A stretch of DNA of 64,000 nt from positions 87,420,001 to 87,484,000 of the forward strand of contig OZ320316.1 of NCBI GenBank assembly GCA_976226885.1, in the 5' to 3' direction. A program made the position numbers and the translations under genes. The notes under the pieces are model-generated. The model did not search any database. It was not told where the DNA came from and worked only from the letters and a program-made list of their open reading frames with translations. The DNA is from Iphione sp. A-MEVVRFRX5. Its lineage: Eukaryota. Positions 1 to 64,000 of this stretch are shown piece after piece; the stretch's first letter is position 1; every line of letters starts with the position of its first letter.

Positions 1-1140
1 TCACATTGTGATGGGTGGGCATGGCTGTGTGACAGTATGGAGGGTCAATTGTGTTCATTCAGATTACATAAAGCATACCACGCACCCTGTCTGGTTTGGC
101 ATGTATGAAATCAACAATTTCATTATTGCTGATCCTCTGATGGTCACTTTTGTTAAAATGCTCACTGATGATTGAATTGAAAACATTTCTTTTGATGTTC
201 CCAAAATGAATCTGGAAGTGGTCCATGAGTTAGTTCTTGGCTTGTCCGACATACTGTCATCCACACCTGGTCCCGATCATGTAGTAGACCAGGTTAGAGC
301 TTATGCAGCTCACCTAGGTTTTGGTCATATAGCTTTTGTGGCTATATCTACTTGTAATACAACCTGATCTTTGGGCAGTACCTGCATGAGTATTTGTTCG
401 TGGCACCAGAGTTGGTCTCGACCTCATCTGCAATTGGGAGTTTGGCTCTCACGAGCAGGTTTTTTAGGTTTTGTAGTTTAAGGAGGTTACAGGTGAAGCT
501 GTCTTTGTGCATGACCCTGGTGGTGCAAGGAGGTCTTGATTTTGGGTAACTCTGCATTTCCGTCCAATGTAGACTGGGTGAAATGTGGTTACCAGACTGG
601 AACTGGTTTCTTGTTCCCTTCCTTTGCTGCCCTTAACCAGGAGTAAGGTGCACAACATTTTGCACACTTGTTGATATGCATTTGCAATCAGCTCTAGTAG
701 GTAGCCTTTATTGACAGAGGATTTGACTAGTTTGATCACAGAAGCAACAAAGTCCTTGTCTACACTGCATATGCAGCAAATGCATAGCTGCAACCATCAG
801 TCAGTTTATGGTACACTCAGGCATGGAGCTTGTTGCCGTATGTCAGGTAGATGGTGGCGACTAAGAAGTTGATTTCAGATCTAGATTGCTCCAGTGTGAA
901 TTTTATGGTTGGATGGCGTTAGTTGAGTATGTTGTGTGAATGTGGCCAGGCTGTCTTCACCATGTGTCCAGATTGTGGAGACATCATCTATGTACTAGTA
1001 CCACACTGATGGTTGTAGGTGGTGGGTATAGTGGGGTTCTTCCTCCAGATGAGACATGAACAGACTGGTGTTAAAAGGTGCTATGTAGGTACCCACAGCT
1101 GTTCCAGAGATTTGCAGGTAGTGGCACCCTTTGAACTAGA
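1..1140 (-). mobile_element. Degenerate Penelope-like retroelement (RT C-terminal half + GIY-YIG endonuclease), many stops and frameshifts
   Basis: Manual minus-strand translation gives FKGCHYLQISGTAVGT, WY*YIDDVSTIWTHGEDSL (YIDD at ~980-994) and HPTIKFTLEQSRSEINFL. These are followed by NLKNLLVRAKL and SCISSNLVYYMIGTRCG*QYVGQ...ISEHFNKSDHQ, the RT then GIY-YIG order of PLEs. Confidence 0.85.
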
Positions 1141-2141
1141 ATAGGGTAAGGAGAAAAGAATTAATTCTGTATTAATTTTTTGAGAATGATTCATAGTGAG
1201 ATTGGCTAAAATAATGCGTAGGGGTAAGATATTGTTTGTATCATTAGCAGAATAAAAGCACGGTTCCTCTTGCTTGCAACTTTTCTGGCTTCCTTGCCCT
1301 TTTGCCTCTATGAGCCTCTGTCAGATTTCCCGGTACAGCGCCAGTTTCACATAATCTCACATAATGTCATGGTCAAGTCCAACGTGGTCAGACGCGGAAA
1401 CCTCCGATATAACTCCGCTGCTATAATGCGTCTCATGCAACTCTTGTCCTGAAAGTGAAGCTGCATAACTTGACATTTCTTACCCTTTTTCCGGAGCTCC
1501 CAGCGCACTAAGTTTAATTGCTCTGCTTTTTGCATTCTTGCAAGCATCAGTTTCAAGCAAATATAAGCGACAAATCAGTATCGACAGTGGTAGTATCCTG
1601 TAGGTTTGTCGGGTCAGCGAATAGCAAATTCACACAGGCATTCCACGTTAGTATTAGGGATCCTCAAACAAAAGTCCTCCATTTTCCAGAACATTATTTT
1701 TCAGCATGTCCCCGTGATATGTGAACAGGAAATCCCTCTACCCACGGCTGCAACATGTCCATAAAATGGTGTCACCGCTATAAAAAAAAAAACCCTAGTC
1801 CTATTACACGCTGGTTTTGCTCGAAGGTGTCGTGACTTGTCGCACAGTGTGCCACACGCCTGGCTGGATATGGCGTCATCGGAGAGGAAGTGACCGATGG
1901 CCGCTGTTGGCGTCGCTAATGCACCCGGTCCCTGGTATGAGTCATGCCCGCCCCGCAAACGCCGAGACCTGCAGCACCCTGCAGATTCCCGGCGAACTCA
2001 CAAAAAGAGATAACCAAACAGTTACTAATAGATGTAATCGCAGTGTCTATGTGTTTCCCGTCCGCCGGCACCTTGTATCACTCGGCCTTTGACTCTGCTA
2101 CGTTAGGCTACTTGGGACATTTTCTGATAGATTCATCTGAT

Positions 2142-2290
2142 TAAGTATGTTGATATTGATCAGCATTTCTATGTCCATTTGTAATTTGGCACCCTGGATT
2201 TATTTAAGTATGTCAATATTGATCCATATTCCCATGTCCTTTAGTTATGCGGCATTGTAGATTTATCTGACTAATTATGTCAGCATTGAT
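2142..2290. repeat. Diverged ~63-bp tandem duplication
   Basis: TTAAGTATGTTGATATTGATC...GATTTAT is followed by TTAAGTATGTCAATATTGATC...GATTTAT and a partial third copy. Confidence 0.55.
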
Positions 2291-5200
2291 AATTTAGGTA
2301 TTGGTAATTCAGTACATTTGGAGCGGCGGTTCAGAGACAGCGGCTGAAGTTGTGTTCTTCTGACCATCTCTAGCAACTGTTCAAGCACCCCTTACCACGC
2401 TTATTTTCATCGTTTCACTTCAGCATCGCACTGCTGACTCCTTCCTTGTTCTTCTGGTACAGTGAGAGTTACCATTGCTTCTCGAATTGCATTCTAACGA
2501 TGTAAGGCATTCTATAAGCAGAAGCAGCATCTGTATAGATGTGAAGATCCAATTTCACGAATGATGGAACGTTTTTATCATCGGTTGATGCTGACACAAG
2601 TGATACTCAGGACAGGACTCATACACACATCACTGCTGACGAAATTTCATTATACTTGCATGAAGAAGGTTTCAATGAAATGGGAGACAAAATGTTTTTG
2701 TGTATAAGATTCCTAATTAAAAAAAGAGGATTTTGACGGTCAAGCTAATCAACATTTTATTTTGTATAGATTTTGTTCTAGTTTATATTGAATTCATATG
2801 AATTCGTTGTTAGCACCGGAGGTACAATAGGTTTAGTAGATATAGCGTTCATTTTTCTGTGTATGAGACATGAGCTAATTTATGTTCGATCATTCTGAAC
2901 GTAAATGCAGTAGCTGCCGAATTGTATCCACATTAGGTTCTAACGTTCTGTTTGTACGTATAAGTTAAAATAAGTTGTAAAACTAGAATCCTATAATGAT
3001 TATTTTATAATGAGTTAACTAATGCTATTATGCATTAAACTCAGTAAGGCTACGTCTTGTAATTTCATCAGGTACCGCCAACTTCAATGTAAATGACAAA
3101 TTGTCAATTCTCTATTAGTTTCTTAATCATCTTTCAAAAATATTTCTCCTCAGAAAAGGTTATTTTGCATCAATATTCTCTATAACTGACAATATGTTAC
3201 GTGTCATAACACATTATTATAGAAAAATAATATACTAGATTCAGATGTAATGTTCTATTCCAATTTCATAGATTAATAAACGAAAGGCACAGAATTGGGG
3301 CAAAAACATAATGAGCCTCATTTCCATGTGTCTGTCTCTTCGCAGCTGTGGCACCCTGTTTTCACGGTGGGAATTGGGAACTATGGTTAGGTACTAGATT
3401 ACTTCCATGTATATGTATAGCATATACTGTTGTCTTTTATACTCTACAGTGATGCCCGAATAAAGGGTTCCACCATCTTGAATCCAACATGTGAGTTGCT
3501 CTCTCACTCACTCCAACTTCTAACTCACAAATACAACGTTGCATGTCTCTGTGTAGCAAGTATTTGGAATGGAAGATGTCCTAGTCTGCCATGTGTTCAT
3601 GGCTGTGTATGCATGTTTGGAATGGGAACTATGGTTAACAACTGACGCGTGGACACATCTGAGCCTGGCAGAACAGGGAGACCTGTTCACAGCATCATTG
3701 CCATGGAAATGCGCTACATGGAAATTAAGCTTTAAGTGAGTTGCAGCTAGAAAGTGTAAAGCAGACAAACATGGAGTTGGGAATTTGCTGAGAGGGATAA
3801 CTTCCTCGTCGTAAATCGTAAGGACTATGCCTTGTCCGGTCTGTATAGTGGTGGGTTCCTTAAGTTGCCACGATGCCGAGTTTCGAGAATAGACTACAAA
3901 AGGCCCGGCACATTGACGGCTTGTGTACGGATGACGTAAGCTGCCTGGTCACGCCCCGCAGCCAGTTATCCTTCAGCCGCCCCCTGATGTGCACCATTTA
4001 GGGCAAAGGGGCAATCGTCCAGTTATGGCACTGTTGAAAGGACCGTGTCTGGCCAATTGCAAACTAATGGCGAATCCCCAATGATGGCAGTGACCGACTA
4101 GAGAGCGGCAGATATAGCTTCGCTGTTTGATGTGAGGGGGGGCCTCTATGCAGAGCCAGTGTGGTCACTTTACGGCAAACGAACGACGCCACTAAACTGG
4201 CCTTCGTGATAGCCTGCCAGGCCTTGTAGCTCTCAGAGGGGCCACTTGGATCTCATGTCAGTTTCCATCCACCACGCTCTACGTCCAATTTGAGACTGCA
4301 ACGCTAAGATTTGCCAGCGCCCTGAACTGGAACTCAACAAGCAAGATGATACCGGCGGATCTGATATCACGCATATCAACATTTTTTTCTCTCGACTGAA
4401 TCGAGGTTCCATATACAAAGTATATATATGTATATATATGTTCTTGGTTGACATAAACGCCCCCACTGAAAATCAAGAATATTGCTAATGATAACGTTGT
4501 GGTCACATGATGAAAGTAATTTTGTAGCTCAGAGGTCACCTGCCCTACCTCAATGTGCCGGGTCAAGAGCAGTGGGGCGGGAGAAAAGTCTGTACCCCTG
4601 AGGACTTTATCTCTAAAAGGAGGTAGCAAGGGGCATCATTTCGCTCCTGCCATATGAGGATGGACGGAAATCATATAGACTTGTCTTCAGTGCATCACTT
4701 TTGGAGCGACTTTAGGGGAAAGTAGGGCAGCAAATGCAGCTTGATGGCTCAAGTAAGTTTGGAAAAGCTTGCAGTAAACACCCAATTATTGTTTATTTGG
4801 AACATCCTAGGGTTGACGACGTCACCAAATGGAAAAAGTCATTGAAGCTCATTTGTTACCGTCTTTAAAGTGAAAACGCCTTAAGTTAACCATCCAAATG
4901 CTTTATTCCCTGTAGCTTTGTACCCTAAACGTAGCGTCATTAGAATCGATATGCAGGCCTTTTGCGTCTTGTAGACTCGTTTTCATGATTTACTGCATCG
5001 ATTTCTGGTTATTCTAGATGGGGCTTGTCTCTGATCAATACCATCGAGAGCCCCCTTCGCGTAGCGGAATTTCAGGTTCGGACCTGGCGGCTCTTCCTAT
5101 TCCCTAAAGTCCTGGTCGTGCCTAGGGCGCTCAATCGTGGTGCTTTTGAACACCAGTCTTATTCAATGTTCATAAAAAAAAAGGTGGAAGGAGCGAGGGA

Positions 5201-8200
5201 ATCTTTATCTTTTGGTTGAGGTGCTCCTCAGGCTTCCGCCGGCTCCCAGAGGTGGCGTCTTGTTGCCGACGTCATGTGGGCGTGCAAACACCATCTAGCG
5301 CCCTGCTGCATATTGGCTGCGTCAGACATTTCCGTCTGTTGATGACGGAGGCTCAGGTGTCCTCTTTACGCCAACTTCTTGTACCCATGTTGACTTTCGC
5401 CTCACTCCGGCGTCTCGGCACTGTCACCGGAGAGGACAGAAAACCTAACTCCCAGAAATGACATGGACTGCGATAAGTTTCTCTTTGAACCATCGTGAAG
5501 TCCTTTTTTAAAACACAGGTTTCAGGTGAAATAACTTTGAAGTTTACTGTGTACCAAGCATATATTAATGACGATGGCTGCAGTGTTAGACTTCACAAAA
5601 GCTAATTAATAGTGACACTTCCCCATCATTCGAGAAATTGCCATCAACTTGAAAAACTCAATCGTAGAGTACTCCCCACCAGTGGAAGATTTTCATGTCA
5701 TTTGGTCAGAAAAGTAGACAAAAGTGCCTCATTTTTCCGCTTTGGATTCTGTGATTTTGCCTTCGGTAAAAAGGTAATTGAACAAACCATTGATATTTTG
5801 TCTTTCATGAGAATGTCCTTCTCACATACTATCCTCTGAAAGCTTTCCGAAATAATAAGGAATGCAAGTAGAATTCAAAGATCGGCACAAGACGCATTTA
5901 CCGTCTGGCTTTGACTCTTAAACAACTGAACAAGTAAATGCTCCTCCCGAGAGCATCTCAAGGGGAATCCGCCATCAGGATGGCCGCTCGGGCAGATGTA
6001 GCCAGACAGGTTCTGTATGATAAGCCACTATTTATCAGCTGGAGCTTGAAGGTATTGGCCTCATCATGTCACCCTAGGGCCTGTCAAAGTCGGAGTGCGT
6101 GTTTCCGACCTTGACATGTCGTGATGCCCTGATCTGCTTATACTTCGATGTCTATAGCGACCTTAGTGTCAGTAAGCGATTTAGCAGTGTACCTTTCCCA
6201 TATAGCGCTATATTTGTTATTATATGATTTTGATTGATTTGACTTTGAGCACTTGTCTGTTGTCCAGTGTTACTTTTTGATATGATGGCGGTTAATCTAA
6301 GAATAGACACGGGGAAACATCACCACCCTTCGTATCAAGGTCATACAGGACAACTTTAATCAATTATTATACATTTGCACCTTGTCGGCATCTGTTTCCA
6401 GGTGTCGGGACTATAAGTTGGAGTATTATCCATACTGACCGTAGCTCTATTTGCAATCAAATGCACTTATTTGGTTTGGTAAAGATACACCAGAAGCGGA
6501 ATACATCAGTTTTTGCACTCCTTCTCAATAGATAAGACTTTACTTGTGACATTTTCATGTTATATTCTCCTTATACCTTCATGTGTGTAGATTATAGGAT
6601 GCAGGCGATATCGAGAGAAAGGTCAGCCGATATCGCTGTTTATATTCGACTCACATCAACCAGATATTCAGACAGGGATGACATTATATTGCTTCATATA
6701 ATTATCATTAATTATCGTGTCATTTTTAATCATCTTATATTCTGTACATTACCGTTCCAAGAGGGTGGCAGTGGCAATGAAACTGCCTTCACATTCATGG
6801 ATAACGTTGAGTGAACGTTCAGAAGAATTATCCCTGGTAAAATGTTTGGATTAAAGCGTTCACTCTAATTCATACATCACATGCCATGGGAAATAAATTA
6901 TATTAAGGTGATTCGTCTTGTCACTTACATGTATCTGTCTTTGGGAGATTGTTCAAGATGCTGTAGGCAGTTGATGAATCCTGAGGGCTAATGGAAGGTC
7001 ACAAGATAAATTATACTACAGCTATTTAATCGCTCAGTCTCGACCTTTAATAACGTTTGGGATGCGTCAAGATGCTGCAGACGGTGTCCCAATGCTGACG
7101 GCAACGAAGATGGTCTTAAGGCAAACCGTACTAAAGGCATTCAATTGCCAAGTATGGATCTTTGTGAAGTGTTTGTTACCTATTTCCTACTCACGACAGA
7201 ATCTCATATTGTAAGAAGGAAAACAGGGGTGCATAATTATTCAGTTCTTATTCTATCTTCATTAAAGGGTGATACTGTTGGGTACCCTAGAACTGCCTCA
7301 TTATCATTACTGCACGTCTGAACTATTCAAAAAATTATGTAAGACATCAACAAGCTTTTCTATGATGCACATTACCGTGTGTTTTATGTCCAGCTATAGA
7401 TCACAATGCTTCCTCATCCCTCACATATTCTCGTTCCATTGCAACTCTCAGCGCACTACGTTGTTGTTATGTTGAAAACGGTGAAAAACGGTAGCGCTTC
7501 GGAATGATGTCATTAGATCCTCTCCAAACAATAGGAATTGAGTGTATCCAGGCAAGAGATATAGCATTTTAATAAAGACAAGTAGCTGTAACAATTTCTG
7601 GTCTTCTTAACGGAGGCAGTCCCCGGGTGAGACGTGCGTCAATTAACGTCAATGGTTCCACTATGGCAAGAGCATCCACGCGTCCTTGTGGGCGGGCCTC
7701 TACTGCTCTGACACCCAAGCTTTGCTCCTTGGGAAACGGAAGCTCCCGTACGCCTTGCTATTTCTGAATTAGTTTGGGACTTGGGGACGGGAGAGGTATT
7801 CCCGATAATGGGACTCCAGAGTATTTGCCGCGAGAGTGCATACACTGTAGCTTTGGGGTTTGGACACAGGTGATCTAAAAGTATGTGTGCTTGCCTTCAA
7901 AATAGTTCTTGTGTGTTAGTCTTCCTTTGGAGCTTAGTGTCTCTGTTCGTTATGTAGTAGGCAAAGGGTCTTGTCGGAGGTCACGACAGGAGTCACTGCC
8001 ACAAAGGACTGTCCTGTCCGCTACCCACGCAGTGTAGAGCTAAGGGGACTTTGCGCTGTCTAGTTTGACAGTCGTTTGAACAGAAATATTCGTATTCAAA
8101 AACATATTTAAAATAACGAGTAGATCTGCAAACGGATCAAGCCTTTCACCTCATCCCCGTGGGAAGGCCACGTTGGCATACCGCTCCGCTCGTCCGGTGA

Positions 8201-11200
8201 GGTATATTTGCTCTGCCGGGAAAGCAGATTACCCAGCTCTGTTGTCAGGCAGGCTATTGCCGAGACAATCCTGTTGTAACGCCGGAGAACTCTCCTGTCA
8301 TCCTAGCGTCAGCATCCCAGAACTTAAATCTCCACTGCCGCCGAAAATCTCACCAACCGCAAAGAGAAGAAGCCAGGTGAAGCTAATGGCAACGTCTCAA
8401 CGAAGCCACAAAGTCAACGGAAATTAGATTCCCCAATCACGGCCAATCTCCTCAACGCAATAGAGTTTGATTCCACATAATTGTCTTGAAATTGTCGCAT
8501 TCGGAGCCACAGCTAATGGGGTTTCTTGGCTTTTCGACGTAGCGTGCGAATTGTAGGAAGAGAAAAATGAGACATTGAAGGACCGTTTCCCTACAAGACG
8601 AAGAAAGGTAGACCTTTTCTGCCACAATCCTCTCTCGGCTAATGTGAGCGATGTTTTCTAGATATATGACATTGATTACGCTTGTTGAAGGGTAGTCAAA
8701 TACGTGCAGTGTCTTTTTATTTGTCAGCTCTGGAGACAAACTTTTATGTCACCTCCATTTTTTTTTCTTTATCGAGGAAACCTTCTAGCATCACATTTCA
8801 TTAACGCCCTCAGAGAATAGCTTGCGCATTATTCCTATAACGAAACAAGGGGAAAGGAGTAATCTATTACAGCGAAAATGCACCACCTAAAGGGAAATGC
8901 ACTGTCATTTTGGGGCTATCGCCATAATAAGGCTGAAGGAAGAAGACCTACTTAGTCTGTGTTTTAGCAATCAGTCCATCTGGGCATCTATGCTTGTTGT
9001 GCGTGGTCACGCATCCTTGTCTAATGGACTGGCAAGCACGGGTGTAGCAGGGCCTGGGTTACAGTCGTACTACATAGGAGTAAAAGCTTTGCGTGAGGCA
9101 AACTGGATGAGAGATATAATGTGGCATTCAAGACATAATACTCTCTCGGGTGGCCTTTATATGTGGAGCAAGCATTTGCCATGTTACACACTTCAGTCCA
9201 AGCAAATCGAACTCAACCATAAGATTAATAGTAACCACGTATACATGGTTGACTCGACGTGAAAAAATACGTTGTGGTTCACATAATAACCATTTAAGAT
9301 TCCTTGAGCTGAATACCGAACGAATCTGAAGTGTTTCCCAGAACATTTAAAACTCGGTCCCGAGGTGCTGAAGTAGTTATAAAAGGAAACTGAATTGATA
9401 TGTACTGATGACGTTAGTTTCTTTTTACATACATTAATCAAAACTGCACGGAGATAGGTTTCAGCATGTGATATGTAATACGCAAGATAGTCCATCGACA
9501 AAAAGAATCCAAAAAACTGAAAACACCAAATTAACCACGTCTTTATTATTTAGTCTCTTGTTCAGTCTGCCCTTTCAGTGTTCTCAGTTGGGTTTTGGTT
9601 ACCTGGGTAGGATTCAAACTGTCTGAAGCGATAAAGAAAAAATGTATTTTTATAGGCAAAATTTACATCGAAGTTATATTAAATGTTCTAATCAATAAAT
9701 ACAACCCAAACCAAGTTAGTTAAGAGCTTGTGAATATATAAGTACATCTATGCATTATGGGAAATTCATCCAAGGGGATGCAGAGCTACTTGATACAACA
9801 GCCGCTGTAGATGTCAGTTTTAGTATCTGCCGATTGGGTTTTCAACATTTTATTAGTTCATGCAAGAAAACGATGTCAGAATAGTATGTTATTCTACTAT
9901 TCAAACTTCGTCAACCGGAGTCAACCTTGGTACAGGGCGTCAAACTCTACTCCCATCTTTAAACATGCAGTTTGACTTTTGGCATCATCATGCAAGTGAC
10001 CAACTCCTATAACTTGATTCCCTTCCACATCGCGGAAGAATTTTGGTTACTATTTAAAAGCGGCTTTTCTACTTTTCTCTTTAAGCATATGGCCCTGGCC
10101 ATTACAAATTCCGTGTACGTATTAATCTCACATGGTTCCAAATGAAGAGCAGGAGACCATGATTCAGACAATGGCCATAAGAATAGACTTGGAGGTTGTC
10201 ATTGGCGACGGACTGACAACATGGGCTGACCAGGGGTATAATGACCGCAGGTTTATCTATAGATTACATGTACATGATTTTAGCAAAACAGTCACTGAAC
10301 AGTTAGACTGCTACTGTTACTGTTACGAAGGTGAGGGTGATGGAGGTGGTGACGACATGCCTGCTTGGGTAACACATAGACTACTGTACTGAGGAGAAAT
10401 CCAACAACATGCCCACTAGAAAGATTTAATCACCCCATGATTGGAGGCTCTATGATAAAGTGGCTTATGTCAGCATATAGGAAAGAAAACTCTTATCCGA
10501 TCAATGCTGTTAACAGGCCATAAGTCGTATGGTGGATTTATTGTCAAGAAGGTGGAACTGAGGTGGATGGCATCTAGGCAGCAGACCAGCAGTGTAGCTA
10601 TATCTTTGCATGTAGATGGGATTGATAGACATCCACATTAGTTACAAACTTGGATTGGGCAGGAGCGATTCGGAAGCCTGCTGAGTGCGCTTGTTTTATG
10701 TGTGTGTGTTGGAGGTGCGCTCCACAAAAGTTTCTCTTTATTACTTGAATTTTAGCGCATGTATACGTGGAAAACTGTATATTTCGGTTTAAGTGACATA
10801 TTGCTGACACAATATTTCGAAGTTGTAGGGCGAGGGGGAGGGGGATTCTTGCCCCTCGTAGCAACGTCTTATTGCATATTTTCCTCTTATCTCAGCAACA
10901 TACCCCGTGGATATGGATCTCGTTGGTTCCACAGATGTCTGGACTCCTGGAGATACCTTATCATGTATTCACTGGCAATCTCTATATCGATGATATTCGG
11001 CCAAATGGAGGTTATATTTGTCCAGAGAGAATTGGTCATTTAATGTATGCATGTAGACTGAGATGTGGCGGGAAACATTGCGTTCGATCTACTTCAGGAA
11101 ACAGTTCCTCGTGTTGACCTCACAGTCGGTGAACTGCATGGAGCCTCCTGGCGTGTAGCTGTCACGCAGCGTGTCCGGACCGGCCTGGTTGGTGGCAGCC

Positions 11201-14200
11201 CGCCGTGCAGTGGCTCGCGTTCATGAAGGGCATGGGCCGCCTGTCCCTTGTAACAATGGAACCAATTGAACTAAGGGATCCTCTGGTGTGTTGTTATCGT
11301 TGCTTGACTCGTGACAGATATTCAAATCCTGAACCCTTGCGTCGCGAAACTATCGCTCGAAGTTGCATCATTTCACGGTCGGACACGGCATTTGACATTC
11401 TCCATGCTGAGCAACCTCACATCGGCGCGCTCATGTATTTCAGTATGGCAGGTTGTTTCCTTTAGAGGCCCCATTTGTGGATCAGTTGTCATTGAAGCCG
11501 TAGACCGTAGGCCTTGGTTTACACGGTTAGTCTGATGGACTCTCGAACTAGCTTTCAGATAAGATGTCAAAACGGTTTGTCGTTGTCGATGGACCTTCTG
11601 GCTAGACGTGGACGTCCCTGTCGATACCTGGAAACAGCCGGTCATGGAGAAGATTATGGCTGAAGGACCAAGGTGCTGGGCATAGCCCGCGGCCGAAGGA
11701 AAACTGGGGATGGCTGGAATTTCGCGAAAACTGGGCCAGGATGGGAAAAGCCCATCGCGGCGTCGGTCAGCACGTCCTGCGGCTTGGTTTACTGCTCGGT
11801 GTCGTTGACAATAGCATGACTCATCTTGTTGACGCTTCTGTTGCTCAAGGTCGGCGCACAGAGTCGCTTTCAACTGGAGTTGTGATTGTAGAGCCGAACC
11901 TCCCTTCCCGCTCAAGTTGAGGTCACCCTCCTTAACGTAGGTTTGTTTCTTTTTCATAGAAGGCGGTCAATATTGGATCCATCCGGCACCTCCACTACGA
12001 AGCGTAGGGTCGTTGTGACGTTCGGAAAGAGTGGCATCACACAGCTTTATTTATCAAACGGAACAAAAACACAAAATCATTTTCGCATTGGCTATGCCTT
12101 TGATCCCTTGTTGATCAGAGTGTTTTCGGGTCGCAAACATCTTAAGAACCACCAGATAGCTGAGGGAAATATTAAATAAGGGTATTAAAAACAGTAAATA
12201 CAATTAAAACAGTAAATTTATATATAATGATACCAGCTAAAGAAAGTGTTGTGCCGCCAGACAGGTACTGGCTATTTGATCAATCGCTAGGAGGTTAAAT
12301 GAAAGTTCCGTGTTAAATATATGGAGCGGTGAGCTATACACCAACCTGTCGATAATGTACCTTTGGTTTGAAATAGGAAGTAGCTGATCCATGCCTGTGT
12401 GACCATGAGACACCCTTCACGGCGAACAGTTTTATACTGTAACTATGAGATACGCACCAACACACCCTTTATATAATGTAATTAGAGGTAAAAAATCACA
12501 ATAAATCATGCTGATCTCGTCCGCCCTGAATGTCCTTAGTTTAGTAATTAAGGATAATATACTTCCCTGTTGAGGCTAATTATGAATTAAGATTCAATCG
12601 ATTCTACGCCTGGTGTACCCGCAGGGCTCTCCAGCATTTCTTATCCGGGAGTCAAGGGGTTATCGGGAAGATGTGATTTCGTCTCCGATTCTACATGTAT
12701 GATTTATATTTAATATTGGCAACGTTATTCTAACGCCCTTAATTCGCTGCGTACAGATCGCTTGAATGTTCTGTACAATTTTAGATAACACGTACCGTAG
12801 AATTTAGAGAATCACCACGTGATGTCTACAGGTCTATCTCCCAGATCTTTGACACGTGAAAAGCGTGGCAATTTGACGCTGGTCGATAAATTCCCATTTG
12901 GGTGATAACGGTTCCCAGCATCACCGTAGTGAACACACTGTTGCTCACTTCGGTGTGGTTAAAGAGAAGGGCCGCAGTTCGAAAGTGGGGTTCCTACAAT
13001 TAATCTGTCTTTGAATTATATTACCCGATAAGACTCTATTTTATACTTTCTTTACGCAAGACAAACTTATATGATTTACTTTCTGTAGGCGAGCAATTAG
13101 TTTATGCTCCCAACATGCTTATGCATCACCTACTCACCTTGCGTAATTCACTCCAGTATTATCTCCAGCGACCTCCTCAGCTCGCATTTCTTGTCAATAC
13201 ACCTCATTATTCCCAACAACATTTGGGGATTTCTCTTCTCATTGGAGCACGCAATCACGGACAACTTTCAGCCGATCATTCGATCTAAAGTGAAAATCGG
13301 GTTAGGCTTCCCTGCATCTTATCAGGTTGCAGTGGAGTCACGAATCGCTCTAGTCGGCCAACATTTCCGCTGCAAAGGCTGCGGCGTGTTCGGCTGACTA
13401 GTGGTCGAAGGTTGCTGTGGATAGGCTAGCGTGCTCAGTGGAAATTTTAGCATGATGAGTTGATATATAGGCACGTACGGGTGAACACATGCAGGTCAGG
13501 CCCAAGAACCGAAATAGGACGCCCGCTACAGCGGACGGCCATGAAGGCATCAATTTGTTTGAATGGACGGTGATCGAAGCGTTAGCAGCCAGAAAGGACC
13601 TCCCCGGCCTCCATGTGACGCCCCCGCAGATGACATTACAGACGACCTGGGAGGTACTCTAAGGCAGGCGATTGCCTCTGTGGCTGCCGGGGTCGGAGTG
13701 GGGCGAAAGGCCAACTATTGTCGGTCACGCCCTGATACTACATGCTGCACTCCTTCCCACTTCTATCCATGGAGAGCATGGCTAGACTGGAAGATCCCAC
13801 AGGAAGATTTTCATACGTAAAAGCATTAGGGATTTACGGTGATGAGATCCATCGCGCAGGGCATGCGTCCACCTGGGCTGCCGTCTGATTTGTTAGTCTG
13901 GTCAGCTTCAGGTCATTATCGAATATACTAGATATTAGAGTTGTATTTTAATATTAATCATGTCATAGTAATGGAACGAAAATAGAGTAAGCCAGGCGGA
14001 ACTATCGCGGCTGGACCTTGAGTCGAATACCATAAGGTTACTTTTCTACAGAATACTCTTCAAGACAATATCGTTTATTATACATGTATATTGTAGAAAC
14101 CATCAAATACAAACCAGCTTGGGACTCATCAGACTCATCCTTACAGAGATGTTGTATATGTGGTTAGTCCAGCACGTTACCCTGTGTGACCATGCCAACT

Positions 14201-14968
14201 CAGCTACGGAGATGTTCCTGGCCATGAATATGGCCAGCACACCTAAGTAACCAGTGTGTGTGCGCCTCACAACGTGTCATACTGTGTTATCCGGAAGGAC
14301 TCACTTCCTTGGAATTTCGTACTGATAATAAATAATACAGATGAGGTAAACATCGTTAAAGGGAACTTGTCAGTTGTTCCTTAAAAATCCATCTGGGTAG
14401 TGACAAATTCTTGATTCTGAATCCCTGGATGACGAGGTTTAGCTGTAGTCCTTCTGTGTATATTACCCATGTCTGTAGCAGCATCCATTCGTGTACATGT
14501 ATAAATATTTCAAGGAGGTATTGTGTTTTTCTGCTTTGAAATACTTCTTTGTTGTTGTATTTTGCATTATTTATACGTGAGGCACTTCTCCACCCATATG
14601 TGCATAGAAATATGGGCGGGCGGAGAGTGGACTAGTATAAGAAGTGGGGTGGTGAGAGGTCTGGGGAACTAAGACGTATCTCTCAAGCCGCTGAGAGTGT
14701 AAATGGGATTTGCTGTGGTTTTGGTTCTATAAAGTCTCATCAGATGCTATGAGGTTTAATATCAGCTCTGTCAGTATTCCATTTGCTGCAGCCAGTGCTA
14801 GACAATCAAAGCAAAAGGAGGAGAGAGTGTGGCCAGTGGTGGTGATGGGCCGGGGTGTCTGATCGAGTGCTGTTCCTCCTCTTCCCCCGTTTATTACATT
14901 TAATGTTTAATGGCCCCCTCCCCCCGTGGAACACTAGAAAAGGTCTGTTATAAAATCGTTATACTATA

Positions 14969-15146
14969 CAGGTGAAACCCTATTTGCGACCGCATCGATA
15001 TGCGACCATTCTCTCTTTGCAACCAACAATGTTAGGAACAAAAGTGGTGATTTCTATAGAGCTGATGCCCTATTTGCGACCAAATTTGCCAATGCGACCA
15101 TTTGAGCTTTTGACCAGAGTGGTGACTGCAAACAGGGTTTTAATTG
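14969..15146. mobile_element. Tc1/mariner-pogo-type MITE (~178 bp)
   Basis: TA on both sides. Imperfect TIRs CAGGTGAAACCCTATTTGC / GCAAACAGGGTTTTAATTG. Internal repeats CCCTATTTGCGACC x2 and ATGCGACCATT x2. Confidence 0.65.
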
Positions 15147-16570
15147 TATGAGGGTGTGCTTAAAATCAACAGATATCAGTTCTGGAGTTTGCCATGCCTA
15201 GTCAAAATAATCCATCATGATTCCCATGAAGATAAAAAGAGGTTTGGTACAGGAATCTACATGAACATAGTTGCTTTTGAATGTTGTTAGTGGTTTCCAA
15301 GGGCTGCACTCCTACCTTGGTTCGCCTTTATGGTCGTTCTCTGCTGTACATCTACATTTGAATCTCTCTGATACAGACAGCAGGGCTGTCCGGAATAGGA
15401 GAAGTAGATAAACATGGATTCACAGACTTGATCCTGCCTCTTGCCCGTCCACAATGTGAGGTGTCCTGAGAAGATGTCTGGATTACGGGATTGGACTGTT
15501 TTTAATTTGGAAAGGTCGATGCATTTTTGATCAATCCACTTGCACATAGGCAGTACTTAGTACCGTCTCTATTGGCCAGGTCTGGTTGTGATTCCGCCAT
15601 GTAACGTGAAACGTATTTTAGTTTATTGCTTGCTAGTTCCATTGCTTTGAAGTCGGGCTTTTTTTCCTCGCGCAAGATGAGTCTATGTAGTACCGAAGGT
15701 CACGCTCTGTCGTATGCCAGCAAACTCCTCCTTTTCCATCTTGCCTCGTTATTCTTCAGCATGGCTATAAGCATCAAACATGTGTCTGTAATCAGCATTG
15801 TAAATCTTCCGATCCTCCAATTTCTTCTGATATGATTTGAAAAACAAAATCACAACGTCACCAAAGTCACAACGTACATGATTCACATACAAAGCCCATT
15901 AGATTACCACCACATGCAATATTTTACTACGCCATATATGCATATTCTAAGTAACCATTTTTTCCTTGATGTACGAGCGGTAATCTACCTGATAGAGAAT
16001 GTCCCTTTCTAAACTACGGTTAAGTAATCTCAAAGGTTTTCACTCAAAAAAATAACAAAAGCGACCTGACTAATGCTTGGAATAGTACTACTCGTCCATT
16101 ACTCTTGAAAAACTGCTTTTAGATGTTCATGTAATTTATTATTTAGTCAGAGGGTTTGTTACTATAGGAGGGTGGCGAGCAGTTGTAAAAAAAAGAGAGA
16201 AAGTGTGTGCTAGTAGTGATTGAGCTAATGAGACGGGCCAGTCGAGACAGACAACAACCAGCGTCACCAGTAATGGCATATAAATATGGAATTAAATTGA
16301 GACGTAAAGATATGATACGTAAAAAGTGTACCCTTTGACAAATGTTACACACTGGATGTGCCACGAAAAGACCATCAGAGGTTGACGTATGTATAATATT
16401 AGTGTGCTTCTATTTGGCGATATTTAGCAATTACACGGACAGAACGTAGTGGGAACAGTTCTTCGAGTTGCACGTGAACGTCGTGGATTCCACCATCCAA
16501 AGTTGGGTGTATCTATTTGCCAGTTCAGAAGACGTGAAGTATGCCATTAAGGATATCATAGTTAGGGAGG

Positions 16571-16573
<3 letters not shown>

Positions 16574-16644
<71 letters not shown>

Positions 16645-16762
16645 AACAGGCAGAGACAGATAGTGTGTGCGTGTGTGAGAATTAGATAGACAGACAGACA
16701 GACAGGCAGGCAGACAGAGACAGATAGTGTGTGCGTGTCTATGTTTGTGTGTGTATGTGAGT

Positions 16763-16802
<40 letters not shown>
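16574..16802. repeat. Compound microsatellite (GA)n/(GACA)n/(GT)n
   Basis: Directly visible runs. Confidence 0.95.
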
Positions 16803-16805
<3 letters not shown>

Positions 16806-17401
16806 ATTCCTACCCAAGTGTACTGCATGTTTTAATTCCGATCAGTCCTGCTGCATTTCCCCATTTCCATTAGCTGCGCTCGCCAAGTCACACCGATTCG
16901 TCCTTTTTAATTAGACACAAGACTCATGAGAGTGGCTAGACGTGTATCTCAGAACTTGACAGATATCGAAATGACAGGTCTACAGAATATTAAGTGATCT
17001 GGGGAGCTTGCGTTACCTATCCAATTGAATGGAACCAAAATTTGACAGTTAATACATGGGACAGGACAAAGCGTATCCTCTATACATGAATTATAAACTA
17101 GGGAAAAGACAAAGTGTATCCTCTCTACATGAATTAGAACATCAAAGGGAAAATTCCGTGGAAAAGGGCGATATTTTAGTTTTGTCAAAGCCCAATTAAC
17201 CCAGTGAATTTGATTGCAAGGGATACCCCCATTATAATCTAACCCGAAGCCTTCATTACCAATACAATTCTGGCCGAAGTCACGAATTTCCTAAAAATAT
17301 GAAGACATACCATGTTGAGGTATACATTGTATACTTAAAAGCCTTGCCAAGTTGTAAATATTCGTCGGATTTTAAGTAAGCGTGACTCACGCCTGGCTTC
17401 A

Positions 17402-17572
17402 CAGGGGTGGGCACCCAGTGAAAAGTTGTCGCATGTTTTAACCTCTGTGTGGCAAAAAAATTGCATTCTATTCAATTTATAATATTTTTTAAAGGCACAA
17501 AATTCTGTTGTCGCATATTTTAGTGTCCCTGTCGCACGTTTTTTGCGACATAGCGACAGTTGCCCACCTCTG
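17402..17572. mobile_element. MITE with CAG(G/A)GGTGGGCA TIRs and 5-bp TSD CTTCA (hAT-like termini)
   Basis: TIRs match 11/12. CTTCA at 17397-17401 and 17573-17577. Subterminal TGTCGC/GCGACA motifs occur five times. Confidence 0.75.
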
Positions 17573-19765
17573 CTTCAACGCCTGAAAGCCTTAAGATGGG
17601 TGATTTTCAGAAAAACAAGGTTTTGAGCTACAAAGCTAGTTGATAAATTTCTAAATATCACATATATGTTCACATTTCATTTAGGATGAGTGTTTTTCTC
17701 TCAGGTCTTAACAAGGTTGGCCGGATGGGCAAGTACAGGCCGGCAGACTCCGGGTACAAATTGATAACCTCGCGCGGACAATGCGGCTGAAGGGGGTCAT
17801 AGTCACCGCCATCAGCCGCCAATGCTTATATTGGCATTGCTCGCTCTAACCCCAGCTAGCCACACTCTGGCCCCGTGCGGGACAAGCTTTTAGCGCCCTC
17901 TGGTGAGCCGGGTGATCTTTTTCCGTATCGTCAGACTATGGATCAAGAGAGGAGGGGGGCCGATGTTTCCATGGCCATGGTTGAAGGGTCACCCAAAGCA
18001 CTTAGAGCAGTAGATGGGCGTGCTTGTGGGGTGACATTGCCCATTCGGCCCGCGAATAACTCACCAGTGGCCAGGAGAGCAGTCCAACCACTACTTTTAG
18101 GCACGCTAAGCGGTGGCTGCCCCCCTTGACTGCCCAGGGGAGAGGAACAGCTCAATCACTACTCGCCAACAGGGATATTCCGTGGGCCTACCCGGGTGCT
18201 GCTCACCCATTAATCAACTACCCTTTTGCTGAGGCCTATCAGCATAGTGAGCATCTCCGGAAAGTATACAGATTGTTTTATTTTGTAGGTAGTGAGAGGG
18301 GAAGGGAACAGTGAACCCGTGATGTAGGAAGAAAATCGGTTATGTGATCCTAATTTGATACGTTTCCAAGCAGAGCTGCTCATTACTTGTTGCATATAGT
18401 TGAACAAATGGCGTGTTTTACGTAGTACGTTGTACATAGCTGAATTTCATATCTTGAGAATCATATTCCACGAAAAAAACTGACCAGTGATAGAGAAGAG
18501 ACTAGTATGTAAGCGAACGGCAAGAATAAACGGATACTAAATCAACGACCATCACTTTAAAAATTGTCCTTTTGTCGCCCAGTGATTTGCAAATAATGAA
18601 TAAGAGTTCTTTTCCAGCGACAAATAGTTTTTATATTCATGTGCCTCTTCTAAAAAAGCCTGACCTCCTGACGTTGTCACACCAATGTACAGTAAGGATG
18701 ACCAAAGAGGCCCTAACGACGGATGAATGTTACAGAGGAAGATCCGAGCAGTCATTTCCTAGTGGACAGGAACGCCTTTCCGCTTCCTCCTCCTAAGTCG
18801 CCATTTTGTAGGCTTCAGATCACCAAGGTTAACCATGGCTCTTGTAATTTGCTGGTCTTTATTAAGTATAACATTTCACATTAGATATTTACACATTTTT
18901 TGTTTGTTTGGTTGTTATTTTGTAGTATCCACATGTAGGCAAAAATAAATACATGTAAGGGTTATTGGCTGGTCTTAAAGCCGACGGATAGGGAGTGTGC
19001 TTCCTTATTGTCTATTAGTAGAGGTGGGCACTGCTGACCGGCTGGGGTCGAGGCTAAAGGCTGAACCAATGAGATAAGGGGCGACTGTGTACGATAAGAC
19101 GTCAGCTGTATTATCTGGGTGTCTGCCGGCCTGCACTGCCAAACGTCTCGCCGATGTAAATCACGGCGTCAGCGCGTCGGACGGAAATAAGCGGGCGATT
19201 CGCACAATTTCACTAACAGCGATGGTTGCCAATTGATAGATACTGAAACGCCTTACGCATCAGTAATTTCAATTTTCCCGTTCTGTCGTAGGCAAGCAAA
19301 TATCTTCGTCACGCTATTGAATGAAGAGATATGCCTTTAAAGATCTGATTGATTTCCCCGTTGGCTCAATCTCGCGTATTTTAGGAACATTGAAACATGC
19401 GAGGCGCTCGGCTTGGATTTCTTTTAAATGAGGAGAACATGTCACACGAGCCGGCAACTGCCTTTACAAAATGCAACAATTTCTCGGACGAACGGCCCAG
19501 ATGATTAATGGTACAACTTCCCACGGTTCTGTATTCTGATACTTGAAAACAGTTCACGATCATCCAGATGAAACTATAAATATCGGCGCAATATGGGTAG
19601 TGTGACATTATTGCTTAATATGATAAAGTCGAACACGCTGCCCATGCTCCCTTGTAGACACCCATGGTTTTGTGTATCATGAGAAATCTATATGATTGAC
19701 TTTGTGTATGAGACGTGCTAACCAAGTGTCCGTTTACTGACTCGATGAGTGTACTGTCGTTTCAG

Positions 19766-21346
19766 CTGTGGCGGCCCTGCTGCCTTATATGTCCATCTAT
19801 ATGAAGCAGCTGGGCCTGACCGCCTCGGAGACGGCCATCATCTCTGGCACCATGCCCTTCCTGGGCGCGTTCGTTCGGCCTATCGTCGGTGGGATCGCTG
19901 ATAAACTGCATGCACACAAGGCGACACTGATGATCTGCTGCGTGGCCACAGGCCTCCTTCACGCGGGGTTGCTCTTTGTTCCACCCGTCGACTCCGACGC
20001 CCCCAACGTCGACCCGGCGTCGCGCGTCAGCATCGAGTGCAAGCGCGACAATTCGGTGATCAAGTACTGCACGGACACGCGCAAGCTGGGCCGCGACTGC
20101 TACGTGCCGCCCGAGGGCTTACTCAACGTGACGGGAGCCACACCCGACCCGGCCATCAACGGCTCCGAATGCAAGCTGCAGTGCGAGTTCCTCGTGCCTG
20201 ACGAATCCAGCGGCTCCAACGGCATCTGCTTCACGCCCTTCCGGGTGCGCGGGCCGGGCGCGGCGGTGGTGCGCGTGGACGACGAGCGGCACGACTGCAT
20301 GCCGACGTCGGCCTGGCCGACGAACGGCACGCCGCCTGAGCTGGAGTTTGTCCTGGAGGAGATGAATCATACTCTGACGCAGTACACCTTCGACGAGGGG
20401 ACGCGACAGTCGCTCGTCTGTCATTCGTACGCCATGTCTGCCTTCCTGTTCAACGGCACCTCCTACCAGCGCCTCTTCTGTGACCGACTCACCCACCTAC
20501 GCTGCCATGTCGAGTGTGACCGCTTCTCGCAGGAACTAGCTCGCACCAGCTGCACGGAGGACCGCCGTGACTACACCAACAAGTTTGGCCGCACCTTCCT
20601 CATGTTCTTCTTCATCGACCTGCTGGCCTACATCGCATTCGCTCCCATCTTCAGCTTGATCGACGCCATGACTTACGACTTTCTCGGCGAGGAGCGCGGC
20701 AAGTGGGGTAAACAACGGATGTGGGGGACCATTGGCTTCGCCCTGTGCGGCGGCCTCGTCGGCGTGCTCATGGACGTCTACAGCGTGGACAAAATGTCCG
20801 CCGACTACACGGTGTCGTTTGCCGTCTTCGCCGTGCTGCTAGCGGCGGCGGCCACGGCGGTCTGCCAGTACAGTATCTCCGGCGCCATGACCTGCTCGTC
20901 GATGCTCACACACATTGGCGCCTTACTGTGCCGCCTTGAGGTACTTATGCTCTTCTTCCTAGTGTTTGCCTTCGGCATGTTGAACGGGTTCATCGAGACT
21001 TTCCTCTTCTGGCACCTCCAGACGCTTGGAGCCCGCCCGATGCTCTTCGGCTGGTGCATTGTCACGGCCTGCCTCTCCGAAATCCCCATGCTCTTCATCG
21101 CAGGACGGGTCATCAGCATCATCGGCCACGTCAAGTGCCTCTGCCTTGTGTGCTTCGCTTATGGCGTACGCTTCACAACCTACTCCTTGATCCAGGACCC
21201 CCGTCTCGTGCTGGCCGTCGAGCCCCTACAAGGCATCAACTTTGGCCTGATGTACGCAGCCGCCTCCTCCTATGGGAGTCTCATCACGCCGCCGGGCATG
21301 CACGGCACCATGCAAGGCTTTATTGGCGGCTTATATTTTGGATTCG
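19766..21346 (+). CDS. MFSD6-like major facilitator superfamily transporter, large internal coding exon (5' exon not identified)
   Basis: ORF with LLPYMSIYMKQLGLT, GIADK, GKWGKQRMWGTIG and VEPLQGINFGL motifs, multiple TM segments and GC-rich codon usage. Acceptor tttcag ends at 19765 with branch-like TACTGAC upstream. Donor G|GTAAGT at 21346/21347. Confidence 0.9.
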
Positions 21347-24300
21347 GTAAGTACCTCTTAGAGATCATCAGCATTTGCACACGAATATGCTAAACTTCCA
21401 CATGTGTTACCGCTTTGCAACAAAAGCGTATGTAGTTTATCAACAATGCACAGGTATGCTATGCTATTCGCTTGGAGGGGAAAATCTACCTTTCCATTTT
21501 AGATTCACTTAAGATCTCTTAGCAGAGACCTAACCACGAAGACGCATACAAAAGATACACATCCTTATCTTCAGATATAACATCGGTGTGGCTCTGATTA
21601 GTCATGACTGTGGAATCACTGAAGCATTCTCCTCGGATATCTTGCCGTATCTCAACCCTCACAAGAGACCTTACATACGGCTTATACTGTCAGCGCAAAT
21701 CCCTTAAGTAAGACCTACGATAGCGTCAGCGTATTTCTGATGTGCAATGTACAGTTAATATTGCATGCAACAGGACTGCTTCCTACTCGGCAGCTCGCCT
21801 GTGCTCTCATATTCTACTTTCGGCTTTGTTATTCCTATACAGTAATCACTCAGACATTACCTTTCCATTTGCAGACGTTAGATAACCACCTAATCTCCTT
21901 GATGCAGGACGCTTAATGTGTCTGCGGTATGCAGCTTCACATTAACAGCGATAATTGACTCAGAATCGCTGCTAGAGGAGACTGTAAATAATGATCAGTC
22001 AGAACTGATCACCCAGAAGCAATTTATTAATTCAGCAGCAACGTCAACAAATGCGTGTCATTCTCTCATGCTAATCCACAGATTGCATATGAGATGTGGA
22101 TGCACGTTACTGCCTATCATGTTGCTAGGCCACACTAACCACATGGTTAAAGTTTGTCGGACAATTTTTATGTTCGAAGACTTTTTCCCCATAAAGAAAT
22201 ACAATTAGAAGACATGTAGTAGGCTTCCCAGATTCCTTAATATCCTCTGCCTCTCTATTGAATAATGCATTTAGATAACTATATAACACTCAATTGGCAT
22301 GGCCTCCTGTCCCATCGTATGCAGCCGAGGGGGTTCTTAAATATACGAGAAGGTTGGCATAGGGACGATCAGATTCTCATAGATGTCAGGAAAGTTTCGC
22401 TCAGTATAAAGATGAAAATAGGAGACGTCGCCTCGGGGGGTTGTATAAAAACGCACCCATGCACACTGTAAGATGGCATCTCAGTTGTCTGCAACTGTCA
22501 AGACCCACATCGGCGGGAACAGTCAGTACAGGGGACTCTGCCGGCTTCCTCGGAGCAATGACGAAACAGTTCTTATCAGGAGATAGAAGTGGAGGTCCGT
22601 AAAGGCTTGTCAAGACGACCTCTTCATTGAGCGACCAGAGTCTGCTGACGACAATCCCCCCTCCCCACTCCCTCCCTCCCCGCTCCCCCACCCACATGGT
22701 GAATACGACGCCATACCCAGCGACATTTCATCAACAACTGTCGTCCAATCTGACGGCTTTAACTATTTTAAGGCTTACCCAGTCAGCTCGTCTGATGAGT
22801 CCCGCCGCCGTTTTACCGGTAAATCTTACAAGAAATCAGGTTGTGTGTCTGCTTGATGTCTACTCGACTGGCTGTTACTCGCGTTGTTTTCTTCTGTTAG
22901 GGATTCAGCCTTTCAAAAAAGCTTTGCGGAGCACTTCCTTTGAGTCCACAGGGTACAAATGAACAGATGCCATGGATATGGAAGGCTTCGTTTGATGTAT
23001 TCATGTGTTAGAGAAGGAAGTGTCAACGAGGAAAAAATACTTCCCATCTTTAAAAAAGACCTTTTTCTTTTACCTTTGTTAATGCGGCAGAATGTAATTT
23101 ATCATCGTAGGTAGTAATGAGCATTCGTCGTATTAATGAACATTCGTCGTATTATATTCGTGTAAGTGCGCATAGTTACAAGAAAATGATGTTTTAGATC
23201 ATGCACCAATAGTGCTTGAGGTAGCTAAACCCTTTTTTTCATTTTGACCGTAACACTTGCAGTGCGTGGGACACTAATACAATGCTATCTAAAAGAAAGG
23301 TTAACAGTTGTCCACGTATTATGCAATCACATTATTGATAACCGTGCTGAATTATGTTATTCGATTATATACCTGTTTATTGTTAATGTTTCTTTTGCCT
23401 TTGGACACGTATTGCTTCGTAAAATTTTCAGATGGCGTTTTGTGTACCTCTCAGACTTCTAAATGTCTGCAAGTCTCTGAAGATTAGCGTTTGAAGGACT
23501 TTGTGGACGTACCTACCGAGAATGTCATTTTACTTCTTTCACCTGAAAGGCTAAGGTTACAGTGGTGCATGACAGAGCCGTAGCTGGCTTTCTTAGCTCG
23601 ACATACCCACCACAGACGTATGAGACAGGTCCGAGCATCATTGCGTTCGCCTACGAGCAGGCGCCCAGATGAGTAATTATTCCAGCAGTCTGTACTTTCT
23701 CTCCAGTCCAAAAGGCCCACAAAGGAGTCACCTGGGTGGCAGTAAGGCCCGGTGATGGGATCACGCGGGGATCTCACTGATGGGTTCACTCGGGGTTGGC
23801 TTGAGAAGCGGAACTGCGGATGGAATGGCTGACGGGATCGCAAGGCTTTCGGGATCACTGAGCTTCGGCGGGAACTCTTCCAGAAGACTTGTCGCTACTG
23901 TTCTCCCCAGTAGGCAAGCCGTGTTAATTGGAATGCGCCGCTCCCCCAGGCACACGTAGTTTAACCAATTATAGTCACAAAGATGTCGACAAAGAAATCG
24001 TTTCTTCTCGAGCTGCATGCCTCATGGTAATTCACAATCGGCCTTTTCAGATATTGCGTTTGATATCGGTTTGTTGCTGAAAGTCACTTGGCAGTATTTT
24101 TTATGATCATAGAATAAGACAAATTATGCCAAAAGATATGGCATGGCTATGACAGGTTCAAAGTGAGCTTCTCGTGCCATTTTATTCACAGTTGTGTATT
24201 CTTGTGCATTTGCGATTCTTGCCTATAGTACTTTTAACAAACGTGTAGTCTGTAAAATCTGAATATGTGCTTTGTACCATGAGAATATTCTAAGAAAGGT

Positions 24301-27300
24301 AAAAACCATTCTTGATCAGGTCCCTTTGAACCCGTTCTAAACAGTGTTTGAGAAAGGTGGCTTATGCTTTCCTGTGTGTAGCTGAGTAATGACGATCCAA
24401 GTGGGCCCAAAGATATAGCATCGAGTGAACTTTTTGCATAAGGCCACCATCCCATTAACAATTTACGGACATCTTTTGGCCAGAAAAAACATGGTAGATT
24501 CCTTGCCCGTCTAAACACAGAACACGTCCATAGCAACGTGTAAACCCCAATTACAACTGGATGGTTGTGAAGTCCTATAGTCTTCGATAAATAAGCAAAC
24601 AAAAGCGTGGCAGCAATTTTACATTCTCTCATCCTTTGGTCTTTCAAAATAAATTGCCTTTTGTTGAAAAACTCAAGACTTTGGAAAAGCAATCACATAA
24701 GGAGTTTTTGTTTTTATAGAATATGCGTAACAGAACAGAAGAATTACTCTGTAAAACAAGCTAATAACAGTGAGATAGTGTGGTTTCTTTTTGCAGAACA
24801 GAGTAGTGTATCAGGGTAGGAGGTCGCAGAGAGTTCGTCACATAATCAAGGTGAGAGGACGATACCCTTAGCCAAAAGTCATTCATTCCAAGTTCATTAC
24901 ACTGAGAACCATTAGAAGGAGGCGATGCTCCTTGGAAGATAGAGATTGGAATGAATATGTAAGACATATGTTATAGCTGGATATAGTGTGATTAGTGACA
25001 GATAGGACATCTCTTCTGGCTCGGAAGATTGCTATGGACTCATGTACATACAGCATAAGGCATTTGTCAAGACGAGATAGTAGCCAAATATATTTTGTAC
25101 ATATAAAATGATCAAACAAATTGAGGGTTTCGTCGAGTTGGGTGACTGAGCCACACATCCACTGAAGTTCAGATATTTCAAATATCTAGTCAACCACTGT
25201 GGCGCATACCTATAGATACACCGACGGATATTACATGCTGTTCATTCTGTGTTGCGTCCACCTTTGGATTAGTGCTGCTCGAAATATTAAGAGTGCATCG
25301 CCCTCGAAACACGAAGGTGTGAGGATGCCTGTAGCTAGTAGTCCCTCGCGGGAAGTTCACGTGGCATTTCGTTAAAAGGACTGCCAGGATGTCTCGAGGA
25401 CAATCTGTTAGTAGGTGTATGCATTACGGAAGGAGTTTCTCGTCGGATGTTTTCACGACAGGATATCTAAAATCTGACTGAAATAACCGGCGAAGATAAA
25501 TGAAACATTGGTTTCCCCCACAAGCTTTAATATTTCACAGATTCTTGCAAACAGCTAGTATTACACTCACAAACGATTATGTTCCAGTTACGTCTCATAT
25601 ACCTTCAAAATTGTATAGCGATATTCAGGGGAAGAACACTTCAATGGACGTAAATACTACGATTTGGCTTCCTCAGTGAACATGAGTCAAATTGCTGATA
25701 AACAATTTGATACTGACTTTTCAATCTTGTCAGGTCTCGGAAAATCCTTCACGTTTTTCGTGATGTAACGAGTGCATGTACTTTTGTTTCAGTGCACTTG
25801 AGATTAAAACAAACAAGAGATACAAAGCAACATGTCTGCTTGTTGGCATGAATGTACATGTATGTACAAAGTATATACATGTATTTGTCTGATTCTCTCT
25901 GTCCCTGTCTTACTCACTATTCCGCAGGCTGACATCCTCACTCTCACGGACATTTGCTTTCTTTTTTACAGCCGGTCGTACTACGCCAGCCTGTGCTGAT
26001 GAGCGTACATTATTCAAACTGCTCAGCCTAGCGCTGCCCTAGCCGAACATATCCCATCGTGTCGTACTACCCATTTCCCCCGCCCGCTTATATCCCCCCT
26101 GTGGATTTATCGTGCATATTGCTGGCTGAGGAATCCTGATCGCCGACAGGCTGTCACCGCCAGTAGCGTCTCATTGTCGTCTCATTGTCCCCAGGGTTGA
26201 GAATTTGCGCCTTATTCTGTCTAATGACTTAACCTCACCGTCATCCGCACGTGCTTTGGGCCACCTCTTCCGCACCCCGAATTCTGGACCATATGGCGCT
26301 TGTGTATGTCCAAGTGGCAGTGATCCTCATTTGGGAATAATCAGTATAGCTAGAAAGCATTGCACAAAGGCACATAGGTTGGTTGATTCTGACCCTTTAC
26401 CTTCCTTTCTCACTGTGCAGCTTACCCGTCCATTACTCATAGGGCTCATTATCAAGGACAGATCGCAGGCCTGCTCTAGTGCCACGTTCTGCTGGACTTG
26501 GTTCTTAGGTGTCTTGTGTACAAGACGGAGTGCTCTTCCATGCAGCACCATATTCCCAAGCCCGTGCTCTCCCCTGAGCGGGGCGGCTAGGGTGCCATGG
26601 GCTCTATGGCCACCACATTGTCCCGGCCAAGGCGCCGCCAGAGATCAGCTCTGAATCAAACAGCGACCGGGCGCCAATTTAGGAGGCCTTAGGCGCGGCA
26701 AAGAGCGCTAAATCGGCACCGCGCGGGAAGGCGCAGGCGATGGCCTGAAGCACCCGGCGGCGTGAGCGGCGTAAGAAATGCGTCCCTGCCAAACGTTGCC
26801 CCAAACGGACAACATCACTTATAAACAAGCCAGTAGGGGGTGTCGCCGAGCGTGATGGGGCCAAATGGCAAACGCCGCCAGTGGTGGCCGCGTTTAGCAT
26901 CCCATCTTTCTGTCCGCAACAATAAAGTCATCCCAGTCCGTAGCTGCAGGGGGTGAACGAGCGACGCGATGAGGAGATGAGAGATCCACTTTGGGCGGAT
27001 GGTTATCTAAGTATGGCGCACAATGTTTGGGGTTTCATTCTGTTCCAAATTGTTAGTGTTTTAGACAAATTTGAAATCGTTATTTGTATTGAATTACCTT
27101 TTTGGAAGGTTGCTAGGGTGAAAGCAGTAGTATATTAATACATCTTTCCTCCCTCTCTTGAGTGCGCAATGGGGCTACAGTAGTTGTTATATTCGTGTAG
27201 TTAATTTCTGGTTGAAGATCAGTGGCCATTTATAGAACATGCGTACTTGAGTGAAAGTTTCGCTAGTAGAGACCGCTTAGAAAGACCTCTTCAATTCAGA

Positions 27301-29045
27301 ATAATGTAGTTATCCCGTCATAGATCTGTGTGCTCAACTTACTAAATTATGTTTCTTAGAGGAGGCGGCAGTTCAGCACAGGATCTCCAGGAGGACCAAA
27401 GTATTTTCACCCGAACTTATTGAAGCCAGGCTTATTTAAACTACCTATATAAAACGATGCCTGAAAGTAGTTCCGGCTGAGATACTTTTAAAGTCTCATA
27501 ATTTGCTTATGCTTATGTATTATTACTGTTTTTTTCATATCATAGACAAAAATCATATGTGTTCTGTCAAAAAAAGACAAAGCAAACGAAAGTGCACATA
27601 AAATTATGTCACGTTGGACTACTTTTTCAGTCAGGTACAGGGATATACTAAGATGACTGGGGTTGGGGGATCAGAAATAGAGGAAGGGGTCAAAGTACAG
27701 AGTGTCCTAACAACCCAGTGAATGTAGGTGCCAACACTTGTTTATATTTAACTCATTTTGTTGCTGTCTGTCACTTATGGTTGCCTTATCCTGGCATGTA
27801 ACTTGTTTTCCACCTGTTTGTCTTTTCGCCTTGTTTTGTTAGTGAGTCAATAGCATAGTTTCCCTAATATTGCAGTAGTTGGGGTCCCATTGAAAGATTC
27901 TTGCTACTTTTTTTATAGGATAATGGAGAGTATATTGAATTTGGTACTTGATGCTTGCAGAGTAGAAGGACAGACAATTTATTAGTGACGATGACTGGCC
28001 CTCCTTGAAATTCTTGCTATATTATAATTTAGCATTTCTGCAACTATTTTTACGGCTTCAACATCTGCTTTATAGGTACACAAGTATTCATCTTACCAAC
28101 CGCAAAGCTTAAGGCTACATACCTCATTAAAATGAATAGGCCAGAGCCTACATTGAATTAGCTTTGAGTTAATATTTGGATGACATAGTATTGTTGATGT
28201 AAGTAGTACATGGAAATAGACCATTTGCACATCTATGGCTTCGATCTGGCCACCGAGTGTGATGCTCTTCTGTCTGTCAACTGATTCCTGTCTGGTTAGA
28301 GTGCTACAAATTAAATGTTGCCTGAAAGTAGTCTGGCCGTTGGTTAAGATCTCATGTGTATGAGACTCTTCCTGAACCTTAGGATTTCTTTTCTCTCATA
28401 GGTTATGTTAATCTTTTTTGGAATAATTGAAACTGTCACATGTTTTATGGTTAAAAAAACATAGCATAAAAGAAAGCACACCGAAAATCTGACACTACTT
28501 TTTCAGTTGGGGTAGTAATACACCACACGCATCTTCAGCAATTGTAAAATTGTAATTGTAAAATATTATCTCCCTACTGAAGGGTGGAAGGGGGTCGTGA
28601 CCCAATTATGTTCAGCCCAAGCAGTCACCCCAACTACCGCCCCTATCCAGTCATCTAAGGAGTCAGTGCAAGTGCCGAAGGTGCTTGTTAGTGATAAGAA
28701 TGCTGTCATTGTGTCCACACCCAACGTTTTCCGTCTTGCCTCTATAGGGTTATCATTTCTGTCTATAAACTCTTTTTGGTTTATTTAGGCTGCGGCTTAA
28801 GACTAGTTGTTTTTACTTATTGGTTAATGCGTGGTAAACGTAGGCTGAAGGATTGATGGTTGATTGATGCTGATTGACGAAATGGTTAAGTTTGTTTTGT
28901 GGCTCAGAACCATAGGTTGGATGTTCGAAGCTAAGGGTTGACAGCTTAAACTATAATCACTTCAAATTTAGTCTAAACCATGAGAATTAACAAACACTGA
29001 AAATTGCATATGGCGTTTTTCCCTTCCTGTAAGACAAGTAACATG

Positions 29046-29387
29046 TGTAGCGGTGTCATGTGGCAACGTTGCACGGTGCAAGGTTGCATTGTGCGAGGTG
29101 GCACTGTGCACTGTGCATTGATGCTCTCAGCGCGGAGTGCAGTGTTGCAGTGTCGCCTCGTGCTTTGTGCTTTGTGCTTCGTGCACTTGCGATTGACGCA
29201 TCGTGCAGCGTTGCACCATGCACCGCTGGAGGGCTCCAGCCTATAAAAGCAGGAGCTGGAGCCCTCTCCAGGCAGTTCTGGGCAGGGAACCATACTGTGA
29301 GCATCTCACTCATTATTGTCTCAGCAATAAAGATCCTTGGTTCATACTTCCTAGTTATGTCTTACTTGCGGAGTGGCCGACGTTACA
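29046..29387 (+). repeat. 5' LTR
   Basis: TGTAGCGG...CGTTACA. TATAAAA at 29242-48 and AATAAA at 29326-31. Direct repeat of 38731-39072. Confidence 0.97.
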
Positions 29388-30136
29388 TTGGTGGCAGCGG
29401 TGGGATCTCGTCCCCCGCTGGCCGCCCCCCCGTAGGGAGGGGGCGCCGACGCTTACAGTCGCCGCCCGCACCAGGAAGGGATAGCGACTCAGAGGCCTGG
29501 GGTACCGAAGGCGCTCTGAGCTCGGACAGTGAGATTGAGCTGATGTTGGTCCGCCCCCCGTCGCGGGCCGCGCCCCGGCCGTCGAGGCGTCGGACGCCGA
29601 CGGGCGCCCCGCGGGTGGAACCTGGCGCGTCGACGGCTGGCGCGTCCCGACGAGGGAAGGAGTCCACCGACGCGGGAGCGAGCAGTGCGTCGACGAAGGG
29701 CGCACGAGCGCGGGGTGCCACGACGCTCGGTGCCGCGGCGATCGACGCAGATGCTATTGACGCAGGTGCGATCGACGCAGGTACGATCGACGCAGGTACG
29801 ATCGACGCAGGAACGATCGACGCAGGTACGATCGACGCAGGTACGATCGACGCAGGTATGATCGACGCAGGTACGATCGACGCAGGTACGATCGACGCGG
29901 ATGCTACCGACGCGGATGCTACCGACGCAGATGCTACCGATGCAGATGCCAGCGACGCAGACGACACCAGCACGGACGCCCCTGGTGCAGGCCACACCAA
30001 CGCCGACGCGGTCAATGCAGGTGCGCTTGGCGCGGGCGCGGGCGGGGTATATGCACCCCGGGGGGGGCGGCCGGCTCGAGCACCCCCCTTCCCCGCGGGC
30101 TCAACACAGCGGGTACCAGAGGAGCGGATACCGTGA
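29357..30136 (+). CDS. 5' ORF ('ORF0', 259 aa) starting in the LTR; low-complexity with IDAGT repeats; may be a Gag N-terminus or the first exon of a spliced ORF
   Basis: ATG at 29357 (MSYLRSGRRY) lies in the frame of track ORF 29060..30136. The stop overlaps the GTG at 30133 of the gag frame. Confidence 0.6.
   Translation: MSYLRSGRRYIGGSGGISSPAGRPPVGRGRRRLQSPPAPGRDSDSEAWGTEGALSSDSEIELMLVRPPSRAAPRPSRRRTPTGAPRVEPGASTAGASRRGKESTDAGASSASTKGARARGATTLGAAAIDADAIDAGAIDAGTIDAGTIDAGTIDAGTIDAGTIDAGMIDAGTIDAGTIDADATDADATDADATDADASDADDTSTDAPGAGHTNADAVNAGALGAGAGGVYAPRGGRPARAPPFPAGSTQRVPEERIP
29389..29406 (+). promoter_or_regulatory. Primer-binding site complementary to the tRNA-Leu 3' end
   Basis: TGGTGGCAGCGGTGGGAT starts 1 nt after the LTR. 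It is the reverse complement of ATCCCACCGCTGCCA+CCA, the 3' end of metazoan tRNA-Leu(AAG/TAG) as recalled. Confidence 0.85.
29741..29965 (+). repeat. 15 x 15-bp coding tandem repeat (consensus ATCGACGCAGGTACG)
   Basis: Counted unit by unit. Encodes IDADA/IDAGT/TDADA in the ORF0 frame. Confidence 0.95.
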
Positions 30137-31317
30137 CACGCACCGGCGGATCGGCAAGCGGCTCACTACTGGTACCTGGCCCCTCCCACGCGATAGCGAA
30201 GAGCGGAGGAGGGAACCACGTTGTCAAGCCGGGAGCCGCCCGCCCGAAGGGCGAACCGCAGGTTCCCCCCCACCGCGGCCCTGGTCGGGGGCGGTCCGAT
30301 ACCCGGAAGCCAGCCCACCTGGACCCGGGACGCGCCCCGCGGGCGCCTGGGGCATCCGCGGCGAGAACTCCAACCGACGAGGCCACTGCCTTGGTGCGAG
30401 GGTTGGTGTCCGGATTACAGGCCGCGATGCAGCCCCAGGCGGTGCCCCTGCCACCACCACGGCGGCACCATGTGAAACCTGAACCTTTCGACGGATCTGC
30501 ACCCTTGTCTGAATTCCTGCACCACTTCGGACTCGTTGCGAAGACCAACCGTTGGGACGACGCTGAGAAGGCCCTCCAGCTCAGCGTCTGTTTACGGAAG
30601 TCGGCCCAGTCGGCCCTCCGGTCGGCCAACGTGGACGTATCAGCACCCGGGGCCTACGCCCGGATAGAGGAGGTGCTGAAACAGAGGTTCCAGTCGGAGG
30701 ACCGCGTTACCTTTTTCGAGCAGGAGCTCAAACAGCGGCGCCAGGGCAAGGATGAGGATGCCCAGAAGCTGGGAGAGGAGATCGAGCGGCTGGCTCGGCA
30801 AGCCTACCCGGAAGCCGAAGGGGTCTGGCTTGACCGCATGTGCAAGGACTCCTTCGTCAGTGCCCTACGGGACGAACGAAGCCGCCGCTGGGTGGTGCAG
30901 GCCAAGGCCAGGACGTTCCAGGCAGCAGTCTCGGAAGCCCTCCTAGTGGAGTCGTTCCATCGGGCAGAAAAGGAACGTAGCCCCCCTGCCACCCAATCGC
31001 GTGTACGGGCGGCTCGCACTGAGGAGGACGAGGCCTTGGCCGCGGCAGCTCGCACCGCCCCCACGCCCCCCCCGCAGGCTTGGGACCGGATAGAGCAGCT
31101 GCTGGTCCGCCTGCTGGAGGCGCCCGCCGCCGCGCCCGCCCGACGAGGTCGTCGGGGAGGGAACGCAGAGGGCGGGTGCTTTTATTGCCATGAGAAAGGT
31201 CACTTCAAGCGGGATTGCCCGGCGCGCAAGGCGGCAGAAGGAGCGGGGGCGGCGGCCCCCCCAGCGGCCCCATCCAGCGAGGCGGGAAACGGGCAGCCGC
31301 CCGCCCCGGCCCAGTAG
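30133..31317 (+). CDS. gag: Gag (capsid-like region + CCHC zinc knuckle); true start uncertain
   Basis: KPEPFDGSAPLSEFLHHF...NRW capsid-type start and CFYCHEKGHFKRDC knuckle. The frame is open from 29761; the first ATG is at 30427. Confidence 0.9.
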   Translation: MTRTGGSASGSLLVPGPSHAIAKSGGGNHVVKPGAARPKGEPQVPPHRGPGRGRSDTRKPAHLDPGRAPRAPGASAARTPTDEATALVRGLVSGLQAAMQPQAVPLPPPRRHHVKPEPFDGSAPLSEFLHHFGLVAKTNRWDDAEKALQLSVCLRKSAQSALRSANVDVSAPGAYARIEEVLKQRFQSEDRVTFFEQELKQRRQGKDEDAQKLGEEIERLARQAYPEAEGVWLDRMCKDSFVSALRDERSRRWVVQAKARTFQAAVSEALLVESFHRAEKERSPPATQSRVRAARTEEDEALAAAARTAPTPPPQAWDRIEQLLVRLLEAPAAAPARRGRRGGNAEGGCFYCHEKGHFKRDCPARKAAEGAGAAAPPAAPSSEAGNGQPPAPAQ

Positions 31318-31327
31318 GGCGGGCGGC
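31284..31327 (+). promoter_or_regulatory. -1 programmed ribosomal frameshift signal (gag to pol)
   Basis: Slippery heptamer G GGA AAC (31284-90) in the gag frame, then a 5-nt spacer. Perfect 11-bp stem GCCGCCCGCCC (31296-306) / GGGCGGGCGGC (31317-27). A -1 shift lands in the pol frame. Confidence 0.8.
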
Positions 31328-31469
31328 CGCAACCGACGTTTCCCTGGGACTGCCGGAGTGTCTGCAGGCTCTGGCAGGGGCAGTCCAGGGAGAGCCGGCG
31401 GTCACCCTGCAGGGCCACTGAAGGCGCGAGTTCAACGGACTGCTCCTGTCAGGGGAGTTTGGGGGCAGA

Positions 31470-34400
31470 ATGATTGATTGGCTGATCGATACTGGCGCTT
31501 CAGCATTGCTCCTCTCCGCTAAGGTGTTCGAATCGCTGCACGGAGTTCCGCTGGGACCCGTGGACGCCCGCGTGTACGGTGTAGACGGCGCCCCGCTCGC
31601 AGTGAGAGGATCCGTGGCGGGGATGGTGTACTTCCAGGAGGCCGCAATCCCCATGCGGGCTCGAGTGGTGGATATGGAAGTGCCTGCTATACTGGGACTT
31701 GACTGGCTGGACCGCTGGGAGGCGGTGGTGGACTCTCGGAAGGCGCAGGTGGCGTTAGGCCGGATACCGGAAGAGACAGCGGCACCCTTGACGGTGGCAG
31801 CGGACACCACGGTCCCAGCGGGACAGGTCGGGTGGCTGCAAGCCGAGTGGCGGGGAGAGGGACTCCCGGGTGAGAGCATATTGGCAGAGGCCAGCAGCCA
31901 GTTCGAGGAGAGGTCGGGGCTGCGAGTGGCCAGGGCCGTGGTGTGCCCGCAAGAAGGCCGGCTGTGGGTGCCCCTTTGGAACCCGGGACCAGTCGCAGCT
32001 TGCGTCTTCCGTAGTACGCAGCTCGGGACAGGCCATGTGGTGAGCGATGTGGTGACCACCTACGCGGCACCGGCGGAGGCTGTGAGGGCCGAGCAACGGG
32101 AAGCGGTGAAACAGCTGCTAGACCAACTACCAGAAGGACTGTCGGGCAATGACCGAAGCAGGATCCAGGCCATGCTGGAGGCACACCACGGCGTATTCCA
32201 GACACCAAGTGGACCCTTGGGGTGCACCCCCGTAGTGCAGCACCGGATCGACACGCAGGGGCACGCTCCCATCCGCCAACGGGCGCGGCGTCTACCGCCC
32301 CATAGGAAGGCGGAAGTGGAGCGGGAGGTGGAGTCGATGCTGGAGAAGGGGGTGCTGGAGCATTCCACCAGCCCGTGGGCGTCCCCCCTAGTCCTGGTCA
32401 AAAAGAAGGACGGGAGCACCCGCTTCTGCATTGACTATCGGCGGCTGAACGCGGTGACGAAGAAAGACGCGTATCCCTTGCCTCGCATCGACGACACCCT
32501 GGATGCGCTGCAGGGGAACCGCTATTTTTCTGCAATTGACCTGGCCAGTGGCTACTGGCAGGTCAGGATGGACCCGGCCGATGCAGAAAAGACGGCCGTG
32601 TGCACTCCTGGAGGGCTATACCAGTTTCGGGTGATGCCCTTCGGGTTGTGCAACGCACCGTCGACCTTCGAGCGCCTCATGGAGTCCGTGCTGCGGGGCA
32701 TGGTGGGCACAGACTGCCTCGTGTATCTGGACGACATCATCGTGCTGGGCCGCACGGTGGAAGAGATGTGCGACCGTCTGGGGCGAGTCTTCGACCGGCT
32801 CCAGCAAGCCGGACTGCGAGTCAAGGCATCGAAGTGTCAGCTGTTTCAAGAGGAGGTGGCGTATTTGGGCCACCGGGTGTCTGCCCGCGGTGTCGGGGTG
32901 GACCCCGAGAAGATTGCCGCTGTGTCCGCCTGGCCGGTGCCGCGTTGCAGTGAGGAGTTACGCGGGTTCCTCGGCCTCTGCTCATATTACCGGAGCTTTG
33001 TGGAGGGCTTTGCACGGATTGCGGCCCCCCTCCACGCGATGGCGGACCGACTGGCGGAGTTCGCCTGGACGGAGGAATGCCAACAGGCCTTCGACCACCT
33101 GAAACGACGACTGTGTTCGGCACCGATCCTGGGCTACCCCTCCCCGCAGGGAAGGCTGTTGCTCGACACGGACGCCTCCGACACGGGCGTCGGGGCAGTG
33201 CTGTCCCAGGTCCAGGACGGACAGGAGCGGGTCCTGGCGTATGCGAGCCGGACTCTCACTAAGCCTGAGCGGAATTATTGTGTGACACGACGGGAGCTGC
33301 TGGCCGTGGTGTTTGCCTTGCGCAAATTCCGCTGCTATGTGGGAGGGCGGAGTGTCGAGATCCGGACTGACCATGACTCGCTACGGTGGCTGTGTAGCTT
33401 CCGGGAACCGCAGGGCCAGCTAGCCCGTTGGTTGGAAGAAATCTTCTGCCACGACCTGGAAATCATCCATCGGCCAGGCCGGAAACACGGAAATGCGGAC
33501 GGCTTGTCGCGGCAGCGGTGCAAGCAGTGCACTAGGGAGATGATCCCGGAGGCCGCAGAAGTAGCCGCGGTCACGGCAACCCCGTGGGCGAGCGCTGCGC
33601 GCCTCGGCAACGCGCAAGCGGCAGAGGAAGGTACGAACACGATCCGCCGGGCCTTGGAGGCGGGGGACGATCCCCCAGGGCTAGAGGTCGGACTGACGTG
33701 GGAGGAGCGCCAGCTACGGGCGGAAGGAGGCCGGTTGTCCCTGCGAGGCGGAGTGCTGATGCGGCACTGGGAGGCCGAGGGCGGGCAGGCGGTATACCAG
33801 GCCTACGTCCCCTGCGCCATTCGGGCAGAGCTGTGGCAGGATGTTCACGCAGGCGCGATGGGAGGCCACCTGGGCGCCAAGAAGACCCTCGGGTTGCTGC
33901 GGCAGAAGTGGTTCTGGCCCGGGATGCGCCGAGATGTGGGGCGATGGACGGCGGCGTGCCAGGCTTGCCAGCGACGTAAGGCGCCGCCCTGTTCAAAGCG
34001 GGCCCCGCTACAGTCGCGGCCGGTGAACGAACCCTGGGAGTTGGTGGCGGCTGACATACTGGGGCCTCTGCCGGAAACGCCCCGGGGCAACCGGTATGTC
34101 TTGGTAGTGGCAGACCACTTCTCCAAGTGGACGGAGGCCTTTCCCCTGGCCGAGGCCACGGCTAAGGCTTCCGCGGAAGTCATCGTGCGGGAGGTGGTCT
34201 GCCGGTTTGGCCCCCCCCGGGTGTTCCATTCCGACCAGGGCCGCAACTTCGAGTCGGCGCTCTTTACCGAGGTGCTGCAGCTTCTGGGGGTGGAGAAGTC
34301 CAGGACTACCCCGTACCATCCGCAGAGCGACGGCGTGGTGGAGCGCTTCAACAGAACGCTGGCTAACATGCTGGGCACCCTGGGGGAGGAGCGTCGGGCC

Positions 34401-37400
34401 AGCTGGGATCTGGCCCTTCCCTACGTGATGGCCGCTTACCGGGCCACCCCCCAGGGTTCGACCAACATGTCGCCAAATCGGCTCCTGTTCCACCGTGAGG
34501 TCAACCTACCCGTGGAGCTCCGCTACGGATACCCCAAGCCGGACGTGGTGCAGCGGAACCAGTTCGTCAGCCAGGTAGAAGATGAGGTCCGGCAGGCCCA
34601 CCAGCGAGTGGCAGGGCGTCTGAACCGTGTGGCGGAGCACCGGCGTGACTGGTACAACCAGAAGGTCAGGCCGCAAGGTTACACCGTGGGACAGAGGGTC
34701 TGGTTGTTTTCACCACTTCGCCGCCGGGGAGTCCCTCACAAGTTCCAGGATTGGTGGGAAGGGCCTTGGCAGATAGAAGAGAGGCTTTCAGAGGTCACCT
34801 ATCGAATCGGCAAGGGCCCCAAAAGGAGAGTCGTCCATGCGGACCGACTCAAGCCAGCCAAGGAGGACCCTCAGGTGACTTGCACCAGTCAGGCTGTCCT
34901 CGCGGATGCAGGAATAGTGGCTGCGCCAACCGCCGGAGCTGGGAGTGTAGGTGCGTTGTGGCACCTTCGACGCGAGGCGTGGAACGAAGCTGCGTCGATG
35001 CGAGCTTCGCAGGTGCACCCTTCGCCAGCCCGTGGCGCCCCCCAGCGTAATTCCGCTCGTGCGTCGATGCTAGCACTGCAGACGCGCCCTTCGTCGGCAT
35101 GTGGCGCCCCCCAGTGTGAGTCCGCTGATCTAAGCTACTGGGAACGAGGCAGCACCCCCCGCGACTGCGTTCCTCGCTCGCAGACCTCGTGCCTTCATAG
35201 CCCGAGCAATCGACGGAGCAAGAATCCTCGCACGACAACCGAGAACGCATCGTTCCAACGGAAAGCCCGCCGCTACACTGAACGCCAGGACGCCGTGACC
35301 TTTCCCGCACGGACAGTACAAGGCCAGGTAGGCGTTTTATCAGGTGCAACAATCGTACAAGCTACGAGCGATAATAGGGGCCGCCCCGTTAGAAGGTGCC
35401 AGCCTTGCCACAGCAATAATCGAAGGGCCGGTGTAGGCTTCAGCACGAAGGGTGGCTGCGTTGATTGTACGGGAGTAAGGGCGCCGGACTGCCACCGTAA
35501 CTGCGCAGCCTGTACTGGCGGCGGAATATCGCGAGTTGAACGCGCAGGCGGCAGTTGTAAGGGAGCCACTTGTTCGCCAGTAGAAAGGTCGAGCCACGTT
35601 TGCGCTGTAGTAGAAGCACGCCGTGCTGACTCCGCGGCCTGTACTGGCGGCGAAATACCAAGGGTTAAACGTGTGAGCCATGTTTGCACTGTAGCAGGAA
35701 CGCCCTGTGCTGACTCCCGCCTTATTCCCGCAGGCACTCGACGCAGCGTCCGTCGGGGCAATAGCGCTCGACGCAGCTACAGTGTACGCCCCGTGCATCA
35801 GGACCACGACGTTGGCCGCGCTGACGGTTGCCGCAGCTACGATCGACGCACCTGCATTCCACGCAACAACGAACGGTGCCAGGACGATCAGCGCAGCCCC
35901 GCGCCCACTCACTACCAGCGACCCGAGGTCAGCATGGCGGAGCACGACCCGACCCCCAGCACCTCAGACGCCCCCGACGGCCCTCCCTTCCCCTGCCAGG
36001 TGTGCGGGAAGGAATTCGCCGAGCTGGAGGGCATGTACGAGCACATTGCAGCCGCCCATCAAGTCATCGGGTTTGGCTGGCTGTGCCCCTTCCCCAGATG
36101 TCAGGGGACCGCCTTCAAGCGTAGGGCCGATTGGAAGCGGCACGCAGTGAAGGTGCACGGCTCGGAGCGGGTGGCACACTCCACAGGCGTGGAGCTGCTC
36201 CGATTTTCGGGTTATAACCCGACATTCGGGGTGGTGCTGCCCTGTCCGCCTGAGCGGCAGGCAGAGTACGACCGCCGGAAGCGGCAGGATGAGAGGACCC
36301 GGCGGCGGGACCTATTGAACTGGATTGCTCAGCGGCAGGAGCAAGGGGAGACGGAAGAGGACTCGGGGGACGACCTCCCACCTGCGGGGCCGCCTGTGGC
36401 CGCGCCCCCGGGCCCCGGCCCCGTGGAGCCTGCACCCGCGGGCCCCGCCGACCGGGCAAACTCCCCCCCTCCCCCGAGAGGGGACTCTGCAGTCCCGGAG
36501 ACCCCCCCCGCGCCGCGGAAGGCCGATCCCCCACAGGACCCGGGCACCCCCCTGCTGGACGAGGCACCGCTCGGGCAAGGGCCCCACACCCCGTCAGAGA
36601 CACCTGAGTCGGGAACGTCGGCCCCTTCCCACACCGGCACGCCATCGGGAAGCTCCTCGTCTTCCCCTCCTCGTCGGGGAGCGCCCGCCCGGACCTACGA
36701 AAGGGCCAAGCCCCAGGGCACCCCGAGCTCCTCGTGTGCCCGCACCGCGCCGTTGGTGCCCACCCCTGCCGGCATCAACCTGGAGGGAACCCCGGCGGAG
36801 CCCCACCGCCGGCAACTGTTCCAAGGGGGACGAGCCAGAACACCCCCAGCGCCGCCGACTCCGCGGGAACCATCACCAGAACGGCCGGCCTGGTCAGATT
36901 ACGAAGACGCCACCGAGTCGTCACCCCTTGTGCCTGGAGGCGTATCCCTGCGGGGACGCGCATCCTTCCGCCATCCACGGCGCCGGGGGGCGGGTCGGAT
37001 ACCGACTTCCTCCTCCGAGGAAGAGCCCCGCACCCCAGGGAAGGGCTGGTGGACCAGCCCCGCCCGCGCTCGGACGCCCGGCCGCCGAGGGCCCGCGGGA
37101 CGCAGCCATACCCCGGCGAAGGTGAGCCGGACGGCAGAGGAAGAGGAAGCTCAGCTGGATCACCGGCTGGGCCCTGGCTGGGAGAGGCCGACGGAGAGTG
37201 GGCCTGTGGTGGTCCTCGAGGATTCGCCGGGTGCCTCCCCCCCGCTGGCGCGGAAGAAGGCCCAAGCTACGCCCCAAGCCAAGGAACCCGATACCCTGCA
37301 GCGGGCCATGGCCGCTACCTTAGGGGAGGTAGTGTGGTTAGAGGGGGAGAGCTCGGAGCTCTCCGACACCGGAGCGGGGCCCGGGGTGACGGCGCGTACC

Positions 37401-38552
37401 GCCACAGCAAGAGAAGAGGAGTTGGCGACCCTGACCGCCGATTCTACGGTGGCGCGCCGGGGCTCGGATGTTCCCCTGCTGGAGGACATCTCCACTCAGG
37501 AATACACCGAGGAGTGGTCGGAAGGACCGCCCGAGGACGAAGCAGGAGGACTGGGCGGGTCCTCAGAGTCCGGGGCGGCGGCCGCCCCGCCGGGCGAGGG
37601 GGACAAGGGGCCCCGACCGCCGCCAGCAGATGAGGACCTCGGCTCACATCGGCCTCCAGCGGGGCCGACCGACGAAGCCGGGGACGCTCGGACCGCCCAC
37701 ACCGCTCGTGAGCCAGGGGAGCGGCCCGATGACCCACCGCGGGGTCGCCCACAAGAGGAGCCCCCCCGTGGGCCCGGGGAGGCCACCGACTCATCAGAGG
37801 AGGGCCGCGGTAAACCGACAGTCTCGGGAGTCGCCACACTCAGCCTCGTGGGGGCGACCCCCCCAACGGATGGGGCCCGAGTGTCGCCACCACCACCGCC
37901 ACCAGTGTCGCCACCACCACCGCCACCAGTGGACCAGCCGGACGCTGTGGGGCCCCTACCGGTACCCCCGGAGCCCGAACGACCAGTACCAGCACCCGAC
38001 GGGGCTGGCCTAGCGGGCCGCCCCCCCCAGCCACTGGGTCGTCGGCAGGACCAGGGCGCGCTCTCCCCAGTGGCCCGAGTTAACCCCGCGGCACCCCGAG
38101 GGAGGGGCTTGGCCGTGATGGGCAGCCCCCGAGGCACCCCCTCACGACGCCCCGGTGGGCCACATTACGCCTACCGATGGACCTATGAGGACGTCTCCCC
38201 CCCTGCCTCTGAGGACGAAGGAATACCTGACGCGGTGTACCATTGGGTAACCACCCTGCACGTGTCTCGACAGTCCGCCCCGCCGGTAGGGTGGCACATC
38301 GTGAGTGCCTCCAGCACCGCGGAAGTACAGCTCGCCGGCCGCCAGGAGGTCAAAGTACTCCTGGTGCAGTCTATTAGCTTCCGGCCGTCGGGGGAGGCTC
38401 CCCCGTGTGACTTGATGAGTTGGCACGCCCGCCGGCCCGGGAACCTGACCCGAGGGCGGGCGTTCCGCCGGTTTACCTCCTGGGCCGACTGCCAGGAAGG
38501 GGAGGAGGTAGTGGCCGAGGTGAAGGAGACCTTCGTGGTGCGGCTACGTTAG
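31470..38552 (+). CDS. pol: Pol (protease, RT, RNase H, integrase) continuing in frame into a ~1230-aa extension with two C2H2 zinc fingers
   Basis: LIDTGAS (31488), YLDD (32724), DTDAS, integrase H..H..CQAC, ADILG/HSDQG/VVERF and the GPW...HADRLKP tail (~34857). No stop until 38550. Confidence 0.95.
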   Translation: MIDWLIDTGASALLLSAKVFESLHGVPLGPVDARVYGVDGAPLAVRGSVAGMVYFQEAAIPMRARVVDMEVPAILGLDWLDRWEAVVDSRKAQVALGRIPEETAAPLTVAADTTVPAGQVGWLQAEWRGEGLPGESILAEASSQFEERSGLRVARAVVCPQEGRLWVPLWNPGPVAACVFRSTQLGTGHVVSDVVTTYAAPAEAVRAEQREAVKQLLDQLPEGLSGNDRSRIQAMLEAHHGVFQTPSGPLGCTPVVQHRIDTQGHAPIRQRARRLPPHRKAEVEREVESMLEKGVLEHSTSPWASPLVLVKKKDGSTRFCIDYRRLNAVTKKDAYPLPRIDDTLDALQGNRYFSAIDLASGYWQVRMDPADAEKTAVCTPGGLYQFRVMPFGLCNAPSTFERLMESVLRGMVGTDCLVYLDDIIVLGRTVEEMCDRLGRVFDRLQQAGLRVKASKCQLFQEEVAYLGHRVSARGVGVDPEKIAAVSAWPVPRCSEELRGFLGLCSYYRSFVEGFARIAAPLHAMADRLAEFAWTEECQQAFDHLKRRLCSAPILGYPSPQGRLLLDTDASDTGVGAVLSQVQDGQERVLAYASRTLTKPERNYCVTRRELLAVVFALRKFRCYVGGRSVEIRTDHDSLRWLCSFREPQGQLARWLEEIFCHDLEIIHRPGRKHGNADGLSRQRCKQCTREMIPEAAEVAAVTATPWASAARLGNAQAAEEGTNTIRRALEAGDDPPGLEVGLTWEERQLRAEGGRLSLRGGVLMRHWEAEGGQAVYQAYVPCAIRAELWQDVHAGAMGGHLGAKKTLGLLRQKWFWPGMRRDVGRWTAACQACQRRKAPPCSKRAPLQSRPVNEPWELVAADILGPLPETPRGNRYVLVVADHFSKWTEAFPLAEATAKASAEVIVREVVCRFGPPRVFHSDQGRNFESALFTEVLQLLGVEKSRTTPYHPQSDGVVERFNRTLANMLGTLGEERRASWDLALPYVMAAYRATPQGSTNMSPNRLLFHREVNLPVELRYGYPKPDVVQRNQFVSQVEDEVRQAHQRVAGRLNRVAEHRRDWYNQKVRPQGYTVGQRVWLFSPLRRRGVPHKFQDWWEGPWQIEERLSEVTYRIGKGPKRRVVHADRLKPAKEDPQVTCTSQAVLADAGIVAAPTAGAGSVGALWHLRREAWNEAASMRASQVHPSPARGAPQRNSARASMLALQTRPSSACGAPQCESADLSYWERGSTPRDCVPRSQTSCLHSPSNRRSKNPRTTTENASFQRKARRYTERQDAVTFPARTVQGQVGVLSGATIVQATSDNRGRPVRRCQPCHSNNRRAGVGFSTKGGCVDCTGVRAPDCHRNCAACTGGGISRVERAGGSCKGATCSPVERSSHVCAVVEARRADSAACTGGEIPRVKRVSHVCTVAGTPCADSRLIPAGTRRSVRRGNSARRSYSVRPVHQDHDVGRADGCRSYDRRTCIPRNNERCQDDQRSPAPTHYQRPEVSMAEHDPTPSTSDAPDGPPFPCQVCGKEFAELEGMYEHIAAAHQVIGFGWLCPFPRCQGTAFKRRADWKRHAVKVHGSERVAHSTGVELLRFSGYNPTFGVVLPCPPERQAEYDRRKRQDERTRRRDLLNWIAQRQEQGETEEDSGDDLPPAGPPVAAPPGPGPVEPAPAGPADRANSPPPPRGDSAVPETPPAPRKADPPQDPGTPLLDEAPLGQGPHTPSETPESGTSAPSHTGTPSGSSSSSPPRRGAPARTYERAKPQGTPSSSCARTAPLVPTPAGINLEGTPAEPHRRQLFQGGRARTPPAPPTPREPSPERPAWSDYEDATESSPLVPGGVSLRGRASFRHPRRRGAGRIPTSSSEEEPRTPGKGWWTSPARARTPGRRGPAGRSHTPAKVSRTAEEEEAQLDHRLGPGWERPTESGPVVVLEDSPGASPPLARKKAQATPQAKEPDTLQRAMAATLGEVVWLEGESSELSDTGAGPGVTARTATAREEELATLTADSTVARRGSDVPLLEDISTQEYTEEWSEGPPEDEAGGLGGSSESGAAAAPPGEGDKGPRPPPADEDLGSHRPPAGPTDEAGDARTAHTAREPGERPDDPPRGRPQEEPPRGPGEATDSSEEGRGKPTVSGVATLSLVGATPPTDGARVSPPPPPPVSPPPPPPVDQPDAVGPLPVPPEPERPVPAPDGAGLAGRPPQPLGRRQDQGALSPVARVNPAAPRGRGLAVMGSPRGTPSRRPGGPHYAYRWTYEDVSPPASEDEGIPDAVYHWVTTLHVSRQSAPPVGWHIVSASSTAEVQLAGRQEVKVLLVQSISFRPSGEAPPCDLMSWHARRPGNLTRGRAFRRFTSWADCQEGEEVVAEVKETFVVRLR
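35994..36158 (+). other. Two tandem C2H2-type zinc fingers within the pol frame
   Basis: CQVCGKEFAELEGMYEHIAAAH and CPFPRCQGTAFKRRADWKRHAVKVH fit C-x2/4-C-x3/4-F-x8-H-x4-H. Confidence 0.85.
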
Positions 38553-38718
38553 GGGAATAGTGGATGCGGACTGGATCGGACTGGAACGCGATGGATTTTG
38601 GCTTGGACATGGTTGCGCGGAGATAGCTGATGACCCTGGCGCGCCTGGACTTTTTTCGTTAGCGTTACGCGTTGGACTGTGTTGCCGTGGTTGAACTTTG
38701 GGGACAAAGTTGATTCTT

Positions 38719-38730
38719 GGGAGGGAGCAG
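38719..38730 (+). promoter_or_regulatory. Polypurine tract
   Basis: GGGAGGGAGCAG abuts the 3' LTR. Confidence 0.8.
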
Positions 38731-39072
38731 TGTAGCGGTGTCATGTGGCAATGTTGCACGGTGCAAGGTTGCATTGTGCGAGGTGGCACTGTGCACTGTG
38801 CATTGATGCTCTCAGCACGGAGTGCAGTGTTGCAGTGTCGCCTCGTGCTTTGTGCTTTGTGCTTCGTGCACTTGCGATTGACGCATCGTGCAGCGTTGCA
38901 CCATGCACCGCTGGAGGGCTCCAGCCTATAAAAGCAGGAGCTGGAGCCCTCTCCAGGCAGTTCTGGGCAGGGAACCATACTGTGAGCATCTCACTCATTA
39001 TTGTCTCAGCAATAAAGATCCTTGGTTCATACTTCCTAGTTATGTCTTACTTGCGGAGTGGCCGACGTTACA
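38731..39072 (+). repeat. 3' LTR
   Basis: 340/342 identical to the 5' LTR by manual comparison. Confidence 0.97.
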
Positions 39073-41453
39073 CATGTTTGGTTAAAATAGCGATACCGTC
39101 ATTCAAACTGCGATACCTCTTTTATCCAGCATAGATGCATCCAGAGAATATGCTACATGAGAAGTACCATTGATTAACCATTCCAACCCAAAGGCTGGGC
39201 AGTTTCCCATAGATTTAAGGATCTAAAGCAGAGCATTAGTATCAAGGAGTAAAAGCTTTCCACTGAATGGTTAATGCATGTAATTGGCTGTATGTATGGT
39301 GATTTTTGTTTCAAGCAGACAGATAACTAATCTTATACTACACATGTATGTAGTATGTTTGATGATAAATAGGTTATTGATCATATGTTCTTCACTAAAA
39401 CATAGCTAAGTCACACAGCTGTAAAGGAGAGTCGAGATGAGGGAGAGTGTGTCATATTATGGCTTAATAATCCCGTTTAAAGGTAGGATCTGAGGAGGTG
39501 CATCATTCTAAGTTTTCTTTAGAAGTGAAATTATCGTTCATGTACATACACATATAAATATATGCGTATCAGCGTATACCTGACTATGCCGAGTAAGAAT
39601 ATGTTCGACGATAGTAACTACCATAATACTAACAGAGTTACCGTGTTCAGCTTTAAACCAATGTCAGCACCAACTGGAGCAGTTACTGTAATAGAAGAGC
39701 TTCTCATCCAGGTGAGAACTCTAGCTGTTGCTAGTCCAGTGACACTAGGGTCTCAAAATTCTGTACACAGATACTGTAGTAGTGACTTGAACCTTCTTTT
39801 GTAACAACTAGAGTAAGTAGTGGTAAACCAATACATGTATATCCTCAACGCATTTCTCAGAGTTTTATTGCCTTATTGTGGACGAAATATAGCTGCTTAC
39901 AAGTACACAGTTTTAACAAAGTGTCTCTTCTTAGAAAACAATGCTTTTATCAGATGGGAAAGAGGCCTACTGGTTTGCTGATTTTATGCGCCTTTCTCAC
40001 GCCATTATAGCACCATAAATATAGTTTATAGTGTTTAGGGTGGCGACTGTCGGGAGCGAATGATGTAGCACTGAGGTCAACCGTTTCTCATACGGTTATG
40101 GAAAAATACTTTCAGTATAAATATTCTCAAATTCATGGCAAGGACGACAGTCCTCTTGGCGTCGGATTAATCCATGCGCTGCTGAACAACTCCATCTCGT
40201 TGTAGGATGTGGAAGATTGAGGAGAAGTAGCGTTTCGCACAGCAGGATATTCTTCTCTCGGCGTATCACATGCCCGATGATGACTTGTTTGATGGCCCCA
40301 ATCCAAGCAATCTGTATCCCCTTACAACTGCCAGTGATCGATGTGGACACTGCTCACCTCTTCCCGTGTGGTAAGGTGGTCGTCGGGGTGCTGTCTCCAT
40401 GGCGACAGGTTCAGGTATCTCTCCTATCTAAGTAGTGTTTTCTTCCTCACCTTTCCCACTCCGTTCTCGATGTTATCGGGGAGGGGGGGGACGGAAGTCG
40501 GTGAGAAACACTTTGCAAGTTGCGGGGGCGGTTGTCGAGCGAGGAAGTGTTTCTTTTTTCTTATCGGATACCGTGTAAATGTTGCAATTTACCTGGGGCA
40601 CAACGGGATTCGAATCATTTTAAAGCTGTCAGTGTTCGAAATCCCTCGAGTTTCCCTCCATTAATTTATACTTTACGTGTGCAGATTCAGCATCAATGAG
40701 AATGAAGCGGTTTTCACGCTTCTTGCTCATGATGCAGTTTCCTAATGGTTCATGAGGAACGGCTGGTCCTTTTTAATTACGGAGCAACCGCAGGATTCGC
40801 GTATACGTTTCTGATGGTACTGTCCTTGTCAAAGCCCACAGCTGCTTTCTGTTTTTTGTTTTTTAAGGCTTTTAATTCCGCTGAATTTGACGTACGAAAT
40901 TAATTTGCACATTATCCAGCTTTTTGCCTTGTTTCTTGCCACTTGATTAAGTTCATGCTGTTGATGAGATATCAGTTCTTTTCATTTTGTTCTCAGTCTC
41001 CAGATATGGACAACTCCTGCACGAGTATTGGTAATGTTAGATGAACAATGATATCCACTCCTATCTATTCTTTCTGGTGCGTACTATCATTAGGCTCAGA
41101 TGTCCCTACCTTTATACATGTCATTGTGGGTTTATGAAAAATTAGATTCTATAAGGAGCAACCTTGTCATTTCATTTAGTTTTATCGCCTTGCTTATAAA
41201 TAAGAACTACCAATACCTCATACAGTACACAGTGTATTGTGGCCCATCTCCATAACAGTTAAGGGAGAAGGCATGTCACAGAATGCAAGAAAGTGGCAAT
41301 GCCACTTTGCCAGTGATGAGAGGGGCTACATAGGACTTCTATTCGACGGTAGCAGCATCATTGCTTACCGACTACCAATACCCCGGGAACACATGCTGTT
41401 TTCAAGTTATTCTTTCCTCTCTACCCCCCCATACTAGGCTACACCTTGGCAGA

Positions 41454-42700
41454 TTAGGGTACTTTGAAAGACAGTTTCTGCGACCTTCCTAACTGTGTGA
41501 TATATGCCTTGAATTCTTTATTCCTCATCTTTTTTACGTCTTTCGGTAGCTTATTCCATATCCTGCTACATGTGTAGCTGATAGACCTTTTGTAGCTCTC
41601 CTTATCTGGTTTAGCTGTTGCCACCTGGCGCCTACCTGAAGATCTAGTTGTAATACCTTTATCTACAGCAGTTGCTAGGCTGTACACCAAGTTTAAGAGT
41701 CTCAGATCCCTTCTGGCTACAAGTCATCTTCCACCTCCCTCCTGCCCGCCCTTCGATACCCATAGGCAGTATTTATCATTTGCCTTCTTGCATTAGGCGA
41801 TTGAACGATTTTGCCCTGGTTTTAGTTTCTTTACCACCAAGTTCTGATATTCTTCCATTCTTAGTTGGCCATCTAACAGAACCCCCAAGTACTTTAGCTA
41901 CCTCCTGCAGAGTGAAGTCCCAGGTGGCCCCTGTGTTTGTTATTGCTATAGCTGAATTGCATCAGGTACGTCTTTCCTTTGTTTACTAGGATTTTAGACC
42001 CTTGTGACCACTGAAGAAGTTTGTCCACACACTCGCGGATTTCTAACAGCAAGCCGGGTTTGCTGTCAGCTTCAATGATTATCGCGACATCGTCTGCATA
42101 CATTATTGTATGAAACTCACTAAGATATTTAGATAGGCTGTTTATGAACACTAGGAAAAGCAGGGGTCCTAATGGGGTACACCGCACCGGATTAACCTTG
42201 CTTTTGATACAGTGTCATTACTTAATATCAACTGCCTTCACCCATTTAAGTAATTTTCGAACCATCTCAGGTTTTTACCTACTATTTTATACCTAGCTAG
42301 TCTGGTCAGCAAGAGAGTTTGATTTACGGAATCAAAGGCTTTTTAAAGTCTATGAAGATTCCCACCAAGAGCCTACCTTGATTCAGCTTCTCATGTGTAA
42401 AGTTTAGTAAGGAGACAATGGCATTTTCTGTTGACTTACCAGGAAGAAAACCAAATTGCTGCTCCGCAATAAGACCCTGGCCTACAAGATGGTCTAAAAG
42501 TGCAGCATGGATGATCTTTTCTTGCTCTTTACTTATGAGGCTCAGGAAACTGATAGGTCTATAGTTATTCACCAATTCCTTGTTCAGTTGTTTCTTATAT
42601 AATTGTATGAACAATGGATTGTTAATGTATTTGTCTGGTGTTGACGAGTTCAGTGTGTTTGATGAAAGCAGTCTACAGGATATGTTCTTTCGTTTAATAT
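41454..42700 (-). mobile_element. Degenerate 5'-truncated non-LTR retrotransposon (CR1/L2-type RT remnant)
   Basis: NYRPISFLSLISK, QQFGFLPGKSTENA, GIFIDFKK, LGPLLFLVFIN, MYADD (~42090) and C-terminal SRIWNKLPKDV. Frameshifts and deletions present. Confidence 0.85.
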
Positions 42701-43985
42701 TGCCAAGCTACTTTCACAGTACATGTATTATCTATTTCTGTCATCATTTATTGAAAAATATAACCTAAGTAGGTTCCTCCGAATGGCAAATTCTATGTTG
42801 ATTCCCCGCCTCCTAGGGGAGGCGACCCGTCTGACTCTCCATCATGATGTTGTGGGCCTTAAAACTTCAATACCCTTAAGTCAAATGAACTTAATTGTTT
42901 ATACAATGCTTATCTACATGGATGCATTGTACTGTTTATTTCAGTTTTATTTCAAGAGGTCAAATTAATATATATATTAATATACAAGCACCTTCTCCTT
43001 TCTAACACCCCTCTACACATGCACAGACAGATTGGAAATGTCACGGCACGTCACTATGTCATGGTGTGTTCATCCAGCCAGAAATAATTAGTTACACTTG
43101 ATTGAATGGCTGGTGATAGATCATGCATACACCTCACAGATCACCCTTTTTGTCTCTGTTGTGAGAATACATTATACTCTTGAATATGGTAATTGCTGAC
43201 ATCTTCTTGAGGGGCTTATTACTATAATTTATCGCTCATCATTTATCCCCATTATCTGGTTAATATAAACGCTGCTGCTGTGTTGTTTCCTCACTTGATA
43301 TATCCTAATAATATAACATGGTGTCTTCTGTAATTGCTTTGATTTGGAATTTTGTATTGTTAGGTTGCTGTGATATCTGCCGTACTCTTATCAATGGGAA
43401 TGTTACCAAAGTTGTCTCATCAAATACATGTATGCTGTTATATGGATTGGAAAGAATAATGCAGTCATACATATTAGGGGACGGTTTAAAAGTGTTCTAA
43501 CACTCCTGACGTAGTTTGGTGTAATTAATCCCCTAATAACAATCGAATTCACTCAGAAATGGTCAGAGGACTATCACACAGATGGATATTATAAGGCGAA
43601 GTGCCATTGGCTTAAAAAAAAACAATATGGCAGCTGCTTGATGACTCAGTTCAGAAGTTTGCGAGAGAAATGTGATCAAAGTACAGACAGAAACGACTTA
43701 TAATTGCAACCTAAATATGAAGTTGTATATTTGTGCTGCTTAACTTTGCCCACTGACAGCTGGAATCTAGCACATGGTGCCAGTGTAGAGAGACAGTTCT
43801 GAGTGACAGTGGTCTAAATCCAAGGCTGCAAGTCATTGAGTGAACACCCTTCAAATACCATTAGCAGTCATTGGTGAGGGTATGTATCAGCATACATACC
43901 TGAAACAAGGGCTTTGCAGAACAACGGAAAAGTTGGAACAACACATATAACTTTTTGCTGGTTATGTGCCTTTGTAAAACACAGT

Positions 43986-45920
43986 ATGGCATCCACTGAG
44001 GCAAACAGCCAGACAAATCGCCAGATGGAGCCAGCCTCCCTGGTGACGAGAAAGAGGACATTGCACACTAACCCGGAAGAGGCGAAACAGCCTCCCAAAT
44101 CCAAACAAAAGCAGTGCCTTAAAGGTCCACCAGGTCTGAGAAACCGGACCCCACACCTGCTCTCCTGGATGCAGTCATTTCTCTGAATCAAACCATGGGT
44201 GGTTTTAGGGAAGATATGGCTGAATTCCACTCAGACTTCAAAGGAAAGGTGTCTTCCCTGATAAATGCCCTGAATTTAGGTTTCAAGGGCTATCAAGATG
44301 ACGACGTAACCCAGATGGTTTTGGGCCTGTTGCCACAGCAAAGTACTCCTCATCAAGTTTCCAATGAAGAAGATACTCTGCACATTTTATTTGTGTTAGG
44401 AGCAGCTTAAAAAGGATGAAGCAGTGGGCCCTGACATCCCACAGAATGTTGCAGTTCAATTGTTGGGAGGAACCAGCCATTCCATTCAGTTACTCAACTC
44501 TATACAAGAATAGTTGGGTGGCCTCAGTGGATCTCAAAAATGCCTATCATATGGCACCAGACCACCACATCACCAGCAAAATGTGACATTTTTATTGCCT
44601 GGGCAATTCTATAGGTATGTCTTTCAGCCTCTTGTCAGTGCCCAGGTTGTTCACCAAGCTCCTTAAGTGACCCCTAGTATCCCTATATGAATAAGAACAT
44701 GATGTACTAGCCTACCTTGATGATCTGTTGGTAGTGGCTCCTTTATTGAAGAAGTGGTCCACACTAACTTTGGCAGTTGCTGAACTCTTGACTAACTTAG
44801 GATTTGATGTCAACTGGAAGAAGTCCTCTCCTGATCCAACACAGAAATTCTTGTTTCTAAGGTACTGGCTTGACTCAACCAAGATGATGATTACCCCGCC
44901 TATTGCAAGATCAACATTGTCACTCACAATTACAATTACAATTACAAATGTTGTACAAGCTTGGGGCTACCCAAATATTGACTTCTTTGCTTCCAGGGCT
45001 AATGCTCAAGTCAATTGTAATGCTGGATGCCTAATTTGTGGCCACTCCCTCTATTGATTGGGGACAATTTAGGTTGATTTATGTGTTTCCACCATTTTCT
45101 TTAATCTCTACAGTTCTGCAGAAGCTGAGACATGAGCCAATGAGTGTGATCATGATAGTGCCACAGTACCAAGCACAGGGGTGGTATAGCCGACTATGCA
45201 AAGACTGTCCACAAGCCATAATCTAGTTCCCATCCAGAACAGGCAACCTGATCAATGTATTCAAGAACACAGATATCTAGAACATCAATGAAATACTTTT
45301 GCTGGCAGCATTCTTTTCAAGAGAAAGATTGACAAATCCTTAATTTGTAATCCACTCCACAAGTATATGTACTCCTGTAGGAGATCGATAAGACTTTAAT
45401 ACACCTCTTATCAAGATAGATGGCACACGCATTGTGTTATGAAGAATGTTGATTCACTGAAACTTCAGTAAAAACTGGCCCTTTTGTTCTTGCATCAGCT
45501 TTTCAATGGCCATGAAATAGGTACAAACCATGTGCATTTGATTCATTTCTCTTCTCCTTTGAAGTACAACAGCGTGGCGGAAAACAACTCAGTCACACAG
45601 TGAGAGTACCATTTGATCAGGTACCTTAACTTTGTGGAGTCACCCATATTAGAATTTACATGATTGGCACTACAAATATAATAGGGGACCAAGCTGGTTA
45701 CTTTATTAGCTGTGTCCCTCACTATCAGGTGGTCACTACATCCACTTTAGCCAGATAGGTTAAAAATCTTTCAAGCAGGGATTGGCACAGGTACCTTTGC
45801 AGCAGACAGTACCAAGGCTATCTCCTCCAGGTTCTTACAAGAAGCATGTAGGCAGACAAGAACATGCCTCATCAGTTCTACTTCAAACACATATAATGTC
45901 AGTATGTTTTCCTGTTTAGG
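43986..45920 (+). mobile_element. Degenerate DIRS1-like tyrosine-recombinase retrotransposon
   Basis: RT: VDLKNAY, AYLDDLL (44713-24), LGFDVNWKKS..PTQ. N6-methyltransferase-like: WGYPNIDFFASRAN and IYVFPPFSLISTVLQKL. YR-like: TLAR*VK...AGIGTGTFAADSTKAISS (45775-45831). Confidence 0.8.
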
Positions 45921-46014
45921 GTGTACATGTTTGTTTCGACTCTTTCAAGAAGACTGGCTTGTGCTAAACCTATCACATACTCTCTCCCAGTGGAGAGACA
46001 GCAAGGTAGAGTTC

Positions 46015-46313
46015 TGTAGTTATTCTAGCTCTAGTGCAGGGTGACTTAAACTCTGCTGAATCTCAAAGTCTGGGATGAAACAGGTGCCCTTCTGTCTGGA
46101 GGTTTTTGGACCTGGCCTGCAATTGCTTAGAATCATCTTATGCCATTGCTATGTATTTGCTTGGCACTGTCCTTTGCATGGTTGGCTCATCTGAAGCACT
46201 GGCGATGGCACCGTGGCATGGTGTAAAGTGCAATATCACCTGCCTCATCCCAGACTTCAAGATGAGGCTTGGCAGAGTCTGATTCACCCTGCACTAAAGC
46301 TTGGGTAACTACA
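46015..46313. repeat. Long imperfect inverted repeat (~72-bp arms, ~150-bp spacer); MITE or DIRS terminal structure
   Basis: TGTAGTTATTCTAGCTCTAGTGCAGGGTGAC...GTCTGGGATGAAACAGGTG pairs with CACCTGCCTCATCCCAGAC...TCACCCTGCACTAAAGCTTGGGTAACTACA. Confidence 0.75.
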
Positions 46314-47383
46314 CAATTTTAGGGGAAAGCAAGGGATACCTAGCCTCATTAACAAACTTTAATTCCTACCTACCCCTAAGAACCCCATAAACCATTTCAT
46401 GAGGCTGTTTGTCACCTACAGCAGAACCATTCAGCCCTTTCATGACATCACAAAGGCACATTAACATCATAGTAACATTAACACCACAGTAAAACTGATA
46501 ATGTCAATGAACGAATTAGGTTAATACTCCATCTGCATGAAGTGAAAGCTAAAAATGTCATTTTGTTTTAATAGTGTCACTCGGGTTACCATTATTGCTC
46601 GCAGTGTCGCATCATAGATAACGTCTGAATTAGGTTTCCTTCATAAGCTAACATATTTTTAACGTGTGAAAGTTTTTTTAATCTATACAATCTGCGATTC
46701 ACCAAGGTCGTCTGACATACAAAAAAAGGCTGGTTAATGTGCGAAAAATAGAAAAAGATGTGTGTAAATTATCTCCAATATTGTTTGTCATAATGGCATG
46801 TATTGTACGTTTGGCTTAAGGAAGACATAACCATCAAGCTCGATTCGCAAGGATGTAAAACAAGCCATGGAAGCACGTTTGTAGCATATTTACTGTCACT
46901 GCTTTCCTGTCTGCAAACAAATTTTAATCAGCATCTGTGTTATGTCGTACTAAACACATTGTATATGTAATGTATTGGCACTGTACTGAACTAACAGGAG
47001 AATAAACAGTTCTATAAATATTTTCAAATGTGCGATATGAGTTTCTGCCTAAGAGGCACTGTGAAAGTCTGACGTATAAGACCTCTAGGCACGGAATGAA
47101 TCACCGTGCAATAAGTTGGTATTAACTGTGCTGACATTCATATGATGCGCTACCCACTGCCGGTCTGTTGAAAAGGTAGGTGTAGGAAATCCAACAATAC
47201 GGGCCTAAGTGCCCGCGGCATTGATTTATGGACAAATAAGACCTGTGTGCGAGAGGGAGGGAGGAGTTAAAAAAAGGCAGGCTGTTCGGAGATGGGAATC
47301 CTACACCAAGGTTACAGGATGCGTTACTTGGCGATTGGAGGTATTATGAGCTCCAAAAAAAACTCCAGACATATATGTCATTG

Positions 47384-47576
47384 CAGGCTCGTAGCCAAGG
47401 GGGTATCAGGGGTATCGTCCGCTACCCCCCCCCCCCCCCACAGAATTAAGGAGTCCCACTTTTCTAATGCATAAGTATATACACAGGCCAGTAGCCAAGG
47501 GGGTATGGGTTCTGGCCCTGCTGTATTGAGGGTATCGTCCGATACCCCCCCACAAAACTTCCTGGCTACGGGCCTG
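47384..47576. mobile_element. MITE with CAGGC(T/C)CGTAGCCA TIRs, 5-bp TSD CATTG and an internally duplicated left end
   Basis: CAGGCTCGTAGCCA ... TGGCTACGGGCCTG. CATTG at 47379-83 and 47577-81. A second left-end copy starts at 47484. Confidence 0.75.
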
Positions 47577-48901
47577 CATTGTGCAGTACTATTATGTGAC
47601 TACGTTACATGGTGATTTATCCTCCCTACTAGGGGGCGAACCATCCAACGACGACAGAAGTATGTCTGCGTCTTGCATTTCTTCTTTTCGAAAAATATGG
47701 AGACAATAGAGCAAGGGTGACGAATGTAAGACGATCATTAAGAGCGTAGACAAAAATCTAATCAATTACGTACGGAGGAGGAAGGATTTGCGGTTTTGTC
47801 AAACATCTTCTAAACCCCACATGTGACTCAAAGAACAGCGTCGGGATTACTTTGCTCGGTTTCGTGTCAATGTACTCTAGTAGGGAGCATCTACAGTGCA
47901 ACAAAGCACCATCATCCAAATGCTTTCTACGTGCAAAAACATCGTGTCGGTGACAAAGTGCATGTGCAACGTCCCAGAAATGCAGCACTTTTCCTTCTTT
48001 GTTGAAGTAGTAGAACACGTACAAATATATTGTCCGTACACAACGTATGCGGGGCGTTATAAAAAACGTGTCATAACACGACGTATCCACGTTTTATATG
48101 CCGGCCTAGTTAGTCCGTCGGTAGGCCTGGTAAATGCCTTAGTTTGTGCGTTGTGAAATAAAAGTGAATCATTGTTTGTCTGTCTCCCTTCAGTTTTTTT
48201 TATTAAAGGCGGTATCAAAAGTGGCATATACGAATCTTATGCTATCTGCGGACATGACCTTCTGATATCTGTGCTTCAGGATATGGTATCATCTGATCGT
48301 TGTATTTCTGAAATGTTATCGTCCAATTGGTGTATTTCCGCGTGCACCATGAGCTGATCGCTATTTGTATAAATATAATATTATTAAATAACCATGGAAA
48401 GTGAGATGTTCTGAGCAATGAGACAAAAGGAGCTGCAGTCTAAAAGAAAAGAATGAAATATTTGTCCTATATTTTGTTAAATAACACTTGCTACTGGACT
48501 TGAAGGAACTTCCATGTGGTGGTGGGGGGCACTTCCGACTAGTGCACATGTACTTATGTCTGTATAGCAACCGAATTCTCATACCAAGTTTCACTGCAAG
48601 GAATTTTTACCTCGATTTAACAGGCCGTGTGAGTGGTAACTGCTGCAGCGGTATAGTTAACTGGTGAGGGGCCCATGCAGAATGACGGGCCGGCTTATTT
48701 GAAGGCATTTAAGAGTCATACACTGTAAGAATACATCACCGTAGCATCCATAACATGTCTGTTGCCCCCAGTAGGCAAGGGTGTGCTGGTGATAACGTTG
48801 TGATGGAAAGGGAGCGTAACCCTTGCCGTTACTTGAGACATACCCCGAACCATGGTCAGTTGCCTTCAATATTGGCTATGTCGTGAGTGAATGTTTAGAG
48901 C

Positions 48902-51430
48902 TTAACCCTCTGACGGCGGCGGGGTAGTACTGCACGTACCCACCACGCGGCGGTACCCTAGTAAAGACGTAATCCGATAGAGGGCGAGACATATTCAGCG
49001 TCATAGCGTAATGTACGGCCTCGTGGTGAATCGTGGTGGGCTTTTTGTCTGTTCTAGGGATATTATGGAACTGACAATTATTAATCTAAATGGAATTATT
49101 ATTCTAAGGGATATTACGAATTTATTGGCGACTTTTTATGGGAGTTGCCTTCTTTTTTGAATCATATCGAACTATTGAACACTGGATGGCTATGCTGACA
49201 CGGGATTACGTAAGGCCAGCGCAGTGGATATTCAGAAAGAACATATGGAATTAAATTAATATATGGCCAAGAAATAACAGGAAAAATGTGAGTAATATTC
49301 AATTTCAGTTTATTTCATGTTTATGAGCATTTAGCTAGCATTCATTGGTACATTTCACTCCTCGACGATGTCCACGTAGTTCACACGAGTGTGGTAGGCG
49401 GTGAAGCAGCTAGGGAGGCAGAGATGCACTCCACATTCAGTACACCCATACTTAGTCTGGCTAAGTGATCTAGTGGGATCATATTTCCTTCTAGCATAAC
49501 AAACCCTACAATATGATCTCCTCCCCAAGTCTGAGGGCATGCAACGATTTGTTAGTCTACTTGCTTCCAGTGGTTGTTTTTTGACAGGCCTAGGGACATG
49601 TTTTTCTCCTAATGCTATAGATACAAGGGTCTCTGCGCAGCAACGAATGAAATATTTCAGAGATTTCCTTTTGGGCTGCTGGGAGTTGAACATAATACAT
49701 GCATTGACTTTCATGACTTCAAACATATTCCATACAAATTTCAAAGTCCATTTATTCGTCCTCCTACTAAAAAGATAATATTGTCTAAGCTGATCGCTTA
49801 GGTCGACGCCTCCCATAAATTTGGAATAATCGATAATGCTCTGCGGGCAGGGAATTTCAGTTCTTTCGAAGCGGCCTGTCACCTTATTCTTCAACAATCT
49901 GAATACACTTGACATAACGGATTTGTGCATGGTTGATATCAAACGTACAGGTTTCCTGTCCTGCCAAACCGTAAGAATTATGTCCCTGCATTCTCTCAGC
50001 ACATACGATCCTCTATCTTTTCCAAGAGTTTTCGGTTTTTTACATGCTATATCAGAAGGCAAACCCCTAGCATTGCGGCGTATTGTCCCACAGCAGTAGA
50101 CCTTTTTCAATAGAGTATTTCGGAAAAGCTTGAGAGACGTTTAATAATTGTCAAAAAATAAGTAATACCCCTGCCCATACATATCAGCGGCAGCGAGCAG
50201 CTTGTCGACGACAAAGTCTCTCAGCGAAAGGTTGGCCCGGTCCTCACGTCCATGGTATGGGAATAGTTGTAGGATGTACCCTGTTGAGAAGAAAATGTGA
50301 TTTTTTGAGTATGGATAGCATATGACCATATGGCATGCAAAATTAAAAGCTAATTCCAGCAATGGTATCATATCCTGAAATGAATACATAATAATGTAAA
50401 AAAAAATATATTACCTGTTGCCGACTCCGCAAGGGCCCAGCACTTGATACCCCATTTGCATGGCTTTTGGGGCATATATTGCTTCAGGAACACTTTTCCT
50501 TTGAAGGCGAACATGGATTCATCAATAGAAATATTCCTCAGTGGCCTGTAGACAGAAGCTGTTATCTTGTTGAAGGTGTCCACTACATAGTCTACCTTCC
50601 AAGTCGGGGAATAATCCTTGTCGCCGCAGTCGGGGGTGTGCGTGCTGTCATAGAAGCATAGGTAGCTGGAAAGTAAAATACCAGACAAATGGTTAGATAT
50701 ATCACTTTTTGGTAGGGAATTCATTATGGAAAAAGAAATAGAATTTTAAAATAGATTATTTAGATTATTTAGAGGTATAAGAAATTAATATACATGGCGA
50801 CACAAAAAACAATATACATACCGTAATATCTGGCAAAAACGATCTCGAACCATCACTTTGGGAAAGAATGGAGTGGCCAGGGACTCTGCAGTCATCCAAT
50901 AATCCTTCAGTTCAGGTTTGTCTAATAGGCCCATCAGGAAGACTAGTCCGAAAAATCCTTGTATTTCATTGAGGGTCACTTTCCACCATTTCATTTTATG
51001 TTCCTCGGGGTTGGCTGCACGATTCTTCTCCGCATAGGCGTTGGTGTAGTCCATGACGGTTGTGAGGAATGTTAGTGGTAAAAATAAACGTAAATAATCA
51101 AAGGGTTTGCTCGACTTGTTTAACCCTGTATCTTCCTGAACTCCTGGAGTTTTTCCACTAAAATCGTGAATTTCGGGGCTTATATTTTCTTTCAACGCCT
51201 TCCACCCATCATCATCCCGTAACGCACTCAATGGCTCGTTGTCGCTGTCCGAGCTGCTCCCTTCATCATCTGAATCGTCCGTTGACGCCTCACCTTCTCC
51301 GATGCCTTGGTCTAGCAGTTTCTGTAAAGGTCCAATTACTTGGCTGCTAGATACGAGAGGGAGCCCTGGGATTTCAAAAGGCCCTCTCTGGGACCTTTTG
51401 CGGAATTGGTCGATCACTACACTCAGAAAA
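48902..51430 (-). mobile_element. piggyBac-family transposon; right end TTAA-CCCTC... present, left end not found
   Basis: TTAA at 48902-05 followed by CCC, with the transposase exons upstream on the minus strand. Confidence 0.8.
49355..51420 (-). pseudogene. Spliced piggyBac transposase with one in-frame nonsense codon
   Basis: Exons ~51420-50822, 50665-50415 and 50280-49355 join in phase through GT-AG introns (DRFCQILR|YLCFYD; SATG|YILQ). Catalytic motifs SIDESM, FDNY*TS (TAA at 50141-43) and GGVDLSDQ. C-terminal Cys-rich domain CRVC...CTECGVHLC...CF..YH. Confidence 0.88.
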
Positions 51431-53825
51431 AAGTAACAATGACATATCTCGGTTAAAATAGTGCGTTTGATATTACAAGACCACCTGTCACACTTTAGCA
51501 CATGGATTATTGCTAGACGCGCTATAGTCGAGTTGGATGAGCAAGTATAATATGTTGACTGGCGATATTTGGCGTAAATGTCGACCAAGCCTTCAAGTAT
51601 TGTAGCGCCGGGACAAGACCGCTAAGCTTCTGGGCCTTCGTAGGATGAGAGGTGAAACTGAACGCCAGGCACCTGAGGGGGACAAGGTGGGGCAGAGGAT
51701 CTGCAGTACTATTGGTGAGGCCAAGAGCTGCGAAATCCCTCCCTCGAAGCAGGCACAAAGATACACACATACGCACAGCGTGATGATAATATGGTACATT
51801 TTTTCGTGTACTGGTAGGTTTTAAGCTATTTCCATCGTAGCCTAATTCAGTCCATCGATCTTGTGTTCTGGCTTCATCTCTTCCCTCAACGTTTCTTTAA
51901 ATATGCAATATATTTAATTCGTACCAGCTGCACTAAGGACTAGGAATTGCAAACGGAAATTGAACAGAATTAGATTTAGCTACTTTATGTTGCGTGTGCG
52001 CCTCGCATTGCCACTCTAGGACACACAGTCTAGTTGTCACAGTGTCTGTCCGCCATCAAGGTATCCCCATCATGTTAGGCAGGGCCTCCTTTCACGACCT
52101 ACACATAACGGCCTGGTTTGGGCTGAAATACTTTAACGCCGAGTTTGTAACCCCTATTCCCTGCGATGAATCGTCCTCTCCAAGCCGGGTTGGATACTCC
52201 ATAGCACTTACTTTCCTATGATACACAACGGCGACTTTACAAATGACTTATTTCACATGACAGTCAGTCAATGCCGCGAGCACACATGAAGTGCGACGTT
52301 GCTTAAATCCAGTCTCCCAAGCGACCGTCTTGTGTCGGAGTATTTACCTGTGGAATAGCCGTCAATGTGGGACCAAGCTACAAGCTACCTAGAGGTTTCA
52401 ACGTCCTCTCAGGTCACTACTCCAGCCTGTGGGATCTTCCTTGCCAGTCAACCGAACATATCGTGCAGATTGGGTGAGCTATAGGTGTTCAGTTAGGCTG
52501 ATATTTCCCGCTCTGAGCAGTACTGGCCTACAAACCCTGCACAGCATAAAGGTCCCCTTATCGTCATCCGTCCAGCCTCTGCCCTGCCCGCTGGCCGGAC
52601 CTATCATCGACTGTGTCCGATCGCAACGCCTGAGGGCCTCCTCTATTCGAATAGCTTTCTTTGTTACATCGTTTTTCTATCGTCGCACCACAACAGTAAT
52701 CAGGATGGAATGACAAATGCGACTGACAGTAACAGCGCTACTATATAGCAACAGGTCCTGTAAAAGAACCTCAGGTTGTACATAGTGTAATAAACGGAGT
52801 GTTATGCCGGGGTCCAGCATAAGGTGCTCCAGCAGGGTTGATCTTGTATTCCGTGATCCGGTACTCCAGTAAGTGTTGGTGCTCCGGCACTGACAGTGTT
52901 CAGCTTCCAGAAAGAGTTTCCCAGAATGACCTTTCACAACATTTTTGGGGGGATTGCAAAATACCATGTCTGTTATGAAAGCCATTAAGGATCAGATATG
53001 CATAAGCAGAATTTTGCATTGAATAAAAAGACATACCTTTATGTTGTGTAATTAGAGAGAACCAGATATTTTTGCATGGACATTGTTTATTCATACATAG
53101 ACTTCCATTGACACACTGTCTACCAGGCTAATCTTACAATAGTAGCCCTGCTTGATGGAGTAGCTATGAAAAAAATCCTCTAGACTGACATGTACTTTGT
53201 ATTCCTCAATTTAGCATGCTTGACACGAAGGGCTCTGTCACCGAAACTAAGTCTATTGTGATGTAGAATATAAGGTGATTTAATGGAAATAACATCATTA
53301 TCAGCCGTGTGTTTTTCATCAATTTAGAAACGTAACATTCACGTATGCATTTGTGCAATGTTTCGAGTCTTTGTTACATATGCCTTTGTGTTATTCATAA
53401 ACATGTATAATTAAAGATTACCTGCATGTCTGAATGCGTGGCTTTAAGAGAGATGATAGTATCACAGATAGGAGGCCCTGATAGGTTAAGGGGGACTTTT
53501 TTTCAAGGATAAGCAGGTTTTATCAGAAACGTTTTACATTACTACATCTCATGATATTCAAGATAAAACATACCTTTTACAGACAACCCTTTACTACTTT
53601 GAGTTCCACAATGTTTGGAACATATGAGATACCAGTAGCTTCGTTATTAACATTCTGATATTATTCAAGACTTCATAGCTTGCAGCATTTTAGACGAAAT
53701 TCTTGCCGCATTAGAGGTTCGCCATGATGAAATCTAGCTGTATATTAGAATTCTTGCGCCTACGTTAATGTGGGCCTGAGTGTCATTGCAGTCTACTTAC
53801 CCGAGATGCTTCTATTTGGATGTAG

Positions 53826-54017
53826 GTAAGGGTGTCGGCAGCGTGCTTGGCGGTCAGGTGTTCGAGAAGTTCGGGGCTGTGCCCACCTTCCACGGCTGTG
53901 CGGCCGGTTCGGGTGCGCTGCTCGTGCTCTATGTTACTGTTCAACTGGGACTCGCCTGTCGCGACCACTACAGAGCCAAACGTAAGCAAGAGATGGAGAG
54001 GAGACAGGCCGCCAAAG
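53826..54017 (+). CDS. MFSD6-like transporter, penultimate coding exon
   Basis: AG ends at 53825. Phase 1 matches the donor at 21346, giving GF-G-KGVGSVLGGQVFEKFG and the last TM segments. Donor G|GTAATA at 54017/18. Confidence 0.85.
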
Positions 54018-54727
54018 GTAATATTCTTGCAACCCAAATACTGGATCGTGATAAACAAACAATTGATTCTCTTTTGCATCAGTACATGTGAACTCATGTT
54101 GCAAAGTCAATGTGGTATTTACAGTGGTGACAAAAAAAACTACATTAACGACTGTTAAGTTTAATCTCCATGTCCCCATATAGTATGTAGCATATGTTTA
54201 TTGTTGTATAGAGCCATGAAAAGTTGATGCCATGTTAACTATAAATGGAAATGGAAGTAATATTGGCCTTGTATCACTCCGGCATTTCAACATAGCTCCC
54301 ATTCCAAATACACTTACGTGACCTTGAAAACACGGCGGAATAGGACACATTCCATTAAAAAACATGCTACATGGAGACAAAAACACACTACATGTATGCG
54401 TGGATATCCCCTGTTTAAATTCTATATGCCCTAAAACCACTGTAAAATGGTGGCACCCTACATGGAGACATAGGGACATGGATATTAAGCTTTTCCTAGG
54501 AAAGGTACAAAAACATTGCACCATAGTATGTGTAACCATTCTTCACAATTGACCGAGGTGCTGCGCTGTATCGTACTCTTTGATATGATGCTTAGTTCTA
54601 CTTCGCATTACTTAGCGAAAACTCCGATCGGTCAGTGCAACGCTGAAGTTGTACAACTCCTAGTATCATGGATGCTTGAAATGGCAATGATGACAGTACA
54701 TTATTGACATGCTCGTTGGTCAGTGAG

Positions 54728-54730
<3 letters not shown>

Positions 54731-54766
<36 letters not shown>
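54731..54766. repeat. (TA)n microsatellite
   Basis: Directly visible run. Confidence 0.95.
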
Positions 54767-54767
<1 letters not shown>

Positions 54768-54837
54768 CAGTGTTACAATGATGATAAGGGCAAACGCAGT
54801 ACCCTTTTCGTTTTTATCATTTTCTATGGTCTTGCAG

Positions 54838-55019
54838 CCAAGGAGGACGAAGAGGTGAAGATGCTCAACACGCCCATCGGCTGGGGTCCCACGGACCTCT
54901 CTCCACTAGAGGGCGCCACCACCATTCCGCGCTACCCGAACGGTATGGTTCGCGACGAACACTCGTGCACGCCGCTGGTACCAGAGCGACCCCTGGAGGT
55001 TCCCGAGAGCAACGTATGA
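54838..55019 (+). CDS. MFSD6-like transporter, last coding exon (cytoplasmic tail)
   Basis: Polypyrimidine tract + TTGCAG ending at 54837, phase 1. Reads AKEDEEVKMLNTPIGWGP...PESNV to TGA at 55017-19, with GC-rich codon usage. Confidence 0.8.
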
Positions 55020-56357
55020 CAAAGAAGACATCCCGTCGCGTGGCGGGATGGCCGGCTTGTGCCTATCGCCTGTGATCTGCCCATGCACCGGCCCTATTCG
55101 GTGCAGTCCATCCATCCGTCTGAAAGCTCAGTATAGTGAGGGATCTGGAGCTCTTGCTACGTGGCGGACCGTTCGGAAGGGTCTCACGTGAGAACGTCAA
55201 CCATGCCTTTGTAGCTCTAGACGTGGGAATTAGCAGGACGAGAACGAGCGATTTTCTCGGGGTAGAAAAATTTAACGCGACGTAAATAGCAGCATATAGG
55301 TCCGGGATATAGGTAGTAGGTAGTTGATAACATTGGGGAAAACGGAAGGCCAGTAACTGAGTGACAAGTTACGTAGTTTAGTATGCTAACATGTCAAATA
55401 AAATGAAGTACGGCATTTCGTTATTACTCTTAAGTACCTAGCACGTAGTCTGTGAACAAGGCAATACAGGTAAACCTAGGACACGAGAAGCCATATGAAC
55501 AAATGAACATGTACGTAAGAGTTGCAACGCAGTGACGATAAACATGTGGCAAGGACATTTATGTATGGGATTTAGTACGAACTTTCCATAAAGGACACAT
55601 ACATGTGCATATACGGTGTTTTTTTCATGTTCACTTTCGAATAAGAGGAATACATATAGAGCGTTTTTTTTCTGTTTCACATGAGCTGCAATAATGTGCA
55701 CATTCCGATCCTTTTAAGGTAAGAACCGTTAGGCGTTCGATAACCAGACTATCTCGCTGATATCATATATCCCTCCGTGCTGAAAAATTGTAATTATTTT
55801 AAATTGTGCAATACGTCGAGATCGGTCACCTGAGAATGGCTGTTATATATATGGCAGTGTTGACATTTCTGTAGCATATATACAAGTCGTTTAATTGGCG
55901 AGTGTCTCAATTATCGGCAGCACAACTGTTTCATACATTTGTATTTATTTTATTGAATTCCTTTGCCTGAAAATGGACTTGTCAACTCATAGGCTCCAGA
56001 CATACATATTTGAAAGTGTTAACACTGTCTCCTCGCTTTAGCCATACCTCATGAATATAAATTCATATCTCCAGGTACACTGTGCATGGTTCAAACAGCT
56101 GCACAAGTAACAACACCCCATATTGATGGCAGCTCTCCATAGAAAGATGAGAATACCCTCATTATAACGCCTAGTTTTAAGCGATTGTTGTACTTGCTGT
56201 GGAGTTGAAATTGTTAACCATGTGCACTTTATTAACCATTTAAAGTACTTACTCCTAATAAGATGAACCTATCAGAAATGGTAAACGTTGTAGTCATGAT
56301 CATAACAGTAAGTAATCGTAAGAAAGTAAGCATCATAAAGAAAATGTATTCGCTTCA

Positions 56358-56940
56358 AGGCCTGGTTTCCTTACCTGCATTGGTATCTGTGCAAGGCTTC
56401 TGGGAACAATCTGTCCTTTAAGCAGCCCCCCGAATACCACTGCACAAGGTGTGTCTTTTGATATGTACATGTATTTCGAACAGAGCATTTGTGCGCGTAA
56501 ATCGTTAGGAATACTATAAAAAGGACAAATTCGAGGGTTAAAGCCATGAAGAATGGCAAAAATGACCAGAAAATGGTGAAAAGGGATGAATATGATACCT
56601 AAAGTCATGAAAAATTGAAAAAAATGACAAAAAATTATGTAAAAGGACAAATTTAATGCTAAAAGCCACAAAAATGAAGCAAAAGTCTGGAAAAGGACGG
56701 ATATATGTGGAAATGTGCAGAAATGGCAGCTAAAATTGAGTAAATATGAGGAAATGTCCTTGTATTGAACTTATTGGACAGGTCTGATAATGAACAAATA
56801 CAGACCAATACAGACCAACATAGACGCATGGCAAAATACACCTCACACTGTATTCAACATGCTCATAAAAATGGACGGGAACAGATAGAAAGCGGATGTG
56901 AACGCACACGGACACCGACGCAGGTAAGGAAACGGGCTTA
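56358..56940. mobile_element. Probable non-autonomous DNA element with ~35-bp imperfect TIRs and an A-rich degenerate interior
   Basis: GGCCTGGTTTCCTTACCTGCATTGGTATCTGTG versus the reverse complement of the right end, GCCCGTTTCCTTACCTGCGTCGGTGTCCGTG. TSD not resolved. Confidence 0.55.
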
Positions 56941-59900
56941 GGCATTGAGTTGTGTGAAATAGATTTGGCAGCAGACAATGCACATCAGAGCCATCGTCCG
57001 TATTTGCAGTGTACATGTGATACATTAGTGATGTAGCTCCTGCATTGGTTACTAGATTTCTGGCTACTAAAATAGTCATGGAACCTAGGCCTATCTCTTC
57101 ATGTACTTTTCTTGAACACGAAAGGTTAGTGTGCCAGAACATTTCGTCCATATCATACGTTATCGACTTTAAGAAAACCTTTACAGTAGATGGCTCCTAC
57201 TGACTGGGAAGTAATACAGAGAACTAATGTAGTTAGCAGAGTAAGCAATGAGTGTGTTTTCCGTGCAACATTTTCCTGAACATTCCATTTTGCCAGCAAA
57301 TTCTGCATGGCTAATACATGTACAAAAAGTTGTGTTTCTCTCGGATTCTTCATATCTCCTTAACCTCAGCTAAGGTATGGCTTTAACCTCTTTAGTTTAA
57401 CCCCAGACATGCAACTTGCGTAATTCACATGTTTTTGTAAATATAATTGTTGGCACAAGTACTGTGGTAACAACCTATTACAAGCAAACCTTACAGCAAG
57501 CAGATTGCTTCGTCGGCAGTTTTTCTCGTGACATTTAGCTTACCACAACGTTAAGAGGATGCGGTGGACAAGTGCATTTATATTGAGTCCACCCTGCTAG
57601 TTTTTGTAATGTAGTTATGGCTCAACAAGAAAAAGTGAACCTGGTACACAATAACATGTTCCATATTAGTTTCGGTGTTTTGATTCTTTCGTATTTTCAG
57701 TAAGATTGCTAACCTGTTCCACGCAGCAGTGCTCTAGTACATATAAATGTACAGAACTACGGTTTTTGACATCTCCAGTGCCTATGGTTGTATTGTCAGC
57801 TGAATAGTTAATAAAATGAATAATTGGAAATAGGATCTGTGTCGCTGCTGTCCGCAAAAATATTGTTTGTTACACAACATACAGTCTGTCTGTTTTACAG
57901 ATTCGATTCGATATTTAACTGATATAGAAAGGAATAACACTCACTCGATTTCTAAATTTCTATATACCAAGTAGCCTAATTTACCATTCACTTGGTGACT
58001 TGAATATTGATGTCGAAAGGTATCTCCCAAACACCATCGTTTTCGAAGTTATTCATCTCAAATTTATGTTGATCTTTCCATCCAACTGAAAAGTTTATAG
58101 TAGATTCACCTGTTGGCAAAACCAAACTCGGCGGCTGTTAGAATTGACATAACAGTGGCATTCAGCAAACACCAGGTGGCAGCACAGCTACAGTGTTGCA
58201 TTGTTCAAGGATTTTGCACAGTCATAATGTAAGTATCCTTGACCAGAACGTTTTGCAAGGAAAACGTAGTAATTATCCCATAAAAGTACATACATTTATT
58301 GTTTTTTGTTTTAAATCCAATCTACAGTCCAAATAGGAGTGAATCATTAGTTATTCTTTGCCACAAACAAAAAAAGTCCAAAAACATTGTGACAAAGGAC
58401 AATCAATAAAAAAATGTAATATATCACTATAGCGCTGAAATAATCACAGTTTTGATTTATCTAATTGTGTTTTCAAATAATAGCGAATTACAGGCAATAA
58501 CGTACCGAGTATCATTTTATGCTGAAAAGAGTGTCATTTAATATTGATCATTGAAATGAACCCTGTAACAATTCAGACATGTAGTTAGTCAAATAAATTT
58601 TTACTGCCTGGGTTGAGCATTTTGACATGAGTGGTTGAAAGAATTAAAATATACATATTATCACAAGAGAGAACAGTATGGACATTTTAAAATAATGTCA
58701 GTAAATTCACAATATGGGGATATGTCTTTAACTCGATATGAGCAAACTAGCCACCTATTGCAATGAGCCGATCACCAGCAGTGGAGTAACGGGTTCTGCC
58801 AACGTCATGTTGACTAATTGTGACATCATATTGAGAATCTACCAATTAGGGGCTTAAAATTGCGACATTTTCGTGACAAGTACAAAATTACAGCTGCACT
58901 ACACATTTCTTCCAGTGCTGGCAATCTGTCCATTGGCGAGAAGGAGAGAGAGAAGGGCCTCTCCCGCCAGTGTTACAGACCTGGAACATGACGTTAATGA
59001 AACACCCCTGCAATTTTTGAAAATAATTTCTAAAATATTACTACAGTTTTGAGTAGGTCGGGGGTAATTTCTACCTATCCATAAGCCACGCTACATGCTG
59101 ACGTTATGTCACACATATATATGTACATTTACTTTAAGCACATCCTCAAATCTGGAAAATCTCCAATTGTTGCCAAGCTAAACAATTTTCTAGAGTATAT
59201 TATTCTAAACATTATTATATTGTGAAGTACAAGGAAACACAACTACAAACCACGAAGTGTTTTGTGAAAATTATTTCACTCTTACTACAAACTTTCTGCT
59301 CATTAGAATCATACTAGGAATATGAGAAATGAAATGTTTGGTAAGATTTGTTTAACTTCAATCCTGCGTGTACAACTTTGAAGCTTCGTCCACAATCATT
59401 AAAGGAACAAAGGGAAGGGGGCCATATAAATTACCCCCAGGTTGGCAGCAATTTGGGGTCCCATTGGAAGGACCAGACACTATGTCTGCTTTTCGCCAGC
59501 ACACAGGAAGCAGCCATTGGATGTAGAATGCCATTATTGCATTTCAGGAGCTTTATTTGTGGTGTTTTGTGCACAGGTACTGACATCGTGTGATCACTGA
59601 GGAGCTGGTCAGAATAATAGTGAATAACTAAGTACTAGCCCATTTTGTTTAATGCATTAATCTAGTTTGTCAGCCCGCAGATTGGTTCTGTAGTATATTA
59701 CAGTATCCGTAACATTGGATTGGATTTATCTCTACCACATCCGAAATGGATGGTGTTAATATGTGTTGTTAATGTCCTTCTAACGTAATCGAATACCTCA
59801 ATTATGTGGGTAGTTCCATATTAACTTAGTACAAATACTCCTTTCAGACCAATCGGAAACGATACCAAATTGCCCCGGCCAGTATATGTCAAAGTGATGT

Positions 59901-60399
59901 CACAATAAAATATACGGTGTATTTATGACAGTAGGCACCTGCCAGCTAGGCATACAGAGGCCACTGAGCTCTGCAACATGTTGGGTCAACACTGGCACTT
60001 TGCAGTGACTATTGGTACGGGGGCGACTGGCCAAGGCAATTCCCCATGTCATCGCATGCTGCTCAAAGTAGGCGGCCAGGGTTTCTGTACCACTGATCAG
60101 CATTTGTATTCTTCAGTCGAGAAGCCTTCCGCACCTCTTGAAAACAATACTTTTACATGAATAATGTAAATATAGGAATTTTTAGACAGCATGTAAACAT
60201 ACATGTATTTATCTTTATTCTTCATGTTGACGTGAGGCTAAGATGCTGTCGAGGAGTATCAACAGGCGAATTTTCATATGTGCGTTTGTATGCGTTCCCT
60301 TGCATGTGTGGTCCATGTTCGTCACTATGTGTTTTTGTTTTCCAGCAGCCTCACACAGCTCTCATGCACGGGGGTGTTCCTGATCTGTGGTATAAACCC

Positions 60400-60640
60400 A
60401 CTGATTCATGGTGTAAACCCACAGATTGGCAGTATAAACCCATCAAATTTCATTGGAAAAAGTATAAAAACTGGCAGATTTTGTTGGAATAGCAATACAA
60501 AACTCGTGAATTTCACTGAAAACCGTATAAAAACTGGCAAGTTTGATGGGAATAGTGACAAAAACTGGCAAATTTGGCTGAAAAAGTAAAGAAAAAATGG
60601 CAAATTTGATGGGGAAAACTGGTGAAAACCGGCAAAACAA
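60400..60640. repeat. Degenerate minisatellite (TAAAAACTGGCAAATTTG-type units)
   Basis: Recurrent AAAACTGGCA(A/G)ATTT motif at roughly 30-bp spacing, preceded by TAAACCCA repeats. Confidence 0.6.
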
Positions 60641-63600
60641 TTTTGCGTTCCCTTGCAAGTTGTGCTGTGTGTGTGTGAAATTATTGAACAACAGATGCCC
60701 AAAGCACCTCAATGCACATACATACACACACATACACACACACAAATGATAGCCTAAGTTGAAATTAACATGAGCAATAAAAATGCACACCAACACACAC
60801 TATCACGCGCATGCACAGAAGTAGGGAAGGAAACCAGGTCCAAGATGCCTATGTCTTTATTTTCAATACAAGGGGAAAGTATGGAAAGCTTTTTGATATG
60901 AACTTGTTATTTAGCTAAGCACTTTTGATAGCCATTATATTGTAGGCAAATTGATGATCGATTCAATGGGCCACCCTAAATCATGAAGGTTGAGATACGG
61001 TTGTGACGGAGGGAAGAGGCATCCAAAGTGGCAGAGGGCTTTGCTGGCTAGAAGGAAGAGACCCAAGTCCAGCATCCTTCCATTAACGGATCTTCTTCCA
61101 ACATGCACAAATGAATCGTTAGCAGTTGTCTGAAAATCTGGTTAACAGGTGTACAAAGATTGTTACAAATTCTGCATTCTGTAATTGTCACGGGAACTCC
61201 ATACTTTTCGTTCGCCTGTCTTCACAATAATAATTATCCAGAGTTATGTAAAAAGAGTCATTCCCACCCTGTTAACTTCTCCATCGAAGGCATTTGCATT
61301 TAAAGCGTTAGTAGCTTGAGGAGTGCTGAAACTTCAAAGGAAAGACGAAGATTAGGTACAGGGGGCTTAACGGTTAAATGTGGATGTCAAATCAGGTGTG
61401 AACGTGCACTCTTTGCTGTACAGGAGACATGCGCAGTTCTTTGTTCCTGCCACAAGAGGTGTAAATGAAGGCTTCTTGACGAACCTCGGAGTGCGATACT
61501 AAACGTGCCCTGAGGGCAAAGTGCTCACCTACCAAAGTTGTTTACCCGGTGGTGGAATTTTAATACATTGGAAATGGACGACTCAGTGAAACCCCCTGCC
61601 ATCCATAGTTGTCATCGGGTAGATTAGCCAAGAGTGTGAGTTGCTTCTACTCTGACAAATAAAAGAAAGAAATGCAGATTTCATAGATTTGTTTTGATTT
61701 ATAGTAAAGCAACAGGAAACATGATATGATGAAACTGGGGCACTTCGGAAAAATGGGTAATATGCTACTAGGCGAAACCACAGATGAAGTTCAGCACAGA
61801 AGGTCATTGAGAAGCTTTAATAATGTCCCGACATTTCGTCCTACCAAGGTATAAAATGGTTCAGGGTTTTCAATGGGGGTTCCCCCATAAACACAGTGCG
61901 TTCTTATTAGTTTTGTTCAAAATCACACCAGTTGTGTATGCTGCTTGAGCTACATGCATGCCTCCCCTCGAGGCAACTGAGATCAAATATTCAGTTGCCC
62001 TAGGCGATATTACTGGGGTAACTTCAAGGGCTAATATTGTCATTATGTAGGGACTGCATGTCGAAAAAATAGTTCCATTTAATCACAGAAGTTCTGGAAA
62101 GAAAGAGCAAGAGACACTAAATCTGGTCAAGCCAGAAAGAGGTACATTTTATAATCAATATGTTGCATCAAAGAGGTAAGAAGTTAGCAAGAATTTTTAA
62201 CGTCTCTCCATACGGGAATTATTTTGGCTATCTTAACATAAATGTATGTTTCGTAAATTTGTAATTTACTTCTAGTAGTAAATGGTTTCTTGGAAATAAA
62301 ATACTAAAAAATGCAAAGTAATTGTTCTTTGCAGTACAATTCCCTATTGGGCTGTCTGCAGGGACGCGTGTTTTTTAGTTCTAACAATATTTTGATAAAG
62401 TAATATGTTGATAATGTTTACTAACTAAACAGTCACTCGTGAACGGAAATGTGAGAATCTAGTCAATCAAAAACAATATTTCCTTGTTAAAAAGGGAATT
62501 ACATCCATTGTGAGATGTGTAGGGATGCATTCGTTGACTTCGGAAGTTTCTTCTCTCCAGATGATTTGGATTAACACGTCCAAAAAAGGAAGATAAACAG
62601 TAACTACTAATGCATATTTGTGTACGGCCATTTCAGACTATCGTAGCACTAGAAAGTCAAGTAAGATTAAATATTGCGACTAATATGATTATCGAAGTAT
62701 TGTACACAGGGCATATATTAAAGTAAAGCCAGAATGTTTTGCAGGAGTTTGTATTGATTGTTTTGAAAGGTATGACCATTTAAATGCAGGAGCCACACCA
62801 CATAAATTTCAGGTATGTAGGAAAGGTTGCATTCTATTTCGTCTCTAAATAAGGGGGCAAAGAGCTTTGAAGATTGTGACCCTTTGGTTTTGTGTTTCTG
62901 GTATCATGATAGCAGCATATACAAGGACATATTGGAGTTGTAAACGATAAATATTAGGATTTTTTAATACACAAGCATGATCGACGATAACTTGCTAGGC
63001 CAGTTGTTTATACATATTCGGACACTGTGCAGATATGTGCCCGGGGGTTGTTGTGAGTAACTGTTAGTAAACTATCAATCAGGAGGGGGGGTCATAGATA
63101 TTACCCTCTACGGATAGTTGATGCCAGTTTTCTGGAGAGGGTCTTCAACCGGCTCTGTTGTGTTGCAGCAATCTATTTATATTGCTGTTGCTAATTTGGC
63201 TTTGACGTATTTACTAAGCATTGTGGTCCTTTACATTTTTTCATATACTGTTGACCTGCAATGCTTTTTAGAGGAGAATTTTACTGTACTGAATTTTACT
63301 GTACTGTTTACTGTCTTAACTAACACATAACAGGCTTAGATCTACAGTCCTGGATGTACTAGATGAGTGAAAATCAAAGGATATTCAGTCAGTGAGTGAG
63401 GAGAAATGGGGCCTGAAGCCTGAGACCCTATGGTTTGGAGTCTGTGCTTGGTTTATGATAGGTGGCAGGTGGTGCCATCTTTGCAATGCCACAGCATGAC
63501 ATATGCTGTTACAAATACAAAATGTTAGATTTAGGGCCAGTGATGCAAATCTAGTGGGATGTGAGTATCATCTTTGCTCGACGCAAGATGAAAACCAATA

Positions 63601-64000
63601 TATGGTGTATTGTGGTTTCCTGGCGAAAAACATCTGGATTAACAGACTGGAATGAAAAACCATTGGAATTTTGTTTCATCAACAGAATAATAGCTCAGAG
63701 AAATGTTCTTTAGTATCAGATTTAATTTCCCTGTACCCATATTTCTGTGCAGCATGCTTTAGGTCTGTGTAGCATGGTGAAAGGTTTACACCATTTAATT
63801 TGCCCAAACTGCTGAAACACCATCCATGCAGTGTGTTTGGAGTGTGTTTGCCAGTTGCATCTGTGTACGTAAGCATAGTTCTCAAACGATATGTCAAAAA
63901 CATGGAGACACAGTCATGGAAAATGGAACATGTCCCTTTCCATAAGGCACTACACAAAGACATGGAACTTGCTTCATGCTACGTGGATATGTACATGCAC

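Follow-up and report, generated by a model that had tools for sequence, protein, structure and literature searches.

Here we describe a Ty3/Gypsy LTR retrotransposon (Metaviridae) that lies in a window of 64,000 nt, the whole stretch of DNA analysed, and carries an additional zinc-finger gene in frame with pol (Table 1). Its assignment follows from LTRs flanked by a target-site duplication, the presence of a primer binding site and a polypurine tract, and Pfam families that follow the order PR-RT-RH-IN in a 2376-aa frame. Among the tRNA genes of the same genome, ARAGORN called tRNA-Leu aag, the partner of the primer binding site, at two of the three loci examined. With 2 mismatches in 342 LTR sites and its 4-bp duplication this copy is young, as a preliminary description of the DNA had held, but both its gag and the region before its protease are broken, so the argument for function which that description drew from an intact frame is not supported. 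Among the 19 listed sibling loci, 9 have gag as a single ORF from the U5 ATG to the zinc knuckle; here it is split. The pol frame is open back to the slippery site in 22 of the 23 copies tested, this copy being the exception. A hairpin 3′ of the slippery heptamer scored no better than shuffled sequence (z −0.38). A Pfam scan of the whole frame, with E up to 1, revealed no chromodomain. No env family was found in the Pfam scan and the accessory ORF lacks a signal peptide and a transmembrane segment, which sets the element apart from the errantiviruses.

Table 1. Features of the element and of its accessory gene, with positions in the window.
Feature	Position	Strand	Basis or remark
Target-site duplication CATG	29042..29045 (5′ copy), 39073-39076 (3′ copy)	.	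4 bp
5′ LTR, 342 nt, TG...CA, contains gag ATG at 29357	29046..29387	+	LTR comparison
Primer binding site, complement of tRNA-Leu(AAG) 3′ end	29389..29406	+	
gag with CCHC knuckle, here divided between two frames (29357-30136 and 29761-31317)	29357..31317	+	
GGGAAAC slippery heptamer, phase right for an inferred −1 gag-pol frameshift	31284..31290	+	
Pol-frame stop 5′ of protease, seen in no other tested copy	31419..31421	+	
pol: protease, RT, RNase H, integrase, GPY/F-type end	31422..34853	+	PF13650, PF00078, PF17919, PF17921, PF00665, PF22938
Spacer, open in pol frame, near-free amino-acid sequence, variable length, CpG-rich; predicted to serve as internal promoter and 5′ UTR	34854..35933	+	
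GGCGCC motif, present twice, at 294 and 225 nt 5′ of donor	35034..35108	+	
Predicted intron, 406 nt, donor AG/GTAGG phase 0, acceptor pyrimidine tract-CAG phase 1	35328..35733	+	
Conserved GCGATAAT motif, 41 nt 3′ of donor, role unexplained	35368..35375	+	
Accessory ORF in the pol frame, 872 aa counted from the conserved Met	35934..38552	+	stop 38550-38552
N-terminal module: two C2H2 fingers, beta extension, 30-residue basic helix	35979..36341	+	mean pLDDT 86.6; dN/dS 0.05
Disordered Pro/Gly/Ala-rich region with short conserved motifs	36342..38174	+	dN/dS 0.25
C-terminal domain of alpha/beta type (four long strands, two helices), homolog not found	38175..38549	+	mean pLDDT 87.6; dN/dS 0.07
Polypurine tract	38719..38730	+	sequence
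3′ LTR	38731..39072	+	LTR comparison

The 872-codon ORF and its start had been recognised correctly in the preliminary description. Its reading as a separate third ORF after pol, however, has to be given up, since no stop codon lies between the two and the accessory ORF takes up the final 872 codons of a stop-free frame of 2376 codons (31422-38552) that begins in pol. It is neither a free third ORF nor a captured host exon. The two C2H2 fingers expected at its start are present, at 35994-36059 and 36084-36158, and their zinc ligands are conserved (across 17 aligned copies seven of the eight never vary, and the remaining His is kept in at least 90%), though the Pfam zf-C2H2_4 score of 20.3 bits falls below the cut-off of 27. 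A profile search of the finger module against solved C2H2 proteins gave a best E of 6e-13, summed over repeats. Together with the structure model, the conserved ligands and profile matches identify classical C2H2 ligands in a beta-beta-alpha fold, joined by the linker QVIGFGWL, which is not of the TGEKP type. Some 615 aa between the folded ends consist of 20% Pro, 12% Gly, 12% Ala, 9% Arg, 9% Glu and 8% Ser. The long disordered region reported earlier, with its basic and acidic motifs, is found in the translation, as are its SP and TP sites (12 and 17, respectively, in the whole accessory protein). The protein was rightly said to lack a transmembrane segment, because its top 19-residue hydropathy is 0.89.

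The C-terminal domain had been left unassigned, and no described family matches it. It has no homolog among 405 candidates of similar length, no Pfam family for any of 20 members, no PDB sequence match and no usable match in the Atlas, and it is absent from 597 pattern matches in metagenome contigs. Its profile yielded five matches among 1.84 billion representatives, all of them long repeat proteins aligned through many weak stretches, and these were rejected. Fold comparison returned nothing at Z of 8 or above, the best being a phage tail-terminator (gpU-like) at Z 7.3 with an rmsd of 4.0 over 100 residues and 7% identity; the best Foldseek matches had E of 0.002-0.014 and TM of 0.36-0.39. 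An internal duplication and a kinship to the C-termini of sister proteins were also considered but found no support, as 9, 4 and 14 of 60 column shuffles scored as high. For the finger module, a fold search turned up nothing that reached E 0.001 or Z 5. The second-finger module had no relative, and no host relative, among 7,999 candidates; it produced only short matches of 11-28 residues in viral and metagenome scans, and the Atlas gave generic C2H2 clusters for it. The reach of these searches is limited, since they missed the real relatives P0124 and P0140. In the literature, searched by title and start of abstract, we found no described Gypsy element with such a gene; Repbase, Dfam and GyDB lay outside the scope of that search.

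The element belongs to a large family. An unbroken pol and accessory frame is common to ten lineages in the genome, and the same build recurs in P0124 and P0140, sister-branch proteins from other assemblies that are known here as proteins alone. A quick RT tree joins our own 13 rows in a single clade (SH-aLRT 100), whose sister group comprises P0124 and P0095 (98); the sister-branch records P0095 and P0141 end early, within the spacer and at the start of the fingers. Pooled over 11 pairs, dN/dS is 0.05 in RT, 0.06 in integrase, 0.05 in the fingers, 0.25 in the disordered part, 0.07 in the C-terminal domain and 0.69 in the spacer. Between lineages dS is saturated, and the accessory modules and LTRs have diverged faster than pol: in lineages A and B, RT is near-identical (dS 0.07-0.17) and the finger and C-terminal sequences are saturated (dS 1.5-3.2). 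Nine additional integrase matches included no whole element without the accessory gene (five had fingers, one had an internal deletion with the C-terminal domain kept, and three were cut off with the 3′ end absent). The earlier proposal of a functional, non-env, transcription-factor-like accessory protein is thus borne out by the siblings, which keep the gene under purifying selection as judged by dN/dS among copies. The gene is almost certainly needed for replication of the element.

Between integrase and the accessory Met lies a spacer that is open and that behaves unlike ordinary coding sequence. Spacers contain 22 stops in the pol frame against 496 and 738 in the other two, even though 39 different lengths occur. 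From 60 copies chosen without regard to open frames, 53 spacers could be measured; 43 have a length divisible by three and 32 are fully open, the figures for a control integrase stretch of similar length being 32 and 22 of 43. None of 300 shuffles was stop-free for any of 10 lineage spacers. An antisense ORF was rejected as the reason for openness, the antisense frames having 186-334 stops each. It is very likely, then, that the spacer is translated. Codon periodicity begins only at the Met (0.028/0.017/0.084) and is missing from the spacer (0.10/0.10/0.11), in which 26 of 58 alignment gaps are multiples of three, even between open copies. CpG observed/expected is 1.06-1.19 in the spacer and 0.61-0.86 in the coding parts. 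Of the 11 lineage representatives shown, 8 conserve a D-[PA]-[QEH]-[VI]-T-C stretch directly after integrase; our guess is that it could be a protease site.

The same spacer holds signals expected of a second transcription unit. A donor followed by a GCGATAAY-type motif occurs in 86 of 94 spacers and in 1 of 3500 shuffles, the pattern having been derived from those same spacers. With splice sites scored by a simple pyrimidine rule, the best acceptor is in phase 1 in all 46 open copies, and the first ATG 3′ of it is in the finger frame in 42 of them. Off-frame ATGs number 4 in 7,895 nt of leader and 128 in 14,899 nt of intron, and consecutive 100-nt bins 5′ of the donor hold 1, 12 and 34 ATGs. 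At about −190, other lineages carry AGRGGGCGC, which we take to resemble a CTCF site, and F and G have TATAAAA. A TATA box is found in only 4 of 46 copies and, in lineages A and B, an acceptor-like site lies about 140 nt 5′ of the donor, so that the first exon could derive from upstream splicing rather than from an internal promoter; no splice donor was found in the 5′ leader of five copies. A spliced Pol fusion was rejected, as intron length leaves a remainder of 1 on division by three in 15 of 15 representatives and the upstream joining frame has no Met. We predict that a separate spliced mRNA for the accessory protein probably exists. Because the open spacer also combines conserved splice sites (donor and acceptor) with a leader poor in ATGs and with motifs resembling a promoter, the protein is likely to be made twice. 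The preliminary description had missed the most unusual features of the element, namely the continuity of the accessory frame with pol and, in the spacer, the signals of an intron and of a possible promoter.

Contact residues offer a prediction of what the fingers would bind. Finger 2 has the pattern R-1, D3, R6, with R-1 and R6 invariant, and among the engineered helices tabulated in PMC3607563 RSDDLQR corresponds to GCG and QSGNLAR to GAA. The predicted site is GCG-G, finger 2 reading GCG and finger 1 adding G(A). In the eight lineages with finger 1 N3/R6 intact, U3 contains 2-6 copies of TGCGG against 0.4-1.1 expected (p ≤0.03 in seven of the eight, 0.12 in E), and in most of the eight TGCGG is enriched around the internal promoter too. 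U3 has no copy in A and B, both without finger 1 N3/R6 and including the lineage of this copy, whose finger 1 helix ELEGMYE lacks base-contacting residues and whose fingers are still conserved. Since A and B form one clade, the correlation between fingers and motif amounts to one loss event. The role in LTR trans-activation suggested earlier gains some plausibility from this distribution, but the code predicts A where most LTR motifs show C (GCGGC in D1, D2, F and G). The non-standard linker of the fingers weighs against the match between fingers and motif, and TGCGG may be the site of a host factor instead. On balance we lean slightly towards predicted binding of the accessory protein to the element's own promoters and, given such binding, find an activator moderately more plausible than a repressor.

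We propose that this Ty3/Gypsy clade carries a conserved accessory gene whose product, a C2H2 protein with two fingers, is likely a self-encoded DNA-binding transcription regulator and likely made in two ways, a combined reading to which we give about even weight for and against. By the first route, a promoter about 150-200 nt 5′ of the donor would produce a short non-coding exon and, after removal of the intron, the first ATG past the acceptor would start the 872-aa protein. By the second, ribosomes shifting at GGGAAAC on unspliced genomic RNA would read PR-RT-RH-IN, then the promoter and intron as filler peptide, and would end at the accessory stop. The form made as a tail of Pol would be packaged into particles alongside RT and integrase and would give each new copy its own starter dose on arrival; the predicted site, recurring in U3 and around the internal promoter, would close a positive feedback loop, and the acidic, Pro-rich region would recruit host factors. 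We judge by a small margin that the Pol-fused form is itself useful.

The spacer might instead be open for the sake of the RNA, frameshifted ribosomes travelling nearly as far as the 3′ LTR and thereby shielding unspliced genomic RNA from the NMD that long 3′ UTRs provoke, in which case the fusion would be a by-product and the working protein would come from spliced RNA alone. Excerpts of PMC6277124 describe protection of NMD-sensitive RNAs by low-level readthrough or frameshifting, at rates down to 1.5%. The lack of codon periodicity and the gap lengths suggest that the spacer peptide hardly matters, and a free amino-acid sequence is equally compatible with read-through for the benefit of the RNA and for that of the protein. 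Against this stand the dN/dS of 0.37-0.39 in the spacer of lineage D2, the conserved stretch after integrase if it is a protease site, and, as a slight point, the closest single-copy Pol matches (~47-51% identity), most of which end 100-300 aa past GPY/F. RNA protection seems to us possible but doubtful.

An anti-silencing factor or self-repressor that binds CpG-rich DNA of the element, and blocks methylation or heterochromatin or limits copy number, would suit the CpG in the predicted site, the CpG retained in the spacer, and the contrast in A and B between near-identical RT and saturated accessory modules, as in module swapping under conflict. Pfam scans, however, turned up neither an enzyme nor a known repressor domain, and the folded parts are mainly under purifying rather than positive selection. 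Anti-silencing and activation look the same from sequence alone; we consider the former unlikely. Less likely still is an integration tether, a tail that would remain attached to integrase or accompany it, and whose fingers or C-terminal domain would guide integrase to chromatin in the manner of the chromodomain of chromoviruses. The tail does lie C-terminal to integrase and in frame, the usual place of targeting domains, and by its model it would combine a DNA-binding-type module with a folded domain able to bind protein. Yet its own Met, intron and ATG-poor leader would then be superfluous, and the integration targeting once suggested, if taken as sequence-specific, finds no counterpart in the 3′ flanks of 91 insertions (250 nt, one flank), where TGCGG occurs at 0.72/kb, the remainder of the window having 0.82/kb; the target sites are biased only in that 54 of 91 have a central TA. 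An open frame arisen by chance in GC-rich DNA, or a recent host exon without a role for the element, could be suspected from the 70% GC of the region, its many long off-frame ORFs and Pfam scores under the cut-off, but this reading, raised for a host exon in the preliminary description, is refuted by the selection data (dN/dS of 0.05-0.07 here against 1.7-5.1 in four of five other frames, the in-register antisense frame mirroring the real one at 0.10-0.13), as well as by ten lineages with saturated dS, sister-branch homologs and confident predicted folds, and has next to no chance of being right.

Complex retroviruses are distinguished by self-encoded transcription regulators such as Tas, Tat and Tax. 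The usual view of Gypsy elements is that they rely on host factors. Here a Gypsy clade conserves a finger protein as strongly as RT. Ten lineages with differing fingers and LTR motifs offer a natural series for testing self-driven transcription of LTR retrotransposons, and the gene bears on the exchange of parts between C2H2 genes and transposons. A promoter and intron obliged to stay translatable would be an unusual economy of the genome, with protein delivery and RNA protection as its competing explanations, and the C-terminal domain is predicted to be well folded although no relative was found. We put forward only tentatively that the element has arrived independently at the design of a complex retrovirus, with its own C2H2 activator, a finger code changing together with the LTR and internal-promoter motif, two routes of production and delivery to the new copy in particles.

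The closest parallel is the foamy-virus transactivator Tas/Bel1 (Spumaretrovirinae), described in parts of PMC8670036, PMC4929722 and PMC13220597 as encoded at the 3′ end, expressed from an internal promoter and acting on both LTR and internal promoter. By analogy the regulatory logic is predicted to be alike; our element, in contrast, is a Ty3/Gypsy element without env, its protein has C2H2 fingers and no detected sequence likeness (no Pfam match), and it is also in frame with pol. LTR retrotransposons of bdelloid rotifers share an extra 3′ gene in animal Gypsy-type elements, but ORF3 there (GDSL, DEDDy, coiled-coil, TM), in the portions of PMC5408684 that describe it, comprises enzymes and membrane proteins in typically separate units with spliced messages, and the word "zinc" is absent from the main text of that paper; no in-frame spacer is mentioned in those portions. 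Excerpts of PMC6338049 list a chromodomain, a DnaQ-like exonuclease and an SF1 helicase as accessory domains fused to LTR-retrotransposon polyproteins, so that an extra domain is likewise translated within the polyprotein; those excerpts contain no C2H2 or zinc-finger case, whereas here a tail of ~1,200 aa holds a second gene with a predicted promoter and intron. Errantiviruses have a third gene at the same position (PMC13524379, in part), unlike which ours lacks a signal peptide, TM or env match and encodes a nuclear-type protein in frame with pol. Finally, finger 2 resembles the GCG-binding fingers of EGR1/Zif268 in R-1, an acidic +3 and R6, as given in part of PMC2709573, but differs in its GFGWL-type rather than TGEKP linker and in W for the usual L at helix position 4, and the fingers are followed here by a beta extension and a long basic helix.

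The 872-codon frame of the preliminary description is present as described, with two C2H2 fingers, a disordered region and a C-terminal domain, but it does not stand as a separate ORF: it is the end of a 2376-codon stop-free frame that starts in pol. The pol of the element runs protease, RT, RNase H, integrase and a GPY/F-type end, and the element is therefore Ty3/Gypsy; tRNA-Leu(AAG) genes of this genome match its primer site. Because the gag ATG sits inside U5, translation covers the LTR end and the primer site, and the gag ATG at the LTR end is also present in the lineages compared. We infer that gag passes to pol by a -1 frameshift at GGGAAAC. The window copy is defective, with gag split into two frames (9 of 19 listed sibling loci have a single ORF through the knuckle) and a stop in the pol frame. 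Early gag holds a 15-nt tandem repeat (29693-29977) encoding xIDAG / xTDAD peptides, with two weak look-alikes (35809-35898) in the spacer between integrase and accessory Met. Short frames at 41894-42707 and 44695-45057 resemble, by eye, a decayed LINE RT and another RT fragment.

Features of the window copy
Feature	Position	Details
LTR retrotransposon, 10 kb	29046-39072	LTRs 342 nt, 2 differing sites; target duplication CATG
gag ATG, inside U5	29357	peptide start MSYLRSGR
GGGAAAC heptamer	31284	in phase for -1 shift into pol
Stop in pol frame	31419-31421	22/23 copies open there, window copy the exception
Spacer	34854-35933	
Predicted intron	35328-35733	
GCGATAAY-type motif	35368-35375	fixed distance after donor: 41 nt (A-C), 35 nt (D2), 29 nt (E, F), 23 nt (G)
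Accessory ORF	35934-38552	872 codons

With the C-terminal 146 aa as query, the genome (1.18 Gb, 89 contigs) gave 150 scored matches at 34-100% identity among 1,464 candidates. Copies were taken as a first set of 40 long stretches chosen mostly for long open frames, a second of 60 drawn from the remainder of the match list regardless of frame, and a third of 8 from a distant finger-module search, also chosen for long frames; they sort into ten lineages, A (the window copy), B, C1-C3, D1, D2, E, F and G. The fingers lie in frame with the integrase end in 38 of 41 copies of the first set plus window and in all 8 of the third, both counts being biased toward open frames by selection. The spacer, measurable in 53 of the 60 copies of the second set, is divisible by three in 43 and fully open in 32, compared with 32/43 and 22/43 for an integrase stretch of similar length. 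In the pol frame the 43 in-frame spacers carry 22 stops, compared with 496 and 738 in the remaining two frames, and shuffled spacers contain 7-17 stops each (0/300 stop-free for each of 10 lineages). Spacers of different lineages can hardly be aligned, and the 70 fully open ones in both sets have 39 distinct lengths (744-1875 nt). Within 16 pairs of open copies, differences are even by codon position (0.10, 0.10, 0.11) and 26 of 58 gaps are triplets, a count that repeats may blur. The frame is thus kept, yet the peptide is nearly free. Translation through the spacer is the plain explanation of its open frame.

Signals within the spacer point to a transcription unit as well, with a predicted internal promoter. 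A canonical donor followed 25-45 nt on by a GCGATAAY-type motif occurs in 86 of 94 spacers against 1 in 3,500 shuffles, the pattern having been derived from the spacers in which it was counted; among those without it are all 4 D1 copies, where the donor stands alone. D1 has no such motif at that place, and has tandem repeats upstream. All 46 open copies have their best pyrimidine-tract acceptor in phase 1, and in 42 of them the next ATG downstream lies in the finger frame. A Met 20-38 codons 5' of finger 1 is kept in 38/38 open copies of A-D2 and also in E and G, lineage F having a conserved Met farther upstream, and codon periodicity begins at the conserved Met. Since donors are in phase 0 and acceptors in phase 1 (15/15 representatives), splicing would sever the link to pol, and the intron would thus serve a 5' UTR. 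The leader has 4 off-frame ATGs in 7,895 nt and the intron 128 in 14,899 nt, and ATGs upstream of the donor are rare nearest to it (1, 12 and 34 per successive 100-nt bin in 46 copies). In 37/46 copies a GGCGC-type motif sits 120-260 nt upstream of the donor, against 11/46 in a control stretch, TATAAAA lies ∼200 nt upstream in F and G (4/46 copies), and spacer CpG is not depleted. A AGAGGGCGC motif, which we take to resemble the CTCF core, occurs 186-249 nt 5' of the donor in spacers such as those of L051, L069, L134, L136 and L138; 19/46 copies have its strict form. In A and B, a first exon could be spliced from farther upstream instead of an internal promoter being used.

Nei-Gojobori dN/dS, pooled across 11 pairs within lineages (a smaller number for RT and integrase, as the segment is out of frame or missing in some copies), is 0.05 for RT, 0.06 for integrase, 0.05 for the finger module, 0.25 for the disordered region, 0.07 for the C-terminal domain and 0.69 for the spacer. 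Accessory-gene dS between lineages is near or at saturation; together with the purifying ratios this rules out a chance frame or new capture and indicates an old gene needed by replicating elements. Both ends of the protein are predicted to fold with confidence, the finger module as two fingers, a beta extension and a long basic helix (pLDDT 86.6) and the C-terminal domain as an alpha/beta fold with four long strands (pLDDT 87.6). No sequence relative of the latter was found in any sequence search made; it resembles phage tail terminators to a middling degree (Z 7.3, rmsd 4.0, 100 residues), a similarity not taken as kinship. Sequence comparison indicates that recombination swaps pol and the 3' module. 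Between lineages A and B (window copy, 31422-38552, against L043 and L044) RT is near-identical (dS 0.07-0.17), but dS is saturated in the fingers and the C-terminal domain (1.5-3.2), and the LTRs are ∼77% alike; the reverse mix occurs in L078, L079, L082-L084 and L099, with integrase 81-83% and fingers 87-94% identical to the window copy. Another lineage A copy (L145:3873-4215) is broken within the spacer and adjoins an LTR from this family in the opposite orientation.

Outside this genome, a Pol search gave proteins P0124 (2,315 aa; five records in its cluster have the full length) and P0095, whose cluster supplied P0140 (2,636 aa); the records of P0095 and P0141 end early. A quick tree of RT-RNase H with 43 rows places P0124 and P0095 as sister to the 13 rows from this genome (SH-aLRT 98). 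P0124 and P0140 both run in frame from pol through a 450-540 aa spacer to a Met that lies 20-22 residues upstream of two fingers, which align to the local finger profile (hhalign E 4e-5 and 3e-5, probability ∼70%) and are followed by a disordered region; comparison of their C-termini with the local domain gave no demonstrated kinship. This shared build places the arrangement before the radiation in this genome. A possible independent gain is seen in P0115, a Gypsy Gag-Pol from a different RT branch, whose last 275 aa form a tail in which C2H2-like fingers follow a Met.

Almost every copy carries R-1, D3 and R6 in finger 2 (a C2 copy has N3), and finger 1 has N3 and R6 in eight lineages. A table in PMC3607563 assigns the engineered helices RSDDLQR to GCG and QSGNLAR to GAA, and EGR fingers offer a comparison for GCG-type recognition (PMC2709573, in part); the residues and this table give a naive predicted site GCG-GA. 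The U3 of the eight N3/R6 lineages holds 2-6 TGCGG, compared with 0.4-1.1 for dinucleotide shuffles (p ≤ 0.03 in seven, 0.12 in E), and TGCGG is also enriched upstream of the donor or within the intron in C1-C3, D1, D2, E and F. Finger 1 of lineages A and B has lost N3 and R6, and their U3 has zero TGCGG. The match between finger residues and U3 motif is a lead, because it reflects a single event, the comparison covered several motifs and C often takes the place of A at the fifth base.

We give an even chance to the accessory protein being a DNA-binding regulator that the element itself encodes and makes in two ways: alone from a spliced internal RNA, and as the tail of Pol translated through the spacer. 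The main rival, tentative in our view, holds that read-through ribosomes shield genomic RNA from decay, hence the open spacer (PMC6277124, in part); it is compatible with a regulator made from spliced RNA, and the competing readings are not all mutually exclusive. An anti-silencing or self-repressing role is unlikely, and an integration tether more so. The 3' flanks of 91 insertions show no enrichment of TGCGG, which weakens simple sequence targeting. The target sites, read from the first bases after the 3' LTR in 91 copies, have a central TA in 54, with ATAT, CTAT, GTAT and ATAG commonest.

A literature search, largely confined to open-access papers, listed no C2H2 gene of such build in a Gypsy element. 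The available parts of PMC5408684 and PMC6338049 describe extra ORFs and fused domains, respectively, in LTR retrotransposons, and those of PMC8670036 internal-promoter transactivators in foamy viruses.

Follow-up and report, generated by a model that had tools for sequence, protein, structure and literature searches.

An LTR retrotransposon with a long open frame beyond integrase

We analyzed a 64,000-nt stretch of contig OZ320316.1 from Iphione sp. A-MEVVRFRX5, here called the window. Positions 29046-39072 are occupied by a Ty3/Gypsy LTR retrotransposon (Metaviridae) in which LTRs, a primer-binding site, a polypurine tract and a target-site duplication are all present (Table 1). Pfam matches gave the domain order gag, protease (PR), reverse transcriptase (RT), RNase H (RH) and integrase (IN), with a zinc knuckle within gag. 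The primer-binding site is presumably of the tRNA-Leu type. The two LTRs differ at only 2 positions; judging by these 2/342 differences the window copy is a recent insertion, and its clade is large. Beyond the integrase the pol frame runs on for about 1,230 codons, up to 38552. A premature pol-frame stop at 31419-31421 is particular to the window copy and was absent at that distance from the predicted frameshift site in 28 other copies bearing the site. A host transporter gene, whose named relatives come from Capitella and Ridgeia only, flanks the element; these relatives make an annelid host likely, and a tick host was rejected. No tRNA was found in the 64-kb window and no Rfam match in the element. 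A bacterial promoter scan, not applicable to such an element, was empty.

Table 1 Features of the element and their positions in the window (slashes in motifs mark the exon-intron border)
Feature	Position	Strand	Remarks
Target-site duplication CATG, 4 bp	29042..29045	+	second copy 39073-39076
5' LTR, TG...CA, 342 bp	29046..29387	+	GCAC-rich U3
5' LTR signals	29242-29248; 29326-29331	+	TATA; AATAAA
Primer-binding site TGGTGGCAGCGGTGGGAT	29389..29406	+	
gag, ATG inside LTR	29357..31317	+	contains the 'ORF0' of the first-pass annotation; frame broken in window copy
15-nt tandem repeat (DAG[T/A]I-like gag N-terminal repeat)	29739..29961	+	carries CAG/GTA sites
GGGAAAC	31284..31290	+	predicted -1 gag-pol frameshift site
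pol: protease, RT, RNase H, integrase	31422..34859	+	pN/pS 0.05-0.09
Post-integrase linker, open in pol frame	34860..35933	+	pN/pS 0.64-1.18
Conserved splice-donor motif CAG/GTAGGC	35325..35333	+	predicted intron from 35328
Conserved RGYRATAA motif (GCGATAA)	35367..35374	+	39 nt past donor; predicted promoter-proximal factor site
Predicted intron, 406 nt	35328..35733	+	
Branch point A35713, pyrimidine tract, CAG acceptor	35709..35733	+	
Zinc-finger ORF, 872 aa	35934..38552	+	own conserved ATG (35/35 copies)
Two C2H2 fingers	35994..36158	+	finger 2 R-A-D-R at helix -1, 2, 3, 6
C-terminal alpha/beta domain, conserved	38169..38549	+	pN/pS 0.08; model pLDDT 85.7
Polypurine tract	38719..38730	+	
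3' LTR	38731..39072	+	

A DNA search with the element gave at least 55 matches (40 of 61 candidates scored), and for the family comparison we collected the two ends, 5' and 3', of 35 other copies. The linker alignment of 35 copies consists of the window and 34 of the 35 collected 5' stretches; one stretch lacked the anchor. Protein searches gave at least 150 matches each for the finger and C-terminal domains, with identity down to about 35-40%. Another 26 divergent copies, mostly picked by their long open frames, were collected as well. Fifteen subfamily representatives were retained from 19 linkers after one degenerate sequence and three near-duplicates had been dropped.

The 5' ORF is the beginning of gag

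The first-pass annotation treated ORF0 as an ORF separate from gag and invoked a fusion to the zinc fingers to account for its frame offset from gag. Comparison of copies gave a simpler picture: ORF0 is the 5' part of gag. Among 31 copies, the frame that begins at 29357, the first ATG after the LTR TATA, reaches the capsid in 15, and 13 of the 31 are open as far as the zinc knuckle (five of the 35 collected 5' stretches, truncated or rearranged, were left out of this count). In the other 16 copies it is broken at scattered points, after 7-518 codons, and six of these, the window copy included, fail at one C/G homopolymer (30056-30067 here) in both directions. In all 26 elements compared, gag begins at an identical place in the LTR, and its first residues are of the MS-x-LR-x-G type. 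The low-complexity repeats of gag are subfamily-specific, those of distant subfamilies being unrelated to the ones in the window. Because ORF0 is gag, broken in the window copy, the offset needs no explanation.

A zinc-finger protein in place of an envelope

The 872-aa product of the post-integrase ORF consists of two C2H2 fingers, a disordered middle and a C-terminal domain, with 16% proline and basic clusters. It was annotated initially as a nuclear-type cargo other than Env, and our results agree: the fingers match Pfam in 17/17 aligned members (PF13894, 27.3 bits against a cut-off of 27), and there is no hydrophobic segment (maximum 19-residue hydropathy 0.89). The spacing C-x2/4-C...H-x3/5-H is satisfied and the finger-domain model has a pLDDT of 90.9. 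We rejected an identity as an env-bearing errantivirus, as the 17 members carry C2H2 fingers and the hydropathy maximum fails the envelope test.

A search for homologues of the finger region found none among 85 candidates of 479-1526 aa, and the best fold-search hit of the finger domain had a Z of 3.8. The C-terminal domain, an alpha/beta unit of 130 aa, belonged to no Pfam family in 15/15 members and had no usable match in the Atlas search. Its best fold-search hit (Z 7.1, rmsd 4.1, 101 aligned residues) was below significance. Three profile matches in 1.84 billion proteins were discarded, being short repeated stretches; the one examined was an unrelated repeat protein.

Finger 2 carries R-A-D-R at its helix positions -1, 2, 3 and 6 in the window and R-T-D-R or R-G-D-R in relatives. 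In Table 1 of PMC3002361, a Zif268 variant with an R-A-D-R finger is listed as binding GCAC and GCGT with Kd values of 0.068 and 0.035 nM. We counted GCAC, a motif spotted before the counting, within approximate U3 borders, and found 16 in the window U3 (2.0 expected) and 7-17 in the U3 of 11/13 representatives (1.5-2.5 expected). In the remaining two, which carry R-G-D-R, the count was only 2 and 4; L117, with 2 against 2.0 expected, shows no enrichment. In sister subfamilies TGCGGA occurs at 6-9 per kb in the LTR, 5-9 in the linker and about 1 in gag-pol. As the helix of finger 1 is non-canonical in the window (E-E-G-E) and the inter-finger linker is atypical, self-binding is only a lead: the protein might bind its own GC(A/G)-type motifs, a tentative and somewhat doubtful prediction.

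Purifying selection weakens after integrase and resumes at the zinc-finger ATG

We estimated pN/pS in the pol frame from substitutions common to at least two copies. It was 0.05-0.09 across PR, RT-RH and IN, rose to 0.64-0.77 in the post-integrase linker and to 1.18 in the 200 nt between the acceptor and 35934, and fell to 0.05 in the fingers beyond the ATG. The disordered middle (0.16-0.29) and the C-terminal domain (0.08) followed. The ATG at 35934 is present in 35/35 copies, flanked by a purine at -3 and G at +4, and every subfamily has a Met ahead of its fingers. This AGCATGG had been proposed as a second start. Purifying selection begins there, and it is likely the main start, not a second one. 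An extra ATG lies between the acceptor and 35934 in 9/35 copies, and also in L103 and L105.

The linker is open in the pol frame despite its weak constraint. When the commonest codons are read, this frame has 0 stops, while the two remaining plus frames have 13 and 18. Indels common to at least two copies are all multiples of 3, and four single-copy indels are not. Linkers were open in 14/14 divergent representatives, a figure biased by the choice of representatives with long open frames. A linker ORF in antisense or in an alternative frame was considered and rejected, since constraint was not strong in any frame (lowest pN/pS 0.45-0.53).

A conserved donor and acceptor frame a predicted intron in the linker

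The acceptor upstream of the fingers was reproduced as first annotated, with GCTGAC (A at 35713), the tract TCCCGCCTTATTCCCG (35715-35730) and CAG at 35731-33. Its first exon base is 35734, which has phase 1 in the pol frame and leaves 939 codons up to the stop. The AG, the pyrimidine at -3 and the branch A are each conserved in 35/35 aligned copies. Its description as strong is fair, although it is not unique: a generic weight table places it second among 472 AG sites from U5 to the ATG. By itself the family comparison gives modest evidence, with 33.5% of linker windows outscoring the acceptor 10-mer and 24% of linker positions invariant regardless among the 35 aligned copies. The case for the acceptor therefore rests on the divergent subfamilies. 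There, a branch point, pyrimidine tract and YAG precede the zinc-finger ATG in 15/15 representatives whose linkers are otherwise dissimilar, at a distance of 2-371 nt (2-11 nt in several subfamilies) and always in phase 1. Any acceptor appeared in 13/500 dinucleotide shuffles of the linker, by a rule set after the sequences had been seen. A second GCTGAC near 35625, without a tract, lies inside a 129-nt duplication.

The first-pass annotation overlooked a donor within the same linker. CAG/GTAGGC at 35327/28 is invariant in 35/35 copies and has a counterpart in every subfamily. Of all 10-nt windows in the 1074-nt linker, the best conserved contains this donor and the next best contains GCGATAA. 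The same order recurs across linkers: a MAG/GTRAG-type donor, RGYRATAA 21-39 nt on, a branch point with tract and YAG, and the ATG. Donor and acceptor rules were framed once the linkers of divergent subfamilies had been inspected. By these rules each of the 15/15 representatives has a single donor and a single acceptor in constant order, and donor-then-acceptor order arose in only 0-6 of 500 shuffles per representative. As a control, 77,666 nt of U5-gag-pol from 14 elements contained 4 acceptors and 9 donors by rule. A further 28/28 finger-matching loci share the order of donor, RGYRATAA, acceptor and ATG; these remained from 30 loci after 2 without a finger match were set aside, 6 had been collected previously, and all belong to subfamilies that shaped the rules.

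Under a generic splice weight table, which had not been fitted to these elements, the donor came first in 11/14 and second in 3/14 representatives among 304-423 GT sites. The acceptor ranked first in 9/14 and in the top 4 in 14/14 among 455-580 AG sites. Predicted introns span 169-487 nt across subfamilies. As the donor is in phase 0 and the acceptor in phase 1, the splice leaves the pol frame and cannot join Pol to the fingers; it would act either as an intron of the 5' UTR or as a terminator of Pol.

Two further arrangements were examined and discarded. The LTR-leader donor ACT/GTGAGC at 29296/97 scores 1.04 and was not seen in subfamily leaders. An in-frame three-exon fusion through 35184-35327 meets a stop within five codons of that frame.

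From these motifs we conclude that linker RNA is very probably spliced. The acceptor at 35733/34 is likely real, with a partner other than the one first proposed, and it probably pairs with the internal donor at 35327/28. The initial suggestion of a spliced mRNA as the likely route to the zinc-finger ORF is supported. For the proposal that this route mirrors errantivirus env expression by skipping gag-pol, no upstream donor common to the subfamilies was found, and the conserved donor sits after integrase.

A predicted subgenomic RNA for the zinc-finger protein

We slightly favor a model in which the predicted linker intron and a spliced mRNA yield a free 872-aa finger protein from ATG 35934, likely from an internal promoter. 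Such a promoter, behind integrase and within the open pol frame, would start a subgenomic RNA, so that the promoter of a zinc-finger gene, its 5' UTR and its intron would all lie in the linker. The intron 35328-35733 would be removed from the 5' UTR and translation would begin at 35934, providing free finger protein. Since the linker has no stop in that frame, translation of unspliced genomic RNA would continue from Gag-Pol into the finger protein, or at least escape an early stop. The protein, predicted to be nuclear, would bind short motifs clustered in its own U3 and linker and act as a self-regulator.

The promoter itself seems marginally more probable than its absence. A TATA-like box lies 187-279 nt 5' of the donor in 7/7 loci checked, from three distant subfamilies, and AGRGGGCGCC stands 25-42 nt before it in 6/7 loci. 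We take AGRGGGCGCC to resemble a CTCF site. By rule, no TATA was found in the linker of the window's family, nor in 13/15 linkers.

The missing TATA in the window's family would also fit an unlikely alternative, in which the intron 35328-35733 is spliced from LTR-initiated RNA, with Pol ending early and finger protein made by reinitiation, or with an extra upstream intron. The spliced pol frame stops within 0-39 codons in 13/14 representatives, and after 138 in the window. In 22/22 matched loci of the L130-L159 subfamilies (8 of 30 were unmatched) this stop overlaps the ATG of the fingers (TGATG, TAATG, ATGA), which would suit reinitiation on spliced full-length RNA; there is no such overlap in the window's family. 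Several subfamilies have a second acceptor-like site 5' of the donor (35183/84 in the window), which would suit a multi-exon RNA from the LTR, but the search for an upstream donor at a common place across subfamilies found none. LTR-initiated RNA would also keep the primer site and polypurine tract, yet none of 38 candidates of the window's family is intron-less and none of 34 copies has a deletion of the intron span. L171, a candidate copy that was read, keeps the intron, and all but one among the matches listed begin upstream of the acceptor. The lack of intron-less copies is expected where the spliced RNA lacks the primer site, as the subgenomic RNA of the internal-promoter model would.

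It is quite improbable that the motifs are DNA- or snRNP-binding elements without splicing, the fingers serving as a Gag-Pol C-terminus (for example in integration targeting) or being made from an unspliced internal transcript. The open linker, its lack of pol-frame stops and its shared indels in multiples of 3 agree with this reading. The ending of several acceptors, CTCCGCAG/TTCCGCAG, is the reverse of a motif that recurs in these linkers, and no acceptor precedes the finger Met in the DNA of L172, a distant element that also carries fingers behind integrase. A precedent is given in PMC4402516, where Tor3b/4b env RNAs start internally and are unspliced. On the other side, dissimilar linkers all preserve the donor, branch point, tract and YAG in that order, some of them with acceptors unlike the repeat (CCACAG, TTCCAG, CCCTAG), and the fingers have their own ATG with a purine at -3 in 35/35 copies.

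The first-pass proposal, a splice from a gag-repeat donor to the acceptor giving an env-like fusion of the Gag N-terminus to the fingers, is very unlikely as the main product. The join is in frame, as claimed: repeat sites such as CAG/GTACGA at 29780/81 are in phase 1 of the ORF0 frame, and their scores (4.15-4.32) are only slightly below that of the internal donor (4.74). The acceptor is in phase 1 in all 15 representatives, but this phase would be retained by descent, the shared linker indels being multiples of 3. Precedents exist in PMC10309623 and PMC4402516, which describe gag-frame exons shared by Cer1 CERV and env donors near the gag start in Tor3a. However, besides ORF0 being gag, the CAG/GTA donors are missing in 16/31 copies (one with the region deleted), distant subfamilies have no common gag donor, and no match begins at 35734. 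The fusion would also make the 200 nt between acceptor and ATG coding, yet this segment is unconstrained. A minor isoform of this kind may be made in some copies.

Discussion

Should the internal-promoter model hold, this Gypsy element would work most like the internal promoters of foamy-virus Tas and of Tor3b/4b, and not like errantivirus env. In the available text of PMC7390438 and PMC13220597, an internal promoter in the foamy virus env drives the DNA-binding Tas, which acts on the LTR and on the internal promoter, and internal-promoter transcripts undergo splicing. Tas/Bet and the Gypsy gene would thus share a second promoter within a coding region, a DNA-binding regulator and splicing. 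Foamy virus is a retrovirus with this promoter in env, whereas the promoter and activity of the Gypsy element are only predicted, and nothing in that text presents Tas as a C2H2 protein sharing the pol frame.

Among LTR elements, Oikopleura Tor3b/4b offer a parallel, with a third gene whose internal promoter lies within pol or directly behind it (PMC4402516). Their product is a transmembrane Env from an unspliced RNA; here the cargo has no hydrophobic segment, a predicted intron and a position in frame with pol. In C. elegans, the LTR retrotransposon Cer1 is a precedent for a spliced mRNA that encodes a nuclear accessory protein with cysteines, CERV (PMC10309623). CERV uses gag-frame exons and serves in genomic RNA export; the Gypsy protein has C2H2 fingers, its own post-integrase ATG and likely no gag exon. 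In the Drosophila gypsy errantivirus, according to PMC4276936, env is a third ORF that follows pol and precedes the 3' LTR, with an acceptor ahead of it. That env encodes a glycoprotein from LTR-initiated RNA that skips gag-pol, whereas here the donor lies after integrase and the cargo is not an envelope.

No description of the arrangement was found among the literature matches listed, although Repbase, Dfam, GyDB and supplements may hold it; the main texts of PMC8556966 and PMC8220671 contain 0 occurrences of "zinc" and "splic". Other Gypsy Pol proteins with C2H2 tails (P0090, P0070, P0061, P0081 and others) carry fingers in frame after integrase. P0090 and P0070 (about 2,316 aa) match the finger profile. 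Such tails were present in 8 of 120 listed Pol homologues, and in 8 of the 39 with tails of at least 150 aa. L172, the one of these proteins whose DNA was read, lacks the acceptor, so the intron may be specific to the window's clade.

We consider a two-promoter, foamy-virus-like circuit rather speculative. A spliced gene with its own promoter would produce a factor that binds the element's own LTR and linker, and a Pol-fused form would enter particles. Its candidate targets, with a similarly low likelihood, are GCAC/GCGT for the R-A-D-R finger and TGCGGAGT in sister subfamilies, where the factor might have a transactivator or anti-silencing role.

Accessory regulators are typical of complex retroviruses, and the animal LTR-retrotransposon cases described in the texts cited above are isolated (Cer1 CERV, Tor env). 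The clade studied here, with at least 150 finger matches, has preserved, within an open reading frame, what is predicted to be a complete transcription unit. Exact nucleotide positions can be given for its donor, acceptor, start codon and candidate binding motif, which makes the model readily testable. The C2H2 tails on Pol proteins from other samples suggest an overlooked and wider design. If true, this would be an LTR retrotransposon with its own predicted DNA-binding regulator made from a separate mRNA.

Repeat-like motifs in the linker

The linker between integrase and the zinc-finger ORF carries degenerate copies of the 15-nt tandem repeat of 5' gag (TCGACGCA), in sense orientation after the acceptor (35734-35900) and in reverse within a 69-nt duplication upstream of it (34991-35126). 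The linker has 6 copies of the 7-mer GCGTCGA and 5' gag has 12; the gag-pol core has none. These gag-repeat-like motifs could serve as protein-binding sites or in RNA pairing. The GGGGGGCGCCAC motif is found twice on the minus strand (35035 and 35104), in the orientation opposite to that of the AGRGGGCGCC motif of sister subfamilies; we take both copies to be CTCF-like. A second acceptor-like site (35166-35184) lies 144 nt 5' of the donor, and its GCAG is conserved in 34 of the 35 aligned family copies.

Element variants and surrounding features

One divergent copy (L105:5870-10000) has lost RT, RNase H and integrase through an internal deletion that left gag, donor, acceptor and finger ATG in place, making it a possible non-autonomous form. 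Between protease and RT, an insert of ~160 aa (31760-32250) had no match in a Pfam search and may be a dUTPase-like remnant. Both inverted-repeat pairs elsewhere in the window are possibly small DNA transposons, and the named relatives of the neighboring host transporter come from annelids.

Features of the window outside the element
Feature	Position	Strand	Details
Inverted-repeat pair	46007-46321		arms 59 nt, spacing 197 nt
Inverted-repeat pair	3563-3638 with 54286-54361		arms 76 nt, spacing 50.6 kb
MFS_1-like (MFSD6-type) host transporter	19741-21393	+	long open exon

Finger genes in related elements

The finger ATG forms a stop-start overlap (TGATG, TAATG, ATGA) in all 22 matched sister-subfamily loci (L130-L158). 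Among the matches listed, the unnamed Pol homologues P0081, P0092, P0104, P0116, P0117 and P0061 have shorter C2H2 tails. In several of these proteins the Pol end motif is followed by a start resembling M-x-K-T-K-T-T-P-R-K. Such starts past the end of Pol suggest that other Gypsy lineages carry a separately started finger gene.
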